Shown here piece by piece: positions 1-64,000 of a stretch of 64,000 bases of DNA; position 1 is the stretch's first letter, and each line of letters starts with the position of its first letter. Location: NCBI GenBank assembly GCA_964606485.1, contig CAZSGP010000001.1:161085-225084 (forward strand), given 5' to 3'. Source of the stretch: an uncultured Planctomycetia bacterium. Lineage in GTDB: Bacteria; Omnitrophota; Gorgyraeia; 2-02-FULL-51-18. Made by a program: the position numbers and the translations under genes. The notes beneath the pieces were generated by a model. It searched no databases. It saw nothing but the letters and a program-made list of their open reading frames with translations, and was not told the DNA's origin.

Positions 1-839
1 CTCACTTGAAAGAGTGCTTGGACTCCGCGCTGGCCGCTACTCAAGTCTATGGAGCGGACTGCCCTGTGGTGGTGGTGGATAATTGCAGCAGCGATAACGA
101 CGTCGAAGTTATTCAAAAAAATTATCCGACGGTTGAAGTATTAAAAATGCCAAAAAATGATTACTTATTTTCTTATAACCAAGCGCTAGCGTCTCGAACG
201 GAGGACGTCGTTTTTCTCTTAAATAATGACATGCGTTACGACGCAGGATTTATTGCTTTCATGATTCGTCATTTTAAGGACGAGCGTGTCTTTGCTGTAT
301 CCGCAAAGACCATGGACTGGCATGGAGAAATGGTGCTCACAGCCCGCCGCACAGCAAGCATTAAAAATTTTTGGCTCGTAAAAAAATGGGAAGAGGCTGA
401 TGCGGCCATTGAAACATTTGAGTTTTGCGGAGGCGCTTGCGCGGTTCGTCGAGCTGTATTTTTGCAGTTGGGGGGCTTTGACCGGCTTTACTACCCGGGC
501 TACTGCGAAGATACGGACTTGAGCGCGCGAGCCCACAAAGCAGGGTGGAAGATTCTTTATGAGCCCCAAGCCATTATTTACCACAAAGCCAATGCGTCCT
601 TTCAGAAGAATTTTGCGGAGCGTGAGCTTGAATGTTTGATTCGGCGCAACGAAGTTTTATTTGCTGTAAAAAATGTTGGGAGCGCTCTTTTTGCGGCGGC
701 TTATCTTTTTCTACTTCCCATTAGAGCGCTTAGAAGTTATTGGAATAAAAATCTGCCGCTCGCTATTGGAATTCTTCGAGCGGCGCCATTTTTGCTAACT
801 GCATGGTGTAAACGTTTTGAGTGTAAATATGAAAAATAA
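1..839 (+). CDS. GT2-family glycosyltransferase (5'-truncated at window edge; reading frame open to position 1)
   Basis: Translated ORF has GT2 hallmarks: VVVVDNCSSD (nucleotide-binding D.D region), LLNNDM (DxD-like), GGACAVRRAVFLQLGGFD, YCEDTDLSARA. Listed ORF 'start' at 6 is a TTG; frame continues upstream of window. Confidence 0.75.
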   Translation, partial: HLKECLDSALAATQVYGADCPVVVVDNCSSDNDVEVIQKNYPTVEVLKMPKNDYLFSYNQALASRTEDVVFLLNNDMRYDAGFIAFMIRHFKDERVFAVSAKTMDWHGEMVLTARRTASIKNFWLVKKWEEADAAIETFEFCGGACAVRRAVFLQLGGFDRLYYPGYCEDTDLSARAHKAGWKILYEPQAIIYHKANASFQKNFAERELECLIRRNEVLFAVKNVGSALFAAAYLFLLPIRALRSYWNKNLPLAIGILRAAPFLLTAWCKRFECKYEK

Positions 840-1626
840 AATACTTTCGGGCATTCGGTTTGTAAGAATGGCATTCGAATTTTCAAACCCCCTGCAACTC
901 ATTGTAGAGAAAATTATGACGCGGGGTGTTTATCTAGCTTTTCAACATCATGAATATCGTTTATTTTCCTGCGAGATTCCTTGCTGGGATAGCGTGGCTA
1001 TTCGAGAGTGCCTGGTTGAAAAAGCGTATGACACAGCAATCAAAATGGCGAAACCCGCTAAGGGTCCAGGCAGCTACATCAATATCGGAGCCAATATCGG
1101 CGCGTTTGACGTGGCCGTGTACGAACAATGGGGCCGCGATGCGCGCGGCGTTTCGGTTGAAATGAATCCGTGGACGTGCGCGCGGCTTCTCAACAATATT
1201 TGCTATAACCAGCTTCCGGTTTGCGTGATCAACGCGGCGATTGCAGGTAAACCCGGCAAGATCAAAATCAATTTAAAAGAGAGCCACTCCGGGCAGTCTA
1301 TATACGACAAAGTTTCCGCTGAAACGAATACTGAAATTGAGGCGCTAACGCTTGCCCAAATCCAGAGCCCAGTCGCCGGAAAGGATATTGATCTATTGAA
1401 GGTGGACTGCGAAGGAGCCGAGTATGAGCTTTTTTTGGCGGCAGGTGCGCAGGATTTCAAAAGATTTAAGCATATTGTCATGGAGCTTCATGCACCCCCA
1501 TCTAGCGAATACACCAAAGAACAATTGATCGAGCACATTCAAAAAACCGGCGGGTACGAATCGATGCCGCTTAAAAATTCAAAAAACTCATTAATTTTTT
1601 TCACTAAAAAAAGCAGTGCTCAGTGA
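817..1626 (+). CDS. FkbM-family SAM-dependent methyltransferase (copy 1 of 5)
   Basis: NIGANIGAFDVAVYE (glycine-rich SAM loop) and LKVDCEGAEYELF (FkbM signature C/I-EGAE); overlaps upstream gene by 23 nt. Confidence 0.8.
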   Translation: MSVNMKNKILSGIRFVRMAFEFSNPLQLIVEKIMTRGVYLAFQHHEYRLFSCEIPCWDSVAIRECLVEKAYDTAIKMAKPAKGPGSYINIGANIGAFDVAVYEQWGRDARGVSVEMNPWTCARLLNNICYNQLPVCVINAAIAGKPGKIKINLKESHSGQSIYDKVSAETNTEIEALTLAQIQSPVAGKDIDLLKVDCEGAEYELFLAAGAQDFKRFKHIVMELHAPPSSEYTKEQLIEHIQKTGGYESMPLKNSKNSLIFFTKKSSAQ

Positions 1627-2771
1627 TAGGACGGCTCTACTATTTCTATTTATTCATGATACAGGCTCTAGAGGGGCTGGTTTGGTCGGTGGTATTGAAA
1701 GTGGGGAGGCATCGCAACCATCAAGCCGTGAGTTCGTTGAGGCTTGACGGGCCTGCGAGTATTTCTCTTTTCCATCAAGGAGGAATTGGGAATGGGATTC
1801 TCTTGTCGCCCATGCTTCAGACCTTGAGAGCCGTATATCCAAAATCTAAAATCACTCTTTTTTCGTGGCAGTCGCAGGAAGGGGAATTGCTTAAAGCGGC
1901 CGGACTTGTGGATGAGACTCGCGTGGTTTCAAGATCCGGTTTTTTAAAAAAACCGCAAGATTCTTATGACCTTCTCTTTTCAGCCGCAAGAACCCATGAG
2001 GGCGATAGGGTGGTGCGTCATATTCCGGCCAAGATAAAAATTGGGTTCCGGAAGGATTCGGGTTGGTTTGGACAAGGAGCGACTTATCACCACATTTCTA
2101 TTCCTATTACCGGCCAGGAGCATGAGGCGGCTGCAGATTACCAGTTGCTTAAGCCAATCATTTCGCCGTTACCAGCGATTCCCGAAACGCTGTTACCCGC
2201 GCGCTCAGAACTTTTATCTGCTCAAGCCAAGAAAAGAGGCGCTCCGCTCCGAATAGCGATACACCCGGGTTCGGAAAAAGTATCGGATTGGAAACGAGTC
2301 CCCACTCAAAAAATGGCGGAAGCAGGATCGCAATTAATGTCGGAGCTAGACGCTGAAATTGTGATCATTGCCGGTCCCGACGAAAAAGAGGAGGCGCTCT
2401 GCATTCAAAAAAGCATCGGGCAGAAGGCTGTGTTATTTGAGAGCACTAAAAATATACTGGATACATTTAAGCTTCTGCGTTCGGTGGATGTTTTGGTCAC
2501 CAATGATAGCGGGGTGATGCATTTAGCGGCACTGGCGCAGTGCCCCATCGCGGCAATCTTTGGCCCCACAAATGCTTCGATCTCAGGACCTTGGGGAAAC
2601 TCCTCCTCAACTCGCATCGTGAGCGCATCGCTTTGCTGCAGTCCCTGTTATCGGTTTTACAGTGGCTCGCTCCATTGCATTAATTTAAACAAGCGGGATT
2701 GTTTGGAAAAGATTTCTGCATCGCAAATTGTGAATGCTGTTAAAGATTTACTAGGGTTTTCAAAACAGTGA
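1623..2771 (+). CDS. GT9-family glycosyltransferase (heptosyltransferase-like)
   Basis: IAIHPGSEKVSDWKRVPTQKMAE... and C-terminal VLVTNDSGVMHLAALAQCPIAAIFGPT, which is the classic GT9 motif. GTG start in GTGA overlap with the upstream stop. Confidence 0.8.
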   Translation: MIGRLYYFYLFMIQALEGLVWSVVLKVGRHRNHQAVSSLRLDGPASISLFHQGGIGNGILLSPMLQTLRAVYPKSKITLFSWQSQEGELLKAAGLVDETRVVSRSGFLKKPQDSYDLLFSAARTHEGDRVVRHIPAKIKIGFRKDSGWFGQGATYHHISIPITGQEHEAAADYQLLKPIISPLPAIPETLLPARSELLSAQAKKRGAPLRIAIHPGSEKVSDWKRVPTQKMAEAGSQLMSELDAEIVIIAGPDEKEEALCIQKSIGQKAVLFESTKNILDTFKLLRSVDVLVTNDSGVMHLAALAQCPIAAIFGPTNASISGPWGNSSSTRIVSASLCCSPCYRFYSGSLHCINLNKRDCLEKISASQIVNAVKDLLGFSKQ

Positions 2772-3868
2772 ATCGATTAAAATTTATTCCCGCGTTGATT
2801 AAAATCGGGAGATGTCCTAATCCTCGAGATTTTGAAGAGAGTTCTGCCAGTTTACTAAAATGGATTCATTTGGCATTTGAAAAGAGTGGACAAGCGGGCG
2901 CTTCGTCTGGCTATCATTTGTCGGAGGGTTGGGGGAAGCCGTATCCGGAAATCACGGGCTATCTCATACCAACTCTGTTGGATTACCAGGAAATTGAGCT
3001 CGCAAAAAAAGCCGGCGCGTGGCTTGCTTCCGTGCGTTTTGAAAACGGGTCTGTTTGCCGCAAAGAATGGGAGCCGTCCAATAAAGTGCCAAGCGTTTTT
3101 AATACAGCACAGGTGATCAAAGGTTGGTGCGCGCTTTATGCGCAGACCGGAAACCCAATGTGGCTAAATGAAGCCAAAAAGTCTGCAGACTGGCTTTTGT
3201 CTTTGCAAAATGATGACGGAGTCTGGACCGAGCATACTTTTAATTCAGCGCCCCGTACTTATTATGCGTATGCTGCGAGCGCATTGGCGCTGCTCTGGAA
3301 ATTGAGCGGCAAAGCGGAGTATGCGCACAGCTCCAAAAAAAAGCTGAACTGGGTTTTGTCGCAGCAAGACAAAGACGGATGGTTTAAAAAAGCGGGTTTT
3401 AATGACGCGGAGCTGCCCAGCACGCACACCGCTGGTTATGTGCTGGAAGGATTGTTGGACGCAGGAGAAATTTTAAACGAAAACCGATATTTATTTAACA
3501 GTGAGATCGCGGCCTTTCGCTTGCTGGATGTTTATAACAAAAAAGGATTTCTTCCTGGGGTTATGGCTGCGGGATGGACCTCTAAAAGCAAGTCCCGCTG
3601 TTTAACGGGCGACGCTCAAATGGGGTTGGTGTGGGCAAAACTTGCCCTCAAGACCGGAGACCGCCGCTTTTTACAGGGAGCTACTCAAATAGCCAATGAC
3701 CTTCGAAAAACGCAGCGTATTCTTCCGGATTGGCCGCAGGTTTCAGGGGCCATTCAGGGTTCAGAGCCGCATTGGGGTGATTATGATGCGTTTCGATACC
3801 CAACACACGCATCTAAATTTATGCTGGATCTGCTCTTTAAGCTAAAAGCTTTGGAGAAAAAAAATTAA
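2768..3868 (+). CDS. alpha/alpha-toroid-like protein with QxxDGxW (QW-type) repeats (terpene-cyclase/prenyltransferase-like or AGE/GH-like fold), function unknown
   Basis: Repeated LQNDDGVWTE, SQQDKDGWFK motifs and hydrophobic/aromatic helical-hairpin spacing. No GT or MTase motifs. GTG start in GTGA overlap. Confidence 0.35.
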   Translation: MNRLKFIPALIKIGRCPNPRDFEESSASLLKWIHLAFEKSGQAGASSGYHLSEGWGKPYPEITGYLIPTLLDYQEIELAKKAGAWLASVRFENGSVCRKEWEPSNKVPSVFNTAQVIKGWCALYAQTGNPMWLNEAKKSADWLLSLQNDDGVWTEHTFNSAPRTYYAYAASALALLWKLSGKAEYAHSSKKKLNWVLSQQDKDGWFKKAGFNDAELPSTHTAGYVLEGLLDAGEILNENRYLFNSEIAAFRLLDVYNKKGFLPGVMAAGWTSKSKSRCLTGDAQMGLVWAKLALKTGDRRFLQGATQIANDLRKTQRILPDWPQVSGAIQGSEPHWGDYDAFRYPTHASKFMLDLLFKLKALEKKN

Positions 3869-3869
3869 A

Positions 3870-5228
3870 ATGAGAGTTTTATTTTTAGCGTTTGAATTTC
3901 CGCCGCTTTTGTCCGGAGGCGTTCACCGCGCAGTGAATTTAGCACAGCTCTTGCCCAAAAGGGGAGTCGAACTTCACGTTATCACCGCGAGAAGCGAGGA
4001 TTACCCCGCGTGGTCTAGTGCTTCGCTAGATACCCAACTCTTGGAAAGAATACCTCCGCAAGTTACGGTTCATCGTGTTCCTTACGGATTTCCGTCATGG
4101 TACTGGAAGGCCATCAAAAACCCAGTCTCAGACTATTTGCTGCGATGGATTTTTTTAGGGGACCCGCTTTCATTTTTTTGGAGAAAGCCGCTTTTAGAGA
4201 CGCTCGACCGATTAACCACTGAAAAAAAATTTGATGTTCTGCTTGCGACCGCACCTCCATTTGGCATTGCCAGTCTTGCCCGCACAGTGGCCAGGCGGTA
4301 TAAACTGCCCTGGGTGATGGACTGGCGCGATCCCTGGAGTCTTTGGCTGAGCAATCCCTTTACGTCGTATTTGCATTATCAGGCCGTGCGCGCGGCGGAG
4401 AACCGTTGCTTTGAAGAGGCTTGTTTCTCGGTGGCAACGTCTCCGGTGACGCGTCAGCATTGGACGCACTATTTTCCTAAGGCAGATGCCGAGAAGATGA
4501 AAGTTGTTTACAATGGTTTTGATTCGGATGATTTGAAGCGAGCGCTTGAAAATTTAAAACCCACTTCGTCAGAAAAAACACGCATTGTTCACGCCGGCAG
4601 TTTTTATTACCAGCCAAAGCCCGCTAAAAAAAAATGGCCGCACCAATTTCTGCACTACACGCCGCGGCACGAGGACTGGCTTTACCGTTCACCCTATTTT
4701 TTCTTGAAAGGATTGAGGCACCTTTTAGACCAAAAGCCTTTTTATGCGCAACAATTGGAAATTATTTTTGCGGGCCAAACGCCAAACTGGCTGATGCAGA
4801 TGATTAGCGATTTTAAATTGGGGGAAACCGTGCGTTTAATCGGCCCTTTACACCATCATGAGGCCATAGCGCTTGAGAAGGGGGCTGATGCCCTGCTTCT
4901 CACCGGAGCCAAAGTTCCTGGGGGAGATTACAGCATAGCGGGAAAAACGTTTGAATATTTTGGACTTCAAAAAAGAATTCTGGCAGTTGTAACGGACGGC
5001 GCGATGAAAGATTTGGTTGTTCAATCGGGTTTAGGTTCGATAGCAAGCCCCGATGACAGTCAAGCCGTTGCTGATGCAATCGAGTACCAAATTAAAAATA
5101 AAAATAAAATTCTGGTCTTAACACAGACTCAACAAGAATTTATTGCTTCAATGAGTGCTGACGCGATGGCCGATAAGATGGCTGATCTTTTATGCCGAGC
5201 GGCTAGGCAAGAAGGAGTGCGGGCATGA
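3870..5228 (+). CDS. GT-B fold glycosyltransferase (GT4-like N-terminal domain)
   Basis: N-terminus MRVLFLAFEFPPLLSGGVHRAVNLAQLL (typical GT4 N-domain 'F.P..GG'); Rossmann-like C-terminal half. Confidence 0.6.
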   Translation: MRVLFLAFEFPPLLSGGVHRAVNLAQLLPKRGVELHVITARSEDYPAWSSASLDTQLLERIPPQVTVHRVPYGFPSWYWKAIKNPVSDYLLRWIFLGDPLSFFWRKPLLETLDRLTTEKKFDVLLATAPPFGIASLARTVARRYKLPWVMDWRDPWSLWLSNPFTSYLHYQAVRAAENRCFEEACFSVATSPVTRQHWTHYFPKADAEKMKVVYNGFDSDDLKRALENLKPTSSEKTRIVHAGSFYYQPKPAKKKWPHQFLHYTPRHEDWLYRSPYFFLKGLRHLLDQKPFYAQQLEIIFAGQTPNWLMQMISDFKLGETVRLIGPLHHHEAIALEKGADALLLTGAKVPGGDYSIAGKTFEYFGLQKRILAVVTDGAMKDLVVQSGLGSIASPDDSQAVADAIEYQIKNKNKILVLTQTQQEFIASMSADAMADKMADLLCRAARQEGVRA

Positions 5229-6055
5229 AAAAATGGTTAGCCGAAAATAAGGCCTTAGCGCTGGCACGTTTATTGCCGGCGGGCATTCGAAGGAGACTGC
5301 TTCCGCGGTACCCACTAGAAAAATCAGTTATCTCGTCTGCTTTGCCGGACGGAGGGAAGCTAAAATTTTTTTACGACGAGTCGGACGTATTGCAGTCCAT
5401 GGTTTGGGGCAAAGGTTATGAAACTGAAACGGCTGATTTTATCTTTGAAAAAAGTAAGTCCGCGAGGGTGATGATAGATGTGGGCGCCAATGTTGGTTAC
5501 CACAGCTTGCTAGGCGCGTTATCCTCTAGAGAGATTCAGCTATTTTCGTTTGAGCCACATCCGGCGTTGTTCGCAAGGCTCGTTGAAAACATTGCACTGA
5601 ATGGTCTGGAGAGCCGTGTGCACGCTTGCTGTTGTGCGGTCAGTCATGAAGAGGGGGAGACGCAGTTGTATGCTCCAAAAAGCAAAATTTTATCAGAGAC
5701 TTCTATTGTAAAAGAATTTCGCAGCGATGCAGAGGTGATGAATTGTCGTGCTCAGTCGCTAGATCGATTTGTTGAGGAAAATAAAATTAGCGGGACGGAT
5801 TTAGTCAAAATTGATGTCGAAGGAGCCGAGGGTTTGGTTCTAAAAGGCATGCGATCTCTAATGAAAAAGGAGAAGCCAGACATTATTTGTGAAGTCCTTC
5901 CGGGCCGCTTTGCCCCAGAAACGCAGAGCCTATTAGAAGAATACGGTTACCGGTTCTATTGGATTACGGGGTCAGGCCTTGTAAGTAAGCAGACTATCGA
6001 GGGGGATAGAAATTATCGGTATCAAAACTTTTTTTTTACGACAAAACATCTTTAG
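5225..6055 (+). CDS. FkbM-family methyltransferase (copy 2)
   Basis: IDVGANVGYHSL and VKIDVEGAEGLVL motifs; ATGA overlap with upstream gene. Confidence 0.8.
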   Translation: MKKWLAENKALALARLLPAGIRRRLLPRYPLEKSVISSALPDGGKLKFFYDESDVLQSMVWGKGYETETADFIFEKSKSARVMIDVGANVGYHSLLGALSSREIQLFSFEPHPALFARLVENIALNGLESRVHACCCAVSHEEGETQLYAPKSKILSETSIVKEFRSDAEVMNCRAQSLDRFVEENKISGTDLVKIDVEGAEGLVLKGMRSLMKKEKPDIICEVLPGRFAPETQSLLEEYGYRFYWITGSGLVSKQTIEGDRNYRYQNFFFTTKHL

Positions 6056-6079
6056 TTTGGTTGGGTTGAGGAGATCAGC

Positions 6080-7630
6080 ATGAATCAAAGGAGTGAACGG
6101 GGTTGGCTGCTAGGGATCTTCGTTTTAGCAGTTGCATTGCGATGGGTGGCGTTTTCCGGGGTTTTTGGGTCCGATGATCTCATTTTCTCGAAGCTTGCCA
6201 CCAAAATGGCCAGCGGTTCCTGGAAAGCGGTGGATCCAAGTGATAGCCCTATTATGAAAAACCGCCTTGGATTTATCGTGCCGGTGGCGGCATCCATAAA
6301 ATGGATAGGCGTTAATGAATGGGGGATTTCGTTCTACCCATTTTTAGTCTCAATTCTGGGGGTTCTCCTAGCGTTTGTAGCCGGAAAATCTTTTTTTGGA
6401 CCAAAAGCCGGATTGATTGCAGCGCTGCTTCAGGCGCTACTTCCGATTGATTTGCAGTTAGCCAGTCAGTGCTTGTCAGATTTGCCCGCAGCTTTTTATT
6501 CCAGTATAGGAATTTTTCTAATGTACCGTGCGTGCGTGAGTGCTTCGCGTCAAAAAATACTAAGCGCTCTAGCGGGAATGAGTTTTGGAATCTCGTACTT
6601 AAACCGAGAGAACGTGGTTTATATGATTCCGTTGGCCGCAGGGATGCTGTATTGGGCTTGGAGGCTCGGACGAAAGAACGTCATTTTCTTTTTTATCGCC
6701 GCATTCGGCGCCGTCGGACTTTTGGAAGCGACGTATTATCACTGTTTCACCGGGGATGCTTTTTATCGCTATCACGTTACGGAAAATGTTTATTTTGCAC
6801 GCTACTCCGACCCTTCCGCTAAGTTTGACCCTAGTCGGCCCACACACGGATTTTTCTTTTTTCCAAAAAGAAGCGAATTTACCGGTAGCAGCGCGCAGTA
6901 TTTCATGATTCTAGCTAAGCGCATTTTTAAAGAGGGGCCGCAGCAAATATTCATGAGCTGGGACTATATATACATTCCTTTGGTCGCCGCGATCGGTGCT
7001 TTTTATGCAGGTTTTCGTCGGTTAAAGCCATTTTATTTTCCAGTGATTTGGTTTATTTGGTCCGTTGCAGTTTATAATTTTGGTTCTAGTAGTTTGAAGG
7101 AATATCAACCATTAGCTGTGGCGCCGCGTTATTTTTACCCGCTAGTTTTTCCAGCCATTCTTTTAACGGGTGGTTTTTTGGATAGGCTTTTTTCGCGTGG
7201 GTCGATTTTGGATTCCGACTGGCGTAAAGAGCGTTTCTTCTGGGGAACTCTTTTAGGCGGTCTGATGTGTTGTGTATTTAGCTTGGCCTTTATTTCTACT
7301 CTGCGGTCGGTGCCATACGGGCAATTTGAAAAAAAAGTGAGCAAGGTTTTAAAACCTTCCGACCTGATTTACACAGACTCTAAATCGCCGGACACACTTG
7401 AATTTTTTTGGGGTTATCCGTCTAAAATGAATTTTTTTGAATTTTCAAAACAAAGCTCGGAAAGCATTCCCGAGGGCGCTTATATTTTAATCAACGAGAA
7501 TAAGCTCGCTTATTTATATGGGTACTATCGAAAGTCATACCCTGAATTTTACGGGAAGATTCCTTTGGATTGGAAAGTAATTTTAGAAATACCCGGTAAA
7601 GGCGCAGTCTACAAAAAAGGGAGCGTTTAA
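6080..7630 (+). CDS. Polytopic GT-C glycosyltransferase, GT39/GT83-like (PMT/ArnT family; uses polyprenyl-phosphate-sugar donors)
   Basis: N-terminal RGWLLGIFVLAVALRWVAFSGVFGSDDLIFSKLA (first TM plus DD/DE loop typical of PMT/ArnT-type GT-C); ~11 predicted hydrophobic segments. Good SD (GAGGAG) 7 nt upstream of the ATG. Confidence 0.65.
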   Translation: MNQRSERGWLLGIFVLAVALRWVAFSGVFGSDDLIFSKLATKMASGSWKAVDPSDSPIMKNRLGFIVPVAASIKWIGVNEWGISFYPFLVSILGVLLAFVAGKSFFGPKAGLIAALLQALLPIDLQLASQCLSDLPAAFYSSIGIFLMYRACVSASRQKILSALAGMSFGISYLNRENVVYMIPLAAGMLYWAWRLGRKNVIFFFIAAFGAVGLLEATYYHCFTGDAFYRYHVTENVYFARYSDPSAKFDPSRPTHGFFFFPKRSEFTGSSAQYFMILAKRIFKEGPQQIFMSWDYIYIPLVAAIGAFYAGFRRLKPFYFPVIWFIWSVAVYNFGSSSLKEYQPLAVAPRYFYPLVFPAILLTGGFLDRLFSRGSILDSDWRKERFFWGTLLGGLMCCVFSLAFISTLRSVPYGQFEKKVSKVLKPSDLIYTDSKSPDTLEFFWGYPSKMNFFEFSKQSSESIPEGAYILINENKLAYLYGYYRKSYPEFYGKIPLDWKVILEIPGKGAVYKKGSV

Positions 7631-8319
7631 TGAGCCAGGATAACTACAGCCGCAGTGTGCAAACCTGTTTAGATTGCGGCGTCGGTGTATTTGACCCGGA
7701 TCGAGATAGGGTGTGGAAAGTCATTTGCCGTTATTTACAGCCTTATGTTCCCGCGAGCGGAAGCGTGCTGGATTTGGGTGCAGGGTACTGCTCATTCATC
7801 AATAATATTGCCGCAAAAGATAAACATGCCATGGATTTATATGCAGGTTTCACGACTCATGCGGCCCAGGGTGTTCGGACCAGAGTGGGTAGCTGTGAAG
7901 ATCTAAACGCATACGCATCCGAGAGTATGGATGTAATTTTTGCCAGTAATTTAGTTGAGCATTTGCACAAAGACGAAATTGACCGGATGTTTGACAGTGT
8001 TTTAAAAGTTCTCAAACCCGGAGGGCGCTTGATACTGATTCAACCGAATTTCAAATACAGTTACCGGGAATATTTCGATAATTACACGCATGTTTCAATT
8101 TTTACCGAAGTGTCGCTCGCGGATTTCTTGATTGTCAAAGGTTTTGAGATTGAAAAAATAGAGGCCAGGTTTTTGCCGACCAAAATGAAAAGCCGGTTTC
8201 CAAAGTGGCCGTGGCTTGTGGCGCTTTATCTAGGGTTGCCGGTTCGACCCTTTGCCGGGCAAATGCTTGTGATCGCCAAAAAATCTAAATCTGGGAGCGC
8301 ATCGCATGTGGAACGGTAA
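7630..8319 (+). CDS. Class I SAM-dependent methyltransferase
   Basis: VLDLGAGYCSF (motif I) and LKPGGRLILIQPN (post-I/II region). Confidence 0.7.
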   Translation: MSQDNYSRSVQTCLDCGVGVFDPDRDRVWKVICRYLQPYVPASGSVLDLGAGYCSFINNIAAKDKHAMDLYAGFTTHAAQGVRTRVGSCEDLNAYASESMDVIFASNLVEHLHKDEIDRMFDSVLKVLKPGGRLILIQPNFKYSYREYFDNYTHVSIFTEVSLADFLIVKGFEIEKIEARFLPTKMKSRFPKWPWLVALYLGLPVRPFAGQMLVIAKKSKSGSASHVER

Positions 8320-9061
8320 AAAAGTATCAGTCGCGCTGCCCACTTACAACGAAGCGCTTTCAATTGAAGAAGCGATTAACGGATTTTTTAAGACCGGAGT
8401 GGTGGATGAAGTAATTGTGTGCAACAACAACGCCGCAGCCGGCACCTCTGAGGCTGTCGCAAAGACTAAGGCTAGAGAAGTGTTTGAAAGCCGCCAAGGG
8501 TATGGTTGGTCTTGTCGAAAGGCGATGAGCGAAGCGACCGGCGACATTCTGATCTTATCGGAGCCGGATGGATCATTTGACCCGCAAGATGTGTTCAAAT
8601 TGCTAGCCTACTCGGAGGATTTTGATGTGGTGCTTGGAAGCCGCACCAAACGAGAGCTGATCTGGACCGGAGCCAATATGGGATGGTTTATGAAATGGGG
8701 CAACTGGGCGGTAGCAAAATACGTGGAGTTTTCATTCAACACCACCTCGCTGACGGATGTGGGTTGCACCATGCGTTTGATGAACCGAAAAGTTTACGAC
8801 GCCATTCAAGATCGTTTTACGGTGGGAGGGTCTCACTTTGGGCCGGAGCTCATGCTTTTGTGCATCTGGACAAAAGCGCCGCTCATCGAAATTCCGCTTA
8901 ATTACAAGCGTCGCGTCGGAAAAAGCATGGTGACGGGAAATCGCTGGGTGGCCTTTTTGCTGGGACTCGAGATGATTTATTTTATCACTGTGTTTCATAT
9001 CAAGAAAATGGTGGGGATTATCCCAAAATTTAAATATCGGTTTGAAAAACATCACCCATGA
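8306..9061 (+). CDS. GT2 polyprenyl-phosphate sugar synthase (DPM1/GtrB/ArnC-like)
   Basis: KVSVALPTYNEALSIEEAI, ILILSEPDGSFDPQD (DxD), C-terminal hydrophobic tail. Sits immediately after the GT-C gene, which is the usual donor-synthase/transferase pairing. Confidence 0.7.
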   Translation: MWNGKKVSVALPTYNEALSIEEAINGFFKTGVVDEVIVCNNNAAAGTSEAVAKTKAREVFESRQGYGWSCRKAMSEATGDILILSEPDGSFDPQDVFKLLAYSEDFDVVLGSRTKRELIWTGANMGWFMKWGNWAVAKYVEFSFNTTSLTDVGCTMRLMNRKVYDAIQDRFTVGGSHFGPELMLLCIWTKAPLIEIPLNYKRRVGKSMVTGNRWVAFLLGLEMIYFITVFHIKKMVGIIPKFKYRFEKHHP

Positions 9062-10167
9062 TTAAAAAGAAATCAAAAAAAATCTTTGTTGTCTCGGGAG
9101 CAAGGCCCAATTTTATTAAGATTAATCTGCTGATGCGGCAGATGAGACAAGTGCGTGAGTGGGATGTGAAGCTTGTGCACACCGGACAGCATTATGATTT
9201 TCAAATGTCGGATGTTTTCTTTAAAGAACTAAAAATTGCAACGCCTGATTTTCATTTGGGCGTCAAAGGTGGGACTCACGCGACTCAGACGGCCGAGATT
9301 ATGACCGCATTTGAAGCGCTTGTGATTCGAGAGAAGCCGTCACTGGTCGTTGTGGTGGGAGATGTCAATTCGACGCTCGCTTGCGCGCTAGTCTGTGCGA
9401 AGATTGGAGTGCGGATAGCGCATGTCGAAGCGGGTTTGCGGAGTTTTGACCGTACGATGCCTGAGGAGATAAACCGTATTGTCACCGACCAATTGTCTGA
9501 TCTTTGCTTTGTTTCCGAGCCTAGCGGGTTAAAAAATTTAAAAAAAGAAGGAATTTCTCCCAAAAAAATATTTTGGGTGGGCAATACGATGATCGACACG
9601 CTCGTGGATAGCCGGCCGCTCTTTCAAGCGTCGTCTATTTTAAAGAAGCTCACACTCAAAGCTCAGTCTTATGCAGTGACGACGCTTCACCGGCCAAGCA
9701 ACGTGGACTGCGTTCAATCGCTTGAGGAAATTTATGAGGTATTGTCCGCCGCATGCCGGCGCTTGCCGGTGGTGTACCCCATTCATCCGCGTTCGAAGCA
9801 AAATTTAATTCGACACGGCCTGTTTCAGAAGTTTTTGAAATTAAAAAATTTACAAATGATAGACCCGCTCGGATATGTGGATTTCATGACACTCGTTTCA
9901 GGATGCCGCTTTGTCTTAACAGATTCAGGCGGCGTTCAAGAAGAAACAACTTTTTTGAAAATTCCTTGTTTAACCATGCGCGAAAACACCGAGCGTCCCA
10001 TCACCACTCAGATCGGGACCAACGTATTGGTGGGGCGTCATTTGGGGCGCATACAAAATGAAATAAAGCGGATTTTAAGTCAAAAAAAAGTTAAAGGGCA
10101 GATTCCGCGCTATTGGGACGGATTGGCCTGTAAACGCATTGTGAGCGTTCTTAAAAAAAATAGATGA
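9058..10167 (+). CDS. wecB: UDP-N-acetylglucosamine 2-epimerase (non-hydrolysing)
   Basis: KIFVVSGARPNFIKINLLM, VHTGQHYDFQMSDVFF, VVVGDVNSTLACAL, HVEAGLRSFD. These are canonical WecB/MnaA motifs. Confidence 0.85.
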   Translation: MIKKKSKKIFVVSGARPNFIKINLLMRQMRQVREWDVKLVHTGQHYDFQMSDVFFKELKIATPDFHLGVKGGTHATQTAEIMTAFEALVIREKPSLVVVVGDVNSTLACALVCAKIGVRIAHVEAGLRSFDRTMPEEINRIVTDQLSDLCFVSEPSGLKNLKKEGISPKKIFWVGNTMIDTLVDSRPLFQASSILKKLTLKAQSYAVTTLHRPSNVDCVQSLEEIYEVLSAACRRLPVVYPIHPRSKQNLIRHGLFQKFLKLKNLQMIDPLGYVDFMTLVSGCRFVLTDSGGVQEETTFLKIPCLTMRENTERPITTQIGTNVLVGRHLGRIQNEIKRILSQKKVKGQIPRYWDGLACKRIVSVLKKNR

Positions 10168-11408
10168 AAATTACTCTTTTAAGTCCTGTGCATCTCTGGG
10201 TCAACCCGAGACTTGTGAAGGAGGCCGATGCGCTGACGGAGGCTGGTCATTCTGTGTGGGTGATTTCTACGCAAAATGATTCCTGGTCCGCGCAAAGAGA
10301 CGCCGAGCTTTACAAACGGAAAAAATGGAAATGGACCGCCATTCGGCTGACGCGGTCGGGACTTTCTGGGCGCTGGCGCTGGTTTAGTTCAGCGCTTAAG
10401 CAAAAATTATTTTTTAAACTCTCTTATTTTTTTCCTTATTCGGTGGGGTTAGCGGAGCGGGCCTATTGTCGGGGTTATTCGGCGCTGCTGAGACAAGCCA
10501 TCGCTTCACGAGCTGATTATTATATTGCTCATACGCAAGCCGTGTTGGGAATTGCCGCGCGTGCCGCTTTAAAAAACGGGGTCCGTTTCGGCTTTGACTG
10601 TGAAGATTTAAATGCGGAGGCCGCGGCCGACGGGGGAGCGGATGCCAGAATTAAGCGAAATATCGAAACGATCGAAAAGCATTGGTTGGCCCGTGCCCAA
10701 ACGGTGACTGCCACCTCTCTTCCGATGGCGGAATATCTTGAAAAAAAATATTCGATCCCGAAGCCCAAAGTGGTGCACAACGTATTTTCACGATCGGAGC
10801 TCAGCGGCATTGAGAAGCCGGCACACCGGCCGATGAATTCAAGTCTCTCGATGGTGTGGATGTCGGCAACGATTGGCCGCGGACGAAACTTGGAAGCCGT
10901 TGTGGGCGCTATGAAAGATCTTCCGAGCACAGTGAAGCTAACGGTTTATGGGCGCTTTATTGATCCCAATTTCGAGAGAGAGCTTAAAAGTTTGGCCGGC
11001 GCCGCGGCCGAAAACCGGATTTTATTTTGCCAGATGCCTTCACCGTGGGACGTCATGAAAACAATTTCTAAACATGATGTCGGTCTGGCTATGGATGACG
11101 GCTCGTGCTTAAATTTAGCGCTGACCGTGTGTAATAAATTTTTTCTTTATCTTCAATGTGGACTCGCAGTGGCAGCTACATCCATCGAAGGCCAAAAAAG
11201 TATATTCAAAGAGACTCCGGGAATCGGTTTTATGGTTGCCTCGAGCGATAGGGAGCGCTTTAAGCAGGCTATTTCGAATTACGCCCGTGACCCACAAAAA
11301 TTGTTAGAGGCTAAATCCTTAGCTTGGGAGGCTGGCCAAACCCGGTTTAATTGGGACCAGGAGAAGATAGGATTTTTGGACAGATTCATAAATGACTATT
11401 CGTTATAA
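10164..11408 (+). CDS. GT-B fold glycosyltransferase
   Basis: N-terminal MKITLLSPVHLWVNPRLVKEADALTEAGHSVWVIS (GT4-like N-domain); C-terminal Rossmann-like half. Confidence 0.55.
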   Translation: MKITLLSPVHLWVNPRLVKEADALTEAGHSVWVISTQNDSWSAQRDAELYKRKKWKWTAIRLTRSGLSGRWRWFSSALKQKLFFKLSYFFPYSVGLAERAYCRGYSALLRQAIASRADYYIAHTQAVLGIAARAALKNGVRFGFDCEDLNAEAAADGGADARIKRNIETIEKHWLARAQTVTATSLPMAEYLEKKYSIPKPKVVHNVFSRSELSGIEKPAHRPMNSSLSMVWMSATIGRGRNLEAVVGAMKDLPSTVKLTVYGRFIDPNFERELKSLAGAAAENRILFCQMPSPWDVMKTISKHDVGLAMDDGSCLNLALTVCNKFFLYLQCGLAVAATSIEGQKSIFKETPGIGFMVASSDRERFKQAISNYARDPQKLLEAKSLAWEAGQTRFNWDQEKIGFLDRFINDYSL

Positions 11409-11440
11409 ATTTTATTCAAAAATTAGTATAATCTTGTCTT

Positions 11441-12466
11441 ATGAGCAATATGATTAAGATAGCGGTGATCGGCTTAGGCCACATAGGCCCTAACCATGTG
11501 CGCGTTTTTTCGCAATGTGAGGGCTGTTCGGTCGAGGCGGTTGTAGATGTGGACGCAAAGCGTCGTGAGCATCTCAAAAAACTCTACCCCCAGATGAACG
11601 TGGTGGCGGACTGTCATGAGGTCATCAGAGACGCTTCGATTGATGCAGTCGTCATCGCAACGCCTACAAGCACTCATTACAGTCTCACAAAAGAGGCTCT
11701 CGAGGCCGGTAAGCACGTCTTTCTTGAAAAACCCATGTGTATTGAAACCCGAGACGCAGAAGCTTTGGTCCGTCTAGCTGCGGAAAAGAAAAAAGCCCTG
11801 GTGCATGGCCACATCGTTCTTTACATCGAGTCGCTTCAATATCTGCGGCAAGCGATCTTAAGAGGCGATTTCGGGAGAATTCAGTACGTGGATACCACTC
11901 GGACCAATCTCGGGCCCATCCGTAACGACATCAATGTCATTCAAGATTTAGCGGCTCACGAGTTTGCGACATTTGATTTTATTTTTGGGGGTCTTCCGAT
12001 TTGGATTTCGGCGGCCTCTAGTCGTCTTTTAGGAACGCCTCGGGAAGATGTGGCTTTTATTTCTATGGCTTTTCCGGGAGATATTTTGGTTCATACTCAT
12101 GTGAGTTGGCTGCATCCGCAAAAAAACCGTCTTTTTACGCTGGTTGGTGATAAGAAAATGGCAGTATGGAATGATATGGATGCCGCTGAGCCCATCAGGG
12201 TATTCGATAAGGGGATTGCCGAAGAACCCTACTATGATACGTTCGGACAATTCCGTTTGTGTTTACGGGATGCGGATATGCATGTCCCCAAATTGCCTCA
12301 ATCCGAACCCTTAAAAGTACAGGCTCAGCGATTTGTAGACCGCATTCGAAACGGGTCACCCACTTTAGCTGAAGCCGAGACCGGTCTTCGGGTGATGAAA
12401 TGTTTGGATGCGACTATGCGGTCGCTCAAAGAAAACGGAAAGCGGATTATTTTGGGAGAAGGCTGA
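11441..12466 (+). CDS. Gfo/Idh/MocA-family NAD-dependent sugar-nucleotide oxidoreductase (WbpB/UDP-GlcNAc 3-dehydrogenase-like)
   Basis: KIAVIGLGHIGPNHVRVF (Rossmann), EKPMCIETRDAEAL (the family's EKP motif). Confidence 0.75.
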   Translation: MSNMIKIAVIGLGHIGPNHVRVFSQCEGCSVEAVVDVDAKRREHLKKLYPQMNVVADCHEVIRDASIDAVVIATPTSTHYSLTKEALEAGKHVFLEKPMCIETRDAEALVRLAAEKKKALVHGHIVLYIESLQYLRQAILRGDFGRIQYVDTTRTNLGPIRNDINVIQDLAAHEFATFDFIFGGLPIWISAASSRLLGTPREDVAFISMAFPGDILVHTHVSWLHPQKNRLFTLVGDKKMAVWNDMDAAEPIRVFDKGIAEEPYYDTFGQFRLCLRDADMHVPKLPQSEPLKVQAQRFVDRIRNGSPTLAEAETGLRVMKCLDATMRSLKENGKRIILGEG

Positions 12467-12951
12467 TGCGTCAGATCCCGGACCGGAAATTTGCGAATGT
12501 GGCCGATGATGTGAAGCTCGGCAACAATGTCGCTATTTTCGAATTTGTAAATCTTTATGGATGTGAGATCGGCGATGATAGCCGCATCGGTGCATTTGTC
12601 GAAATTACGGCCGGAGCGAAAATTGGACCGCGAGTGCGGGTACAAAGCCATAGTTTTATTTGCGGCGCCGTCACAATCGAAAGCGATGTTTTTATCGGCC
12701 ACAGCGTCACTTTTATCAATGATCGGTATCCAACCGAAAAAAAGTCCCGGGAAAAAACCTGGACGCAAGAGAATACACTTGTCAAAAAGGGCGCAACCAT
12801 TGGATCGGGTTCTACGATTCTTTGTGGTGTCACCATCGGCGAAAACTCGATGGTGGGAGCGGGAAGTGTCGTTACGCGTGACGTGCCGGATCTTGCGGTG
12901 GTTGCCGGAAACCCGGCCAAAATTATTCGAAAACTCTCAAAACCCCTATGA
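12466..12951 (+). CDS. Left-handed beta-helix (hexapeptide) N-acetyltransferase, WbpD/PglD-like
   Basis: Hexapeptide repeats IGDDSRIGAFVEITAGAKIGPRVRVQSHSFICGAVTIESDVFIGHSV. I prefer the start at 12466 (ATGA overlap with the upstream stop) over the upstream in-frame ATG at 12400. Confidence 0.75.
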   Translation: MRQIPDRKFANVADDVKLGNNVAIFEFVNLYGCEIGDDSRIGAFVEITAGAKIGPRVRVQSHSFICGAVTIESDVFIGHSVTFINDRYPTEKKSREKTWTQENTLVKKGATIGSGSTILCGVTIGENSMVGAGSVVTRDVPDLAVVAGNPAKIIRKLSKPL

Positions 12952-13934
12952 ACCAAAATATTTTAATTACAGGCGGCGCCGGATTTATTGGAAGTCATCT
13001 AGCGGACTATCATATCCAAAAAGGGAACCGAGTTCATATTATCGATGATCTTTCGACCGGTAGTTTCAAAAATGTAGAGCATTTAAAGCCGCACGCCCAT
13101 TTTAGTTATACCCTGGATACCATTAACAATCTCCAGATCACCGCGGAACTTGTCGACAATGCGGATATTGTGTATCACCTTTCAGCGGCTGTGGGCGTTA
13201 AGCTTATCGTTGAGTCTCCGGTTCGAACGCTTCAAACCAATATAGGCGGAACCGAAATTATTTTAGATTTGTGCGCAAAAAAAAGAAAAAAACTACTCAT
13301 CGCCAGCAGTAGTGAGGTTTACGGCAAATCCAAGGACATCCCATTTCATGAGGATGGGGATATTGTCTTGGGGCCGACCAATATCGGCCGGTGGGCTTAC
13401 GCGTCGAGCAAAGCGATTGATGAATTTCTAGCGATTGCTTATTTCAGAGAAAAAAAATGCCCCGTCGTCCTAGCTCGTTTTTTTAATACGATCGGCCCGC
13501 GTCAATCCGGCCAGTACGGCATGGTGGTGCCTCGATTTGTCGAAGCCGCACTCAGCGGCGAGGATTTATTGGTTTACGGCGACGGGAAGCAGTCTCGGTG
13601 TTTTACTCACGTCAAAGATGTTGTGGCGATCAGCTCTAAGCTTATGGAGAATGACCGTGCCGCGGGCGAAGTCTTTAACGTGGGCTCGAGCGAAGAGATC
13701 ACGGTGATGGATTTAGCAAAAAAAATTATATCTCTTTGCGGTTCTACGAGTCGTATAAGATCTATTTCTTATGAGGAAGCCTACGGAAAAGGTTTTGAGG
13801 ATATGGTCCGGCGAGTGCCTAGTCAGGAAAAGATCAAAACATTTCTGGGAATTTATCCGCAGACGAGCCTAGACGAAACGCTTAAGGATGTCATCGCGTT
13901 TCATACCCGGCATCGTCTATCCGCGAATGCATAA
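12948..13934 (+). CDS. SDR-family NAD-dependent nucleotide-sugar epimerase/dehydratase
   Basis: ILITGGAGFIGSHL (GxxGxxG), YASSKAIDE (catalytic YxxxK). Confidence 0.8.
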   Translation: MNQNILITGGAGFIGSHLADYHIQKGNRVHIIDDLSTGSFKNVEHLKPHAHFSYTLDTINNLQITAELVDNADIVYHLSAAVGVKLIVESPVRTLQTNIGGTEIILDLCAKKRKKLLIASSSEVYGKSKDIPFHEDGDIVLGPTNIGRWAYASSKAIDEFLAIAYFREKKCPVVLARFFNTIGPRQSGQYGMVVPRFVEAALSGEDLLVYGDGKQSRCFTHVKDVVAISSKLMENDRAAGEVFNVGSSEEITVMDLAKKIISLCGSTSRIRSISYEEAYGKGFEDMVRRVPSQEKIKTFLGIYPQTSLDETLKDVIAFHTRHRLSANA

Positions 13935-15210
13935 CGTTTTACTAATCGCCCCTTCTTTTTCGCCGTCTAGTTATCCGCCGGCGCTTCGGAATCGTTTATT
14001 TTGTCTGCACCTTAAATCTTTCGGTTGGAACCCGGTTGTCTTGACGGTTGAAACACGATTTTCGGAAGAGCCCTCGGACCCAATCTTCGAAAAAATGATA
14101 CCCGCCGATCTGGAAATTATTCGCACGAAAGCTATCCCGTACCAGTGGACTCGCTTGCTAGGCGTGGGTGATCTGGGACTGCGCTCGTTCTGGAGTCTTT
14201 ACCGCGCCGCGAGCCGCCTGATTCAACAGCGTAAGATTCGCACCGTTTTTATTTCGAGTCCCCCTTGGTATATATTTTTAATCGGAACGCTTCTAAAAAA
14301 GAAGTTTGGCATAAAATTGGTATTAGACTACATCGACCCTTGGGTGGTGGAGAGGGACAGGTTGGCGCCCATATTTTCTAAACGGTATGGCGCTGGTTTT
14401 TTAGCTCGAAGGCTGGATCCGATAGCCGTGAGAAGTGCCGACGCGGTGATTTCTGTATCAGAAAATATTAACGAAACGTTGAAAAATTTATATCCTGAAA
14501 GCGCTCACAAAATTAAGGCCGCCATTCCCTACGGAGTGGAGCTGGAGGACAGTCGTTGGGTTAAAAAGAATCTCAATAATATTTCGGTCTGGCCAAATGA
14601 AAGCCGCAAGATTCACATTGTATATGCGGGGGTTGTTTGGCCTGGGCTCTTACCGGTTTTAGAGATTCTTTTCGAGTCTCTCGCGAAAGTCAAAGCGCGC
14701 AATCCATCTGCTTATCAAATGGGTGCGTGGCATTTTTTTGGCACGTCCTATGCAAGAAATGCCAGCCCCCAAGTTGCGCCGATCGCTGATCGCTTTGGGG
14801 TGAGTGAAGTGGTTCACGAAGAGACGGGTCGCCTGTCTTACCCCATGGCGTTAGCGGTATTAGCCAAAGCCGATATCTTACTGGCGCTAGGTTCTGCGGA
14901 TCCGCACTACGCTTCTTCAAAAATTTATTCCTGCTTAGCCTCCGGTCGCCCTATCTTCGGCCTATACGATAGGCGCAGCTCAGCGGCGGCGGTTCTAGAA
15001 AAGATTCCGGCGGTTCGCCTCATTCGGTTTGATGGGGAGGCGGACCTGAAAAACCTTGTCGAATCTATCTCGACCCAGATAGAAAATTTTGAGTCGCTCG
15101 CGCGTCAGGACATTAAAATTGATGATTCCGTTTTGGAAGCCCGCAGTGCAAAAACAATGACCGCCGAGCTTGTGAAAGTTTTTGAACTTCTTCAAGGCGA
15201 CCCAGTATGA
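13927..15210 (+). CDS. GT-B fold glycosyltransferase (GT4-like)
   Basis: MHNVLLIAPSFSPSSYP... N-domain and a Rossmann-like C-domain. I prefer the start at 13927 (8-nt overlap) over the in-frame ATG at 13888. Confidence 0.5.
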   Translation: MHNVLLIAPSFSPSSYPPALRNRLFCLHLKSFGWNPVVLTVETRFSEEPSDPIFEKMIPADLEIIRTKAIPYQWTRLLGVGDLGLRSFWSLYRAASRLIQQRKIRTVFISSPPWYIFLIGTLLKKKFGIKLVLDYIDPWVVERDRLAPIFSKRYGAGFLARRLDPIAVRSADAVISVSENINETLKNLYPESAHKIKAAIPYGVELEDSRWVKKNLNNISVWPNESRKIHIVYAGVVWPGLLPVLEILFESLAKVKARNPSAYQMGAWHFFGTSYARNASPQVAPIADRFGVSEVVHEETGRLSYPMALAVLAKADILLALGSADPHYASSKIYSCLASGRPIFGLYDRRSSAAAVLEKIPAVRLIRFDGEADLKNLVESISTQIENFESLARQDIKIDDSVLEARSAKTMTAELVKVFELLQGDPV

Positions 15211-15968
15211 AAAACGGTCTTATAAAGCGCTGTCTCACAGCGCGCGTTTTTAAATTGGGCTCAATCTGGAGGATTTGGTTTGGATTATGCCGCGGAATGA
15301 AGATCAGAATATCACCGTCGATGGGGCGATCCGTTTTAAAGGGATACGAAAATAGAAGCCAGCGGTTTTTGCGCGGAAAAATCCGTAAAGGAATGACGGT
15401 CTACGATATCGGCGCCAGCGCCGGCCACTACGGCTTATTTTTCGGCGCCCAAGTCGGTAGTAAGGGTCGTGTGATTTGTTTTGAACCGGTTCCCGCGGTT
15501 TTCGAAGAGCTTATTTTTAATATTCGGCTGAATGGATTGAGTCATGTCACTGGTTATCCTTACGCTTTGGGGGATCGCGACGGCAGAGAAACCTTTCAAC
15601 TGGATCCCGATTTTCAAACTATGGGAAAAATTAGCCGCGTTGAACCGACTTTTAAAATTCCGAATCCTACGGATCTTTTGGTGGAGATGCGTCGCCTGGA
15701 TTCCCTGAAGGCTATTTTAGCTCCACCGGATCTTTTAAAAATTGATACGGAAGGATCTGCGGGCTTGATCTTAGAGGGTGCAAAGGAAATGATTAGGCTA
15801 CATAAACCCCGACTGTTTATTGAGTTTCATGGTCCAGAGGAAAGAAGAAGCGTCTCCAGCGTGCTCAAAGAGCTCGGTTACGTGGTTCAAGATATGGACG
15901 GCCACCCGGCTGAGGACATGGTTCTAGAAAAAATAACGCCCATTTGGTGTTTTAAGCGCGATGAATAA
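15207..15968 (+). CDS. FkbM-family methyltransferase (copy 3)
   Basis: YDIGASAGHYGLFF and LKIDTEGSAGLIL. Confidence 0.8.
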   Translation: MKNGLIKRCLTARVFKLGSIWRIWFGLCRGMKIRISPSMGRSVLKGYENRSQRFLRGKIRKGMTVYDIGASAGHYGLFFGAQVGSKGRVICFEPVPAVFEELIFNIRLNGLSHVTGYPYALGDRDGRETFQLDPDFQTMGKISRVEPTFKIPNPTDLLVEMRRLDSLKAILAPPDLLKIDTEGSAGLILEGAKEMIRLHKPRLFIEFHGPEERRSVSSVLKELGYVVQDMDGHPAEDMVLEKITPIWCFKRDE

Positions 15969-17085
15969 GTTTAAACTGGGTATTTTTGCAACCCACCCCA
16001 TTCAGTATTACGCGCCGATTTTTCGTGAGCTGTCCAGCCGATCAATTATCGAGACAACCGTATTTTATGACAGATATCCAAATGACAAAGAGCAGGGTTT
16101 AGGTTTTGGGATCCCGTTTCAATGGGATGTAGATCTTCTTTCAGGGTATCGACACTTGGTTTTATCAAAACCGTTTAAATCAGCGATCTCGGATACCTCT
16201 TTGGACGCGTGCCTCTTAATGGGTTGGGGTGATCCCTTTTATCGAAAGCTTATCGCCGCCAGCAGAGCACCGGAGAAGCCACTTATGGTGAGGGGGGACT
16301 CTCATTTAAGGACCCCGGGTTCTTCTATAAAAAAAATTGTGAGGGAAGTGACGCATCGGCGTTTGTTTCGTCGCTTTACAGCGTGCTTAGCGGTTGGTGC
16401 GTTGTCTAATGAGTATTTTCGTCATTTTGGAGCCACCCATATTGTGAGAAGTCCGCACTGCGTAGACAATGAATGGTTTTTTAGAATGTCTCAAGAAGCC
16501 CAAAAAACCGCTCAAGGCAAAAGGGCGAGGCTTGGCATCGAAAAAGATGCGGTCGTTTTTTTATTTGCTGGAAAATTTCAGAGTGTTAAGAGAATTATGG
16601 ATTTTTTAAAAGCCATTCAAATTTTGAATGCGGATTCCACGCTAAAGAATCGTTTTTTTGGTCTTTTGGTGGGGGATGGAAGCTTAAAAAAAGAATATGA
16701 AAATTTCGTAAAATCAAATCATCTACCGGTTTTCTTTCTAGGATTTTATAATCAGTCACAAATGCCCGAAGCCTACGCCATGTCCAATGTTTTGGTGCTG
16801 CCGTCCGAATCGGAAACATGGGGGCTTGTGGTGAATGAAGCGATGGCTTGTGGACTGCCGGTGATTGTTTCCGACGGAGTGGGGTGTGCCGCAGATTTAA
16901 TTGCGGAGGGTGTGACCGGATTTACTTTTCCAAAAGGAAATATAAAAGCGCTTTCAGAGCGCATGCGTCAAATGATTCGGCTAGCGCCTCAATCAATGAA
17001 AGCGAAGGTGATGCAAAAAATTTCTCTTTATTCTCCGACACATGCTGCTGCCGGCATTGAGGAGGCTGCGCTCTCATGCCGATAA
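15961..17085 (+). CDS. GT4-family glycosyltransferase
   Basis: VLPSESETWGLVVNEAMACGLPVIVSD (GT4 E-x7-E signature region). Confidence 0.8.
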   Translation: MNKFKLGIFATHPIQYYAPIFRELSSRSIIETTVFYDRYPNDKEQGLGFGIPFQWDVDLLSGYRHLVLSKPFKSAISDTSLDACLLMGWGDPFYRKLIAASRAPEKPLMVRGDSHLRTPGSSIKKIVREVTHRRLFRRFTACLAVGALSNEYFRHFGATHIVRSPHCVDNEWFFRMSQEAQKTAQGKRARLGIEKDAVVFLFAGKFQSVKRIMDFLKAIQILNADSTLKNRFFGLLVGDGSLKKEYENFVKSNHLPVFFLGFYNQSQMPEAYAMSNVLVLPSESETWGLVVNEAMACGLPVIVSDGVGCAADLIAEGVTGFTFPKGNIKALSERMRQMIRLAPQSMKAKVMQKISLYSPTHAAAGIEEAALSCR

Positions 17086-18500
17086 ATCCCGTCGGCCCCA
17101 AGCCTAGGGGCGGCTACTTTTTTGGAATGACGCCGATTGAGGCGACGATTTCGTTTATTGTGGCTATTTTAGGAGGGTTTGTTCTTGAGAATTTATTTCC
17201 CACGAGATCCTGGTGGGCTTTGACAGGCATTATCTTTAGTTTTTTTGTGCTCGGCCACATGTATTTTACCTCAACTCGTTTTATCGTTCTGCCGGAGTTT
17301 ATTACGCTGATCGCCTGTGTAAATTGGGTGGTGGCTCCGTGGTTAGCCTATTTTTACCCGCCTGGTTTTACCGAGTTTAGAATGGTTATCCCAATGAGTG
17401 AATATCTTTCCTTCACCGTTCCTTGCGTGATGGCGCTATGGTTAGGGCTGCACTTGCCCTTGCGTTACCGCGGAATCATCGGCTCTCGAATGGTGATTCC
17501 GGTGGTGTCCCGCAGGGCCTATTTTTTGATCGACCTGGTCATTTTATTCAGCCTTATTCTATCGGCAAGCTCTCATCACTTGCCTCGGATACTTTCGTTT
17601 TTATATTACGTGGTTGCGAATCTACGATTTGTATGCGTGTTTATTTTGATGTTTTTATCGGCCCGAGGCTGGCCGCTAAGAGCTGCGGTGGTGTATATCA
17701 GCTTGTTTTCAGAATCAGCCTCAGGCGGCGTTTTTTATGAATCCATTATGTGGCTTGGATACATGATGATCTGCGTGGCTTACACGCATAAGTGGCGCTT
17801 AAGATTAATTGCTGCGCTCATCATTGCTTTTTGGGCTGTTACAACGCTCAATGTAGTGAAGATGGGATACCGTGAGATTATCGGAGAGAAAAAATACACG
17901 CAAATTCAGAAACTTTCACTACTTGGACAAATGATGGTGGGTCAGGTGACCAACGACCGCCACTGGAAAACGGAGGTTGTGTTTGGTGATAAGCTCGTGC
18001 GATGGAATCAGGGTTGGATTATTGCGCGCGTGATGGCAACGGTTCCGACGGTTGAACCCTACGCGCAAGGCGAAACCATTTATACCGCCATCGGCGCTTC
18101 GATTCTGCCACGCATTTTTTCACCCAATAAGGTCACCGCAGCATCCAAGGAGGTTTTTGAAAAATACACGGATATTCGATTATCCGAAGGAACTTCAATG
18201 GCGCTAGGAACCGCCGGAGAGTTTTACGCTAATTTCGGAAAGATGGGCGGAATTATCGCTGTTGGTATCTACGGCTGGGTCATTGGTTTTGCTTTTTCGC
18301 AGTTTGCGAGATTTTCGCGCAGCAATGCACTCTGGTGGGCTTGGGTGCCATTTGTGATGTTTTCTGCCCTTGTTTGTGAGTGGAATCTAGCGGATATTTT
18401 AAATCACATCATCAAATCGCTTGTTGTGATGGTGTTGGCGGTCAAAATGCTTCCGGTGTTTCAAAAATACCTTTTTCCAAAGGTTCCCCGTGTTTCATGA
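17076..18500 (+). CDS. Polytopic membrane protein, candidate repeat-unit polymerase (Wzy/EpsG-like)
   Basis: About 10-12 hydrophobic segments with a large central extracytoplasmic loop. No catalytic motif recognised, so the call rests on topology and context only. Confidence 0.4.
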   Translation: MPINPVGPKPRGGYFFGMTPIEATISFIVAILGGFVLENLFPTRSWWALTGIIFSFFVLGHMYFTSTRFIVLPEFITLIACVNWVVAPWLAYFYPPGFTEFRMVIPMSEYLSFTVPCVMALWLGLHLPLRYRGIIGSRMVIPVVSRRAYFLIDLVILFSLILSASSHHLPRILSFLYYVVANLRFVCVFILMFLSARGWPLRAAVVYISLFSESASGGVFYESIMWLGYMMICVAYTHKWRLRLIAALIIAFWAVTTLNVVKMGYREIIGEKKYTQIQKLSLLGQMMVGQVTNDRHWKTEVVFGDKLVRWNQGWIIARVMATVPTVEPYAQGETIYTAIGASILPRIFSPNKVTAASKEVFEKYTDIRLSEGTSMALGTAGEFYANFGKMGGIIAVGIYGWVIGFAFSQFARFSRSNALWWAWVPFVMFSALVCEWNLADILNHIIKSLVVMVLAVKMLPVFQKYLFPKVPRVS

Positions 18501-19342
18501 GTGACTTTACGGGCATAAAAAAGCTACCGTTTGATTTGCAGTGTTTTCAAAAGCTGGATTTTCCAAGAAAGCTTGGGCTTGGGGAGAAGCTTTTTTCACG
18601 ACGGCTATCCCGGTGGGGAATTGTCCCGGTTCAAACGGGCGCAGGTATTCCCTGGAAGTTGGACTTAAGAAATTCCACGCATCGGTGGATTTTGTACGGC
18701 AGTTATGATCCTAGTTTTTTAAAATGGGCCAAAAAATTTTTGCCGGCGAATGGTGTGGTGGTGGATTCGGGTGCCAATATCGGCCAGACCGTGATGTATC
18801 TGGGTCAAGCCGTTAAAGGTGGAAAGCTATTTGCGTTTGAGCCGGGCAAAAAGCAGGCTGACTGGCTAACGGAATGCGTGCAACGCAATTTAACCGCACT
18901 GCCCGGGGTGGAAGTCGTTCGATGTGCTTTAGGGGATCACGAAACGGATTTATATTTAAATGACACATGGGTTTCCGAGCGTTTCCACGGAGGCTCAAGT
19001 CAGATTTCCGACACTACTGGTGAACGCGTTCAGGTGCTGAGGCTTGGGGATTTCTTGGAGAAGAGAGGGATTGAAAGCATTGATCTTTGGAAGTTAGATG
19101 TCGAAGGCTATGAGCTTCAGGCGTTAAGGGGAGCCGAGGCCCTGCTAAAGGCAGGTCGAATTCGGGCGTTGTACGTCGAGCTTTTTCGTCAAGAAGGGGA
19201 AGCTTACTACCAGAACGGAGTGGAGATTCGAAGATATCTTCAACAATTTGGGTACCGGCCGTGGGTTTTTAAAAAATATTGCGCTGTTCCGCAATTAGAG
19301 AGAGATACTTCCTTGGCTGCAGACGGGTTATTTTTGCGTTAA
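18497..19342 (+). CDS. FkbM-family methyltransferase (copy 4)
   Basis: VVDSGANIGQTVMYLG and WKLDVEGYELQAL. I prefer the start at 18497 (ATGA overlap) over the in-frame ATG at 18380, which would overlap the membrane-protein gene by 120 nt. Confidence 0.8.
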   Translation: MSDFTGIKKLPFDLQCFQKLDFPRKLGLGEKLFSRRLSRWGIVPVQTGAGIPWKLDLRNSTHRWILYGSYDPSFLKWAKKFLPANGVVVDSGANIGQTVMYLGQAVKGGKLFAFEPGKKQADWLTECVQRNLTALPGVEVVRCALGDHETDLYLNDTWVSERFHGGSSQISDTTGERVQVLRLGDFLEKRGIESIDLWKLDVEGYELQALRGAEALLKAGRIRALYVELFRQEGEAYYQNGVEIRRYLQQFGYRPWVFKKYCAVPQLERDTSLAADGLFLR

Positions 19343-20374
19343 ATGAAGACCCTTATTTTTAGAATTGGGTACCTGGGCGACGCAGTTGTGTCCTTGCCGG
19401 TTTTTAGGGCTATACGGCGGCAGAACCCATCCGACGAAATTATTTTACTGACGCATGCCAGTTCAAATAAAGCTTACTTGCCGGAAATTTTGAAAAAACT
19501 TCACTTAATTGACCAGGTGATTGAATATCGGTCGCCTATGGAAATTGTCAATTGGATCACAACCGTTTTTAGAATTCGCCGCCAAAAACCTGATCGCCTT
19601 ATCTATTTGCCTCCGAGTCGGCGAAAAATCGGTGCCGTTAAAAGGGACCAATTATTTTTTAAATGCTGCGGCATTAGACGTGTTGAGGGTTGCCGGGAAT
19701 TTGAATCGGTCGGGCTTCGTGACAGCGGGGGCCGCTTGCTTCGCTTGCCCCGTGAGAGCGAATTCTTAGTCCGTCACGCTCAAAAAATTGGAATAAAAAT
19801 TTCCGACGAAGACTATGTCAGGCCGGATGAGTTTGTGGCTAGGGTCCAGTGCGTACGCGTAGCGGAATTCCTGGGGAGCGGTAAAGCCGGCATTCGGATC
19901 GCTTTTTGTGTGGGCGCCAAAACAACCGCGCAGAAATGGCCGGTGGAATATTTTAGATCTTTGGGGCATCTTTTGATGGAGTCTATGAAAGTGGAGCTAA
20001 TTCTCGTGGGCTCTGCCGAAGACCGGTCAAATGCTCAAAGTTTGGTAGAGTCCTGGGGTGGCGGGAAAAATTTGTGCGGGGAATTGAATCTTTTTGAAAC
20101 AGCGGAAGTGTTTAGGCATTGCGATCTCTATGTTGGAAATGACACCGGACCTATGCATTTGGCGGCGTTAATAAAAATTCCCTGCGTGGGAATTTTTTCG
20201 GGGCGAAACAATCCCGGTCTGTGGGAGCCGGCGGGAGAGCGCCACACGGTTTTAAGAAAAAGCGTGCCTTGCGAGGGGTGTGAATTGAATATCTGTCCGG
20301 TCAAAGGCCATCCTTGTTTGGCACTGATAACTCCGAAGGAAGTGTTTGAAGCGGTGAAAAAATATTTCCAATGA
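19343..20374 (+). CDS. GT9-family glycosyltransferase (heptosyltransferase-like), second copy
   Basis: C-terminal LYVGNDTGPMHLAALIKIPCVGIFSG (GT9 motif). Confidence 0.7.
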   Translation: MKTLIFRIGYLGDAVVSLPVFRAIRRQNPSDEIILLTHASSNKAYLPEILKKLHLIDQVIEYRSPMEIVNWITTVFRIRRQKPDRLIYLPPSRRKIGAVKRDQLFFKCCGIRRVEGCREFESVGLRDSGGRLLRLPRESEFLVRHAQKIGIKISDEDYVRPDEFVARVQCVRVAEFLGSGKAGIRIAFCVGAKTTAQKWPVEYFRSLGHLLMESMKVELILVGSAEDRSNAQSLVESWGGGKNLCGELNLFETAEVFRHCDLYVGNDTGPMHLAALIKIPCVGIFSGRNNPGLWEPAGERHTVLRKSVPCEGCELNICPVKGHPCLALITPKEVFEAVKKYFQ

Positions 20375-21516
20375 AAATATTGCATGTGATCGGAGATTTT
20401 AACCCGCGCTCGGGGGGTACCGTGGCCGCTGTCAGCGGAATGGCCCAGGCCCAGTCTCAGTTGGGACACCGGGTGAGCATCGCCACGACAAAGTACGCCT
20501 GGAAAGATCGCTACCGGATCGAAGGAGTAGATTTCTTTGTCTATGACTGTAATTTTCCGAAGTGGCGCTGGTCATGGGGCTTGATGATGAATCTCAGCCG
20601 TTTGATTCGAAGCGTTGATGTGGTTCATGTTCACGGTGTTTGGGAATTTCCCATTTGGTGGGCATCTGTTTTATGCGGTTTTTTCAAAAAGCCCTTTATT
20701 TTGACGCCGCATGGAATGCTGGATCGATCATCTCTGTCGAAAAGTTATTGGAAAAAAAGAGTTTATATGACGCTGTTGGGATATCAGGTTTTAAAAGGAT
20801 CCCGCGCAATTCATTTTACTTCTTCGGGGGAGCTTAAGCATTCCGGGTATGCGGAGGCCTCTAAAAGTGTGTGCGCGCCCTTGGGGTTGTTGGAATCTTT
20901 TTATGAAAAGGAGCCGGACCCCGAAGCATTTAAGCGGCGATTTTCCCGCTTCAAAGGACATCAGTTGGTTCTTTTTCTTGGCAGGGTTCACGCGAAGAAG
21001 CAGCCCGATCTTCTTATCAAGGCATTCTCAAATATAAGCCACGATTTTCCGGACGCTCTCCTCATCATCGTTGGGCCCGGGGAGCGCTCTTACGTGAATC
21101 AATTAAAAAAACTTTCAGAATTCTTGGGAATTAGGCAGAGGGTGGTTTTTATCGGAATGCTTCAAGGTGAAATCGTAAAGGAGGCCTATCGCGCAGCAGA
21201 GGTATTTGTGCTGCCCAGCCTTCAAGAAAACTTTGGTTTTACCATCGTGGAAGCGTTGGCCATGGCGTGCCCGGTTATCCTGAGTCCATCAGTCAATCTT
21301 GCGGAGGAGATTCAACAAGCTTCGGCAGGATTTATCACGGAACTAGACGAAAATTCTCTGAGCTCAACCTTGAGAAAAAGTTTAACGCAAAGCGGCCTGC
21401 TTCGGCAGATGGGCGAGAATGGAAAAAAGTACGTTCTCGAGAACTTTAAATGGGATAAAACAATTCTTGGAATTCTCGGGGTATACACCCGCGTATTGAG
21501 TGAGCATCATTCTTAA
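20371..21516 (+). CDS. GT4-family glycosyltransferase
   Basis: VLPSLQENFGFTIVEALAMACPVILS. Confidence 0.8.
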   Translation: MKILHVIGDFNPRSGGTVAAVSGMAQAQSQLGHRVSIATTKYAWKDRYRIEGVDFFVYDCNFPKWRWSWGLMMNLSRLIRSVDVVHVHGVWEFPIWWASVLCGFFKKPFILTPHGMLDRSSLSKSYWKKRVYMTLLGYQVLKGSRAIHFTSSGELKHSGYAEASKSVCAPLGLLESFYEKEPDPEAFKRRFSRFKGHQLVLFLGRVHAKKQPDLLIKAFSNISHDFPDALLIIVGPGERSYVNQLKKLSEFLGIRQRVVFIGMLQGEIVKEAYRAAEVFVLPSLQENFGFTIVEALAMACPVILSPSVNLAEEIQQASAGFITELDENSLSSTLRKSLTQSGLLRQMGENGKKYVLENFKWDKTILGILGVYTRVLSEHHS

Positions 21517-22216
21517 ATCTAAAATAATTTCGCTGAGAGGTCATCACATTTGCCTTGATTTGCTGAGCAGCCAATCAATTGTCGTGGACCTTGGAGCGAA
21601 TACCGGAGAATTTTCAACCGCGTTAAGCGCTTTGGTGGGTTGTAGATGCCACGCGGTTGAACCGTCCATTAAAAATTTTCAAAAAATCCGAGAAACTATG
21701 CAAATACACAAATACTGCTTGGCTATAGGACGTTCTGACGGGGATAAAATGCTTTATATTTCAAAAAATCCAGAGGCAAACCGTTTGGCGCTTATTTCTG
21801 GTGAGGATATCGTAGGAGAACAGAGCGTCCCGTGCATGCGGCTTGAAACATTTTTGAAGAAGAACTCCATCCCTCAAGTTGACTTGCTCAAAGTGGATAT
21901 TGAGGGCGCTGAAATGGATTTACTGGAATCTTTAAGCGACGAAGCGCTTCTTCAAATCCAGCAGCTGACTATAGAGTTTCATGATTTTATACCGGAATTT
22001 AACTGTCGAGATAAAGTAAGGGAGGTTATCCGCAGAATGGAACGGATTGGATTTTATTGTATTAATTTTTCTTTAAGGCATCATGTGGATGTGCTGTTTA
22101 TTAATAAAGCTAAAGCAAATAAATCAAATCATGAATTATTTTATATGAAACACATCTTTAGAAGTATTTTATGGTTTAAAAAAATTATGAGAAAAATTTC
22201 CTATGGACGCCAATAA
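21500..22216 (+). CDS. FkbM-family methyltransferase (copy 5)
   Basis: VVDLGANTGEFS and LKVDIEGAEMDLL. The ORF's first codon is GTG at 21500, 17 nt into the previous gene. Confidence 0.75.
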   Translation: MSIILKSKIISLRGHHICLDLLSSQSIVVDLGANTGEFSTALSALVGCRCHAVEPSIKNFQKIRETMQIHKYCLAIGRSDGDKMLYISKNPEANRLALISGEDIVGEQSVPCMRLETFLKKNSIPQVDLLKVDIEGAEMDLLESLSDEALLQIQQLTIEFHDFIPEFNCRDKVREVIRRMERIGFYCINFSLRHHVDVLFINKAKANKSNHELFYMKHIFRSILWFKKIMRKISYGRQ

Positions 22217-22961
22217 GCCTCTAAAAGATCTTCAGAATTTATGTCGGTATATTTTAATGCCGGGTCCGGATCTTTTTACCTGGCGGCGCGTGCGGCTTAA
22301 GTCTCATTGGAAAAAAGGTCCTCGGCGATTTTTGGATGCGGGTTCCGGCAATGGCTGGTTCTCATACTTGGCTTACCGTTCGGGAGCCACCGTCGTTGCG
22401 GTGAATCATGACGAGGAGCAGGTTCATAAATCAAAATTGTTTTACAACGAATGGCTGGGCATCCCGGAGGATAGGCTGTGTTTTAAAAAAATAAGCCTTT
22501 ATGACCTTGGCGGGCTCGAAGGCGGTTTTGATGAAATTATTTGTTATGAAACACTTGAGCATGTGAAGGATGATTTAAAAGTCTGCCAGCTTTTCTGGAA
22601 GTTGCTTAAGCCCGGCGGAACGCTTCATCTGTGTTGCCCTTACGCCGAACATCCCAAATGGAAAAATGAGATTTTGGATCTTGAAGAGAAAGGGTATCAC
22701 GTAAGGGCGGGCTATACCGAAAAATCCTACCACGCTCTTCTGGGGCTCGCTGGTTTTGTGGCTGATCGATTTGATGGTGTTGGCGGCCCGATGCTGGTTA
22801 GAATTCATTTCTTTATTTTAAATATGCAGCTCAAGTTTGGAAATTGGATGGCTATGCCGTTTTTGGTGCTTTTTTTACCGGTGATAGGGCTGGATGAACG
22901 TTCGCCAAAAGTGCCGTTTAGTCTTTATGTACAGGCTTTGAAGCCAAGAGACATCCGATGA
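22203..22961 (+). CDS. Class I SAM-dependent methyltransferase
   Basis: FLDAGSGNGWFS (motif I), LKPGGTLHLCCP. Confidence 0.65.
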   Translation: MDANKPLKDLQNLCRYILMPGPDLFTWRRVRLKSHWKKGPRRFLDAGSGNGWFSYLAYRSGATVVAVNHDEEQVHKSKLFYNEWLGIPEDRLCFKKISLYDLGGLEGGFDEIICYETLEHVKDDLKVCQLFWKLLKPGGTLHLCCPYAEHPKWKNEILDLEEKGYHVRAGYTEKSYHALLGLAGFVADRFDGVGGPMLVRIHFFILNMQLKFGNWMAMPFLVLFLPVIGLDERSPKVPFSLYVQALKPRDIR

Positions 22962-24154
22962 GTTTTGAGCGGGGGTGTGTGATGGTGGTTCACCCGGGCG
23001 GTCAGCATTCTTATCAAACCGTTCTAGGACTTCAAAAATCAGGACTGCTTCATAGCTATGTGACCGGTTTTTACTACAAGCGATCAAGTTTATGGGTAAA
23101 AATACTGGAGTGTGTTCCAGATTTTTTACTAAAGCGATTCCGACGTAAAATGTCTTTGAAGTTTCACCCGCAAATTGAGGACGAGGCGGTTTGTGTTTTG
23201 CCATGGGGAGAGCTTGTCGGAACGCTTGGTTTTTTTCGTTATAACCGAAAGATCCGCTGGCTTGACGGGCAGGCCGCCAAAAGGGTGTTGTGCCAAAAGC
23301 CCAAAGTGGTGATTTGTTACGATACGTGCGCTGTGCGCACATTTGCAGCCGCCAAGAAGGTTGGAGCGGTTTGTATTTTAGATCAAACGATTGGTCATTT
23401 AAGTTATGCAGAAAAAGTTTTTTTACAATATGGGTTAACGGTGGATATTTCGTCCGAAATGATGGATGAAGCTCATCTTGAGACGCAACTCGCCGATCAC
23501 ATTGTCGTCGGCTCTGAATATGTGCGCCGCACGCTTCTGGAAGCCGGCGTGCCCGATGCTAAGATTTTTGTGTTGCCGTACGGCGTCGATACACAAGCTT
23601 TTCATCCTGCTCCGAGAAAACCCGACGGAGAATTTCGCATGCTTTTTGCGGGACGAATCAACCATCGCAAAGGAATTCAGCATGTTTATCAGGCATTTGA
23701 GGAGCTGGAAAAAGAGTGTCCGGATCTAAGGCTTCATTTAGCTGGGACAGTGTGGGGAGATACGACCTGGATGAAGCGCTTTGGTGAAAAATTGGTCTAT
23801 CACGGCCAAGTGCCTCACAGCAGGCTTTCGTCGGTGATGCAGTCCTGCGACATCTTTGTCCATCCGTCGCTGCACGAGGGTTCTGCGCTTTCTATTTATG
23901 AAGCCATGGCCTCCGGGCTACCGGTGGTCACAACGTCTAACAGTGGTTCGGTGGTGGAGGATGGTGTGAGCGGATTCATTGTGGAGACCGGAGAGGTTCA
24001 GTCCTTGCGAGACAAAATTCTTAAATTGAGAAATGACGAGTTCCTGCGAAAAAAAATGGGGGAGAGCGCCCGGCGCAGGGCCGAACAATTCACTTGGGAA
24101 ATTTATCAAAACCGTTACGCACAAAAGATAAACGAAATGGTTAAAAAAGCGTGA
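22958..24154 (+). CDS. GT4-family glycosyltransferase
   Basis: FVHPSLHEGSALSIYEAMASGLPVVTT. Confidence 0.8.
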   Translation: MSFERGCVMVVHPGGQHSYQTVLGLQKSGLLHSYVTGFYYKRSSLWVKILECVPDFLLKRFRRKMSLKFHPQIEDEAVCVLPWGELVGTLGFFRYNRKIRWLDGQAAKRVLCQKPKVVICYDTCAVRTFAAAKKVGAVCILDQTIGHLSYAEKVFLQYGLTVDISSEMMDEAHLETQLADHIVVGSEYVRRTLLEAGVPDAKIFVLPYGVDTQAFHPAPRKPDGEFRMLFAGRINHRKGIQHVYQAFEELEKECPDLRLHLAGTVWGDTTWMKRFGEKLVYHGQVPHSRLSSVMQSCDIFVHPSLHEGSALSIYEAMASGLPVVTTSNSGSVVEDGVSGFIVETGEVQSLRDKILKLRNDEFLRKKMGESARRRAEQFTWEIYQNRYAQKINEMVKKA

Positions 24155-25662
24155 ATCAGCTTATCACGAAAAAAGTCTCACAAAATGAATTAGCCTGGGT
24201 TTTTTTTATTTTAACCTCGTTTCTTTTTATAAATTTCATCACGTCCGCTTATTCCCCAATTCCTTGGTATGACGAAGTGTTCTATACAAGCCCCGGGGTA
24301 AATTTGTATCTGGGGAAGGGATTTACTTCCGCTGCGTGGCCGGGTTGGAGCGCCGAAAATTTTTGGGCGGCTTACGTCCCGCTTTACCCGCTTCTTTTGT
24401 GCGTATGGCTTAAAATTTTTGGCTTTGGAATTATGGCAGCGCGGTCCATGAATTATTTCTTTGCGGTTCTAATGGGTCTTTTGCTGTGGTTCTCATCCCT
24501 GCGTTTTCAATGGATTCATAAGGCGCATGGACGGGTCATTTTTCTAGCCGCTATGCTATTTAATTTTGATGTCGCTCTCAGCTACCGCAGTGGACGTCAG
24601 GACGGCTTGGCAATGCTTTTGGCTTCCATGGCACTTTTTTCGCTATCTATTCATCGGAAGTGGATTCGATACACAGCCCTTTTCTTGGTCTCTATTCTTT
24701 GCATGTGGACACAGTTGCCGCTGGCGGTTTATGGCGTAGTCCTCGGATTTTTATTCATGCTGATTTTCGACCGGCGGTTTTTTGCTGAATACGTAATTAT
24801 GATCATTGGTTTTTTTGCAGGTTTTTTTCTGGTTCTAAAATTTTATAGTTTTTTTGGAGAAGCCGATGCATTCATGCAGTACAACAACCGCTATATTTTC
24901 TGGGGCCAGAATATTTTAAGCAAATTTCAAAACTTTTACATCGAATTTCCGCCGCCCGGTTCGCTCATTTTAGCGGGAGGTCTCATATTGTTTTTTATTT
25001 TTGCAAAAAAATATTTTTTAGATTTTCATTTGAGACTTATTATTTTCGGCTTTTCTTCGAGTATTATTGTTCCTCTCTCCATGCATTTTGCCGGGCACTT
25101 CCACCAATTTTATTATTGGTTGATTTTTGCGCCTCTCGGGGTTTGTGCGGGGATTCTGGCGTTTGACACGCATTTCTCTCATCATAAAAAATTTCAAAGA
25201 ATTTTGATTGCGACTCTGATCCTCACAGTCGCTACGGGCCTTCCGACGCGACTGGGATTAATGGCGATTGAGAAAGAGTCGCGCGATCACTCGAAGGTGG
25301 AAAAATTTGTGAATAACCACATCGCCGAAAGCGATACGGTTTATGCGGATCTCTTGGTTTATTATGCGGTGAAGAAAGTCTCCAAGGAAGCTTATATGAG
25401 CACCTACACTTTAAACCAGGAAGAGTCGAAAAAAATCGATGTCATGGTGATCCGAACGGATAATTTCATGAAAAATTTTATGCGCTTTAGGGGGCACTGG
25501 AAACTTGTGGGACGTTTTGAAGCGCCGTCTTCTTGGAGCGGTCGCATGAGAACGGGCGGAAAAATTTATAATGTTCCAAAATACCGTTTAGCCATTTACC
25601 GACGATACGACTCCTTGCAGCCCGAGACCAAATATTTTGATCCCGAAGGGAGCGCGCCTTGA
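24151..25662 (+). CDS. Polytopic GT-C glycosyltransferase, GT39/GT83-like (second PMT/ArnT-family member)
   Basis: YSPIPWYDEVFYTSPGVNLYLGKGF (the first-loop DE motif of PMT-type GT-C) and more than 10 hydrophobic segments. GTG start in GTGA overlap. Confidence 0.6.
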   Translation: MNQLITKKVSQNELAWVFFILTSFLFINFITSAYSPIPWYDEVFYTSPGVNLYLGKGFTSAAWPGWSAENFWAAYVPLYPLLLCVWLKIFGFGIMAARSMNYFFAVLMGLLLWFSSLRFQWIHKAHGRVIFLAAMLFNFDVALSYRSGRQDGLAMLLASMALFSLSIHRKWIRYTALFLVSILCMWTQLPLAVYGVVLGFLFMLIFDRRFFAEYVIMIIGFFAGFFLVLKFYSFFGEADAFMQYNNRYIFWGQNILSKFQNFYIEFPPPGSLILAGGLILFFIFAKKYFLDFHLRLIIFGFSSSIIVPLSMHFAGHFHQFYYWLIFAPLGVCAGILAFDTHFSHHKKFQRILIATLILTVATGLPTRLGLMAIEKESRDHSKVEKFVNNHIAESDTVYADLLVYYAVKKVSKEAYMSTYTLNQEESKKIDVMVIRTDNFMKNFMRFRGHWKLVGRFEAPSSWSGRMRTGGKIYNVPKYRLAIYRRYDSLQPETKYFDPEGSAP

Positions 25663-27410
25663 ACATTCTAGGCCTCAACGCTTTTCACGGAGATTCATCT
25701 GCCTGTCTCGTGGTGGACGGAAAACTTGTTGCGGCGGCCGAAGAGGAGCGTTTTCGGCGCGTTAAGCATTGGGCTGGATTTCCCAAGGAAGCCATTGCGT
25801 ATTGTTTGAGAGAAGGTGGAATTTCTTTAGCAGAGATCGATAAAATTGCTATTAATCGCAACCCGAACGCGAATCTCGCCAAAAAATTTTTGTACGCGGC
25901 CTTGCATCAACCGAGCTTCCATAGTGTCTATGGCCGCATTTTAAACTCCGCCAAATTGAAACGGATCGATCTTCTAACTGCAGCCGCGCTTGGAGTGGAT
26001 CCAAAAATTCTGAAAAATAAAATTGTTCACGTCGAGCATCACCGGGCGCATCTAGCGAGCGCTTTTTTTGTTTCGGGTCTTGAGCAGGCCGCACTCGTAT
26101 CGGTAGATGGTTTTGGCGACTTTGTGAGCACCCAGTGGGGCACGGGGCATCATTCTCAGATTACCGTTAGAGATCAGGTTTATTACCCGCATTCGCTTGG
26201 GATTCTCTATTTGGCGTTGACGCAATTCTTAGGATTTCCTCACTATGGAGATGAGTACAAGGTGATGGGCCTTGCTCCTTACGGAAAGCCGGTTTATCTA
26301 GATCAAATACGAAAATTAATTCATCTTAAAAAGAATGGGTTATTTGAGCTAAATCTGGAATATTTCACGCATCACTCAAAAGGCGTTTCGATGAGCTGGG
26401 AGGATGGGCAGCCCGAAATATCTCCGGTATTTTCTGACGCGCTTGAAAAATTATTTGGACCGGCGAGGCTGCCTAGTGAAATGATTGCACCCGTTCACGA
26501 AGATATAGCGGCCTCTCTCCAGGCTGTCTATGAAGAAGTTTTTTTTCATCTGTTAAATTACGTGCAGAAAAAAACAGGGCTTAAGAATTTGTGTCTAGCC
26601 GGTGGTTGCGCCATGAACAGCGTGGCGAATGGGAAAATTTATCAGAAGACTCCTTTCGAAAAAATTTATGTGCAATCGGCTGCGGGTGATGCGGGCGGAG
26701 CGATTGGCGCTGCGTTTTACACAAGCCATCAACTTGAAAAGACAAAGCCTTCATTTGTAATGGATCATGCTTATTGGGGCCCTGAGTTTAGCGCAGAAGA
26801 AATTTTTCAGCAGCTCGATATTAAAAGGCGAGAGATTGAAAAAGAAAATTGTGTCATTAAAAAAATTGACTCTCAAGCGGATCTGTGTCGGTTGGCGGCT
26901 CAAGCCATCATTGAAGGGAAGGTCGTGGGTTGGTTCCAGGGGAGAATGGAGTGGGGACCGCGCGCCTTGGGAAACCGCAGTATTTTGGCCGATCCTCGGC
27001 GCGGCGATATGAAACAAATTTTAAATTCTAAAATCAAACACCGCGAATCTTTTAGGCCCTTTGCGCCTTCTATATTAAGAGAAGAAGTTAAGAATTGGTT
27101 TGAAACCGACGACGATGTGCCCTTTATGCTGGAAGTGTTTCAAATTAAAGCGGAGAAGCGAGCGCTCGTTCCGGCTGTCACCCATGTGAATGGCTCAGGT
27201 CGCCTTCAAACGGTGTCCTCATCGCAAAACCCTCTTTATCATGCGCTGATCACAGAGTTCTATAAAAAAACCGGCGTGCCCATGCTTCTGAATACCTCTT
27301 TTAATGAAAACGAACCGATGGTTTGCCGGCCCGAAGAAGCGCTAGATTGCTTTTTGAGAACAAAAATGGATGTTTTGGTTTTAGGTCATTTCTGCCTTGA
27401 GCGATTTTAA
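25659..27410 (+). CDS. O-carbamoyltransferase (NodU/CmcH family)
   Basis: MNILGLNAFHGDSSACLVVDGKLVAAAEEERFRRVKHWAGFP is the canonical N-terminus of NodU/CmcH carbamoyltransferases. TTG start in TTGA overlap. Confidence 0.85.
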   Translation: MNILGLNAFHGDSSACLVVDGKLVAAAEEERFRRVKHWAGFPKEAIAYCLREGGISLAEIDKIAINRNPNANLAKKFLYAALHQPSFHSVYGRILNSAKLKRIDLLTAAALGVDPKILKNKIVHVEHHRAHLASAFFVSGLEQAALVSVDGFGDFVSTQWGTGHHSQITVRDQVYYPHSLGILYLALTQFLGFPHYGDEYKVMGLAPYGKPVYLDQIRKLIHLKKNGLFELNLEYFTHHSKGVSMSWEDGQPEISPVFSDALEKLFGPARLPSEMIAPVHEDIAASLQAVYEEVFFHLLNYVQKKTGLKNLCLAGGCAMNSVANGKIYQKTPFEKIYVQSAAGDAGGAIGAAFYTSHQLEKTKPSFVMDHAYWGPEFSAEEIFQQLDIKRREIEKENCVIKKIDSQADLCRLAAQAIIEGKVVGWFQGRMEWGPRALGNRSILADPRRGDMKQILNSKIKHRESFRPFAPSILREEVKNWFETDDDVPFMLEVFQIKAEKRALVPAVTHVNGSGRLQTVSSSQNPLYHALITEFYKKTGVPMLLNTSFNENEPMVCRPEEALDCFLRTKMDVLVLGHFCLERF

Positions 27411-27481
27411 TCAGAGATCCCTAAGACCGTATTTTATGGGTAGGGTATTTATCGGGTTTCACTGGCCACCTGGCGATTAAG

Positions 27482-28195
27482 ATGAAACTGTCCATTATTA
27501 TTCCCACGTATAACGAAGAAATGACGATTGAGGAGCTTGTTTCCTTGGTGCAAAGCGTCAAGTATCCCGTGGAGTATGAAATTATTATCGTGGATGACGC
27601 TTCGATCGACCGCACATTCGAGAGGGAGATTATGCTAAAGCTCAGGGATCAATCCGAGCAAATCCGAATTTTTAAAAATCAAATCAACCGCGGTAAAGGT
27701 TTTTCGGTGCGCAAAGGGATTCGAAGGGCCAAGGGCGACATCATCATCGTTCAAGACGCTGATCGCGAGTACGATCCGCGAGAAATTCCAAAACTGATCG
27801 AGCCGATCTTGAAAGGAGCCGAGCAGGTTGTGTATGGCAGTCGATTTATGACTTCTTCTCGTCCGAGGGGGATGGCATTTGCGAATCGATTTGCGAATCA
27901 GTTTTTGACGATGCTGACCAATTGGATGTTTGGTTTAAAGCTGACGGATATGGAAACGTGCTACAAGGCGATTCGAGCAGATTTGTTAAAAAGTCTACCG
28001 CTCCAAGAAAATCGATTTGCGTTTGAGCCGGAAATCACCGGGCTACTTGCGCTTAAGCATGTTCCGATTATGGAGATGCCGATTTCTTATTCGGGAAGAA
28101 CTTCAAAAGAAGGAAAAAAGATTAAAGCGGTTGATTTTTTATTTGCGATATGGGCGCTGGTCCGGTGCAGGTTTTGGAGCGGGTTAGGAGATTAG
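27482..28195 (+). CDS. GT2 polyprenyl-phosphate sugar synthase (DPM1/ArnC-like), second copy
   Basis: MKLSIIIPTYNEEMTIEE, IIVQDADREYDP (DxD). Confidence 0.75.
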   Translation: MKLSIIIPTYNEEMTIEELVSLVQSVKYPVEYEIIIVDDASIDRTFEREIMLKLRDQSEQIRIFKNQINRGKGFSVRKGIRRAKGDIIIVQDADREYDPREIPKLIEPILKGAEQVVYGSRFMTSSRPRGMAFANRFANQFLTMLTNWMFGLKLTDMETCYKAIRADLLKSLPLQENRFAFEPEITGLLALKHVPIMEMPISYSGRTSKEGKKIKAVDFLFAIWALVRCRFWSGLGD

Positions 28196-29404
28196 ATGAA
28201 AGTTATTTTCGTGAACCGCTATTTTTATCCGGATATTTCCGCGACCAGTAAAGTGGTCTCGGATCTCGCAATGGGTCTTGCGCAAAAAGGGTTGAAGATT
28301 CACGTGGTGACAAGCCGCCAAAGACTGGATGAGCCTTCAGCGAAATTAGCATCTCATGAAATTGCACACGGTGTTCACATTCATCGGGTTTGGAGCAGTT
28401 CATTCGGCCGATCCAATCTTCTGCTGCGTTTTTTTGATTACCTTACGTTTTATGGGTCTGCGTTCTGGAAGCTCATGTGGATTGCAAGTTCAAAGGACGT
28501 GGTGGTGGCCATGACGGATCCACCACTCTTGTCTATTGCGGCTATGGAAGCTGTGTTTTGGAAAAGAGCAAAGCTTATCAACTGGAACCAAGATCTTTTT
28601 CCGGAAGTAGCTGAGAAGCTTGGTTTGAGGATTGTTCGAATGCTGAGCCCATTTATAAAACCCCTTCGAAACCTGTCTTTAAAATTTGCCACTAAGAACG
28701 TGGTTATTGGCCAGGCCATGGGATCGCGTCTTTCTGCGTGCGGAGTTGAGCGTAGCAAGATCGAGCTTATTTTTAATTGGGCAGACGGAGAAAAAATCAA
28801 ACCTGTTGAGGCAGCGTCTAACCCTCTGCGGAAGCAGTGGGGTTTTGAAGGCAAGTGGGTGGTGGGGTACTCGGGAAATATGGGTCGCGCGCATGAATTT
28901 GAAACTATCTTGGACGCGTCCGGTGATTTGATAAATCGAGAAGATATTGTTTTTTTGCTCATTGGAAACGGTAAAAAAAGAGAATGGCTTGAAAATGAAG
29001 TCAAACGCAGAAATTTAAAAAATGTTTTTTTTAAACCCCTTCAGCCTGATGAAACCTTGGCGCTGAGTTTGGGGGTGAGCGATATTCATTTGGTGACACT
29101 GGAGCCGAGTCTAGAAGGCTTAATTGTTCCGAGTAAGATTTATGGGATTTTGGCGGCGGGGCGTCCGACGATTTACGTCGGGGATACCCAGTCAGAGATA
29201 TCTGAACTGCTTGCTACGCATCACTGCGGCGCTTCGGTTTCTCGTAGCGATTCCAAAAAATTGGCGAGTCAAATCTGTGCATGGGTGTCCGACCGTGATA
29301 TATTAAGTCAGATGGGTCGCAATGCGCGTCATGTTTTTGAGGAGAAATTCGATAAGCCGTTGGCGCTAGCCCAATGGGCGGCTTTAATTAGGAACGTTCA
29401 ATGA
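28196..29404 (+). CDS. GT4-family glycosyltransferase (WcaI/WbuB-like)
   Basis: MKVIFVNRYFYPDISATSKVVSDLAMGLAQKGLKIHVVTS is the characteristic N-terminus of this GT4 subgroup. Confidence 0.8.
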   Translation: MKVIFVNRYFYPDISATSKVVSDLAMGLAQKGLKIHVVTSRQRLDEPSAKLASHEIAHGVHIHRVWSSSFGRSNLLLRFFDYLTFYGSAFWKLMWIASSKDVVVAMTDPPLLSIAAMEAVFWKRAKLINWNQDLFPEVAEKLGLRIVRMLSPFIKPLRNLSLKFATKNVVIGQAMGSRLSACGVERSKIELIFNWADGEKIKPVEAASNPLRKQWGFEGKWVVGYSGNMGRAHEFETILDASGDLINREDIVFLLIGNGKKREWLENEVKRRNLKNVFFKPLQPDETLALSLGVSDIHLVTLEPSLEGLIVPSKIYGILAAGRPTIYVGDTQSEISELLATHHCGASVSRSDSKKLASQICAWVSDRDILSQMGRNARHVFEEKFDKPLALAQWAALIRNVQ

Positions 29405-30576
29405 GCGAAACGTTTGTTGTTGCGATTTTAAATTTAAGTGTGTTTGCGATGGCTGCAGTCATCTGCTATGGCATCACATTTGGTTTGAGAAGTGTATCTT
29501 ACCGCCTGGATCTTCTCGACTATCCATCGGAACGAAAAATTCACAAAGCGCCGATGCCGTTTCTCGGAGGATTAGGTCTTTTTATTTCGTTTTGGTTCGT
29601 GGTGTTTACCGGATTTTTATTTTGTGTTGTGCTGGGCCCGCGGCTGAGCATTACCCAATGGGGTCACTCGTATCAAATATTGCAGGGAGCTCTTGCAATT
29701 TTTCCAAAAATTCTATGGATCTTTATTGGAAGTTTAATTATTTGGTCGGTCGGAATTTTGGATGATAAGTTTTTATGGTCGCCGATTAAAAAATTAATCG
29801 GGCAGATCGTTGCGGCGTTTATTTTAATTGATTTAGGCCTGACCATTAATCTTGTGAGCAGTTTAGGGTTCCTAGGGTATCTAGCAACGTTTATTTGGAT
29901 TCTTTTGATTATTAATGCTTTTAATTTTATCGATTCACTGGACGGACATTGTGCTGGAATCGCTTTTATTTCGTGCGGCATTTTTTTCTGGATTACTCAA
30001 ATCATCGACCAGACGCTAGTGGGATTTTTTCTAGTGGCATTTGCAGGGTCGTTGTTCGGATTTTTGCCGCATAATTTTAAGCCAGCTAAAATTTTTCTAG
30101 GGGACAATGGCAGCTTGCTGATCGGCTACATGATGGCGGCATTTACACTGCTCTGCCGCTACCAGTCTCCCCAAACACCGCATTTAATCACGGTGTTTAT
30201 CCCGGTGCTTGTTTTCGGGGTTCCCATTTATGATACGTTGTCGGTGGTGGCGGTGCGGCTTCTGAGAGGCCAAGCTCCATGGAAAGGGGACCGCAATCAT
30301 TTTGCGCACCGGCTTGTCAAAATTGGAATGAGCGACAAGGTGGCGGTTGTGTTTTCGTATTTCATCGCCTTTACCCTTGGCCACGTTGCTTTACTCATGA
30401 CCCAGGTGGACTGGTTCGGCGTGTTCATCATTGCTATTATTTTTATGTCGATTATCGGAATGATCGCCTTCCTTGAGTTTTATATCGCGCAGCGCGCCAA
30501 AATCTCTGAATCTCTCGCCAAAGAAAACCGTCGGCGCCGCGAGGACATCCGGGGCTTTGAAAACGACGTTTTTTAA
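29401..30576 (+). CDS. Polyprenyl-phosphate sugar-1-phosphate transferase (WecA/MraY superfamily), initiating enzyme
   Basis: NAFNFIDSLDGHCAGIA (the NxxNxxDGxDGL motif of the MraY/WecA family) and about 10 TM segments. Confidence 0.8.
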   Translation: MSETFVVAILNLSVFAMAAVICYGITFGLRSVSYRLDLLDYPSERKIHKAPMPFLGGLGLFISFWFVVFTGFLFCVVLGPRLSITQWGHSYQILQGALAIFPKILWIFIGSLIIWSVGILDDKFLWSPIKKLIGQIVAAFILIDLGLTINLVSSLGFLGYLATFIWILLIINAFNFIDSLDGHCAGIAFISCGIFFWITQIIDQTLVGFFLVAFAGSLFGFLPHNFKPAKIFLGDNGSLLIGYMMAAFTLLCRYQSPQTPHLITVFIPVLVFGVPIYDTLSVVAVRLLRGQAPWKGDRNHFAHRLVKIGMSDKVAVVFSYFIAFTLGHVALLMTQVDWFGVFIIAIIFMSIIGMIAFLEFYIAQRAKISESLAKENRRRREDIRGFENDVF

Positions 30577-30597
30577 AGCTCTCCTCATCCGAGGATC

Positions 30598-30625
30598 TTG
30601 ACAATTGTTAACAAATGAATAGAAT
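30598..30625 (+). promoter_or_regulatory. Sigma70-like promoter TTGACA-16-TAGAAT with palindromic operator (ACAATTGT / TTGTTAACAA) in the spacer, upstream of the ABC operon
   Basis: Read directly: TTGACA at 30598-30603, TAGAAT at 30620-30625, perfect palindrome TTGTTAACAA at 30605-30614. It sits in a 62-nt gap after about 30 kb of gap-less genes. Confidence 0.5.
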
Positions 30626-30638
30626 AGTCTAGAAATCT

Positions 30639-31586
30639 ATGGTTGAAGCCAAGAATCTCTCTATGTTTTATGGCCCCACCAAGGCGCTCGACTCGGTCTC
30701 GTTTCGCGTGGCTGAGAACGAAGTGGTTGGTCTTTTGGGTCCGAATGGCGCAGGCAAGACTACGATTATGCGCATCTTGACCACTTTTATTTATCCCACC
30801 AGCGGAACGGCGTCGGTCTGCGGCATCGATGTCACCAATAACCCCATTCAAGCGCGTCAAAATATTGGTTATCTCCCAGAGTCGCCTCCCTTATATATGG
30901 ATATGCGAGTTGATGAATTCATCGATTTTGTCGGGCGCGCCCGCGGTTTAAGCGGTCGAAAACTGGCTGAACGTAAGGACTGGGGCGTGGAAGCGTGCGG
31001 GGTAAAGCCGGTTTGGAAGCATCAAATGAGCGAGTTGTCGCTTGGTTTTCGCCAGCGCGTCGGTATTTTTCAAGCGCTGATTCACGATCCCAAAGTGGTA
31101 ATTTTGGACGAACCCACCTCAGGTCTTGACCCTATTCAAATTATTGGTGTGCGCAACCTTATTCGGGATCTTGCCAAAACTAAGACTGTTTTATTTTCGA
31201 CACACATTCTCCAGGAAGCCTCTGCGGTTTCCCAACGCCTTTTTATTATTAATCAAGGAAAGATTGTGGCTCAAGGAACTACCGCGGAACTTCAAGGCGG
31301 CGCAAAAAAAGAAGAGCTAATTTATCTTTCAGCTGATGCCCCGAAGGCGGATTTGGAAAATGCGCTAGCGGCCCTCAAACCTGTGAAGCGGGCCGTGTTC
31401 GTGGATACTTATCGCGGGGCACCCCGGTTTTCAATTTCAGTTTCTTCATTTGAAGAGGCGGCTCGGGAAATTTCAAACGTTTGTCATGAGCGTAAGTGGC
31501 TCGTGAAGGAATTTTCGTCGCATGAAGCCTCTCTAGAGGAAGTGTTTGTCGAATTTTTTAAACGTTCGAAAGGCAAGGTCGAGTAG
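30639..31586 (+). CDS. ABC transporter ATP-binding protein (ABC-2/GldA-like)
   Basis: Walker A LLGPNGAGKTTIM, signature LSLGFRQRV, Walker B VVILDEPTSGLDP. Confidence 0.85.
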   Translation: MVEAKNLSMFYGPTKALDSVSFRVAENEVVGLLGPNGAGKTTIMRILTTFIYPTSGTASVCGIDVTNNPIQARQNIGYLPESPPLYMDMRVDEFIDFVGRARGLSGRKLAERKDWGVEACGVKPVWKHQMSELSLGFRQRVGIFQALIHDPKVVILDEPTSGLDPIQIIGVRNLIRDLAKTKTVLFSTHILQEASAVSQRLFIINQGKIVAQGTTAELQGGAKKEELIYLSADAPKADLENALAALKPVKRAVFVDTYRGAPRFSISVSSFEEAAREISNVCHERKWLVKEFSSHEASLEEVFVEFFKRSKGKVE

Positions 31587-31589
31587 ACA

Positions 31590-34037
31590 ATGCGTCATTT
31601 TTGGACCATTTTTAGACGGGAACTCGGAGCGTATTTCAATTCTTCGATCGCCGTTATTTTCGTCATTGTATTTACCGTTTTAAACAACGGACTTTTCATG
31701 CTCCAGTTTTTCCAAATTGGAAAAGCCGACATGAGAATGTTTTTTAATTTCCTTCCTTATTCGCTCGTTGTATTTATCCCGGCGATTTCCATGCGTCTGT
31801 GGGCCGAGGAAAAAAGAACGAGCACGTTCGAGCTTCTCCTGACTTTTCCGATGCGGCCGGGTGAGCTTGTGCTCGGCAAATACATGGCGAGCCTAGTTTT
31901 TTATATTTTTACGCTTCTATCCACCGTGATGGTGCCGATCATGATTCAAATGCTTGGGCAAGCGGATCCAGGCCCGATTCTAGGGGGGTATTTTGGCGCA
32001 TTTTTAGCGGGAGCCTTGTTTCTGGCTATCGGAATTTTTATATCCGGTCTTTGCAAGGACCAGATTGTTGCATTTATTTTGTCGATGATTGTTTCATTCA
32101 CGCTGTTTCTTGTGGGCCTTGATTCAGTGGCGCTTTTCTTTGATGGTTGGATTTCCGGGTTTGGCACGCTGATTAAAAATACAATTGGCATGACCGGACA
32201 TGTGGCGGGTTTAAGCCGCGGAGTGCTGGACACGAAAGACGTGCTCTACTTCTTGATTTTAATTGGTGTGTTTTTATTTCTCAACGGTCTTTCTTTGGAA
32301 GGCCGCATGAAACCGAAAGCCAAAGTTGTTTTCTCGACGGCCGTGTTCGTGGGTCTTTTGTGCGCGGTGCTTGCGTCTTGGCTTTTGCAGGATGTGAATC
32401 TTGGTCGGTTTGATTTAACACAAGATAAGTCCTACACCATTTCCGATGTTTCGCTTAAAGTGCTTAAGAATTTAAAAGTGCCCGTGCAGGTAAAGCTTTA
32501 TGTCTCGCCGGTAGAGAGCATGCCGACGATCCTGAAGACACTGGAACAGCAAGTGTCAGATAAGCTTTCTGAAATGCGCGCTGCTTCCGACGGCAAACTT
32601 AAGTTCCGCGTGATTCATTTAGAGCCGCTCGACGCCAAAGACGAAGAAGTTCGAAAGAATCTGCAGGAGCAGGGTGTCGCTCCGTTTCAAGTGGAGTCTA
32701 TCCAAAAAGACGAAGTCGGCGTGAAGCTTATTTACTCGACACTTGTGATCGAGTATAAAGAAAAGCCTTCGGAAATCATCCCTCGAATTGTCCCGCAAAC
32801 GCTTCAGACGTTGGAGTACCAGCTTCTATCGCGCATTTATAAAATGACGCAGGAAGACAAGCCTAGAGTTGCTATTTATGCACCGGTGAAGAATGAAGAG
32901 CTCTCGCCGGAACTGAGTCAACTGCTTGGTGCTGCCGGCGTGAAAGATCAAAAAGACTACGAGGATGATTTTAAAACAGCCTCGCTTTTAGTGAAGAACA
33001 ACGGTTATGAAACCAAGCGCGTGGCCCTCACCGCGTCGGATTTGATTCCGGAGAAAACGACGACGCTCGTGGTTTTGAATCCTGGGACGCTGAATGAGCG
33101 CCAGCGCTATGAAATCAGCAAATTTTTGTATCAGGGTGGGCATGTGGTGGTGGCCGCTCAAGGGTTTGAATTTGGTTATAAGCGCGAGGAGTCAGGGGTT
33201 GAAGCCGAGCCCAAAAAGCAAAGTCTCTCCGATTTAAACGCGCTTCTTGAAAAATGGGGCGTGAAAGTCAGCGAAGATATTTTGTGCGACAAGGAATCGG
33301 AAGTTATTTCGATCACCACCGGCCAGACGATTGGGCCATTTGCGCTTGAGATGCCCGTAAAGTTCCCTAATCAAATCGTGATCCGGGAATCGACGATCAA
33401 TAAGACTTCTGCTTTTACCGACAGGCTCCCATCGCTTTTTTATCTCTGGGGTTCGGCGCTTGAGCTTTCGAATGATGCGCTTTCTCAGTCGGGACTTAAG
33501 TCCACCGTGCTTTTCACCTCTAGCGCCAATAGCTGGAAAATGCCCAACGATGGACACACGAATTTAAGTGAGAAAAATAGCAATCCACCGGCTGAAACAA
33601 AGGGGCTTTATCCGCTCGCGGTTCTCCTGGAAGGAAAATTTTCAAGCGCTTTTACCGGTAAAGTGCCCGCATGGCCGGCGACCGATGGACAGGAAGCTGC
33701 GAAAATCGAAGACATTCAACTCGGAGAGCAGAAGCCGGGCAAACTGATCGTCGTGGGTTGCTACAAAACATTCTCGGAAGAATCGATTCAAAATCCCGGC
33801 AATATTAATTTCTATGCCAATATCATCGACGGACTTACGATGGGCGAGGACCTAATCGCGATCCGCTCGAAGTCGGGCGTGATCCGAGACATTAAGCGCG
33901 TTTCCAATGCGGAAAAAATTGGTTACCGTTTTTTTGCGGTATTCCTATTGCCGCTTATTTTGCTCATCCTCACCTTTATTAAAGTGTTTTTACGCAAAAA
34001 AGAAAAAGAGTTTTACCTTAAAGCATCTCAAGTATGA
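31590..34037 (+). CDS. ABC-2 family permease fused to a large GldG-like extracytoplasmic auxiliary domain (GldF-GldG-type fusion)
   Basis: N-terminal ~240 aa has 6 TM helices (ABC-2 permease). It is followed by a ~550-aa soluble region and a terminal TM (LLPLILLILTF), as in GldG-type ABC auxiliary proteins. The family assignment is from architecture, not a searched match. Confidence 0.55.
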   Translation: MRHFWTIFRRELGAYFNSSIAVIFVIVFTVLNNGLFMLQFFQIGKADMRMFFNFLPYSLVVFIPAISMRLWAEEKRTSTFELLLTFPMRPGELVLGKYMASLVFYIFTLLSTVMVPIMIQMLGQADPGPILGGYFGAFLAGALFLAIGIFISGLCKDQIVAFILSMIVSFTLFLVGLDSVALFFDGWISGFGTLIKNTIGMTGHVAGLSRGVLDTKDVLYFLILIGVFLFLNGLSLEGRMKPKAKVVFSTAVFVGLLCAVLASWLLQDVNLGRFDLTQDKSYTISDVSLKVLKNLKVPVQVKLYVSPVESMPTILKTLEQQVSDKLSEMRAASDGKLKFRVIHLEPLDAKDEEVRKNLQEQGVAPFQVESIQKDEVGVKLIYSTLVIEYKEKPSEIIPRIVPQTLQTLEYQLLSRIYKMTQEDKPRVAIYAPVKNEELSPELSQLLGAAGVKDQKDYEDDFKTASLLVKNNGYETKRVALTASDLIPEKTTTLVVLNPGTLNERQRYEISKFLYQGGHVVVAAQGFEFGYKREESGVEAEPKKQSLSDLNALLEKWGVKVSEDILCDKESEVISITTGQTIGPFALEMPVKFPNQIVIRESTINKTSAFTDRLPSLFYLWGSALELSNDALSQSGLKSTVLFTSSANSWKMPNDGHTNLSEKNSNPPAETKGLYPLAVLLEGKFSSAFTGKVPAWPATDGQEAAKIEDIQLGEQKPGKLIVVGCYKTFSEESIQNPGNINFYANIIDGLTMGEDLIAIRSKSGVIRDIKRVSNAEKIGYRFFAVFLLPLILLILTFIKVFLRKKEKEFYLKASQV

Positions 34038-35059
34038 AAATTCAAAAACTAATTGGACTTATTTTTCTGCTGGCTCTGCTCGTTGTCGGCGTTGTTGTGA
34101 AATCAAATCACGACCGCGCAGAGCGCGTGTCTATGGAAGCAAAGTCTGTGGAAGTGGTAACCTTCAATAAGGAGTTGGAATTTTCGGCGGTGCGCAAGAT
34201 TACCGTGACGAAGGGCTTGGATACAACTTCTCAAATTACGATGCTCAAGAATGACCAAAATGCATGGACGATGCCGACTCATTTTGGAGCGGGTGCCCGC
34301 AAGTCGTTGGCCGAAGAGCTGATCAAAAAATTAACGGCTCTAAAAGGGGAGCTTCGATCCGATTCGGATGGAGTGCTGGTTGACTATAAGATCGACGATT
34401 CCCAAGGGCTTCATGTGGTGCTTGAAAACGCATCGGGGAAGGTCTTGACCCACACGGTGCTCAGCTTAGAGCGCCCAGGGCGCTCCGGAAATTTTGTTCG
34501 AACCACCCAAGGCCCCACCGTGATTGTCTCGAAAGAAGATATTTTGATGATTCTTGGCTTTTACTCAAAAGACTCGAAACTTGATCCTAAAAATTTCATG
34601 GATTTAAAAGTGGCAAACTTTGACGCTTCCAAGGTTAAGCGCCTAGAGCTCGTTCAACCCGATTCCAAGTTTGGGGCGCTGACTCTCGTTCAGTCTGGGT
34701 CCGGGGCAGCAGCCAAATGGGCTTTTGAGCCGGTCACAAGCGATGAGATTGACCCATCCAAAATGAGCGAGTTCCTGTCCAATGCCTCGAGCGTCTATGC
34801 TATGGATGCGCTAGACCCCGCGGGGACTTCCTACGGTTTTTCCGCAAAGCCATGGATACGCGTTACCGGAGAAGACCAAGGCAAGCCTTTTGAAATCTCT
34901 TACACGCTTGGCAAGAAAGTGGATGCCGACAAATCCATTTATCTCAAAGTACTTCCCGCCGGAAATGTGTACTCAGTGAGCGAAGGAAATCTCGAATACC
35001 TCTCCAAAAAGGACAAGGTTTTTTTTATTAAGCCTGAGTCCACCGAAGCTAAAAAATAA
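34034..35059 (+). CDS. N-terminally anchored extracytoplasmic protein, DUF4340-like accessory of GldG-type ABC systems (tentative)
   Basis: Single N-terminal TM (LIGLIFLLALLVVGVVV), followed by a beta-rich domain with no catalytic motifs. The call rests on the position after the GldG-like gene. Confidence 0.3.
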   Translation: MKIQKLIGLIFLLALLVVGVVVKSNHDRAERVSMEAKSVEVVTFNKELEFSAVRKITVTKGLDTTSQITMLKNDQNAWTMPTHFGAGARKSLAEELIKKLTALKGELRSDSDGVLVDYKIDDSQGLHVVLENASGKVLTHTVLSLERPGRSGNFVRTTQGPTVIVSKEDILMILGFYSKDSKLDPKNFMDLKVANFDASKVKRLELVQPDSKFGALTLVQSGSGAAAKWAFEPVTSDEIDPSKMSEFLSNASSVYAMDALDPAGTSYGFSAKPWIRVTGEDQGKPFEISYTLGKKVDADKSIYLKVLPAGNVYSVSEGNLEYLSKKDKVFFIKPESTEAKK

Positions 35060-35086
35060 GCTCCTCGTAACACCCATTTCTTTTTA

Positions 35087-35115
35087 TTGACAGGTCTAAG
35101 CGCATTTGATATATT
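35087..35115 (+). promoter_or_regulatory. Consensus sigma70-like promoter TTGACA-17-TATATT
   Basis: TTGACA 35087-35092 and TATATT 35110-35115, inside a 136-nt intergenic gap. Confidence 0.5.
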
Positions 35116-35125
35116 TTCTGTACTT

Positions 35126-35139
35126 CCAGTAAGTACTGG
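35126..35139. promoter_or_regulatory. Inverted repeat CCAGTA-AG-TACTGG just downstream of the -10, candidate operator for the adjacent HTH protein
   Basis: Perfect 6-2-6 inverted repeat read directly at 35126-35139 (it contains the AGTACT palindrome). Sits at roughly +5 to +18 relative to the predicted start site. Confidence 0.35.
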
Positions 35140-35195
35140 ATATACAAGGATAGCAGTAATCATCAAACATTTGAGAATTATAAAAATCAAAGTAC

Positions 35196-35450
35196 ATGCC
35201 TGAAAAAAACGGCTCGCTCCTAACGGCTCAGGAAATATCCAAAAAATTTAAGGTGGCATATCCCACCATTAATCACTACACCGATTTGGGATTTCTCCAG
35301 ATTGTGAAGCGTCAGGGTAACCGCCGCATGTATGATGAGAGCGATGTGAAGAAACGCCTCGAAACCATCTCAGCCCTTGCCAATGAAGGCTACCCTTTAA
35401 GACTAATCCGTAAAAAGCTACTTGTAGATGGAGGGGGTGTGGAGCTATGA
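35196..35450 (+). CDS. Small MerR-like helix-turn-helix DNA-binding protein (84 aa)
   Basis: LTAQEISKKFKVAYPTINHYTDLGFLQIVKRQGNRRMYDESDV is a MerR/excisionase-type HTH (the 'T...I..Y...GLL....R...G.R.Y' pattern). ATGA overlap with the downstream ATPase gene. Confidence 0.5.
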   Translation: MPEKNGSLLTAQEISKKFKVAYPTINHYTDLGFLQIVKRQGNRRMYDESDVKKRLETISALANEGYPLRLIRKKLLVDGGGVEL

Positions 35451-36319
35451 GCTACTATCGCATCTTGGGCTTTGAAAAAGAGCCGTTCTCAACCAGCCCC
35501 GATCCGGAATTTTTCTACTCTTCGCGCGAACATGAGCGCGCACTCACCAATGTCTTGATTGAGCTTCGCTTAAAGCGGGGTCTGAGCGTGGTGCTGGGCG
35601 ATGTGGGCACCGGAAAGACCACACTGTCTCGTAAGCTCGTGCAGGATCTGAAAAACCGCGAAGACTGCTTGTTCCACATTGTCTTAGACCCTTCCTTTGA
35701 GGACCGCACACTTTTTTTAAGATCGCTCGTGCGGAATTTTGGAGCAGCCCCCGAAGCCGAAGCCCAGAAAATGGACGGAACCGCACTCCGTGAAGCATTT
35801 GAGCGCTTTCTCTTTCAAAAAGGGGTGGTGGAAAACCGCACCGTGATTCTTGTGATTGACGAAGCGCAGATGCTTGATCCGGTGACACTTGAAAGCCTGA
35901 GGCTTTTACTCAATTACGAAACCAATCAATTTAAATTGCTTCAGCTTGTGCTGCTCGGGCAGACCGAGCTTTTAGGCACGATTAAAGCGATCCCTAATTT
36001 TTTAGACCGGATTAGCTTTAAGTCGACGCTGAATCCCCTGGATTACAACGAAATGAAGGAAATGATTTTCTTTCGCATTTTGCAAGCCGGGTACAAGGCG
36101 AAAATGGATTTATTTTTAGAAGAGGCTCTGCGGGAAATTTACCAGCACACACAAGGGTACCCGAGACAGGTGACGATGCTTTGTCACCGCGCGCTCAAAG
36201 AGATGCTGATGACGAAGAAAATGGCAGTAGACTTGCAAATTATCGAAACGCTTATCGAAAGTGAGGTAGAGTCCGGATGGCACAGGAGCCAGGGCTTACT
36301 CCAGAAAAACAATTACTAA
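35447..36319 (+). CDS. ExeA/GspA/MshM-like AAA+ ATPase (secretin-associated)
   Basis: Walker A VVLGDVGTGKTTLSRKL, Walker B VILVIDEAQMLD, LVLLGQTEL. The family's characteristic N-terminus YYRILGFEKEPFSTSPDPEFFY is present. Confidence 0.75.
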   Translation: MSYYRILGFEKEPFSTSPDPEFFYSSREHERALTNVLIELRLKRGLSVVLGDVGTGKTTLSRKLVQDLKNREDCLFHIVLDPSFEDRTLFLRSLVRNFGAAPEAEAQKMDGTALREAFERFLFQKGVVENRTVILVIDEAQMLDPVTLESLRLLLNYETNQFKLLQLVLLGQTELLGTIKAIPNFLDRISFKSTLNPLDYNEMKEMIFFRILQAGYKAKMDLFLEEALREIYQHTQGYPRQVTMLCHRALKEMLMTKKMAVDLQIIETLIESEVESGWHRSQGLLQKNNY

Positions 36320-36990
36320 ATCTGATTGAGAACGGTCAGAAAGCTGAGACCGGCACAGGCACGGGTGTGCCCGGAGCGCCGGCCGCGGCTCAAACGAAGA
36401 CCGCTGCTCGGTCCGGACGTTTTTCTTTGGGAGCTTTGCGGGGCGCGGTGCTTGGAAGATTTTCATTCTTTAAGCGCACGACGACGAAGAAGATTTCAAA
36501 ATCAAAAATTCGCCTGAGCCTCGGACTGGCGAATAAGTTTTTAGCGGCCGCCGCAGTGGTGTTGTTTTTTTACGTAGCGTCCGACGTGACTTTTTCTATG
36601 ATGGAACTCGGCAAGGCGCCGAACTTACTGTTTCAGGATGGAAAAGCACAGACTCCAAGTGCGGCTGGACAGGTTTCTCCTTTAAGAGACCAAGCTTATT
36701 ATTCGCAAAAAATATCCTCACGGGATATTTTTAAGGGAGAGGCAGAAAAAAGGGAAAAGAAAAAGGAAGCAGCTGCGCCGCTGGCTGATGCCGGGGAAAA
36801 ATTTAAGAACCTTTCACTTGTCGGAATTTCGTGGTCGAGCAATCCGGATGCGATCATTGAGGACAAGGACCGACAGAAGACTTTTTTTGTGAAGCGCGGA
36901 CAGATGGTGGGGGCGGATATCAAGGTAGAGTCTATTTTAAAAGACCGGGTGATCTTAAGCTTTGACGGCGAGGAATTTGAATTAAAATGA
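36277..36990 (+). CDS. Membrane-anchored periplasmic protein with PilP/GspC-like C-terminal beta domain (candidate secretin-docking component)
   Basis: Single TM (LAAAAVVLFFYVASDV). The C-terminus FFVKRGQMVGADIKVESILKDRVILSFDGEEFEL resembles the PilP / GspC-HR secretin-binding domain. ATGA overlap with the secretin gene. Confidence 0.3.
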   Translation: MAQEPGLTPEKQLLNLIENGQKAETGTGTGVPGAPAAAQTKTAARSGRFSLGALRGAVLGRFSFFKRTTTKKISKSKIRLSLGLANKFLAAAAVVLFFYVASDVTFSMMELGKAPNLLFQDGKAQTPSAAGQVSPLRDQAYYSQKISSRDIFKGEAEKREKKKEAAAPLADAGEKFKNLSLVGISWSSNPDAIIEDKDRQKTFFVKRGQMVGADIKVESILKDRVILSFDGEEFELK

Positions 36991-38786
36991 TTCCAAAAAC
37001 ACGCGATGGAAAATGGGTATTGGCACTACGGGTTATCGTTTTAAGCTTCATTATTTTCTTATTGCCGATTTCTGACCGGCCGACGCCAAAAGCGATTGCG
37101 GCGGATGAAGAGGCGGCGAGTTCGGAGTCTCAGGATCAGTCATCTCCCACCGAAGAGCCCACAGCTCAAGATGTTTCATCCGATGCGCCTCTAACCCCGC
37201 TTTCTGAACAGCAGACACCCGCAGACCAATCCATTCAGGCAGGCTCCGCTGGGCTTGATGAAAAAGTGTCGCTCGATCTAAGAAACATCGACGTGACGGA
37301 CGCGCTCCGGTTTTTGGCTCAAAAAGCGGGTTTGAATCTCGTCATTTCAAAATCCGTCACCGGCCGCGTTCAACTGCTTCTCAACAACGTACCCGTGCGG
37401 GACGTGATGGACCTTATTATGATCACGGGCCAACTCGCCTATGAAAAAAGAGGGGACATCTATTACATTATGACTGAAGCGGAATTCAAAGAACGCTTTG
37501 GGCGAAAATTTTCGGACACCCGCCAAGTCAAAGTGTTTCGTTTGAAATACGCTGTGCCGGACCAGGCTTTTTCACTGTTCGAAATTTTAAAGAGCGAAAT
37601 CGGTCGTTTGCTGGTGGACCCTGAAACGGGAACCGTGCTCGTCATGGATACGCAGGAAAACATTGACCGTATGCAGAGGGCGCTTGAAGGACTTGAACAA
37701 AAGCGCCAAATAAAAGTATTCGATTTAAAGTATGCCAAAGCCTTGGATGTGGAAGCGCGTCTCAAAACACAGCTGGACGCTAAAAAGGTGGGGCTTGTGA
37801 GTTCTGATGAGCGCACCAACCAAGTGATTGTTGAAACGATCAGCGGACGAATGGAAGATGTGGAAGCGCTGATCGCGGATCTGGATCAAAAAACGCGCGA
37901 AGTTTCCATTGATGCAAAAATCGTTAAAGTTACCTTGAGCGACGACTTTAATGCGGAGATTCAGTGGGAAGGACTGGCTTCCCGAGTCGCCAAATACGGC
38001 ACTCAATATTTTTCCAATCACCCGTTTGCGCCGGTGGTTCGCACGAATCGTACGCAGGTTGATAATTTTACGAATATTCAACCAACGGCCAATCCCGCGG
38101 CGGGGGTGAAGAGCACATTGACTGAGAATCTATTTCTCGGGTTTATTGATAATGACGATGCGTTCGAGCTTTTAATCAACTTCCTAAAGACTATTGGGAA
38201 AACTAAAATTTTATCCAATCCAAAAATTACTGTGACCAACAATCAGGAAGCCAAGATTCACGTCGGTGAAAAACAGGCGTACGTGACCACCACAACGACG
38301 ACGGGTCAAAACACCACGACGACCGCCGAATCCGTGACCTTCATCGATATTGGTATTCAATTAGCAGTGACCCCAACGATTAACGCGGATGATTATGTGA
38401 CGATGAAAGTGAAGCCCGAAATTTCAAGCGTCTCAACATTTCTAATTACCCCCAGCGGAAACAAAATTCCGATTATTGATAGCTCCACCGCGGAAACCAA
38501 TGTCATGGTTAAAAATGGAACCTCGATCGTCATTGGGGGTCTTCGAAAGGATGAAAAGACTGAAACCCGGAAGAAGATTCCACTGCTGGGCGATATTCCT
38601 ATTCTCGGGAAGCCCTTTAACTCGTTTAACACGACGAATGAGCGCTCCGAGCTCCTGATTGTGATTACGCCAAACATTGTCCAGGGGGACACGCTGGTTA
38701 GCGAAGGACGACCTGTGGGAGAAAAACCGTTTTTGCCTTATACCGACTATTCTGATTATAATAGCCCCATGAAGGTGAGAAAATGA
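36987..38786 (+). CDS. Secretin (GspD/PilQ/MshL family outer-membrane channel)
   Basis: Signal/anchor WVLALRVIVLSFIIFLLP. The N-terminal region LDLRNIDVTDALRFLAQKAGLNLVISKSVTGRV is N0/secretin-N like. The C-terminal secretin domain reads VMVKNGTSIVIGGLRKDEKTETRKKIPLLGDIPILGKPFNSFNTTNERSELLIVITPNIV. Confidence 0.85.
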   Translation: MIPKTRDGKWVLALRVIVLSFIIFLLPISDRPTPKAIAADEEAASSESQDQSSPTEEPTAQDVSSDAPLTPLSEQQTPADQSIQAGSAGLDEKVSLDLRNIDVTDALRFLAQKAGLNLVISKSVTGRVQLLLNNVPVRDVMDLIMITGQLAYEKRGDIYYIMTEAEFKERFGRKFSDTRQVKVFRLKYAVPDQAFSLFEILKSEIGRLLVDPETGTVLVMDTQENIDRMQRALEGLEQKRQIKVFDLKYAKALDVEARLKTQLDAKKVGLVSSDERTNQVIVETISGRMEDVEALIADLDQKTREVSIDAKIVKVTLSDDFNAEIQWEGLASRVAKYGTQYFSNHPFAPVVRTNRTQVDNFTNIQPTANPAAGVKSTLTENLFLGFIDNDDAFELLINFLKTIGKTKILSNPKITVTNNQEAKIHVGEKQAYVTTTTTTGQNTTTTAESVTFIDIGIQLAVTPTINADDYVTMKVKPEISSVSTFLITPSGNKIPIIDSSTAETNVMVKNGTSIVIGGLRKDEKTETRKKIPLLGDIPILGKPFNSFNTTNERSELLIVITPNIVQGDTLVSEGRPVGEKPFLPYTDYSDYNSPMKVRK

Positions 38787-39925
38787 ACCCAGCTATTCCG
38801 GAACCGGAGATTCCCATCAAGGCCGCCAAGCCCAGGAAAACTCTGCCCCCCATTAAATTGCTCGACCCTCTTACGCTGCTCGTGCTGGCCCTCGGGATTT
38901 CCGTGAGCTTAAATTTATTCGTCCCGTACTTTTTAATTAAAAAAGGCGCGTTGGGATCTGCCGAGCTTAGGCAAGACCACACCAAGCTTAAAAAAAATTA
39001 TGAAGAGCTGCAGAATAAAAAAAATGAGGTTGAAGCTGATCGCAATAACATTTTAGCGCAGACAAAAATTCTCTTGTCTGAGAAGTCCAAATTTTCAGAA
39101 ACTCAAACCGAGCTTGAGGAAGCCAAAAAAAGCAACGGGATTTTGATGTCTCAAAAAGTCAAACTGCTTTCGAGAAGCGAGGAGCTAGAGTCCCGCAGCG
39201 AGGAAATGTCTCAAAATTACAGCCGCTTACAGTCTAATTATTTAGACCTGCAGGCTCAACACGAGACTCTGCAAACGGAAAATATTGAATTGAAGGTTAA
39301 GCTGAATCGGTCGGTTGAAACCTCGCCTCAGTATTCCAAATTGAGCATTGAGCGGAATAATTTGGTTAAGGAGAATAAAAAGCAAAGCGATCAAATTAAA
39401 TCTCTGACCGATCAAACAAAGAAGATTCAGGAGCGTTTGGCAAAATTGGCCGGACGGGAGGGCCAGCTCTCCAAGCAAATACAGGCCCTTAATAAAACCG
39501 TGCGCGATCTCAAATCAGAAAAAGCTAAACTTGAAAAAGCTAACCAAAATGTGAATCGAATCGTGGCCGAGGGGCCGGCGCACTTCAAGGATATGGCCAA
39601 TCAAAACAAGAACCTCATCAAAGAAACTTCCACTATGCACTACAATATGGGTGTATTTTTTACTCAGAAAAAAGAATACGACCGGGCGCTTACGGAGTTT
39701 CAGCGGGCGCTAGACTTTGATCCGACAAATGCAAAAGTGTTGTACAATTTAGGCTACCTGTGTGCAGAACATTTTGAAAATCACGAAAAGGCGGTTGAGT
39801 ATTTTAAGCGGTATTTGCAATTAAGCCCCAGCTCGAAAGAGTCGGAGGCTATTAAGAGCTACGTGTTGGTTCGGCAGGCCTATACGGGACCTGAAAGATT
39901 TAAGGATATGAAGAAAGAGTTTTAA
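38783..39925 (+). CDS. N-anchored coiled-coil protein with C-terminal TPR repeats (MshN/PilF-like candidate)
   Basis: TM LLDPLTLLVLALGISVSL, then ~230 aa of heptad-rich sequence (K/E/L/Q), then TPR-like YNMGVFFTQKKEYDRALTEFQRALDFDPTNAKVLYNLGYL... ATGA overlap with the secretin gene. Confidence 0.55.
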   Translation: MNPAIPEPEIPIKAAKPRKTLPPIKLLDPLTLLVLALGISVSLNLFVPYFLIKKGALGSAELRQDHTKLKKNYEELQNKKNEVEADRNNILAQTKILLSEKSKFSETQTELEEAKKSNGILMSQKVKLLSRSEELESRSEEMSQNYSRLQSNYLDLQAQHETLQTENIELKVKLNRSVETSPQYSKLSIERNNLVKENKKQSDQIKSLTDQTKKIQERLAKLAGREGQLSKQIQALNKTVRDLKSEKAKLEKANQNVNRIVAEGPAHFKDMANQNKNLIKETSTMHYNMGVFFTQKKEYDRALTEFQRALDFDPTNAKVLYNLGYLCAEHFENHEKAVEYFKRYLQLSPSSKESEAIKSYVLVRQAYTGPERFKDMKKEF

Positions 39926-39946
39926 CTAAGGTAAACGGAGGATGGA

Positions 39947-40537
39947 ATGAAGAAGCAGACTGTTGTTATTTTGGGGTTGGGATTGCTGGTTTCAGTGTGC
40001 CTAAGCACCGCGCAAGCGGCTGATTCTAAAAGCGATTCTAAAATTGAAAAAAAGTTGGCCGAAAACCAAGCCAAAAGAAAAGCCGAGTTGAAAGACACAG
40101 AGTGGAAGGTGACCTTTTATTCCAATAAACCGACGGATAAAGACGCGGAAAATGGATCACTTGTCTTCTCCGCCGAAACGATGACATTCAATGGTTTTAA
40201 TAAAGTAGATCTTGGGACCATTGGTTATACGCTGACGGCCTATGCGGACAATGACAAGGGAATGCTTGAAACCTATAAGCCCACAAAGGATGGAAATATT
40301 TCGTTGCGGGCTGATTGGCAAGGACAGATCATGAATGGTGTTATCAGCGAGCAGAAAAATGGTGGTAAGGATGTAAAGACTTACCGCTTCACCAGCGTGA
40401 ATCAGGTTTCGCCTTTAGCGAATCAAGATGAATCAAAAAAGGAGTCTTTGGAAGCGGCGGCTCCGGTAGATGCGGCGCTCCCAGTAATGGCATCAACTGA
40501 AAAAGCGGTTGAAAAATCCGAAAAGAAGAAGCGCTGA
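39947..40537 (+). CDS. Small secreted protein (signal peptide + ~100-aa TEWKV-type beta domain), unknown function
   Basis: Signal peptide MKKQTVVILGLGLLVSVCLSTAQA and a strong SD (GGAGGA). The domain core DTEWKVTFYS...ADWQGQIMNGVISEQ...KTYRFTS is shared with the C-terminus of the next gene. Confidence 0.5.
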   Translation: MKKQTVVILGLGLLVSVCLSTAQAADSKSDSKIEKKLAENQAKRKAELKDTEWKVTFYSNKPTDKDAENGSLVFSAETMTFNGFNKVDLGTIGYTLTAYADNDKGMLETYKPTKDGNISLRADWQGQIMNGVISEQKNGGKDVKTYRFTSVNQVSPLANQDESKKESLEAAAPVDAALPVMASTEKAVEKSEKKKR

Positions 40538-40564
40538 TCTTCTATCGTATTGAGATTTCTGTAA

Positions 40565-40598
40565 ACAAGGGGGTCTTTCAAGGACCCCCTTGTTTTTT
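40565..40598 (+). terminator. Rho-independent terminator
   Basis: ACAAGGGGGTC-tttcaag-GACCCCCTTGT followed by TTTTTT (11-bp GC-rich stem, 7-nt loop, U-run), 28 nt after the stop at 40537. Confidence 0.8.
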
Positions 40599-40609
40599 AA
40601 TATCCAAAA

Positions 40610-40638
40610 TTGACACCGCTGTATGTCCGCACTATGAT
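40610..40638 (+). promoter_or_regulatory. Sigma70-like promoter TTGACA-17-TATGAT
   Basis: TTGACA 40610-40615, TATGAT 40633-40638, 36 nt upstream of the ATG at 40674. Confidence 0.5.
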
Positions 40639-40673
40639 AGCCCTGTGGTAAATATTGCGACCCTCAGAGACTG

Positions 40674-41909
40674 ATGCCAAGACCGCCTCGTATAGAGCTG
40701 GAAGGCGCCGTTAATTTTGTTACTTCCAGAGGAATAAACAACCAAGAAATTTTCAAAGACAAGTCCGACTTTGCTACATATTTAGAACTGGTCAAAAAAT
40801 ACAAAGACCAGCACCGCTTTAAACTTTTTGCTTATCTTTTGCTGCCTGAAAAAATCATGCTCTTGATTGAGTCCGGAGCAGGCGCCACAATTTCCGAAAT
40901 CATGCATGACCTCAACTCGCTTTACACCAAATACTTTAATGGACGCTATGGCCGTAAGGGTCATTTATTTGAAGCGCGTTTTCGTTCGGCGCTTGTCGAA
41001 AAGGCGGTGTGCTTGCCCGAGATTACGCGGTATTTGCACCGGCAGGCCCCCGATTTTTCAAATTACCTTTTTTCAACATACTCATTTTATGTTAAGGCGA
41101 TTTCAGGAACCGGCGCGATCGAGGCGATCAACGCAGAGCTTAATCTCGCCGAAGAAATTGGGGAGGCCTCCGCTATTTTTAAATCAAATTTCGGTCAAGC
41201 CAGTTATGAAGCCTATTGCGAACAGGCCACTTCCGATCAAATGAAGGAACTTGAAAAGAACCTCCGCAGTTCCAAAGTCTTTGGATCGGAAGCGTTTAAA
41301 GTGAGGGTCGAACATGAGATAGAACATCGCCGCACTCATTTGCAGGAAAAGGAGTTGGAAGCCGAGGAGGTTAAAGCCAAGGTCAAGCGTAGAACCGTTT
41401 ACTTGTGGTTAATCGGATCGCTGGTGCTGCTTGCCGGAAGTTTATCGATGTATCTTTACACGACAAAAAAAGCCGTGGAAACGCAGTACCGTAATTTGCT
41501 CACACTCAAAGAGTCAAATTTTGCTGAGCGCACAAAGTTTGAAAACCAGAGCCCGCTGGGTTTGAATGATCTGGAAGGGACTGAATGGAAGGTTGAACTC
41601 GTTTCGCCCCAAGGCTCTACGCCAGATGTCTTGCATTTTGAGGGGGGGCGGTTTTATTCGGATCACTTCGCGAAGCTAGGGTTCCGGGACACCAGCTATT
41701 TTCTAATTCCACAAGGCAACCGGAAGGTGCTTTGGCAGGCGGCCCAATCTTCCTCCAAGGGGGATAGTCTAAATTGGCAAGGGACCTGGCAGGGGGACGC
41801 CATGAAGGGCGACCTTAATTTTGTAATTTCTAACCAATCCGCTCAAACCTACTCTTTCTATAGTAAAGAGTGGTCATACGCCACAGCGCTCGTCGCGCAA
41901 AATAGTTAA
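40674..41909 (+). CDS. Fusion protein: N-terminal inactivated IS200/Y1-transposase-like (COG1943) domain, then coiled coil, a TM helix, and a C-terminal TEWKV-type extracytoplasmic domain
   Basis: Residues 1-120 match the Y1_Tnp fold pattern (AVNFVTSRG..., LFAYLLLPEKIMLLIE, YTKYFNGRYGRKGHLFEARFRSALVE), but the HuH histidines are replaced: EKIMLLIE where N-H-V-H-LLIE is expected. TM VYLWLIGSLVLLAGSLSMYLY. C-terminal domain GTEWKVELVS...LNWQGTWQGDAMKGDLNFVISNQ...QTYSFYS. Confidence 0.55.
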   Translation: MPRPPRIELEGAVNFVTSRGINNQEIFKDKSDFATYLELVKKYKDQHRFKLFAYLLLPEKIMLLIESGAGATISEIMHDLNSLYTKYFNGRYGRKGHLFEARFRSALVEKAVCLPEITRYLHRQAPDFSNYLFSTYSFYVKAISGTGAIEAINAELNLAEEIGEASAIFKSNFGQASYEAYCEQATSDQMKELEKNLRSSKVFGSEAFKVRVEHEIEHRRTHLQEKELEAEEVKAKVKRRTVYLWLIGSLVLLAGSLSMYLYTTKKAVETQYRNLLTLKESNFAERTKFENQSPLGLNDLEGTEWKVELVSPQGSTPDVLHFEGGRFYSDHFAKLGFRDTSYFLIPQGNRKVLWQAAQSSSKGDSLNWQGTWQGDAMKGDLNFVISNQSAQTYSFYSKEWSYATALVAQNS

Positions 41910-41997
41910 TCCACCAAAAATTTAATTAAATCTATATATTATATTTACTAACAAAATTGATAATTTAAATTCGTTTTCATATTAAATATTTAAGCTA

Positions 41998-42026
41998 TTG
42001 ACAAAGGAGTTAACACAATGTAATCT
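41998..42026 (+). promoter_or_regulatory. Candidate promoter TTGACA-17-TAATCT inside an AT-rich 238-nt intergenic region
   Basis: TTGACA 41998-42003. The -10 is weak. Region 41910-42000 is about 80% A+T with A/T tracts (UP-element-like). Confidence 0.3.
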
Positions 42027-42147
42027 CTTAGTAGTGGAATTTGATCTTTGATACTGGTGCTAATAGTTGGCAATCGCTGGGAGTGGTATGCGCGGTTGCT
42101 GATTTTTTTGATAAAAGAATCAAAGTGCCAGGCACTAAGGGCTGAAA

Positions 42148-42903
42148 ATGACAAAAAAATCAAAGAAAGTGAATGTTAAACGTAAAAAATTAACAAACGA
42201 AGAGAGAATTTTTCAAGACTCTCTCGTTCGTAGTGCGTGGCGTCGCTATCGTGTCAATAGTGCCGCATATATTTTTGCCTCCCTAGTTCTTCTAATGAGT
42301 TTTTCCGCATACGCAGAAACCGAAGCCACTAAAGTTGCGAAGCCTGTGCCAAGCGCTAAAGCGCCATCTTCTCTTGCTAGTAAAGAGGGGGAGGCGAAGT
42401 CAGACACCACGGCCAAGAAAGCAGATCTTGCACCAGCAAAAAAAATCAAAAAAAATAGAGACGTGAGAGAGCCTTTCTCAAAATTTAAACTTCCGGATGT
42501 AAACGAAGCGGATGACAAGGAGCCAAGCACCTCCAAATATTTAAAAGGCCGGATCTCGACGATCACCGCTTACGGGATGGGAATTGTCTATGGTGGCGAT
42601 CCGACCATCGGACAGTTGGAATCCTGGAATAATTTTAATAGTAAGACCAAGATCGACGGATTTAAAAAATTCACCGATCTAAAAGAAGGGGACACCGTCG
42701 AAATAAACTACAAGCAAACGATTAAAACCCATAAAAGGATATTGGCAAGAGTTACGCTGGTTCACAAAATGACTAAGGAAGAAAGAGCGGCTGAAGAAAA
42801 GGCTTTGATGGATACGCCGGATGAACCCGTGGTTCCGGAGCCAGTCGCGGCAGTTAAACCCGTTTCAAAAGGAACGACCAATGGCGCAGGCAAAGCACTT
42901 TAA
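42148..42903 (+). CDS. Lys-rich signal-anchored/secreted protein, unknown function; 3' end overlaps the giant gene's start
   Basis: Hydrophobic segment AAYIFASLVLLMSFSAYA followed by a K/A/E-rich low-complexity stretch and a ~110-aa globular C-terminus. The stop at 42901-42903 is 20 nt after the ATG of the giant ORF. Confidence 0.4.
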   Translation: MTKKSKKVNVKRKKLTNEERIFQDSLVRSAWRRYRVNSAAYIFASLVLLMSFSAYAETEATKVAKPVPSAKAPSSLASKEGEAKSDTTAKKADLAPAKKIKKNRDVREPFSKFKLPDVNEADDKEPSTSKYLKGRISTITAYGMGIVYGGDPTIGQLESWNNFNSKTKIDGFKKFTDLKEGDTVEINYKQTIKTHKRILARVTLVHKMTKEERAAEEKALMDTPDEPVVPEPVAAVKPVSKGTTNGAGKAL

Positions 42904-45900
42904 AGCCAAATCGTTTTTTGCGACATCGCTAATTCTAGCGGGGCTGTGTTTATTTTTTACAGCGGACGCGCATGCGGTGCAAATCAAAAAAATCTATAGA
43001 GGCACGGTCAACTTCGATTTTGACGACGTGTCGCAATCGGTGGATATCGGCGCTGCGGTGGACACCACCAAATCCATTGTTCTTTTATCGCTCACCGCGG
43101 AAGGATCCTTCACCGAAGCCGATCAAAACTGTTTTTTTGCGGCGCAGTTTGAAGATGCGAGCACGCTTTACATTGACCGCGCGGGTGCTACCAAAGCGGC
43201 AGGTGTTATTTGGCAGGTGATCGAATTTAACGACGGCGTCAATGTTCAAAGAGGAATTACCAGTCTTCCCAATGGAACGGCATCGCAGTATTTAACAAAA
43301 ACCATCGATTTGCCGGCAGCGCTTACGTCAACATCCACCGCAGTGCCGATTCTTTTTACTCGCATGGCCTACACCAATACTGATTTTACGCATGTTATGA
43401 TGGTTGTTCCGACTCTCCCCAATGTCAATCAATTAACGGTTTCACGCCTTCATAATTCTAAAACTGCTAAAACGGTGACCATGGTGTGGCAGATTATCGA
43501 ATTTTTGAAAGACGCGTCCGTTGTCACCGGCACAGCGACGCTGCCTCAGCCTGGAGCGGTGACGATTGATCAAACGCTCAACGTGGATATATCAGGCATG
43601 ATCACGCTCAATAACGGAGGGCAGAACGCGCTGCTTTTTTTCTCGACGCAAGCCGGTACGGCAATAGCGGGAACGGACGCGCGCATCTTTGTTCGCGGTA
43701 GAATCACGTCGGCAACCAACTTGCAATTCATCCGAGCTTATGCCTCGAATAACGCCAATATGACGGTGCCCATCCGTTACTATGTCGTTGATTTAAAGGA
43801 ATCCACCTCTGGTAATGCGCTTGGGTATGGAAATATCTACGGCAGCACCACGGAGGGTCCTGGGATGACCCCCAACCCCAATCTTCGATCGATTTCAAGC
43901 TCCACGAACACCACACCTATTATGATCCAAATGAGCAATACCCACGGCTTTAACGCAAGCGGCGGCCAGTGGGTGACGATTAACGGCCATAATACCAACA
44001 CGAACGCGAATGGCACGTGGAAGGCAATTGTCGGCGTTAATTGCACAAACGGGACTGCCGGAGCCGGCGATTGCACGACTTCTCAGTTTGAGTTAACCGG
44101 TTCTATCGGAAACGGCGTGGGTGGCGCCACGGGTCAGGTTTGGATGAATCCACAAACTTTCGTTGTGAGCACTGCTACCAATGCGAATCCAATCGTTGTC
44201 ACGACCAGTGCTGTCAATAATTTTGAAACAGGGCAGCGTGTGCAGATTGTTGGCGCCACCGGCAACACCGCGGCCAACGGCACTTGGATTATCACAAAGT
44301 CGGGTACGGTAGGGACGCAATTTACGATTCCCGTGGCCGGAAACGGTGCTTACGGGGCAAACAGCGCCTATGTTCAGCCGGTTGATCTTGCCGTTACAAA
44401 TAAAAATATTGCCGCTTCCACGAATGCGACGCCGATTAGCATAAATATTAATGCTCATGGCTATGCGACGGGTCAGTACGTGAGAGTGGCTAACCATACA
44501 CCCAATACCGGGGCCAATGGACAGTGGTTTATCACTGTTACGGATGCTAATAACTTTACTTTAAATGGTTCGGTGGGAAATGGCGCCACTTCGGCCACTG
44601 GTACGGTGGGCGTTTCAAATATTGCGATTACGTCGTCCACGAATGCGAGTCCTATCAGTCTTAACGTAGCCAATCACGGTCTGGTTTCTGGACAGTTGAT
44701 CCGAATTTTAAGTCATGTCACCAATACAGCCGCCAACGGGGTTTGGTATGTCACCGTGACGGACGCTAATAATTTTACGCTCAATGGTTCGACTGGGAAT
44801 GGTGTGGGCGGCGCAACGGGCGTGATGTTTCCGATCCCCACGGGTTGGCGCATTGAATCCAGCGACGACTTGGTGTATCCAAACGAAATTACTTTAACGT
44901 GCACCGCGCACCCTTTTTCAAATGGGCAGCTGATCAACGTTTCTAATCACTATATTAACAACAGCACCACGAACTCCACGGCCAACGGAAACTGGATTGT
45001 TAAAAGCGCAACGGCCAACACGCTGACCTTGACCGGATCTTTGGGTACCAACGGCGACGGGTCCGGTGCGGGTGGAAGAACCGGTTGGATCACCCCCGCA
45101 AACGTGAATGCCATTCCGGCATCGAGCGTGGAGAGAACAATCGTGATTCCGTCGACGTCCGTATCGGGCAGCACGCAAAATAATACAGCCTCAGAGGCGA
45201 GGATGGCGAGCTACTTGTCGAGCCCCACCACGCTTCATTTTATGCGCGATATCACCGCTAAAACGTTCCCTGCGGATTTTAACGTCTCTATTTTTGAATT
45301 CCCGTCAATCACCCTGACCTACCCAACGACGGCGACCTCTCTAACGGTGGGAACGAGCTATCCTTTTACATGGAAAAATTCTTTGGATGTGGCCGCCCAC
45401 GATTACAAAGTCCAATTTTCGGTTGATGCGCCCCATGCGGTTTGGAATGATCTGGGTAGTGTTTGCGTCGATGGAACCCAGTCTTGTCAAGGATCCCTGC
45501 AGACGGCGCCCACGACCTTAGCGGCCGGAACAGTCAACGTGAAAATCCCTGATAATCTTGGAACCACGGCTAAGTTTAGAATTTGGGATGTGGTGGATGG
45601 CGCTACGCTAGCAGCCGTTCGGGTTAGCGACGCTTCGAACGAAAATATGAAACTGATTAGAAATTTGACGTTGACGGATCCAGTGGGCGGCGAAAATTGG
45701 ACAGTGGGGGATCTTAAAAATCTGACTTGGACTTTTAGAGGTTTTACGAATTTCGGGACGGTGAAAATAGAGTACTTCGACGGCGCGTCTTGGGCGACGG
45801 TGCCGGGTGCCGGAACATTGGCTGTGAACAACGGGGGCGGTTCGAGCGACCCGTTCGCCGGAACAGGTTCGTTTACTTGGTCCCAGATTCCCAATCTCAC

Positions 45901-48900
45901 CGGAACCAATCAGGCGCTGGTTAAATTTAGAATTGTCGCCAATGATTCTGCCATTGATGGAACCGCTTTTACGAGCACCTCCGGAAATCTTACCGTTCGG
46001 CGGGGACTGACTCTCACGTCTTTAAACTCAGGAACCTACAACGACCAAACACCTATCGATATTACCTGGGATTATTTGGGTGAAAAGACCGCCGATGCGT
46101 TTGACTGGGGAAACTTAAAATTCGAATTTTGTAATAACGGTGTCTGTGCCCAACCCTCGGACTGGACCAGTCTTCCGATTACAACGGGCCCAACGACTTA
46201 TCTTGCGGATCAGGCGGTGAATATTAATGAGACGGGAACGCCTCCTTTTTCAGGAGCCGGTAAGTATGTTTGGACAATTCCGACCGGCTTTACCACCAAC
46301 GGAGCGCAAGCCAAGATCAGAATTTCAAGTGCCAGCGATCCTAGCATTATTCAGACGTCCTCAAGTTTTTTTACAATCAATCCGACGGTCAGGTTGCTCA
46401 CTCCCTCATCTACGGGCATTGTGATGTACCGCGGGGGAAGTTCGTATGACATTACTTGGACAGCAGATGCTTCTATTGCGAACGTAAAACTGGATTATGC
46501 AACTGATGGCGTAACGTTTAGCAATCCAATTGCGGCGAGCGTGGCTTCTTCAGGCGTGGGCACTAATACTTACTCATGGACCGTGCCGAATAATGTCGGA
46601 ACCAATGTAAAAGTAAAAATTGGAAATGCCGATACGATCGGCATCTACCCGCCAGGCTCATTCACCGCGGTTTCAGCAAATCCATTTACGATTAAAGGCA
46701 GTATCGACGGCATTACACCCAATAGCGGAACCGTTCCTTATGCTGCTCCTTCTGTTTCGGTCACCTGGAACTCCCACGGAGCTTTAGGAAATGTGAAAAT
46801 ATTTTTATCATCCGATGGCAGCACCTCCAATTTTCCGACTCAGCTAAATTCCGGATCGGTGGCAGGCGGCAATGACACCAGCAGTCCCAACAGTTTTTCA
46901 TGGGATTTGACAAGCCCCAGCATTCCGCCGGGAACGTACGTGATCCGCGTTCAAGAAGTGGATGGGGGCGGTACTCCGATCGGGGATGTTTACGGTGATT
47001 CTTCCGCGACATTTAAAGTGGTTGGAGCGATAGCGATTACGAACCCTCCGGTGAATCCGAGTCCTCCGACGTGGGTTGTAAACCAAAATGATGCCACGAC
47101 ACTTTTAACTTGGACAAAAAATCCAGGCTCGCTTGGAAACGTGAAGGTGGAATATTCCATTGACGACGGCGCGACGTGGCCGGGCGGCGCTCAAATCATC
47201 AGCGCTTCCAACAGTGGAACGACGCAAGCATTTACCGTGCCGGCATCCGCGGTGAGCGCAAGTTACATGAAATTCAAAGTTAGCTTGGTCAGCGATCCAA
47301 CCAATGTTCAGGCAACGTCTGACCGCGTCAAAGCCAGAGGCACTTTGCAAGTTGTTCTCCCCAATGCCACGACTGATATTTTAAAAGTTGATCAATCGTA
47401 CAACATCACGTGGACCAGCAAAGATTTCCTAAATAACGATTTGAACTGGGACAATGTCGATATCAGCTATTCCTTTGACGGAACGATTTATACGCCCATT
47501 ACTGGCGTAAACGGCGTTCCGGCCATTCCAGCGGCGTACTCCTGGACTCCCGATCCCGCTGTTCAAAGTGACACGGTTAAAATTAAAGTTCAGGGCCACA
47601 CTTACACCGACGTCGCAGACACCTCGGATAATTTTTTCAAAATTAAACCGAATATGGTTATCTTGACGCATAACGGCGGCGGCGCTCCAATCTGGTACGT
47701 CGACGCATATTCTGCCGCCGCGAGCATCACCTGGGAAACGCATGCGAAAGCGGGAACTGTCAATAACGTGAATCTTTATTATTGCAAAGGCGCTTTGGCG
47801 GATGATTGCGCAGGTTCAGGAACGTGGAACGCGATTCCGGGAACGGCGGGACTTTCGAATATTAATGCCTACAGCTGGAGCGTGGCGGATGCGATCGGGC
47901 CCTACACCCGTGTGAAAGTGGAGCCTCTGGTAAACGGAGCGACCGACGCGACGCTGGCGGATATTTCCAACAATGATTTTACGATTCGCGGCGCTTTTGA
48001 GTTTGTTCAGCCGGCCGCGGCGGCGATTTTAAGAGTGGGTGCTACGCCCACCATTCAGTGGACGAATCACGGCACCATGCCGAATGCGCCGACTCCGAAT
48101 ATTTCGATTAAATATACGCTGAACGGGTCAGTTTACACGGATATTGATGGCTCGCAACCTTTGACAAATGCCGCAGCGTATGGTGGTCACACCTATAACA
48201 CTTGGACGATTCCAGACGCGGCACGCGGAGCAGTGGGACTCAAAATTCAATGGGAAGGGGACGCAGCCAATGTGAATGCGACCCGCGCCGTTTCAATCAA
48301 GCCCGATATTGTGATCAATTCTCCCAACGGCCTCACCTACCACATTGGAGATACGCCCGTGATTGAATTCACTCATACGGGACGCACGTCGGATACTTTT
48401 AAAGTCCGCTACTCCATCGACGGCGGCACAAACTGGAGCGACGCGGGAGCGAGTCCTACGGTGACCAGTGTCGCGCCGAACACGCCTTACACTTTCTCGC
48501 CGGCACCGGCGTTTACGATTCCAAACGACACTGGCATTGTGGTGCCGAATCAATTTAAAATCCGCGTGGAGCTTGTGGGTGATGAGACCGATGTGAAAAA
48601 AGATTCGGCCGTGAACACTATTTTAGGGAAATTGGCACCGGTATCGGCGCCGGCGGGTCCTTGGACCGCGGGTGTGACGACCCCGAATATTACGTGGACG
48701 CCCCAGGGAATCACGACGGTTAAAATCGAATACGCAACCGACGGAGTCACTTTTTCGAACGTCATTAACAATACGGCCACCGGAAATAATTATACGTGGC
48801 CGGCCATTCCCGGCTCGGCCGTCAGCGACAATGTCAAAGTTCGTGTCACCGCGCAAGACGCTAATGATAGCGTCACTTCCGTTACAACGGGCAGTGCCGT

Positions 48901-51900
48901 GACAATTTTACCGCAACTGGTTTTAACGGCTCCGAATGGACCTCTGGCGCGTTACGTTGGAGATGCATTGCCAATTACGTGGAATAGCACGGGTGCCGGA
49001 AATATTAAAATTGAATATACGTCCGATGCCGATCAGGTGACCCCAACTTGGACAACGCTGCCGGGCTATGGCACGGTGGACAGCACGCCGCAGAGCGCTT
49101 CGAATGCGTCGGTGCCGAATGTGATCAGCAATCATGTGAAATTTAGAATTACTAATTTAAACGCGAATCCTGCTTTGGTAGTGACAAGCGAGTCCTCGAT
49201 TGAATTTCCGATTAAGGGTTCGCTGGTTCTAAATTCTCTGACTGCGGCCGGACTTTCTTACACATTGGGCGATCAGCCGGATGTGAGCTGGACTCCCAAC
49301 GGAAGCATTGGGGATATCACTGTGGAATATTATAACGGTTCGAGCTGGAGCACGCTCACAACGACTGCTCCTGAAAGCGGGCCGTTTTCACTGCTATTGG
49401 ATGCGGCAAATGGAATCACCACTGCCACCAATTTAGCAAAGGTGCGTATTTCTGCAACAAACGGATCAACCGCCGTCATCGCATCTGCCAATGCTTTTAT
49501 TGTGAAGCCGCTTATTTCTGTTACGGCACCGTCGGCCGGAAATGATGTCTGGAGAGTGGACGATTCCAACGCCGTCGGGACGGAGCGCTTTATTACCTGG
49601 ACTAAAAAAGGCGCCAACATTGCCAATGTGAAAATCGAATATTCTACCGATAATTTTTCGAGCGACATCAACGAGATTTATGCGTCGACAGCGAACGACG
49701 GCACGCAGAGTTGGTCCGCTTCAGCGGGTGCTACTTCCGACGTTCCGGACGTGATTAACCCCTCGCCAAATATCAAAATTCGAGTTTCGACATTGCCCAC
49801 TTCAGACCCATGGGCTGTTTCGGCAACTTCTTCGGTTTTTAGAATTATCGGACAATTGCGAATGGATACTCCTGACGATGCAACTCCTGCGAAGTGGACG
49901 ATTAATTCCACAAAAACAATCGGGTGGACCAACTTGCACGGAACTATCGACAATGTCAAAATTTATTATTCAACGGCCGGCGATGGAGGCCCGTGGACCA
50001 TACTCCGCAATAGCGGAGGCACTATTGCTACTGTCCCATCAGGGGGTCCCGGAGCTCACACTTACGATTGGGCGATTCCTGACGATTTTCCGATTGTAAA
50101 AGATGATTTTAGATTGAAGGTTGTGGACGCCGACAATTCAAATGTGGAAGATGCGTCCACCGCCGCAAGCTCTACGCTTTCCAAATTTACTTTCGTTCAT
50201 CCCATCACAACCGACGTGTGGGTGGCCGAAACTACGCATACCATTCAGTGGACCACTGCTCAAGCGGGTGTCCCGGCAAACGTCAAGATTGAAGTCAACA
50301 CCGGTTCGGGATGGACCAATCTCGTTGAGAATGAAGGAACGGCCAACGATGGCATCATCGTGAATGATGGATCTCAGCCGTGGCTTCTTTCCGCAACAAG
50401 ATCGCTTGCCGCGCAAGTGCGGATTTCAGATCCTTCAAATTCAACCGACAGTGTGACGCTGAGCCAAACTTTTAAAATCAGAGGAGATTTAACGGTTCAA
50501 ATTCCATCTGATGGAACGCAGTCATGGAGTGTTGCTGCGAGCAATGCCGACACGCATGCGATTACTTGGGTGAAGAAGGGAAATATTGCGAACGTTAATC
50601 TTCAAATGACCAAAGACTTTACCGCCGGAACGCCGGTGTGGGAAAATCTTGCGGACGGGACAACACCGACGCCGCAAGTCACGCAAAATCTTGATGTAAC
50701 CGGAAGCGCTAATGGCCCCTACACCTTTACTTGGGTGGTTCCGAATATCGCGGGTATCACGACTACCAAAGCAGCTATTCGCGTGGTAGACGCTTCTGAC
50801 GGAACTGTTTTGGATGACTCCGATAATATCTTCACGATCAAAGGAAACGTTGCACTCACCGCCCCGAATGGGGGAGGCACTTACGCTGTCGGAGACTCAA
50901 TCACGATTAGCGGCACTTTGTTCGGTCCGATCACAAAGATCCGTCTTTTCTATACCAAATTGGGCGTGAATTACAATCTGCTCGGAGTTGCCGGTCAATA
51001 TTCGACCATGGACGTTGGCGGAGCGTCTTTTACGACGAGCAGCAATCTGGTTCCGAATTTAATTGGAAACGGAATCACGATGACGGTGCAGGACGATTCG
51101 AACACCACCGTTCAAGATGTGTCCGATGCGAGCTTCGGTTTTAAAGGCAATGTCGGCATCACCGCTCCGACCACAGCCGGCACAACAGGTTCACCGTTTA
51201 TCGCGAATACTTCTCAGGATATTGTTTGGGATCGCTTTGGCTCGATCGGCAACATGACGTTTTATTACAGCGTAAACGATGGCCCCTATACGGCGGTCGC
51301 CGGCGCCGGTGCTGTTCCGTCCCCCTCAGCTAGCGGCAATACTTTTTCATGGACGGTTCCTGATGATTCCATTGTTTCGAACAATGTTAAAATTAAAATG
51401 ACGGGACCCGATCTTTATAATGATGTGATTTCCGAACCCTTTATCGTGAAAGGCAGTATTGCAATCAACGCTCTGGCAGGTCCTTATGTGTTGGGGGACG
51501 ATGTCAATTTAACGTGGACGGCTCACGGAGACATTGGTGTTGTCAAAGTTGAATATTTTGACGGCACGGGTTGGAACGTGATCACAAGCTCCGCGCCGCA
51601 AAACGGACCCTATACACTAACTCTCGACACCGCTACTGGTATTACAAAAGCAACAAACATTGCTCAAGTTCGAGTTTCTGCGAATGCCGACCCGGCGGTT
51701 GTCTCAACATCCGGACAATTTATGGTGAAGCCGCTCATCACTGTGACGGCACCTGCGTCCGGTAATGATATTTGGAGAGTCGACGATTCCAATACGGTGG
51801 GAACGGAGCGACTCATCACATGGACCAAGAAAGGTTCAAACATTGCGAATGTGAAGATTCAGTATTCTTCCGATAATTTCGTGAGCGATATCAACGACAT

Positions 51901-54900
51901 ATATGCGACTACCGCCAATGACGGAAGTCAGAGTTGGTCGGCCGCACTCGGCGCAACATCCGATGTACCGGATAATATCCGCACCTCTAAAGATTTGAAA
52001 GTTAGAGTTTTAACGTTGCCGACTTCCGATCCATGGGCGGTGTCTGCCTCCTCCGCTGTTTTCCAAATCATCGGTCAGCTCACGATGGATACTCCGAATG
52101 ATGTGACGGGAGTCAAGTGGAGAATTAATTCCACGAACACGGTTGCCTGGACCAATACGCACGGCTCTATTGACGACGTAAAAATATATTATTCGACCGA
52201 TTCGGGAACGAACTGGACGATTATCCGTAATTCCGGGGGTAACATTGCGTCTGTTCCTTCGGGATCTGCCGGACAACAGCATACTTATGACTGGGCGATT
52301 CCCGACGACTTTCCGATTATTAAAGATACTTTTAGATTAAAAGTCGTGGATTTCGGAAATGCCAATGTCGAAGATCCTTCGACGGCCCTAAGCTCGACGC
52401 TTTCGAAATTTGTCTTCACGCATCCCATTTCGACTGACGTTTGGGTTGCTGAAAACACTCAAACCATTCAATGGACCACGGCTCAAGCAGGTGTGCCCAC
52501 CAATGTGAAAGTGGAATACAACGTCGGTGGCGGCTGGACGGTGATTAGCGAAAACGAGGGAACGGCCAATGACGGCATTATCGTTAATGACGGCACCCAA
52601 CCTTGGACGCTTCCGTCTACAAGATCTTTGGCGGCTCAAGTCAGAATTTCAGATCCAGACGATGTGAATAGTATTACGAACAGTCAGGCCTTTAAAATTC
52701 GCGGCGATCTGACGATGACCGCACCCAATACCGGAACCGAGTCGTGGGGGGTTGGTATCAATAATGGTGACACGCACGCCATTACCTGGACTAAAAAGGG
52801 AAATATCGCCAACATCAATTTGCAAATGACAAAAGACGTTACCGCCGGAACTCCAGTGTGGGAAAACTTGGTTGATGGAACCACGCCGACTCCGCAGGTG
52901 ACACAAAATATCGATGTCACCGGAAGCGCCAACGGACCCTTTACGTTTAACTGGGTGATCCCGAATGTTGCGGGTATCACCACGACCAAGGCGGCGATTC
53001 GCGTGATTGACGCCTCTGACGGAACCGTACTAGATGATTCGGATGCGATGTTTACGATTAAGGGTACGGTGCATTTGTCGAATCCCAACGGCGGCGGCTC
53101 TTACGCGGTCGGTAGTGTGATCACGGTTGATGGAACCGTGTTTGGTCCGATTACGAACGTGCGTCTTTATTACACCAAGAGCGGCACGGATTATGGGTTA
53201 AACGAAGTTGTTGGCGGTCAAGTGGTGGCGGTCACGGGTTCCAATTTTACTAAACAATGGACGGTTCCGGATAGAATTGGGACGGGAATTACCGTTCGCG
53301 TGGAAGACGCATCAAACTCCGTCGTGCAGGATCCATCCGATGCCGGCTTTGGCATTAAAGGAAATGTTGCGATCACCGCTCCGACGACTGCAGGAACCAC
53401 TGGAACGCCGTTTATTGCGAACACCGCTCAGAATATTATTTGGGATAAATTCGGTTCGATCGGCAATATGACATTTACTTATAGTGTCAATGACGGACCC
53501 TATACGGCGGTATCGGGAGCCGGCGCGGTTCCTTCGCCTTCCTCCACAAATAATACTTTTTCTTGGACGGTGCCAGATACTGGAATTGTTTCGACCAACG
53601 TCAAAATTAAAATGTCCGGCAGCGATCTTTTGAATGACGTGATCTCAGAGCCATTTATTGTTAAGGGGAGCATTGTCTTAAACGCTGTTACCGGTCCTTA
53701 CGCTTTGGGTGACGATGCCAATCTCACTTGGACGGCTCACGGAGATATTGGTTTTGTGAAAGTAGAGTATTTCGACGGCACAGGCTGGAATGTTGTGACG
53801 ACCACCGCTCCTCAAAATGGCCCTTACACGATCACGCTGGATTCTGGCGCAAGCATCACCAAAGCCACAGATATCGCACAAGTGAGAATTTCATCGGCCG
53901 CTGATCCCGCAGTTGTTTCGACATCCGGTCAATTTATGGTCAAGCCGGTAGTGGCTATCACAAGCCCTGCGGGTGGCAATGATATCTGGGTGGTGGACGC
54001 GGTCAAAAATATTACGTGGAATAAAAAAGGCTCAAATATTGCCAACGTAAAAATTGAATATTCGAGTGATAATTTCGCCGCCGACATAAACCCGCTCACG
54101 GGCGCTGAATTCACAAACGGTGACACCACTAACGACGGAACAGCCTCATGGATTGTTCCGGATAACTTGCGTTCTTCCAAAGATCTGAAAATCAGAATCC
54201 GAACTTTAGCGACAGCAGATCCTTGGGCTGTCACAGCTGTTTCCGTCCCCTTCCAAATCATCGGTCAACTCACTATGGACACTCCCGATGACTCAACCGC
54301 AGTCAAATGGAGAATCAATTCCACGAACACCATTGCTTGGACCAACACGCACGGCGCGATTCAAAACGTAAAGATCTATTACTCTTCAGCAGGGGACGGA
54401 GGTCCTTGGACTCAGCTTCCCGGTACTGGAAACATTGGGTCAGGTGCCGCCCAGCAACAACACACTTATGATTGGGCTATTCCCGACGACTTCCCGATCA
54501 TCAAAGATACCTTTAGATTAAAAGTGGTCGATGCAACAAACGCCAACGTGGAAGACGCGTCTACTGCAGTGAGTTCGACCCTCGCAAAATTCACCATCTC
54601 TCATCCAATCTCATCCGATATTTGGGTTGCTGAAAACACTCAAACTATTCAGTGGGCCACTGCTCAAGCGGGTGTGCCGGCTAATGTGAAAGTGGAGTAC
54701 AACGTTGGAGCGGGTTGGGTTCCTATCAACGAAAATGAGGGAACAGCTAATGACGGCATCATTGTGAATGATGGGACGCAGCCTTGGCTCTTGACTGCCA
54801 CCCGATCTCTTGCGGCACAGGTGAGAATTTCAGATCCGAGTAATTCGGACAGCATTGTGAATAGTCAGTCGTTTAAGATTAGGGGAAGCTTAACGATGAC

Positions 54901-57900
54901 AGCACCCAACACCGGAACGGAGTCTTGGGGAGTGGGTGTCAATGATGCTGATACTCACGCCATCACCTGGACTAAAAAGGGAAATATCGCCAACGTCAAT
55001 TTACAATTAACCAAAGATTTTACGGCCGGAACTCCCGTTTGGGAGGATTTGGTTGATGGAACGTCTACTCCTCAAAACACACAAAATATTGATGTCACCG
55101 GAAGCGCCAACGGACCCTTTGCTTTTAACTGGGTGATACCGAATGCGGCGGGTATCACCACCACGAAAGCGGCGATTCGCGTGATTGACGCTTCTGACGG
55201 AACGGTGTTGGACGATTCGGACGTGATGTTTACCATTAAGGGTAATGTGCATTTATCCAATCCCAACGGCGGCGGCTCTTACGCGGTGGGTAGTGTAATT
55301 ACCGTTGATGGCTCGGTGTTTGGTCCGATTGCAAACGTCCGTCTCTACTATGTCAAAAGCGGAACGGACTATGGCCTGAACGAAGTGGTTGGTGGTCAAA
55401 TTGTTGCGGTTGCCGGAGCGAGTTTCACCAAACAATGGACGGTTCCAGATCGTATTGGCACCGGTGTTACGATCCGCGTGGAAGACGCAGCCAATTCTAT
55501 TGTGCAGGATACATCCGATGCCGGTTTTGGCATTAAAGGAAATGTTGTAATTACAGCCCCGACGACTGCGGGAACCACCGGGTCTCCCTTTATCGCGAAC
55601 ACCGCTCAAAACATTGTTTGGGACCGCAATGGAACGATCGGGAATCTTACCTTCTACTATAGCGTCAATGACGGCGCTTACACGGCGGTGTCGGGAGCCG
55701 GCGCTGTACCGTCCCCCTTATTAACGGGTAATAGTTTTTCTTGGACGGTGCCGGACACAGGAATTGTTTCGACCAACGTTAAAATTAAAATGTCCGGAAG
55801 CGATCTTTTGGCAGATGTGATCTCTGAGCCATTCATTGTAAAAGGTACAATCGTGCTAAACGCGGTTACCGGGCCCTATACCTTAGGAGATGATGCCAAT
55901 CTTACTTGGACCGCTCACGGAGATATTGGTGTTGTGAAAGTGGAATATTTCGACGGCACGGGTTGGAACGTGGTTACAACATCCGCTCCTCAAAACGGAC
56001 CCTATACGCTGACGCTTGATTCCGGAGCGAGCATTACCAAAGCGACTAACATCGCCCAAGTGAGAGTTTCGGCCAACGCCGACCCTGTGGTGGTTTCAAC
56101 CTCCGGGCAATTCATGGTGAAGCCGTTTGTTTCGATCACAAGTCCTGCCGGCGGCAATGATATCTGGGTGGTGGATGCGACAAAGAATGTGACGTGGAGC
56201 AAAAAAGGTTCGAATATTGCGAATGTTCATATCGATTATTCATCCGATAACTTTAGCGCTGACGTCAACAATCTAACGGGCGTTGAGTTCACGAATGGTG
56301 ACACAACGAACGATGGTACAGCGCAGTGGATTGTTCCGGATAACTTGCGTTCTTCCAAAGATCTGAAAATCAGAATCCGTACTTTACCATTAGCGGATCC
56401 ATGGGCGATTAGCGCAACTAGCGTCCCCTTCCAAATCATCGGTCAACTCACCATGGACACTCCCGATGACTCAACCGCAGTCAAATGGAGAATTAATTCC
56501 ACCAACACCATTGCTTGGACCAACACGCACGGCGCGATTCAAAACGTAAAGATCTATTACTCTTCAGCAGGGGACGGAGGTCCTTGGACTCAGCTTCCCG
56601 GTACTGGAAACATTGGGTCAGGTGCCGCCCAGCAACAACACACTTATGATTGGGCTATTCCCGACGACTTCCCGATCATCAAAGATACCTTTAGATTAAA
56701 AGTGGTCGATGCAACAAACGCCAACGTGGAAGACGCGTCTACTGCAGTGAGTTCGACCCTCGCAAAATTCACCATCTCTCATCCAATCTCATCCGATATT
56801 TGGGTTGCTGAAAACACTCAAACTATTCAGTGGGCCACTGCTCAAGCGGGTGTGCCGGCTAATGTGAAGATCGAATATTCATATGACAATACGAATTGGT
56901 TTTCCATAGCAGAAAACGAAGGAACGGCTAATGACGGCATCATTGTAAACGATGGCACTCAACCCTGGGCATTGCCCGCGACAAGAGCGCTTGCCGCGCA
57001 TATCCGCATCTCAGATCCGAATGATGTTAGCAGTATCGTGTCTAGCGACGCCTTTAAGATTAGAGGCGATTTGACCATAGACATTCCAAGCGATGGAACG
57101 CAGTCATGGGGAATTGGTATCAATAACGCTGACACCCATACGATTCAATGGACGAAAAAGGGAAGTATCGCCAACGTCAACTTACAAATGACCAAAGATG
57201 CTTCCGTTGGTTCTCCTGTATGGGAAGATCTAGTAGATGGAACCACACCTGCGGGTCAGGCGACTCAAAATATTGATGTCACCGGCAGTGCGAATGGCCC
57301 TTACACATTTAACTGGGTGATTCCTAACACTGCGGGTATGACAACGACGAAAGCAAAAATTCGCGTAGTGGATGCGTCCGATGGAACGGTGCTCGACGAT
57401 TCTGATTCTATGTTTACCATTAAGGGCAACGTACACTTGACCGGCCCTAATGGCGGTGGCAACTACGCTGTGGGAAGTGCGGTTACGGTGAACGGATCCG
57501 TATTTGGTCCGATCACTAGCGTCCGTCTGTATTACACGAAGAGCGGCACGGATTATGGACTTAACGAAGTGGTGGGTGGCGATGTGGTGGCCGTCTCGGG
57601 CTCAAGTTTTACGAGACAATGGACGATCCCAGACCGGATTGGCTCAGGAATCACTGTCCGGGTGGAAGACTCCACAAACTCACTGATTCAAGATACGTCC
57701 GATGCCGGATTTAATATCAAAGGCAATGTGGTGATCTCGGCTCCCACGACTGCAGGAACCACCGGCACGCCGTTTATCGCGAATGCGTCGCACAATATTA
57801 TTTGGGATCGCAACGGATCCATCGGCAACATGACTTTTTATTACAATGTGAACGATGGAGCGTGGACGGCTGTGTCGGGCGCCGGCGCGGTTCCTTCACC

Positions 57901-60900
57901 TGCACTGTCCAATAACAGTTTTGCGTGGACGTTGCCGGACACGGGAATTGTTTCAACCAACGTTAAAATTAAAATGTCCGGCTCAGATTTATTGGCGGAT
58001 GTGATCTCCGAACCCTTTATCGTCAAGGGAAGCATTGTGTTAAACGCGGTACCGGGCCCTTACTTTTTAGGAGATGATGCGAATCTCACCTGGACGGCTC
58101 ACGGTGATATTGGAAATGTCAAAGTCGAATATTTTGACGGCGCGGGGTGGAACGTGGTTACAACTGCCGCTTCTCAGAACGGTCCCTACACCCTGACACT
58201 GGATGCGGTGAACAGTATCACCAAAGCAACCGACATCGCACAAGTGAGAATTTCCTCTAACGCTGACCCGGCCGTTGTTTCAACCTCGGCACAATTCCTC
58301 GTCAAGCCGCTCATTACGGTTACAAGTCCTGCGGGAGGCAATGATATTTGGGTAGTGGACGCCGTTAAAAATATTACCTGGGATAAAAAAGGTTCAAATA
58401 TTGCGAATGTTCACATTGATTATTCAACCGATAACTTTAATACAGACGTCAACAATCTCACCGGTGCTGAATTTACAAATGGAGACACGACGAATGACGG
58501 CACCGCTTCGTGGGTGGTTCCGGATAACTTGCGTTCTTCAAAAGATCTGAAAATCAGAATCCGCACATTGCCTTTGCCGGATGCGTGGGCAGTATCGGCA
58601 ACATCTGTCCCCATTCAGATTATCGGTCAGCTGACCATGGACACCCCCAATGACGTCACGGGAGTGAATTGGAGAATCAACGCGACGAATACCGTCGCGT
58701 GGACCAACACGCACGGCGCCATTCAAAACGTAAAAATTTATTATTCTTCGGATTCCGGTACAAATTGGACCGTTATCCGCAATGCCGGCGGCAGCATCGG
58801 AAACATCTCATCGGGTGCGGCTGGCCAGCAGCATACTTACGACTGGGCGATTCCCAGTGACTTTCCGATTATCAAGGATACGTTTAGGCTTAAAGTTGTC
58901 GATGCATCGAATGCCAACGTGGAGGACCCCTCAACGGCCGTTAGTTCCACTCTAGCCAATTTTACGTACACGCATCCAATCTCCTCGGATGTGTGGATCG
59001 CGGAGAACACTCAAACCATTCAATGGGCGACACCGAGCGCGGGTGTTCCGGCTAACGTCAAAGTGGAGTATTCCTATAATGACACGAACTGGTTCCCGAT
59101 CGTAGAAAACGAAGGCACGGCCAATGACGGCATTATTGTGAACGATGGCACTCAGCCTTGGGCGCTTCCGACGACTCGGTCGCTTGCCGCTAAAATTAGA
59201 ATTTCAGATCCGAATGATTCGACGAACAGCGCCATCAAGAGTCAGGCCTTTAAAATTCGTGGTGATGTCACGCTGACTGCGCCAAACTCTGCTTTGTCAT
59301 GGGGTATCGGTGTGAACAATGCGGATAATCACGCGATTACTTGGACAAAGAAAGGGGATATTGCCAACGTTAATCTTCAGTACACCAAAGATGCCTCTGC
59401 TGGAACCGTGGTTTGGGAAGATTTGGTCGACGGCACAACTCCGACGCCCAATGCCACACAAAATATTTCGACAGCGGGCTCAGGGCCCTTTACCTACAAT
59501 TGGGTCATCCCTAATATCTCCGGTATCATTACAACGAAAGCCAGGATTCGCATTATCGATGCTTCCGACTCGACGGTTTACGACGATTCGGATGTGAACT
59601 TTATCATCAAGGGTAACGTGGGTATTAGTTATCCGGATGGATCGGTGAATTATGCCGTCGGCAGTGTCGTGACGGTGACGGGAACGATTTTCGGTGACAT
59701 CCCACAGATTCGCTTAAGTTACAACAAGGGTGGAACGTGGTACGGTTTGAACGGAGTAGTGGGTGGTGCGCTAGTGGATTCCGCCGGAACAACCTACTCT
59801 TATGATTGGACGATTCCCGACGCGATCGGCAACGGCATTTACGTGCGCGCAGAAGATTCGAACAACAACACCGTCGGTAGCAATTCTCCGACATTTGGCA
59901 TTAAAGGCAATGTGGCGATCACGGCGCCAACGACTATCGGCACGACAGGGTCTCCGTTTATTGCCAACACCGCTCAGAGCATTGTCTGGGATCGCAACGG
60001 TACGATTGGAAATCTCACTTTTTCATATAGCGTGAATAACGGAGCCTACACCGCCGTTGCCGGTGCGGGTGCCGTGCCGTCGCCATTATTAACGGGCAAT
60101 AGTTTTTCTTGGACCGTCCCTGACACCGACATTGTTTCAACCAACGTTAAAATTAAAATGTCCGGCGCCGATCTCTTGGCGGATGTGATTTCTGAGCCCT
60201 TTATTGTGAAGGGCACCATTGCGCTTAACGCGGTGACAGGGCCTTATACGCTTGGGGATGATGCCAATCTGACTTGGTCTGCTCACGGAGATATTGGGCT
60301 TGTGAAAGTGGAATACTTCGACGGCACCGGTTGGAACGTGATCACAACCACGGCTCCGCAGAATGGGCCCTATACGCTGACACTGGATGCGGTCAATAGC
60401 ATCACCAAAGCCAGCAATATTGCACAAGTTCGCGTTTCCGCGGCCTCCGATCCGGTCGTAGTTTCAACCTCGGGGCAATTCATGGTGAAACCGTTTATTG
60501 TCATTACGGCACCCACCGGTGGAAATGATATTTGGGTGGTTGACGCAGCGAAAAATATTACCTGGACAAAAAAAGGTTCGAATATTGCGAATGTGCGCAT
60601 TGATTATTCATCCGATAACTTTACAAACTCAGATCTTTTAACCGGCGCCGAATTTACGAACGGAGACACGCCCAATGATGGAACGGTGTCTTGGGATGTG
60701 CCGGATAATATTCGTTCAGCCAAAGATTTAAAAATCCGCATTCGCACGCTTCCGCTTTCCGACACGTGGGCGGTGAGTGCGAACTCTGCCCCATTCCAAA
60801 TTATTGGCCAGCTCACCATGGACACGCCGGATGACACGACACCCGTGGTGTGGAGAATTAATTCAACCAATACCGTTGCTTGGACCAACACGCACGGCGC

Positions 60901-63900
60901 GGTTCAGCAGGTAAAATTATGGTATTCGTCAAACGGCGACTCCGGCCCGTGGACTCAACTTCCCGGAACGGGCAATATCAACTCCGGTGCGGCCGGACAA
61001 CAGCATACGTATGACTGGGCAATTCCCGGAACATTCCCAATCATCAAAGATAATTTCCGTATCAAAGTCAGTGACGCTGCCAATGCAAACGTTTTTGACC
61101 AGTCCACAGCGGCGAGCTCCACCATCGCAACGGTAACTTTTGCGCATCCAATCTCATCCGATGTTTGGGTAGCGGAAAACGCGCACAATATTCAATGGAC
61201 GACTCCTCAGGCGGGTGTTCCGACCACTGTAAAACTAGAATACAACGTCGGCGGCGGTTGGGTTTTGGTCCCAGAAAATGACGGAACGGTTAATGATGGT
61301 ATTGTAACGAATACTGGAACGCGGTCGTGGACGTTGCCGACCACAAGATCTTTGGCGGCAAAAGTCCGCATTTCCGATCCGAACGATGCCAATAGTATTG
61401 TCGAAAGCGATCCGTTTAAAATCCGCGGTGATCTGACTGTGACTTCTCCGACGCTCGGCTCCGAAGCGTGGGTGGTGATGACGACTCACGACATTACGTG
61501 GACGAAAAAGGGAAATATTTCCGCAGCGAACTTGCAAATCACAAAAGACGCTACCGTTGGAACGCCAGTTTGGGAAAATTTAGTGGATGGAGATGCCAAC
61601 ACCACGCAAAATATTTCACTTCCGGGAACGGGCCCATATACTTTTACGTGGAGAGTTCCAAATGATCCCACCATCATGAGCTCCAAAGCAAGAATTCGCG
61701 TGGTGGATGCTTCCGATCCAGCGGTCTACGATGATTCGGACACCAATTTTACAATCCAGGGCCGATTGACATTGAACGCAGCGGTGCCCAATCCACTTTA
61801 TGTGGCTGATATCTATTCCATTGCCTGGACTCGCGAGGGCACGATTCCAACGGTGAAGGTGGAGTACTCGGTGAATGGCGCACCGTTTCAATATTGCTTG
61901 GATGCTGTGACGGCACCGGCGGACAGTGTTGTGGCCAATTCCTTTAACTGGAAAGTTCCCGACAGCATCAACACCAATGTGATCTTGCGCATCAGCAATA
62001 CCGATGCGACAAAGCCGACGATCGTTGCTTCTTCCAACACCTTCGCCATCAAAGGCCAAATCGCTTTGGATGCGCCTACGGCAGGTCTACTCTGGAAAGT
62101 GGATGACTCCAATGCCATTCAATGGACACCCACGGGTACGATGGGAACGGTCAAGCTCGAGTATTCGAAAGATGGATTTGCGACAGCGGGCATTCCGGTC
62201 ACCGGCCCCGCCAATGAAAGTGCTGCTGCGCTTTCCGCGGGTGTGAGCGGCGTGCAACAAAGTTTCACCTGGAAAATTCCTAATGACATCAACGACACAG
62301 TGACCGTGAAAATTTCACCCAACGTAGTAACTCAGGCTGCTGCAGTCGAGTCCGGTGTATTTAAAATTGTCGGTGCTTATAAATTGCTGACTCCCAACGG
62401 TGGTGGAGGACAATTTTTTGAAGTGGATGGCTCGACTCCGATCACATGGGAAAAACACGGAACGGTGGGCGCGATCCGTATTGATTATTCGACGAATGGG
62501 TTTTTAAATGAAACTCAGACGATTACGATTGCAGACTCCATTGCGAATCCCGGATTGGTTCAGCCGGGCGACTTGAGTTACTCATGGACCATTCCAAACT
62601 CAATCGGTGGAAGCGTGCGCGTCAGAATCTCGGATCCGTCTGTAGGGGTTTCCACAGTTGCGGACGGTTCTGACAACGATTTTGCAATCCGCGGAAAGAT
62701 TGATGTTTCGGCTCCTGCGGGCGGCGAAGTGTGGCTGATTGGAAGCGATCATACTATTCAGTGGGCGAAACATGGAACGATGCCGGCTGTAAAGGTGGAG
62801 TATTCGATCGGCGGCGGCGCGTATTCTTACGTGAAAGATGCGGGCGGAGTCGACGCGACCAGTGTCGCCGGAAACTCTTATTCATGGCGCATTCCGGATC
62901 AAAAAACATTGAACGGCGCTCGAATCAAAGTGACCAATCTATCGGACCAAACCAATGTTTACACTATCAGCAATCCTTTAACGATTCGCGGTGGTTTTAG
63001 CTGGCAGTTTCCGAATGTCGCAGGCCAGGTCTTTAAAGTGGGGACCACACAAAACCTGACGTGGACAACGTTCGGTACGATCACGAACGCGTCTCTTGAA
63101 TATTCGAATAATAGCGGATTTTCGTACCAGTCGGTGAAGGATGCGGGCGGTGCGGACGCAACCGGATTTATCAACACCGGCAGTTTCAACTGGGTGATTC
63201 CCAACGATATCTCAAAAGACGTCTACATTCGCATTAAAGACGCTTCAGATCCTGACGCCAAAGATATCACGCCGAAGATTAAAATTGCGGGCACGCTTTT
63301 TGTGGATCAGCCCGTGGGAACGTCGCGGTGGGGCGTCGGATCCACGCAAAGCATTATTTGGCATTCCACCGGATCCATTCAGAATATGAAAATTGAATAT
63401 TCAACCGATGGCGGATCGAACTGGGTGGTTCCGGCTATTCAGGATCTGGTTCCCGTGAGCAATGGAACACAGGCTTGGCTTATTCCGAACGCCGTCACGG
63501 CAAATGCCATGATTCGCATCAAGGACGTGATTTCAGATAGCGGTTCCGATCCGGTTACTTCCAATCCGTTCAAGATCACGGGTACCTTCTCATTTCTTGC
63601 GCCGCTTGCCGCTGATGTGTGGCCGGTAACGACAGGAGAAATTGCCAACACGACACGAAATATTGTGTGGTCCACTCAGGGTAATGTTACCTCGATTAAT
63701 TTACGCTACTCACCAACTGGCGCAGCGCCTTGGACACTGATCAACACCGCTGGTCCAATTGCGGATGGTGGGAATGGCGGTTCTTATACCTGGACGGTTC
63801 CCGATAGCATCAGCGCTTCGACAAAAATTTTAATTGAAGATAACGCCGATAACCAGACCAACACTTCTTCTGGAACGTTCACCGTTCGCGGGGATTTGAA

Positions 63901-64000
63901 CATCACATCTCCGGTTGGCGGTGAAAAGTGGGGAGTGGGCGATATCAAAAATATCACGTGGCAGAGAAACGGATCTATTTCCGAAGTGTTTATTTATTAC
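42881..64000 (+). CDS. Giant secreted repeat protein (adhesin / S-layer-like), 5' part only: more than 7040 codons, open to the window end
   Basis: ATG at 42881 in a frame with no stop to 64000. Signal peptide MAQAKHFKAKSFFATSLILAGLCLFFTADAHA. Thr/Ser/Asn/Gly/Val-rich. Dozens of ~100-aa domains share the pattern W(T/S)..G.I.NVKI.YS.DGG.W..I...N.G...W.VPD....V.I.-, resembling Ig-like/beta-sandwich (Kre9/KNH-like) repeats. Confidence 0.85.
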   Translation, partial: MAQAKHFKAKSFFATSLILAGLCLFFTADAHAVQIKKIYRGTVNFDFDDVSQSVDIGAAVDTTKSIVLLSLTAEGSFTEADQNCFFAAQFEDASTLYIDRAGATKAAGVIWQVIEFNDGVNVQRGITSLPNGTASQYLTKTIDLPAALTSTSTAVPILFTRMAYTNTDFTHVMMVVPTLPNVNQLTVSRLHNSKTAKTVTMVWQIIEFLKDASVVTGTATLPQPGAVTIDQTLNVDISGMITLNNGGQNALLFFSTQAGTAIAGTDARIFVRGRITSATNLQFIRAYASNNANMTVPIRYYVVDLKESTSGNALGYGNIYGSTTEGPGMTPNPNLRSISSSTNTTPIMIQMSNTHGFNASGGQWVTINGHNTNTNANGTWKAIVGVNCTNGTAGAGDCTTSQFELTGSIGNGVGGATGQVWMNPQTFVVSTATNANPIVVTTSAVNNFETGQRVQIVGATGNTAANGTWIITKSGTVGTQFTIPVAGNGAYGANSAYVQPVDLAVTNKNIAASTNATPISININAHGYATGQYVRVANHTPNTGANGQWFITVTDANNFTLNGSVGNGATSATGTVGVSNIAITSSTNASPISLNVANHGLVSGQLIRILSHVTNTAANGVWYVTVTDANNFTLNGSTGNGVGGATGVMFPIPTGWRIESSDDLVYPNEITLTCTAHPFSNGQLINVSNHYINNSTTNSTANGNWIVKSATANTLTLTGSLGTNGDGSGAGGRTGWITPANVNAIPASSVERTIVIPSTSVSGSTQNNTASEARMASYLSSPTTLHFMRDITAKTFPADFNVSIFEFPSITLTYPTTATSLTVGTSYPFTWKNSLDVAAHDYKVQFSVDAPHAVWNDLGSVCVDGTQSCQGSLQTAPTTLAAGTVNVKIPDNLGTTAKFRIWDVVDGATLAAVRVSDASNENMKLIRNLTLTDPVGGENWTVGDLKNLTWTFRGFTNFGTVKIEYFDGASWATVPGAGTLAVNNGGGSSDPFAGTGSFTWSQIPNLTGTNQALVKFRIVANDSAIDGTAFTSTSGNLTVRRGLTLTSLNSGTYNDQTPIDITWDYLGEKTADAFDWGNLKFEFCNNGVCAQPSDWTSLPITTGPTTYLADQAVNINETGTPPFSGAGKYVWTIPTGFTTNGAQAKIRISSASDPSIIQTSSSFFTINPTVRLLTPSSTGIVMYRGGSSYDITWTADASIANVKLDYATDGVTFSNPIAASVASSGVGTNTYSWTVPNNVGTNVKVKIGNADTIGIYPPGSFTAVSANPFTIKGSIDGITPNSGTVPYAAPSVSVTWNSHGALGNVKIFLSSDGSTSNFPTQLNSGSVAGGNDTSSPNSFSWDLTSPSIPPGTYVIRVQEVDGGGTPIGDVYGDSSATFKVVGAIAITNPPVNPSPPTWVVNQNDATTLLTWTKNPGSLGNVKVEYSIDDGATWPGGAQIISASNSGTTQAFTVPASAVSASYMKFKVSLVSDPTNVQATSDRVKARGTLQVVLPNATTDILKVDQSYNITWTSKDFLNNDLNWDNVDISYSFDGTIYTPITGVNGVPAIPAAYSWTPDPAVQSDTVKIKVQGHTYTDVADTSDNFFKIKPNMVILTHNGGGAPIWYVDAYSAAASITWETHAKAGTVNNVNLYYCKGALADDCAGSGTWNAIPGTAGLSNINAYSWSVADAIGPYTRVKVEPLVNGATDATLADISNNDFTIRGAFEFVQPAAAAILRVGATPTIQWTNHGTMPNAPTPNISIKYTLNGSVYTDIDGSQPLTNAAAYGGHTYNTWTIPDAARGAVGLKIQWEGDAANVNATRAVSIKPDIVINSPNGLTYHIGDTPVIEFTHTGRTSDTFKVRYSIDGGTNWSDAGASPTVTSVAPNTPYTFSPAPAFTIPNDTGIVVPNQFKIRVELVGDETDVKKDSAVNTILGKLAPVSAPAGPWTAGVTTPNITWTPQGITTVKIEYATDGVTFSNVINNTATGNNYTWPAIPGSAVSDNVKVRVTAQDANDSVTSVTTGSAVTILPQLVLTAPNGPLARYVGDALPITWNSTGAGNIKIEYTSDADQVTPTWTTLPGYGTVDSTPQSASNASVPNVISNHVKFRITNLNANPALVVTSESSIEFPIKGSLVLNSLTAAGLSYTLGDQPDVSWTPNGSIGDITVEYYNGSSWSTLTTTAPESGPFSLLLDAANGITTATNLAKVRISATNGSTAVIASANAFIVKPLISVTAPSAGNDVWRVDDSNAVGTERFITWTKKGANIANVKIEYSTDNFSSDINEIYASTANDGTQSWSASAGATSDVPDVINPSPNIKIRVSTLPTSDPWAVSATSSVFRIIGQLRMDTPDDATPAKWTINSTKTIGWTNLHGTIDNVKIYYSTAGDGGPWTILRNSGGTIATVPSGGPGAHTYDWAIPDDFPIVKDDFRLKVVDADNSNVEDASTAASSTLSKFTFVHPITTDVWVAETTHTIQWTTAQAGVPANVKIEVNTGSGWTNLVENEGTANDGIIVNDGSQPWLLSATRSLAAQVRISDPSNSTDSVTLSQTFKIRGDLTVQIPSDGTQSWSVAASNADTHAITWVKKGNIANVNLQMTKDFTAGTPVWENLADGTTPTPQVTQNLDVTGSANGPYTFTWVVPNIAGITTTKAAIRVVDASDGTVLDDSDNIFTIKGNVALTAPNGGGTYAVGDSITISGTLFGPITKIRLFYTKLGVNYNLLGVAGQYSTMDVGGASFTTSSNLVPNLIGNGITMTVQDDSNTTVQDVSDASFGFKGNVGITAPTTAGTTGSPFIANTSQDIVWDRFGSIGNMTFYYSVNDGPYTAVAGAGAVPSPSASGNTFSWTVPDDSIVSNNVKIKMTGPDLYNDVISEPFIVKGSIAINALAGPYVLGDDVNLTWTAHGDIGVVKVEYFDGTGWNVITSSAPQNGPYTLTLDTATGITKATNIAQVRVSANADPAVVSTSGQFMVKPLITVTAPASGNDIWRVDDSNTVGTERLITWTKKGSNIANVKIQYSSDNFVSDINDIYATTANDGSQSWSAALGATSDVPDNIRTSKDLKVRVLTLPTSDPWAVSASSAVFQIIGQLTMDTPNDVTGVKWRINSTNTVAWTNTHGSIDDVKIYYSTDSGTNWTIIRNSGGNIASVPSGSAGQQHTYDWAIPDDFPIIKDTFRLKVVDFGNANVEDPSTALSSTLSKFVFTHPISTDVWVAENTQTIQWTTAQAGVPTNVKVEYNVGGGWTVISENEGTANDGIIVNDGTQPWTLPSTRSLAAQVRISDPDDVNSITNSQAFKIRGDLTMTAPNTGTESWGVGINNGDTHAITWTKKGNIANINLQMTKDVTAGTPVWENLVDGTTPTPQVTQNIDVTGSANGPFTFNWVIPNVAGITTTKAAIRVIDASDGTVLDDSDAMFTIKGTVHLSNPNGGGSYAVGSVITVDGTVFGPITNVRLYYTKSGTDYGLNEVVGGQVVAVTGSNFTKQWTVPDRIGTGITVRVEDASNSVVQDPSDAGFGIKGNVAITAPTTAGTTGTPFIANTAQNIIWDKFGSIGNMTFTYSVNDGPYTAVSGAGAVPSPSSTNNTFSWTVPDTGIVSTNVKIKMSGSDLLNDVISEPFIVKGSIVLNAVTGPYALGDDANLTWTAHGDIGFVKVEYFDGTGWNVVTTTAPQNGPYTITLDSGASITKATDIAQVRISSAADPAVVSTSGQFMVKPVVAITSPAGGNDIWVVDAVKNITWNKKGSNIANVKIEYSSDNFAADINPLTGAEFTNGDTTNDGTASWIVPDNLRSSKDLKIRIRTLATADPWAVTAVSVPFQIIGQLTMDTPDDSTAVKWRINSTNTIAWTNTHGAIQNVKIYYSSAGDGGPWTQLPGTGNIGSGAAQQQHTYDWAIPDDFPIIKDTFRLKVVDATNANVEDASTAVSSTLAKFTISHPISSDIWVAENTQTIQWATAQAGVPANVKVEYNVGAGWVPINENEGTANDGIIVNDGTQPWLLTATRSLAAQVRISDPSNSDSIVNSQSFKIRGSLTMTAPNTGTESWGVGVNDADTHAITWTKKGNIANVNLQLTKDFTAGTPVWEDLVDGTSTPQNTQNIDVTGSANGPFAFNWVIPNAAGITTTKAAIRVIDASDGTVLDDSDVMFTIKGNVHLSNPNGGGSYAVGSVITVDGSVFGPIANVRLYYVKSGTDYGLNEVVGGQIVAVAGASFTKQWTVPDRIGTGVTIRVEDAANSIVQDTSDAGFGIKGNVVITAPTTAGTTGSPFIANTAQNIVWDRNGTIGNLTFYYSVNDGAYTAVSGAGAVPSPLLTGNSFSWTVPDTGIVSTNVKIKMSGSDLLADVISEPFIVKGTIVLNAVTGPYTLGDDANLTWTAHGDIGVVKVEYFDGTGWNVVTTSAPQNGPYTLTLDSGASITKATNIAQVRVSANADPVVVSTSGQFMVKPFVSITSPAGGNDIWVVDATKNVTWSKKGSNIANVHIDYSSDNFSADVNNLTGVEFTNGDTTNDGTAQWIVPDNLRSSKDLKIRIRTLPLADPWAISATSVPFQIIGQLTMDTPDDSTAVKWRINSTNTIAWTNTHGAIQNVKIYYSSAGDGGPWTQLPGTGNIGSGAAQQQHTYDWAIPDDFPIIKDTFRLKVVDATNANVEDASTAVSSTLAKFTISHPISSDIWVAENTQTIQWATAQAGVPANVKIEYSYDNTNWFSIAENEGTANDGIIVNDGTQPWALPATRALAAHIRISDPNDVSSIVSSDAFKIRGDLTIDIPSDGTQSWGIGINNADTHTIQWTKKGSIANVNLQMTKDASVGSPVWEDLVDGTTPAGQATQNIDVTGSANGPYTFNWVIPNTAGMTTTKAKIRVVDASDGTVLDDSDSMFTIKGNVHLTGPNGGGNYAVGSAVTVNGSVFGPITSVRLYYTKSGTDYGLNEVVGGDVVAVSGSSFTRQWTIPDRIGSGITVRVEDSTNSLIQDTSDAGFNIKGNVVISAPTTAGTTGTPFIANASHNIIWDRNGSIGNMTFYYNVNDGAWTAVSGAGAVPSPALSNNSFAWTLPDTGIVSTNVKIKMSGSDLLADVISEPFIVKGSIVLNAVPGPYFLGDDANLTWTAHGDIGNVKVEYFDGAGWNVVTTAASQNGPYTLTLDAVNSITKATDIAQVRISSNADPAVVSTSAQFLVKPLITVTSPAGGNDIWVVDAVKNITWDKKGSNIANVHIDYSTDNFNTDVNNLTGAEFTNGDTTNDGTASWVVPDNLRSSKDLKIRIRTLPLPDAWAVSATSVPIQIIGQLTMDTPNDVTGVNWRINATNTVAWTNTHGAIQNVKIYYSSDSGTNWTVIRNAGGSIGNISSGAAGQQHTYDWAIPSDFPIIKDTFRLKVVDASNANVEDPSTAVSSTLANFTYTHPISSDVWIAENTQTIQWATPSAGVPANVKVEYSYNDTNWFPIVENEGTANDGIIVNDGTQPWALPTTRSLAAKIRISDPNDSTNSAIKSQAFKIRGDVTLTAPNSALSWGIGVNNADNHAITWTKKGDIANVNLQYTKDASAGTVVWEDLVDGTTPTPNATQNISTAGSGPFTYNWVIPNISGIITTKARIRIIDASDSTVYDDSDVNFIIKGNVGISYPDGSVNYAVGSVVTVTGTIFGDIPQIRLSYNKGGTWYGLNGVVGGALVDSAGTTYSYDWTIPDAIGNGIYVRAEDSNNNTVGSNSPTFGIKGNVAITAPTTIGTTGSPFIANTAQSIVWDRNGTIGNLTFSYSVNNGAYTAVAGAGAVPSPLLTGNSFSWTVPDTDIVSTNVKIKMSGADLLADVISEPFIVKGTIALNAVTGPYTLGDDANLTWSAHGDIGLVKVEYFDGTGWNVITTTAPQNGPYTLTLDAVNSITKASNIAQVRVSAASDPVVVSTSGQFMVKPFIVITAPTGGNDIWVVDAAKNITWTKKGSNIANVRIDYSSDNFTNSDLLTGAEFTNGDTPNDGTVSWDVPDNIRSAKDLKIRIRTLPLSDTWAVSANSAPFQIIGQLTMDTPDDTTPVVWRINSTNTVAWTNTHGAVQQVKLWYSSNGDSGPWTQLPGTGNINSGAAGQQHTYDWAIPGTFPIIKDNFRIKVSDAANANVFDQSTAASSTIATVTFAHPISSDVWVAENAHNIQWTTPQAGVPTTVKLEYNVGGGWVLVPENDGTVNDGIVTNTGTRSWTLPTTRSLAAKVRISDPNDANSIVESDPFKIRGDLTVTSPTLGSEAWVVMTTHDITWTKKGNISAANLQITKDATVGTPVWENLVDGDANTTQNISLPGTGPYTFTWRVPNDPTIMSSKARIRVVDASDPAVYDDSDTNFTIQGRLTLNAAVPNPLYVADIYSIAWTREGTIPTVKVEYSVNGAPFQYCLDAVTAPADSVVANSFNWKVPDSINTNVILRISNTDATKPTIVASSNTFAIKGQIALDAPTAGLLWKVDDSNAIQWTPTGTMGTVKLEYSKDGFATAGIPVTGPANESAAALSAGVSGVQQSFTWKIPNDINDTVTVKISPNVVTQAAAVESGVFKIVGAYKLLTPNGGGGQFFEVDGSTPITWEKHGTVGAIRIDYSTNGFLNETQTITIADSIANPGLVQPGDLSYSWTIPNSIGGSVRVRISDPSVGVSTVADGSDNDFAIRGKIDVSAPAGGEVWLIGSDHTIQWAKHGTMPAVKVEYSIGGGAYSYVKDAGGVDATSVAGNSYSWRIPDQKTLNGARIKVTNLSDQTNVYTISNPLTIRGGFSWQFPNVAGQVFKVGTTQNLTWTTFGTITNASLEYSNNSGFSYQSVKDAGGADATGFINTGSFNWVIPNDISKDVYIRIKDASDPDAKDITPKIKIAGTLFVDQPVGTSRWGVGSTQSIIWHSTGSIQNMKIEYSTDGGSNWVVPAIQDLVPVSNGTQAWLIPNAVTANAMIRIKDVISDSGSDPVTSNPFKITGTFSFLAPLAADVWPVTTGEIANTTRNIVWSTQGNVTSINLRYSPTGAAPWTLINTAGPIADGGNGGSYTWTVPDSISASTKILIEDNADNQTNTSSGTFTVRGDLNITSPVGGEKWGVGDIKNITWQRNGSISEVFIYY
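43900..45130 (+). repeat. Five tandem ~75-aa 'NT-ANG-W' repeats within the giant ORF
   Basis: The recurring pattern P-I-(V/S)...H..(A/E)-(T/S)-GQ.(V/I).(I/V)...(T/N)-NT-(A/G)-ANG-(T/Q/V)-W-(I/F/Y)-(I/V)-T..(D)-(A)-N-(N)-FTL-(N/T)-GS-(V/T)-GNG read 5 times, e.g. TAANGTWIITKSG, TGANGQWFITVTDANNFTLNGSVGNG, TAANGVWYVTVTDANNFTLNGSTGNG. Confidence 0.6.
49200..61750 (+). repeat. Tandem array of ~2.2-kb supermodules (7 beta-sandwich domains A-G each; five full units plus flanking partial units) inside the giant ORF
   Basis: Domain-A anchor (VKP.I.VT.P..GNDIW.VD...ITW.KKG.NIANV.I.YS.DNF) recurs at 49501, 51724, 53941, 56118, 58300 and 60486, giving periods of 2223, 2217, 2177, 2182 and 2186 nt. Domain B stretches at about 54271-54690 and 56431-56860 are nucleotide-identical. 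Confidence 0.8.

Follow-up and report, generated by a model that had tools for sequence, protein, structure and literature searches.

The locus described here raises the question of whether a 12.5-kb tandem array of approximately 2.2-kb units, embedded in a single giant gene, is a recent and still changing expansion or an old structure maintained by selection. The array lies in a 64,000-nucleotide stretch of a contig from an uncultured bacterium (the window; CAZSGP010000001.1, positions 161,085 to 225,084). The gene that carries it is an open reading frame on the forward strand (42881–64000), complete at its 5′-end and continuing beyond the window at its 3′-end, which encodes at least 7,040 amino acids; complete homologues of its product are 6.4–6.9 kaa long. 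The ATG at 42881 is preceded by AAAGGA and is also the start of the giant gene as called in Logan contig L001, and the frame is uninterrupted from 42809 to 64000. A predicted Sec-type signal peptide, MAQAKHFKAKSFFATSLILAGLCLFFTADAHA (42881–42976, forward strand), was read off the translation, and equivalent N-termini are present in homologues P0148 and P0155. The protein contains about 60 Ig-like β-sandwich domains. Thirteen of these precede the super-repeat (45305–49219, forward strand; weak matches of 8–27 bits to domain HMMs derived from the array units), and at least seven more follow it (61763–64000, forward strand). One of the latter exceeds the threshold of the Pfam family PF10342 (Kre9_KNH), and it is through this distal domain that the segment 61763–64000 reaches 35.3 bits (cut-off 24.6).

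Between these flanks, a higher-order tandem array of 40 domains (49220–61762, forward strand) has the architecture G + 5×(ABCDEFG) + ABCD, corresponding to 5.7 units. Unit 1 (49220–51454; 745 aa), the most divergent, is followed by unit 2 (51455–53668; 738 aa), unit 3 (53669–55846; 726 aa), unit 4 (55847–58030; 728 aa), unit 5 (58031–60214; 728 aa) and a truncated unit 6 (60215–61762; 516 aa) that comprises G, A, B, C and D without the last two domains. Unit-derived HMMs confirmed seven domain types of 93–120 aa each, in strict GABCDEF order through all 5.7 copies, with units of 726–745 aa and periods of 2178–2235 nt. In unit 3, the domains are located at 53669–53947 (G), 53948–54265 (A), 54266–54592 (B), 54593–54886 (C), 54887–55243 (D), 55244–55540 (E) and 55541–55846 (F). 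The initial annotation had described seven domains of ~100 aa in a ~730-aa unit, which agrees with these results, and six ~2.2-kb supermodules; the tandem array is real, but it consists of five complete units and a truncated sixth. Self-BLASTN of 42809–64000 gave a single diagonal family (49496–61761) at multiples of ~2.2 kb (offsets of 2223, 4413, 6591 and 8760/8775), and a tract above 95% identity is present. The array escaped TRF solely because that program considers periods of up to 500. Domains of different types share 13–32% amino acid identity and are only distant kin, and domains of the same type share 47–100% (mostly 54–92%). With several distinct sub-repeats, a similarity between same positions that far exceeds that between neighbours, and at least three copies, the array is a higher-order tandem repeat whose unit of duplication is the ~730-aa seven-domain supermodule and not the single domain.

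A whole supermodule (49217–51442) has no Pfam match at E ≤ 0.01, and sequence search found no PDB relative of its domains. The array domains are tied to the flanking domains only by weak HMM matches (8–36 bits), and many homologues carry a precomputed PF10342 annotation. The AF2 model of domain B (pLDDT 84.5, pTM 0.79) contains seven β-strands, and its best Foldseek matches are Ig V, FnIII and RbmA domains (TM 0.45–0.55), which are generic at an E of about 2e-3. Modelling of the whole of unit 3 gave seven all-β domains with a mean pLDDT of 85.5. On these models, the array domains are predicted to have an Ig-like β-sandwich fold of about 100 aa.

Pairwise identity between units is 61–79% in nucleotides and 58–84% in amino acids. 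In all 15 unit pairs, dS is saturated (1.5 to over 2.5) and dN/dS is 0.04–0.12; the copies are therefore old, and the protein is under strong purifying selection. Identity between units is 44–52% at third codon positions vs. 84–92% at second positions. Saturation of dS holds nearly throughout at the level of individual domains as well, the exceptions being domain B between units 3 and 4 (0.04) and domains D–F between units 2 and 3 (0.75–1.08). The array as a whole is supported as a recombination mosaic: the nearest-neighbour unit shifts between domains along its length, and a PHI-type test gave 0.364 against 0.438 ± 0.004 after permutation, with none of 200 permutations reaching a value that low. 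Apart from one recent tract and its satellite patches of 41 and 53 nt, exact matches between units are at most 36 nt.

This tract, the sole recent one in the 12.5 kb of the array, is shared by units 3 and 4. Its two copies (54244–54690 and 56422–56868, forward strand) differ at 3 of 447 nt (99.3% identity) and are offset in frame by 2178 nt, or 726 codons. They begin 7 codons before the end of domain A, include the whole of B and reach 33 codons into C, and they contain the longest exact repeat, of 365 nt (54326–54690 = 56504–56868). An exact patch of 53 nt upstream (54149–54201 = 56327–56379, forward strand) is parted from the main tract by 42 nt with 17 mismatches, the right border at 54691 is abrupt, and each copy has unit-specific flanks on both sides. 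The alignment of units 3 and 4 contains 467 mismatches over 2178 sites; in 10,000 permutations the longest run had a mean of 27 and a maximum of 61, and a 365-nt run has an analytic probability of about 3e-36, which excludes chance. The tract has a dS of 0.04 and a dN of 0; outside it, dS between the two units is about 2.05. Identical synonymous sites, diverged flanks on both sides and a length far beyond chance are the marks of a gene-conversion tract. Given its short length and abrupt borders, the tract fits gene conversion and not recent whole-unit duplication, and any direction assigned to the conversion between units 3 and 4 would be tentative.

Several claims of the initial annotation can be read against these figures. 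The divergence of the other copies is clear from their 61–79% identity and saturated dS. Stretches of more than 400 identical nucleotides in copies 3 and 4 hold as near-identity, but the exact run is 365 nt and the stretch is a single one. Recent crossing-over or conversion had been proposed; a recent, probably non-reciprocal exchange between units 3 and 4 is supported (dS of 0.04 vs. about 2), but 447 nt rather than ~2.18 kb speaks against unequal crossing-over as the recent event.

We consider it probable that the array region encodes the central stalk of a single giant surface protein, with the following history. The protein would consist of about 60 or more Kre9/KNH-like Ig-type β-sandwich domains, and the array would have grown anciently by in-frame unequal homologous recombination at the register of the supermodule. 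Each copy would then have been held by strong purifying selection while synonymous sites drifted to saturation. At 61–79% nucleotide identity the copies would be poor recombination substrates, and the array would therefore be largely stable. Occasional short-patch gene conversion would still occur between neighbouring units; in the newest event, some 450 nt running from the end of A through B into the start of C would have been transferred between units 3 and 4. Since the tract is the only long identity in the array, it may be where a single 726-aa unit is most likely to be gained or lost in frame in future.

Both the unit count and the exact tract identity come from one assembly, and an assembler could have created the near-identity over 447 nt, or the unit number, by popping a bubble between two similar but distinct segments or by taking a wrong path through the repeat. 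The source contig (546 kb) is metagenome-derived, and an independent k=31 assembly stops at this site: the Logan contig of the same organism ends at 54178, on the final base of the last 31-mer that is still unique ahead of the 53-nt patch and 30 nt into that patch. Most homologous contigs likewise end inside their own arrays, two of them within exact repeats. The suggestion that short-read assemblies collapse here was thus well founded, and the tract region is where de Bruijn assemblies break. The identical tracts of homologues also come from short-read metagenome assemblies in which many contigs end there, and observable tracts are biased to lengths that an assembler can cross. We nevertheless regard an artefact as unlikely. 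An end at the last unique 31-mer means that the raw reads contain the patch sequence in two contexts, and bubble popping merges variants of a few percent, not the 20–30% seen in the flanks; the identity of the real tract must therefore be very high in any case. The reading frame stays open over 21 kb, unit-specific sequence borders each tract copy on either side, and a like pattern occurs in several independent assemblies.

The next alternative is that the array is a contingency locus, in which unit number shifts at high frequency between cells or strains and varies fibre length or antigenicity; the initial annotation leaned this way, with a copy number that probably varies between strains or cells and could tune fibre length. 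About 15 distant metagenomic homologues have the seven-domain order as well (GABCDEF in L002, L003, L004, L005, L006–L016, P0147, P0149, P0153, P0155 and P0006–8). Unit number differs among these distant lineages, with counts of about 1.6, 2.3, 2.6, 3.3, 3.6, at least 3.7, at least 4.9, 5.4 and at least 8, a spread that is wide but applies at the level of lineages. Our searches found no same-species sequence for comparison. RecA-type recombination depends on homology length, and the exact 365-nt tract, whose two copies lie in frame, may be a competent substrate for it. Other bacteria provide well-documented cases of surface proteins that vary in repeat number, cagY (PMC2194252) among them. On the other side, inter-unit exact matches beyond the tract and its patches do not exceed 36 nt, synonymous divergence is saturated and purifying selection acts on all units. 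Edge units and some internal units are also positional orthologues in very distant genomes, and most internal units cluster within their genome. The G domain of unit 1 is the positional orthologue of the first G in L004 and L003, and unit 6 that of the terminal unit of L005 (78–83% per domain; 80% over A–D). Furthermore, a preprint survey of long Omnitrophota genes deems such repeats non-recent expansions (10.64898/2026.06.07.730766). We therefore find a contingency locus distinctly improbable, though unit number may tune fibre length.

Still less credible is that units 3 and 4 stem from a recent whole-unit duplication by unequal crossing-over, with a newly changed copy number. They are the most similar pair (78.6% in nucleotides, 84% in amino acids), and a homologous array, ORBV01000018.1, does have a signature resembling block duplication, with 3,131 exact nt at a two-unit offset and units 2–3 vs. 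4–5 99% identical as protein. Independent identical tracts in other homologues measure 309 nt (L004) and at least 120 nt (L002). In the window, however, identity is limited to 447 of 2178 nt with abrupt borders, where a full period would be expected, and units 3 and 4 show dS values of 1.81 for G, 2.05 for D and 2.51 for F, with saturation in E. That selection alone kept domain B identical, on the grounds that its protein sequence is required and that it is well conserved across the family, is refuted by the identity of the synonymous sites (dS of 0.04 vs. about 2) and by a tract that disregards domain borders, running from 7 codons before B to 33 codons into C.

Preferring an old stalk-coding array with local gene conversion, we turn to how its product may leave the cell. 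A cluster matched in Pfam and NCBIfam lies directly upstream on the same strand (35447–42903): an ExeA/pepcterm-like ATPase (35447–36319), a GspC/B-like gene (36277–36990), a secretin (36987–38786), a coiled-coil/TPR gene (38783–39925), a 196-aa protein of unknown function (39947–40537), a Y1-transposase-like membrane protein (40674–41909) and a 251-aa protein of unknown function (42148–42903). The secretin domain is matched at 1.6e-48 in Pfam; against NCBIfam the protein scores 270 bits for PilQ (cut-off 284) and 241 for GspD (cut-off 351), both below the cut-off, as is the ATPase in its own NCBIfam match. L003 preserves the order secretin, TPR, 196-aa, Y1-like, 251-aa and giant gene, and L002 its last four members; the comparison covers these genes, the ATPase and GspC/B-like gene falling outside both contigs. 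This conserved gene order suggests a link between the secretin and the giant protein. Export would be Sec-dependent and probably secretin-dependent, and the product is likely to be an extracellular fibre or adhesin.

Giant repetitive surface adhesins with Ig-like domains include SiiE, the RTX adhesins of the LapA/MpIBP type, SasG, Ebh and Bap, whose long secreted stalks are tandem ~100-aa β-sandwiches and whose arrays can change by intragenic homologous recombination. The protein described here has in common with SiiE, LapA, SasG, Ebh and Bap that it is very long, secreted and composed mostly of such tandem domains. SiiE/LapA-type arrays, however, have one or two domain types and often near-identical DNA, whereas here there are seven types and synonymous saturation. 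RTX or type I adhesins are marked by C-terminal RTX nonapeptide repeats and a T1SS signal, adjacent ABC/MFP/TolC genes and no Sec signal. The giant protein does not belong with them: it has a Sec-type signal peptide and an adjoining secretin cluster, no T1SS genes are found near its gene (the nearby ABC system is of the GldF/GldG, ABC-2 type), and GGxGxD motifs are absent from the complete homologues P0147, P0148, P0149 and P0153, the C-terminus of the protein itself lying outside the window.

Omnitrophota giant genes of at least 30,000 aa have a T2SS/T4P-like locus upstream (gspD, gspE, gspF, pilins), according to West-Roberts et al. (2023; 10.1101/2023.11.21.568195). The classes outlined in this work and in 10.64898/2026.06.07.730766 are Archaeovorins (HEAT, enzymes, TM), dockerin/TSP3 proteins and single-Pfam tandem scaffolds. 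Our gene resembles the tandem-repeat scaffold class of Omnitrophota/PVC giant genes in that it encodes a signal peptide followed by repeated extracellular domains and has secretin/T2SS-like genes directly upstream; the closest homologue with conserved synteny comes from a MAG labelled Omnitrophota. It is similar to the giant genes but falls outside their definition, with at least 7,040 aa against a threshold of 30 kaa and with no GspE/F or pilin genes detected in the window (42.9 kb upstream of the giant gene), where a secretin, a GspC/B-like protein, an ExeA-like ATPase and a TPR protein are the sole components of this kind. In term searches, "Ig-like" was absent from both papers and "Kre9" from the 2026 preprint, and the passages retrieved do not describe a multi-domain repeat unit.

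In-frame recombination between direct repeats within a surface-protein gene is common to this array, to H. pylori cagY (PMC2194252) and to bacterial antigen repeats (PMC4534519), as are identity tracts on a diverged background and edge repeats spared from homogenisation. Unlike in those systems, the units are seldom homogenised and then only locally (one recent tract across 12.5 kb), and the array gave no evidence of host-driven antigenic variation or high-frequency rearrangement. The array is real but a fairly ordinary kind of repeat evolution.

The A-band of titin contains Ig/Fn3 super-repeats of seven domains (D-zone) and eleven domains (C-zone), whose periodicity matches the thick filament. 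The present array follows a similar logic, by analogy only, in that neighbouring domains are dissimilar (13–32%), the same positions in successive super-repeats are similar (74–100%), and a seven-domain unit is repeated in about six copies. Titin is not homologous, being eukaryotic and intracellular with a known partner lattice, and no periodic partner is known for the present array. It is conceivable, if rather unlikely, that the supermodule is a functional periodic unit, a bacterial counterpart of titin-type super-repeats, in a fibre exported by a dedicated and previously undescribed pathway. If so, each unit (~25–30 nm, by analogy with Ig-like domains) would display the same seven binding or spacing surfaces in the same order, and fibre length and valency would be determined by the lineage-specific number of units (1.6 to at least 8). 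The pathway would be the cluster of secretin, ExeA-like ATPase and TPR genes together with a catalytically dead, membrane-anchored Y1-transposase-like protein. The saturated synonymous divergence would itself be favoured, because it would shield the array from recombinational collapse.

The last third of the window is occupied by an open frame without a stop codon (42809-64000, + strand). The ATG at 42881 is its likely start. AAAGGA lies ahead of this ATG, a typical signal peptide, MAQAKHFKAKSFFATSLILAGLCLFFTADAHA, comes after it, and the gene was called from the identical start in an independent Logan assembly. The encoded protein reaches at least 7,040 aa, continues beyond the window and is abundant in Thr, Ala, Gly, Val, Ser and Asn. 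Hydrophobic runs of at least 15 residues are absent from all 7,040 aa.

Self-BLASTN revealed a single set of diagonals in this gene, at 49496-61761, with offsets of 2223, 4413, 6591 and ~8770 nt. TRF on 40000-64000 was blind to the array, its longest period being 500, and self-BLASTN and k-mer matching were used instead. At the protein level the array extends over 49220-61762 (+) and comprises units U1 (49220-51454, 745 aa), U2 (51455-53668, 738 aa), U3 (53669-55846, 726 aa), U4 (55847-58030, 728 aa), U5 (58031-60214, 728 aa) and a truncated U6 (60215-61762, 516 aa). Labelled with HMMs derived from the units, it reads as one G domain, five ABCDEFG blocks and a final ABCD, with 13 weaker related domains preceding it and at least seven following. 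Domains of different type (A-G) share 13-32% identity, and those of the same type mostly 54-92% (range 47-100%). Self-BLASTN and the unit-derived HMMs thus reproduced the seven domain types, the ~730-aa unit, the ~2.2-kb period and the coordinates reported in the initial annotation; its six supermodules with a period of 2177-2223 nt are corrected to 5.7 units with measured periods of 2178-2235 nt.

Synonymous divergence is saturated in all 15 unit pairs (NG86 dS 1.5 to >2.5 or undefined), with dN of 0.14-0.35 and dN/dS of 0.04-0.12. The units are therefore ancient duplicates, each under purifying selection. Identity between units is 44-52% at third and 84-92% at second codon positions, and because third positions have diverged and second positions have been kept, amino-acid identity (58-84%) equals or exceeds nucleotide identity (61-79%) in most pairs. 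Calculated per domain, dS is low only in domain B of U3-U4 (0.04, with dN 0), and is intermediate in the parts flanking the U3-U4 tract and in domains D-F of U2-U3 (0.75-1.08). There has been one recent exchange between units, and perhaps an older one besides.

Only one near-identical tract was located in the array by all-pairs sliding identity and exact k-mer extension. It lies between U3 and U4, where 54244-54690 matches 56422-56868 over 447 nt with three mismatches (54274, 54316 and 54325), and it contains the longest exact run between any units, 365 nt at 54326-54690. Its right border, at 54691, is abrupt. Upstream of it is a 53-nt exact patch (54149-54201), with 42 nt carrying 17 mismatches in between; the remaining exact matches between units are at most 36 nt. 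In 10,000 permutations of the 467 mismatches over 2178 aligned sites, the longest run averaged 27 nt and never exceeded 61 nt, and the analytic probability of a 365-nt run by chance is ~3e-36. Identical stretches of more than 400 nt had been reported for copies 3 and 4: the self-comparison does contain one diagonal above 95% identity, U3 against U4, but it corresponds to a single tract with no exact run longer than 365 nt.

The tract takes in domain B entirely, together with the last seven codons of domain A and the opening 33 codons of C. Short-patch gene conversion is the fitting mechanism, given a 447-nt tract with saturated flanks. The initial annotation had proposed recent unequal crossing-over or gene conversion, and it is the second of these that holds, since a recent unequal crossover would be expected to leave a full period of identity and is thereby disfavoured. 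Recent duplication of the whole unit was likewise rejected, as the tract amounts to only 447 of 2178 nt and dS in its flanks is saturated. Selection on the protein is no explanation, because the tract crosses domain borders and its synonymous sites are identical.

When 469 informative sites were put to a PHI-type incompatibility test, the result was 0.364, against 0.438 ± 0.004 with permuted site order, and none of 200 permutations came down to the observed figure. Which unit is closest also changes from domain to domain: for U5, from domain G to domain F, it is U3, U4, U2, U4, U3, U2 and U3. The array is therefore a mosaic produced by long-running, repeated recombination. Together, these analyses show that the seven-domain block is the unit of duplication and that its copies are old, constrained and reshuffled by recombination.

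By exact-sequence cluster look-up, the neighbouring proteins were confined to a single NCBI contig and to Logan. The Logan contig, SRR12487046_619, matches window positions 32148-52903 at 100% identity and ends at 54178, both by coordinates and by its 3,766-aa partial gene, which confirms the expectation that short-read assemblies fail at the array. U3 and U4 differ at position 54148 and agree exactly over 54149-54201, so the contig closes on the final base of the last 31-mer found only in U3. Logan assemblies use an edge-centric graph with k=31, which would explain how the contig crosses 30-nt repeats at 52784 and 52913. The raw reads thus hold the repeated sequence in two contexts, which falls short of proof for the exactness of the 365 nt or for the unit count. 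Bubble merging by the assembler could hide a few true U3/U4 differences, but could not make identity from 20-30% divergence. Most homologous contigs also stop within the array. The lengths and unit counts annotated for MAGs are therefore minimum values, and the gene family constitutes a concrete assembly hazard.

Scans of genomes and metagenomes recovered loci with the GABCDEF order at 49-65% identity, in MAGs labelled Omnitrophota, Eisenbacteria, Planctomycetia and Gammaproteobacteria, with GC contents from 46% to 65%. An exhaustive search of representative proteins returned 1,776 at E ≤ 1e-3 and 398 at E ≤ 1e-30, many of them 2-7 kaa long. Source names are rare among family members, and the few members that have one are entered as 'hypothetical protein' or under a PF10342-type family name of a generic kind. 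Protein homologues did not exceed 55% identity, and an exact 28-mer scan of JGI metagenomes for the same species gave no match.

Unit number varies among lineages. The complete protein P0149 has ~1.6 supermodule units, followed by loci L014 (2.3), L016 (2.6), L013 (3.3), L004 (3.6), L007 (at least 3.7) and L011 (at least 4.9), the complete 6,910-aa protein P0147 of locus L010 (5.4), the window array (5.7) and ORBV01000018.1 (at least eight). The supermodule repeat is exited at three registers, after A, C or D. Internal units are mostly nearest to units of their own genome, and edge units are positional orthologues: the first G of the window is nearest to the first G of L004 (66%, versus 46-47% to the window's other G domains), and its last unit is nearest to locus L005 (80%, versus at most 68% to its own units). 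Units also pair across genomes, L011.1 with ORBV.7 and L011.2 with ORBV.8. Identical tracts occur between units 1 and 2 of L004 (309 nt), in locus L002 (at least 120 nt, at the extreme contig end) and in L011 (124 nt, at the contig end). In ORBV01000018.1 (203394-225466), 3,131 nt recur exactly at a 4230-nt offset, equivalent to two units, and units 2-3 are 99% identical to units 4-5 as protein; this repeat stems from a two-unit block duplicated very recently, from a long conversion or from assembly path reuse. The identical tracts in several arrays, together with the differing unit counts, indicate that conversion and copy-number change are recurrent in the family.

Other repeat arrangements were also observed. 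Upstream of the GABCDEF array of L013 (Ga0163150_10003386, 1-6000) is a second, different super-repeat of six domains, present in two copies with a period of ~2205 nt, and the contig stops within a 99-nt exact repeat belonging to it. Higher-order repeats seem to have more than one origin within the family. In L004 (~13250-21760), and in L016 after its GABC exit, the super-repeat is followed by ~30 monotonous ~95-aa domains, a different repeat hierarchy in one protein; in L016, short sequences recur exactly at an offset of 570 nt, or two domains.

Pfam recognised only a distal domain of the giant protein (PF10342, Kre9_KNH Ig-like; 35.3 bits versus a cut-off of 24.6), and a whole supermodule matched nothing in Pfam or NCBIfam at E ≤ 0.01. 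A profile of 58 window domains gave only insignificant matches to PDB sequences, such as ceruloplasmin and FnIII. With these 58 domains as the MSA, an AF2 model of domain B had seven β-strands (pLDDT 84.5), and Foldseek related it to Ig V, FnIII and RbmA domains (TM ~0.5, E ~2e-3). The whole unit was modelled as seven all-β domains (pLDDT 85.5); its pTM of 0.53 is expected of a beads-on-a-string architecture.

The N-terminal module is common to the complete homologues, and a comparison of the N-terminal 808 aa with PDB sequences found no relative. Between this module and the Ig-like domains lie five ~75-85-aa repeats (window ~43880-45200, +; aa ~335-775), each closing on an (A/T)NGxW motif, for example NTAANGTWIITKSG, which have no Pfam or PDB sequence match. 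Outside the window, the complete homologues P0147, P0148, P0149 and P0153 share a conserved C-terminal module consisting of two β domains (YQITFEVRD...), a long coiled coil, a β domain and a helical domain ending in PVVHV(I/L)Y(E/Q/S). Reading of these C-terminal regions revealed no obvious TM segment. The module may serve in anchoring or secretion recognition.

The giant gene is preceded by genes for a GldF/GldG-type ABC system, a DUF4340 protein, an ExeA/pepcterm-like ATPase, a GspC/B-like protein, a PilQ/GspD-type secretin, a coiled-coil/TPR protein, a 196-aa protein with no assigned function, a 411-aa Y1-transposase-like protein (40674-41909, +) and a 251-aa protein with no assigned function. 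From the ATPase to the 251-aa protein they form a cluster at 35447-42903 (+), directly before the giant gene. L003 keeps the order secretin, TPR, 196-aa, Y1-like, 251-aa and giant gene, and L002, whose contig end lies nearer the giant gene, keeps the last four; the comparison starts at the secretin, with the ATPase and the GspC/B-like gene beyond both contigs. No GspE/F or pilin genes are present in the window. The cluster may form a module dedicated to export or assembly of the giant-protein family.

The Y1-like protein has a weak N-terminal Y1/IS200/RAYT-like transposase domain, followed by a transmembrane helix and a conserved C-terminal domain, and its orthologues in L002 (1779-2987) and L003 (3484-4659) share 41-42% identity across three distant genomes. 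Its HUH motif has been lost, reading IMLLIE, LHLLIE and LTLLIE in the three. An IS200/RAYT mobile element at 40674-41909 was rejected, given the absent motif and the conserved cluster position in two distant genomes; the protein thus resembles a membrane-anchored member of the cluster that has been domesticated. Further upstream, an ABC ATPase precedes an 815-aa fusion of a GldF-like permease and a GldG-like ABC auxiliary protein (31590-34037, +), after which comes the DUF4340 protein (34034-35059, +), so that a gliding-motility-type ABC system adjoins the secretin cluster. Positions 1-30576 (+) hold a co-oriented ~30-kb glycan-biosynthesis cluster with at least 12 glycosyltransferases (GT1, GT2, GT4, GT9), six FkbM-type methyltransferases, a carbamoyltransferase, a UDP-GlcNAc 2-epimerase, a PMT_2-like membrane glycosyltransferase and a squalene-hopene-cyclase-like repeat protein. 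The best homologues of the UDP-GlcNAc 2-epimerase reach ~61% identity, and those with names are spread over Omnitrophota, Latescibacteria, Nitrospiraceae and Scalindua, a scatter that points to no single lineage.

On the basis of architecture and synteny, the giant protein is probably a Sec-exported, secretin-dependent surface fibre or adhesin with the super-repeat as its stalk. An RTX/T1SS adhesin was rejected: the signal peptide is of Sec type, RTX motifs are absent from all four complete homologues, and the nearby ABC system is of GldF/GldG type. Array growth probably proceeded through unequal homologous recombination in supermodule register, of which the two-unit block of ORBV01000018.1 would be the best direct trace, and divergence to 61-79% would now suppress it. 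The likeliest site for the gain or loss of one unit would be the 365-nt tract, whose two copies lie 726 codons apart and in frame. Fibre length would be set by unit number; an Ig-like domain is ~4 nm long, and at this length one unit would span ~25-30 nm and the 40-domain array ~150 nm.

Higher-order repeats are best known from titin, whose super-repeats likewise have dissimilar neighbours; in the window array, similar domains sit seven positions apart. In multidomain proteins, low identity between neighbouring domains has been associated with protection from misfolding. A literature search for 'super-repeat' in bacterial adhesins returned nothing relevant. Two preprints on Omnitrophota giant genes describe adjacent secretion-system loci and a 'tandem-repeat scaffold' class, and regard such repeats as ancient and not recently expanded (10.1101/2023.11.21.568195; 10.64898/2026.06.07.730766). 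Surface proteins with giant Ig-repeat arrays are already familiar, as is recombination between repeats within a gene; the novelty lies in a seven-domain super-repeat that is conserved and has a lineage-specific copy number, within a secretin-linked family not yet characterised.

The array serves as a worked example of separating ancient selected repeats from recent expansion by means of dS, a PHI-type test and positional orthology. It also indicates that higher-order repeats arise in bacterial surface proteins too, with adjacent domains kept dissimilar. The family is an uncharacterised and widespread one of secreted proteins thousands of residues long, up to ~7 kaa, and within it is a subfamily that evolves by gain and loss of seven-domain blocks, providing a natural series of 1.6 to at least eight units for testing stalk length.
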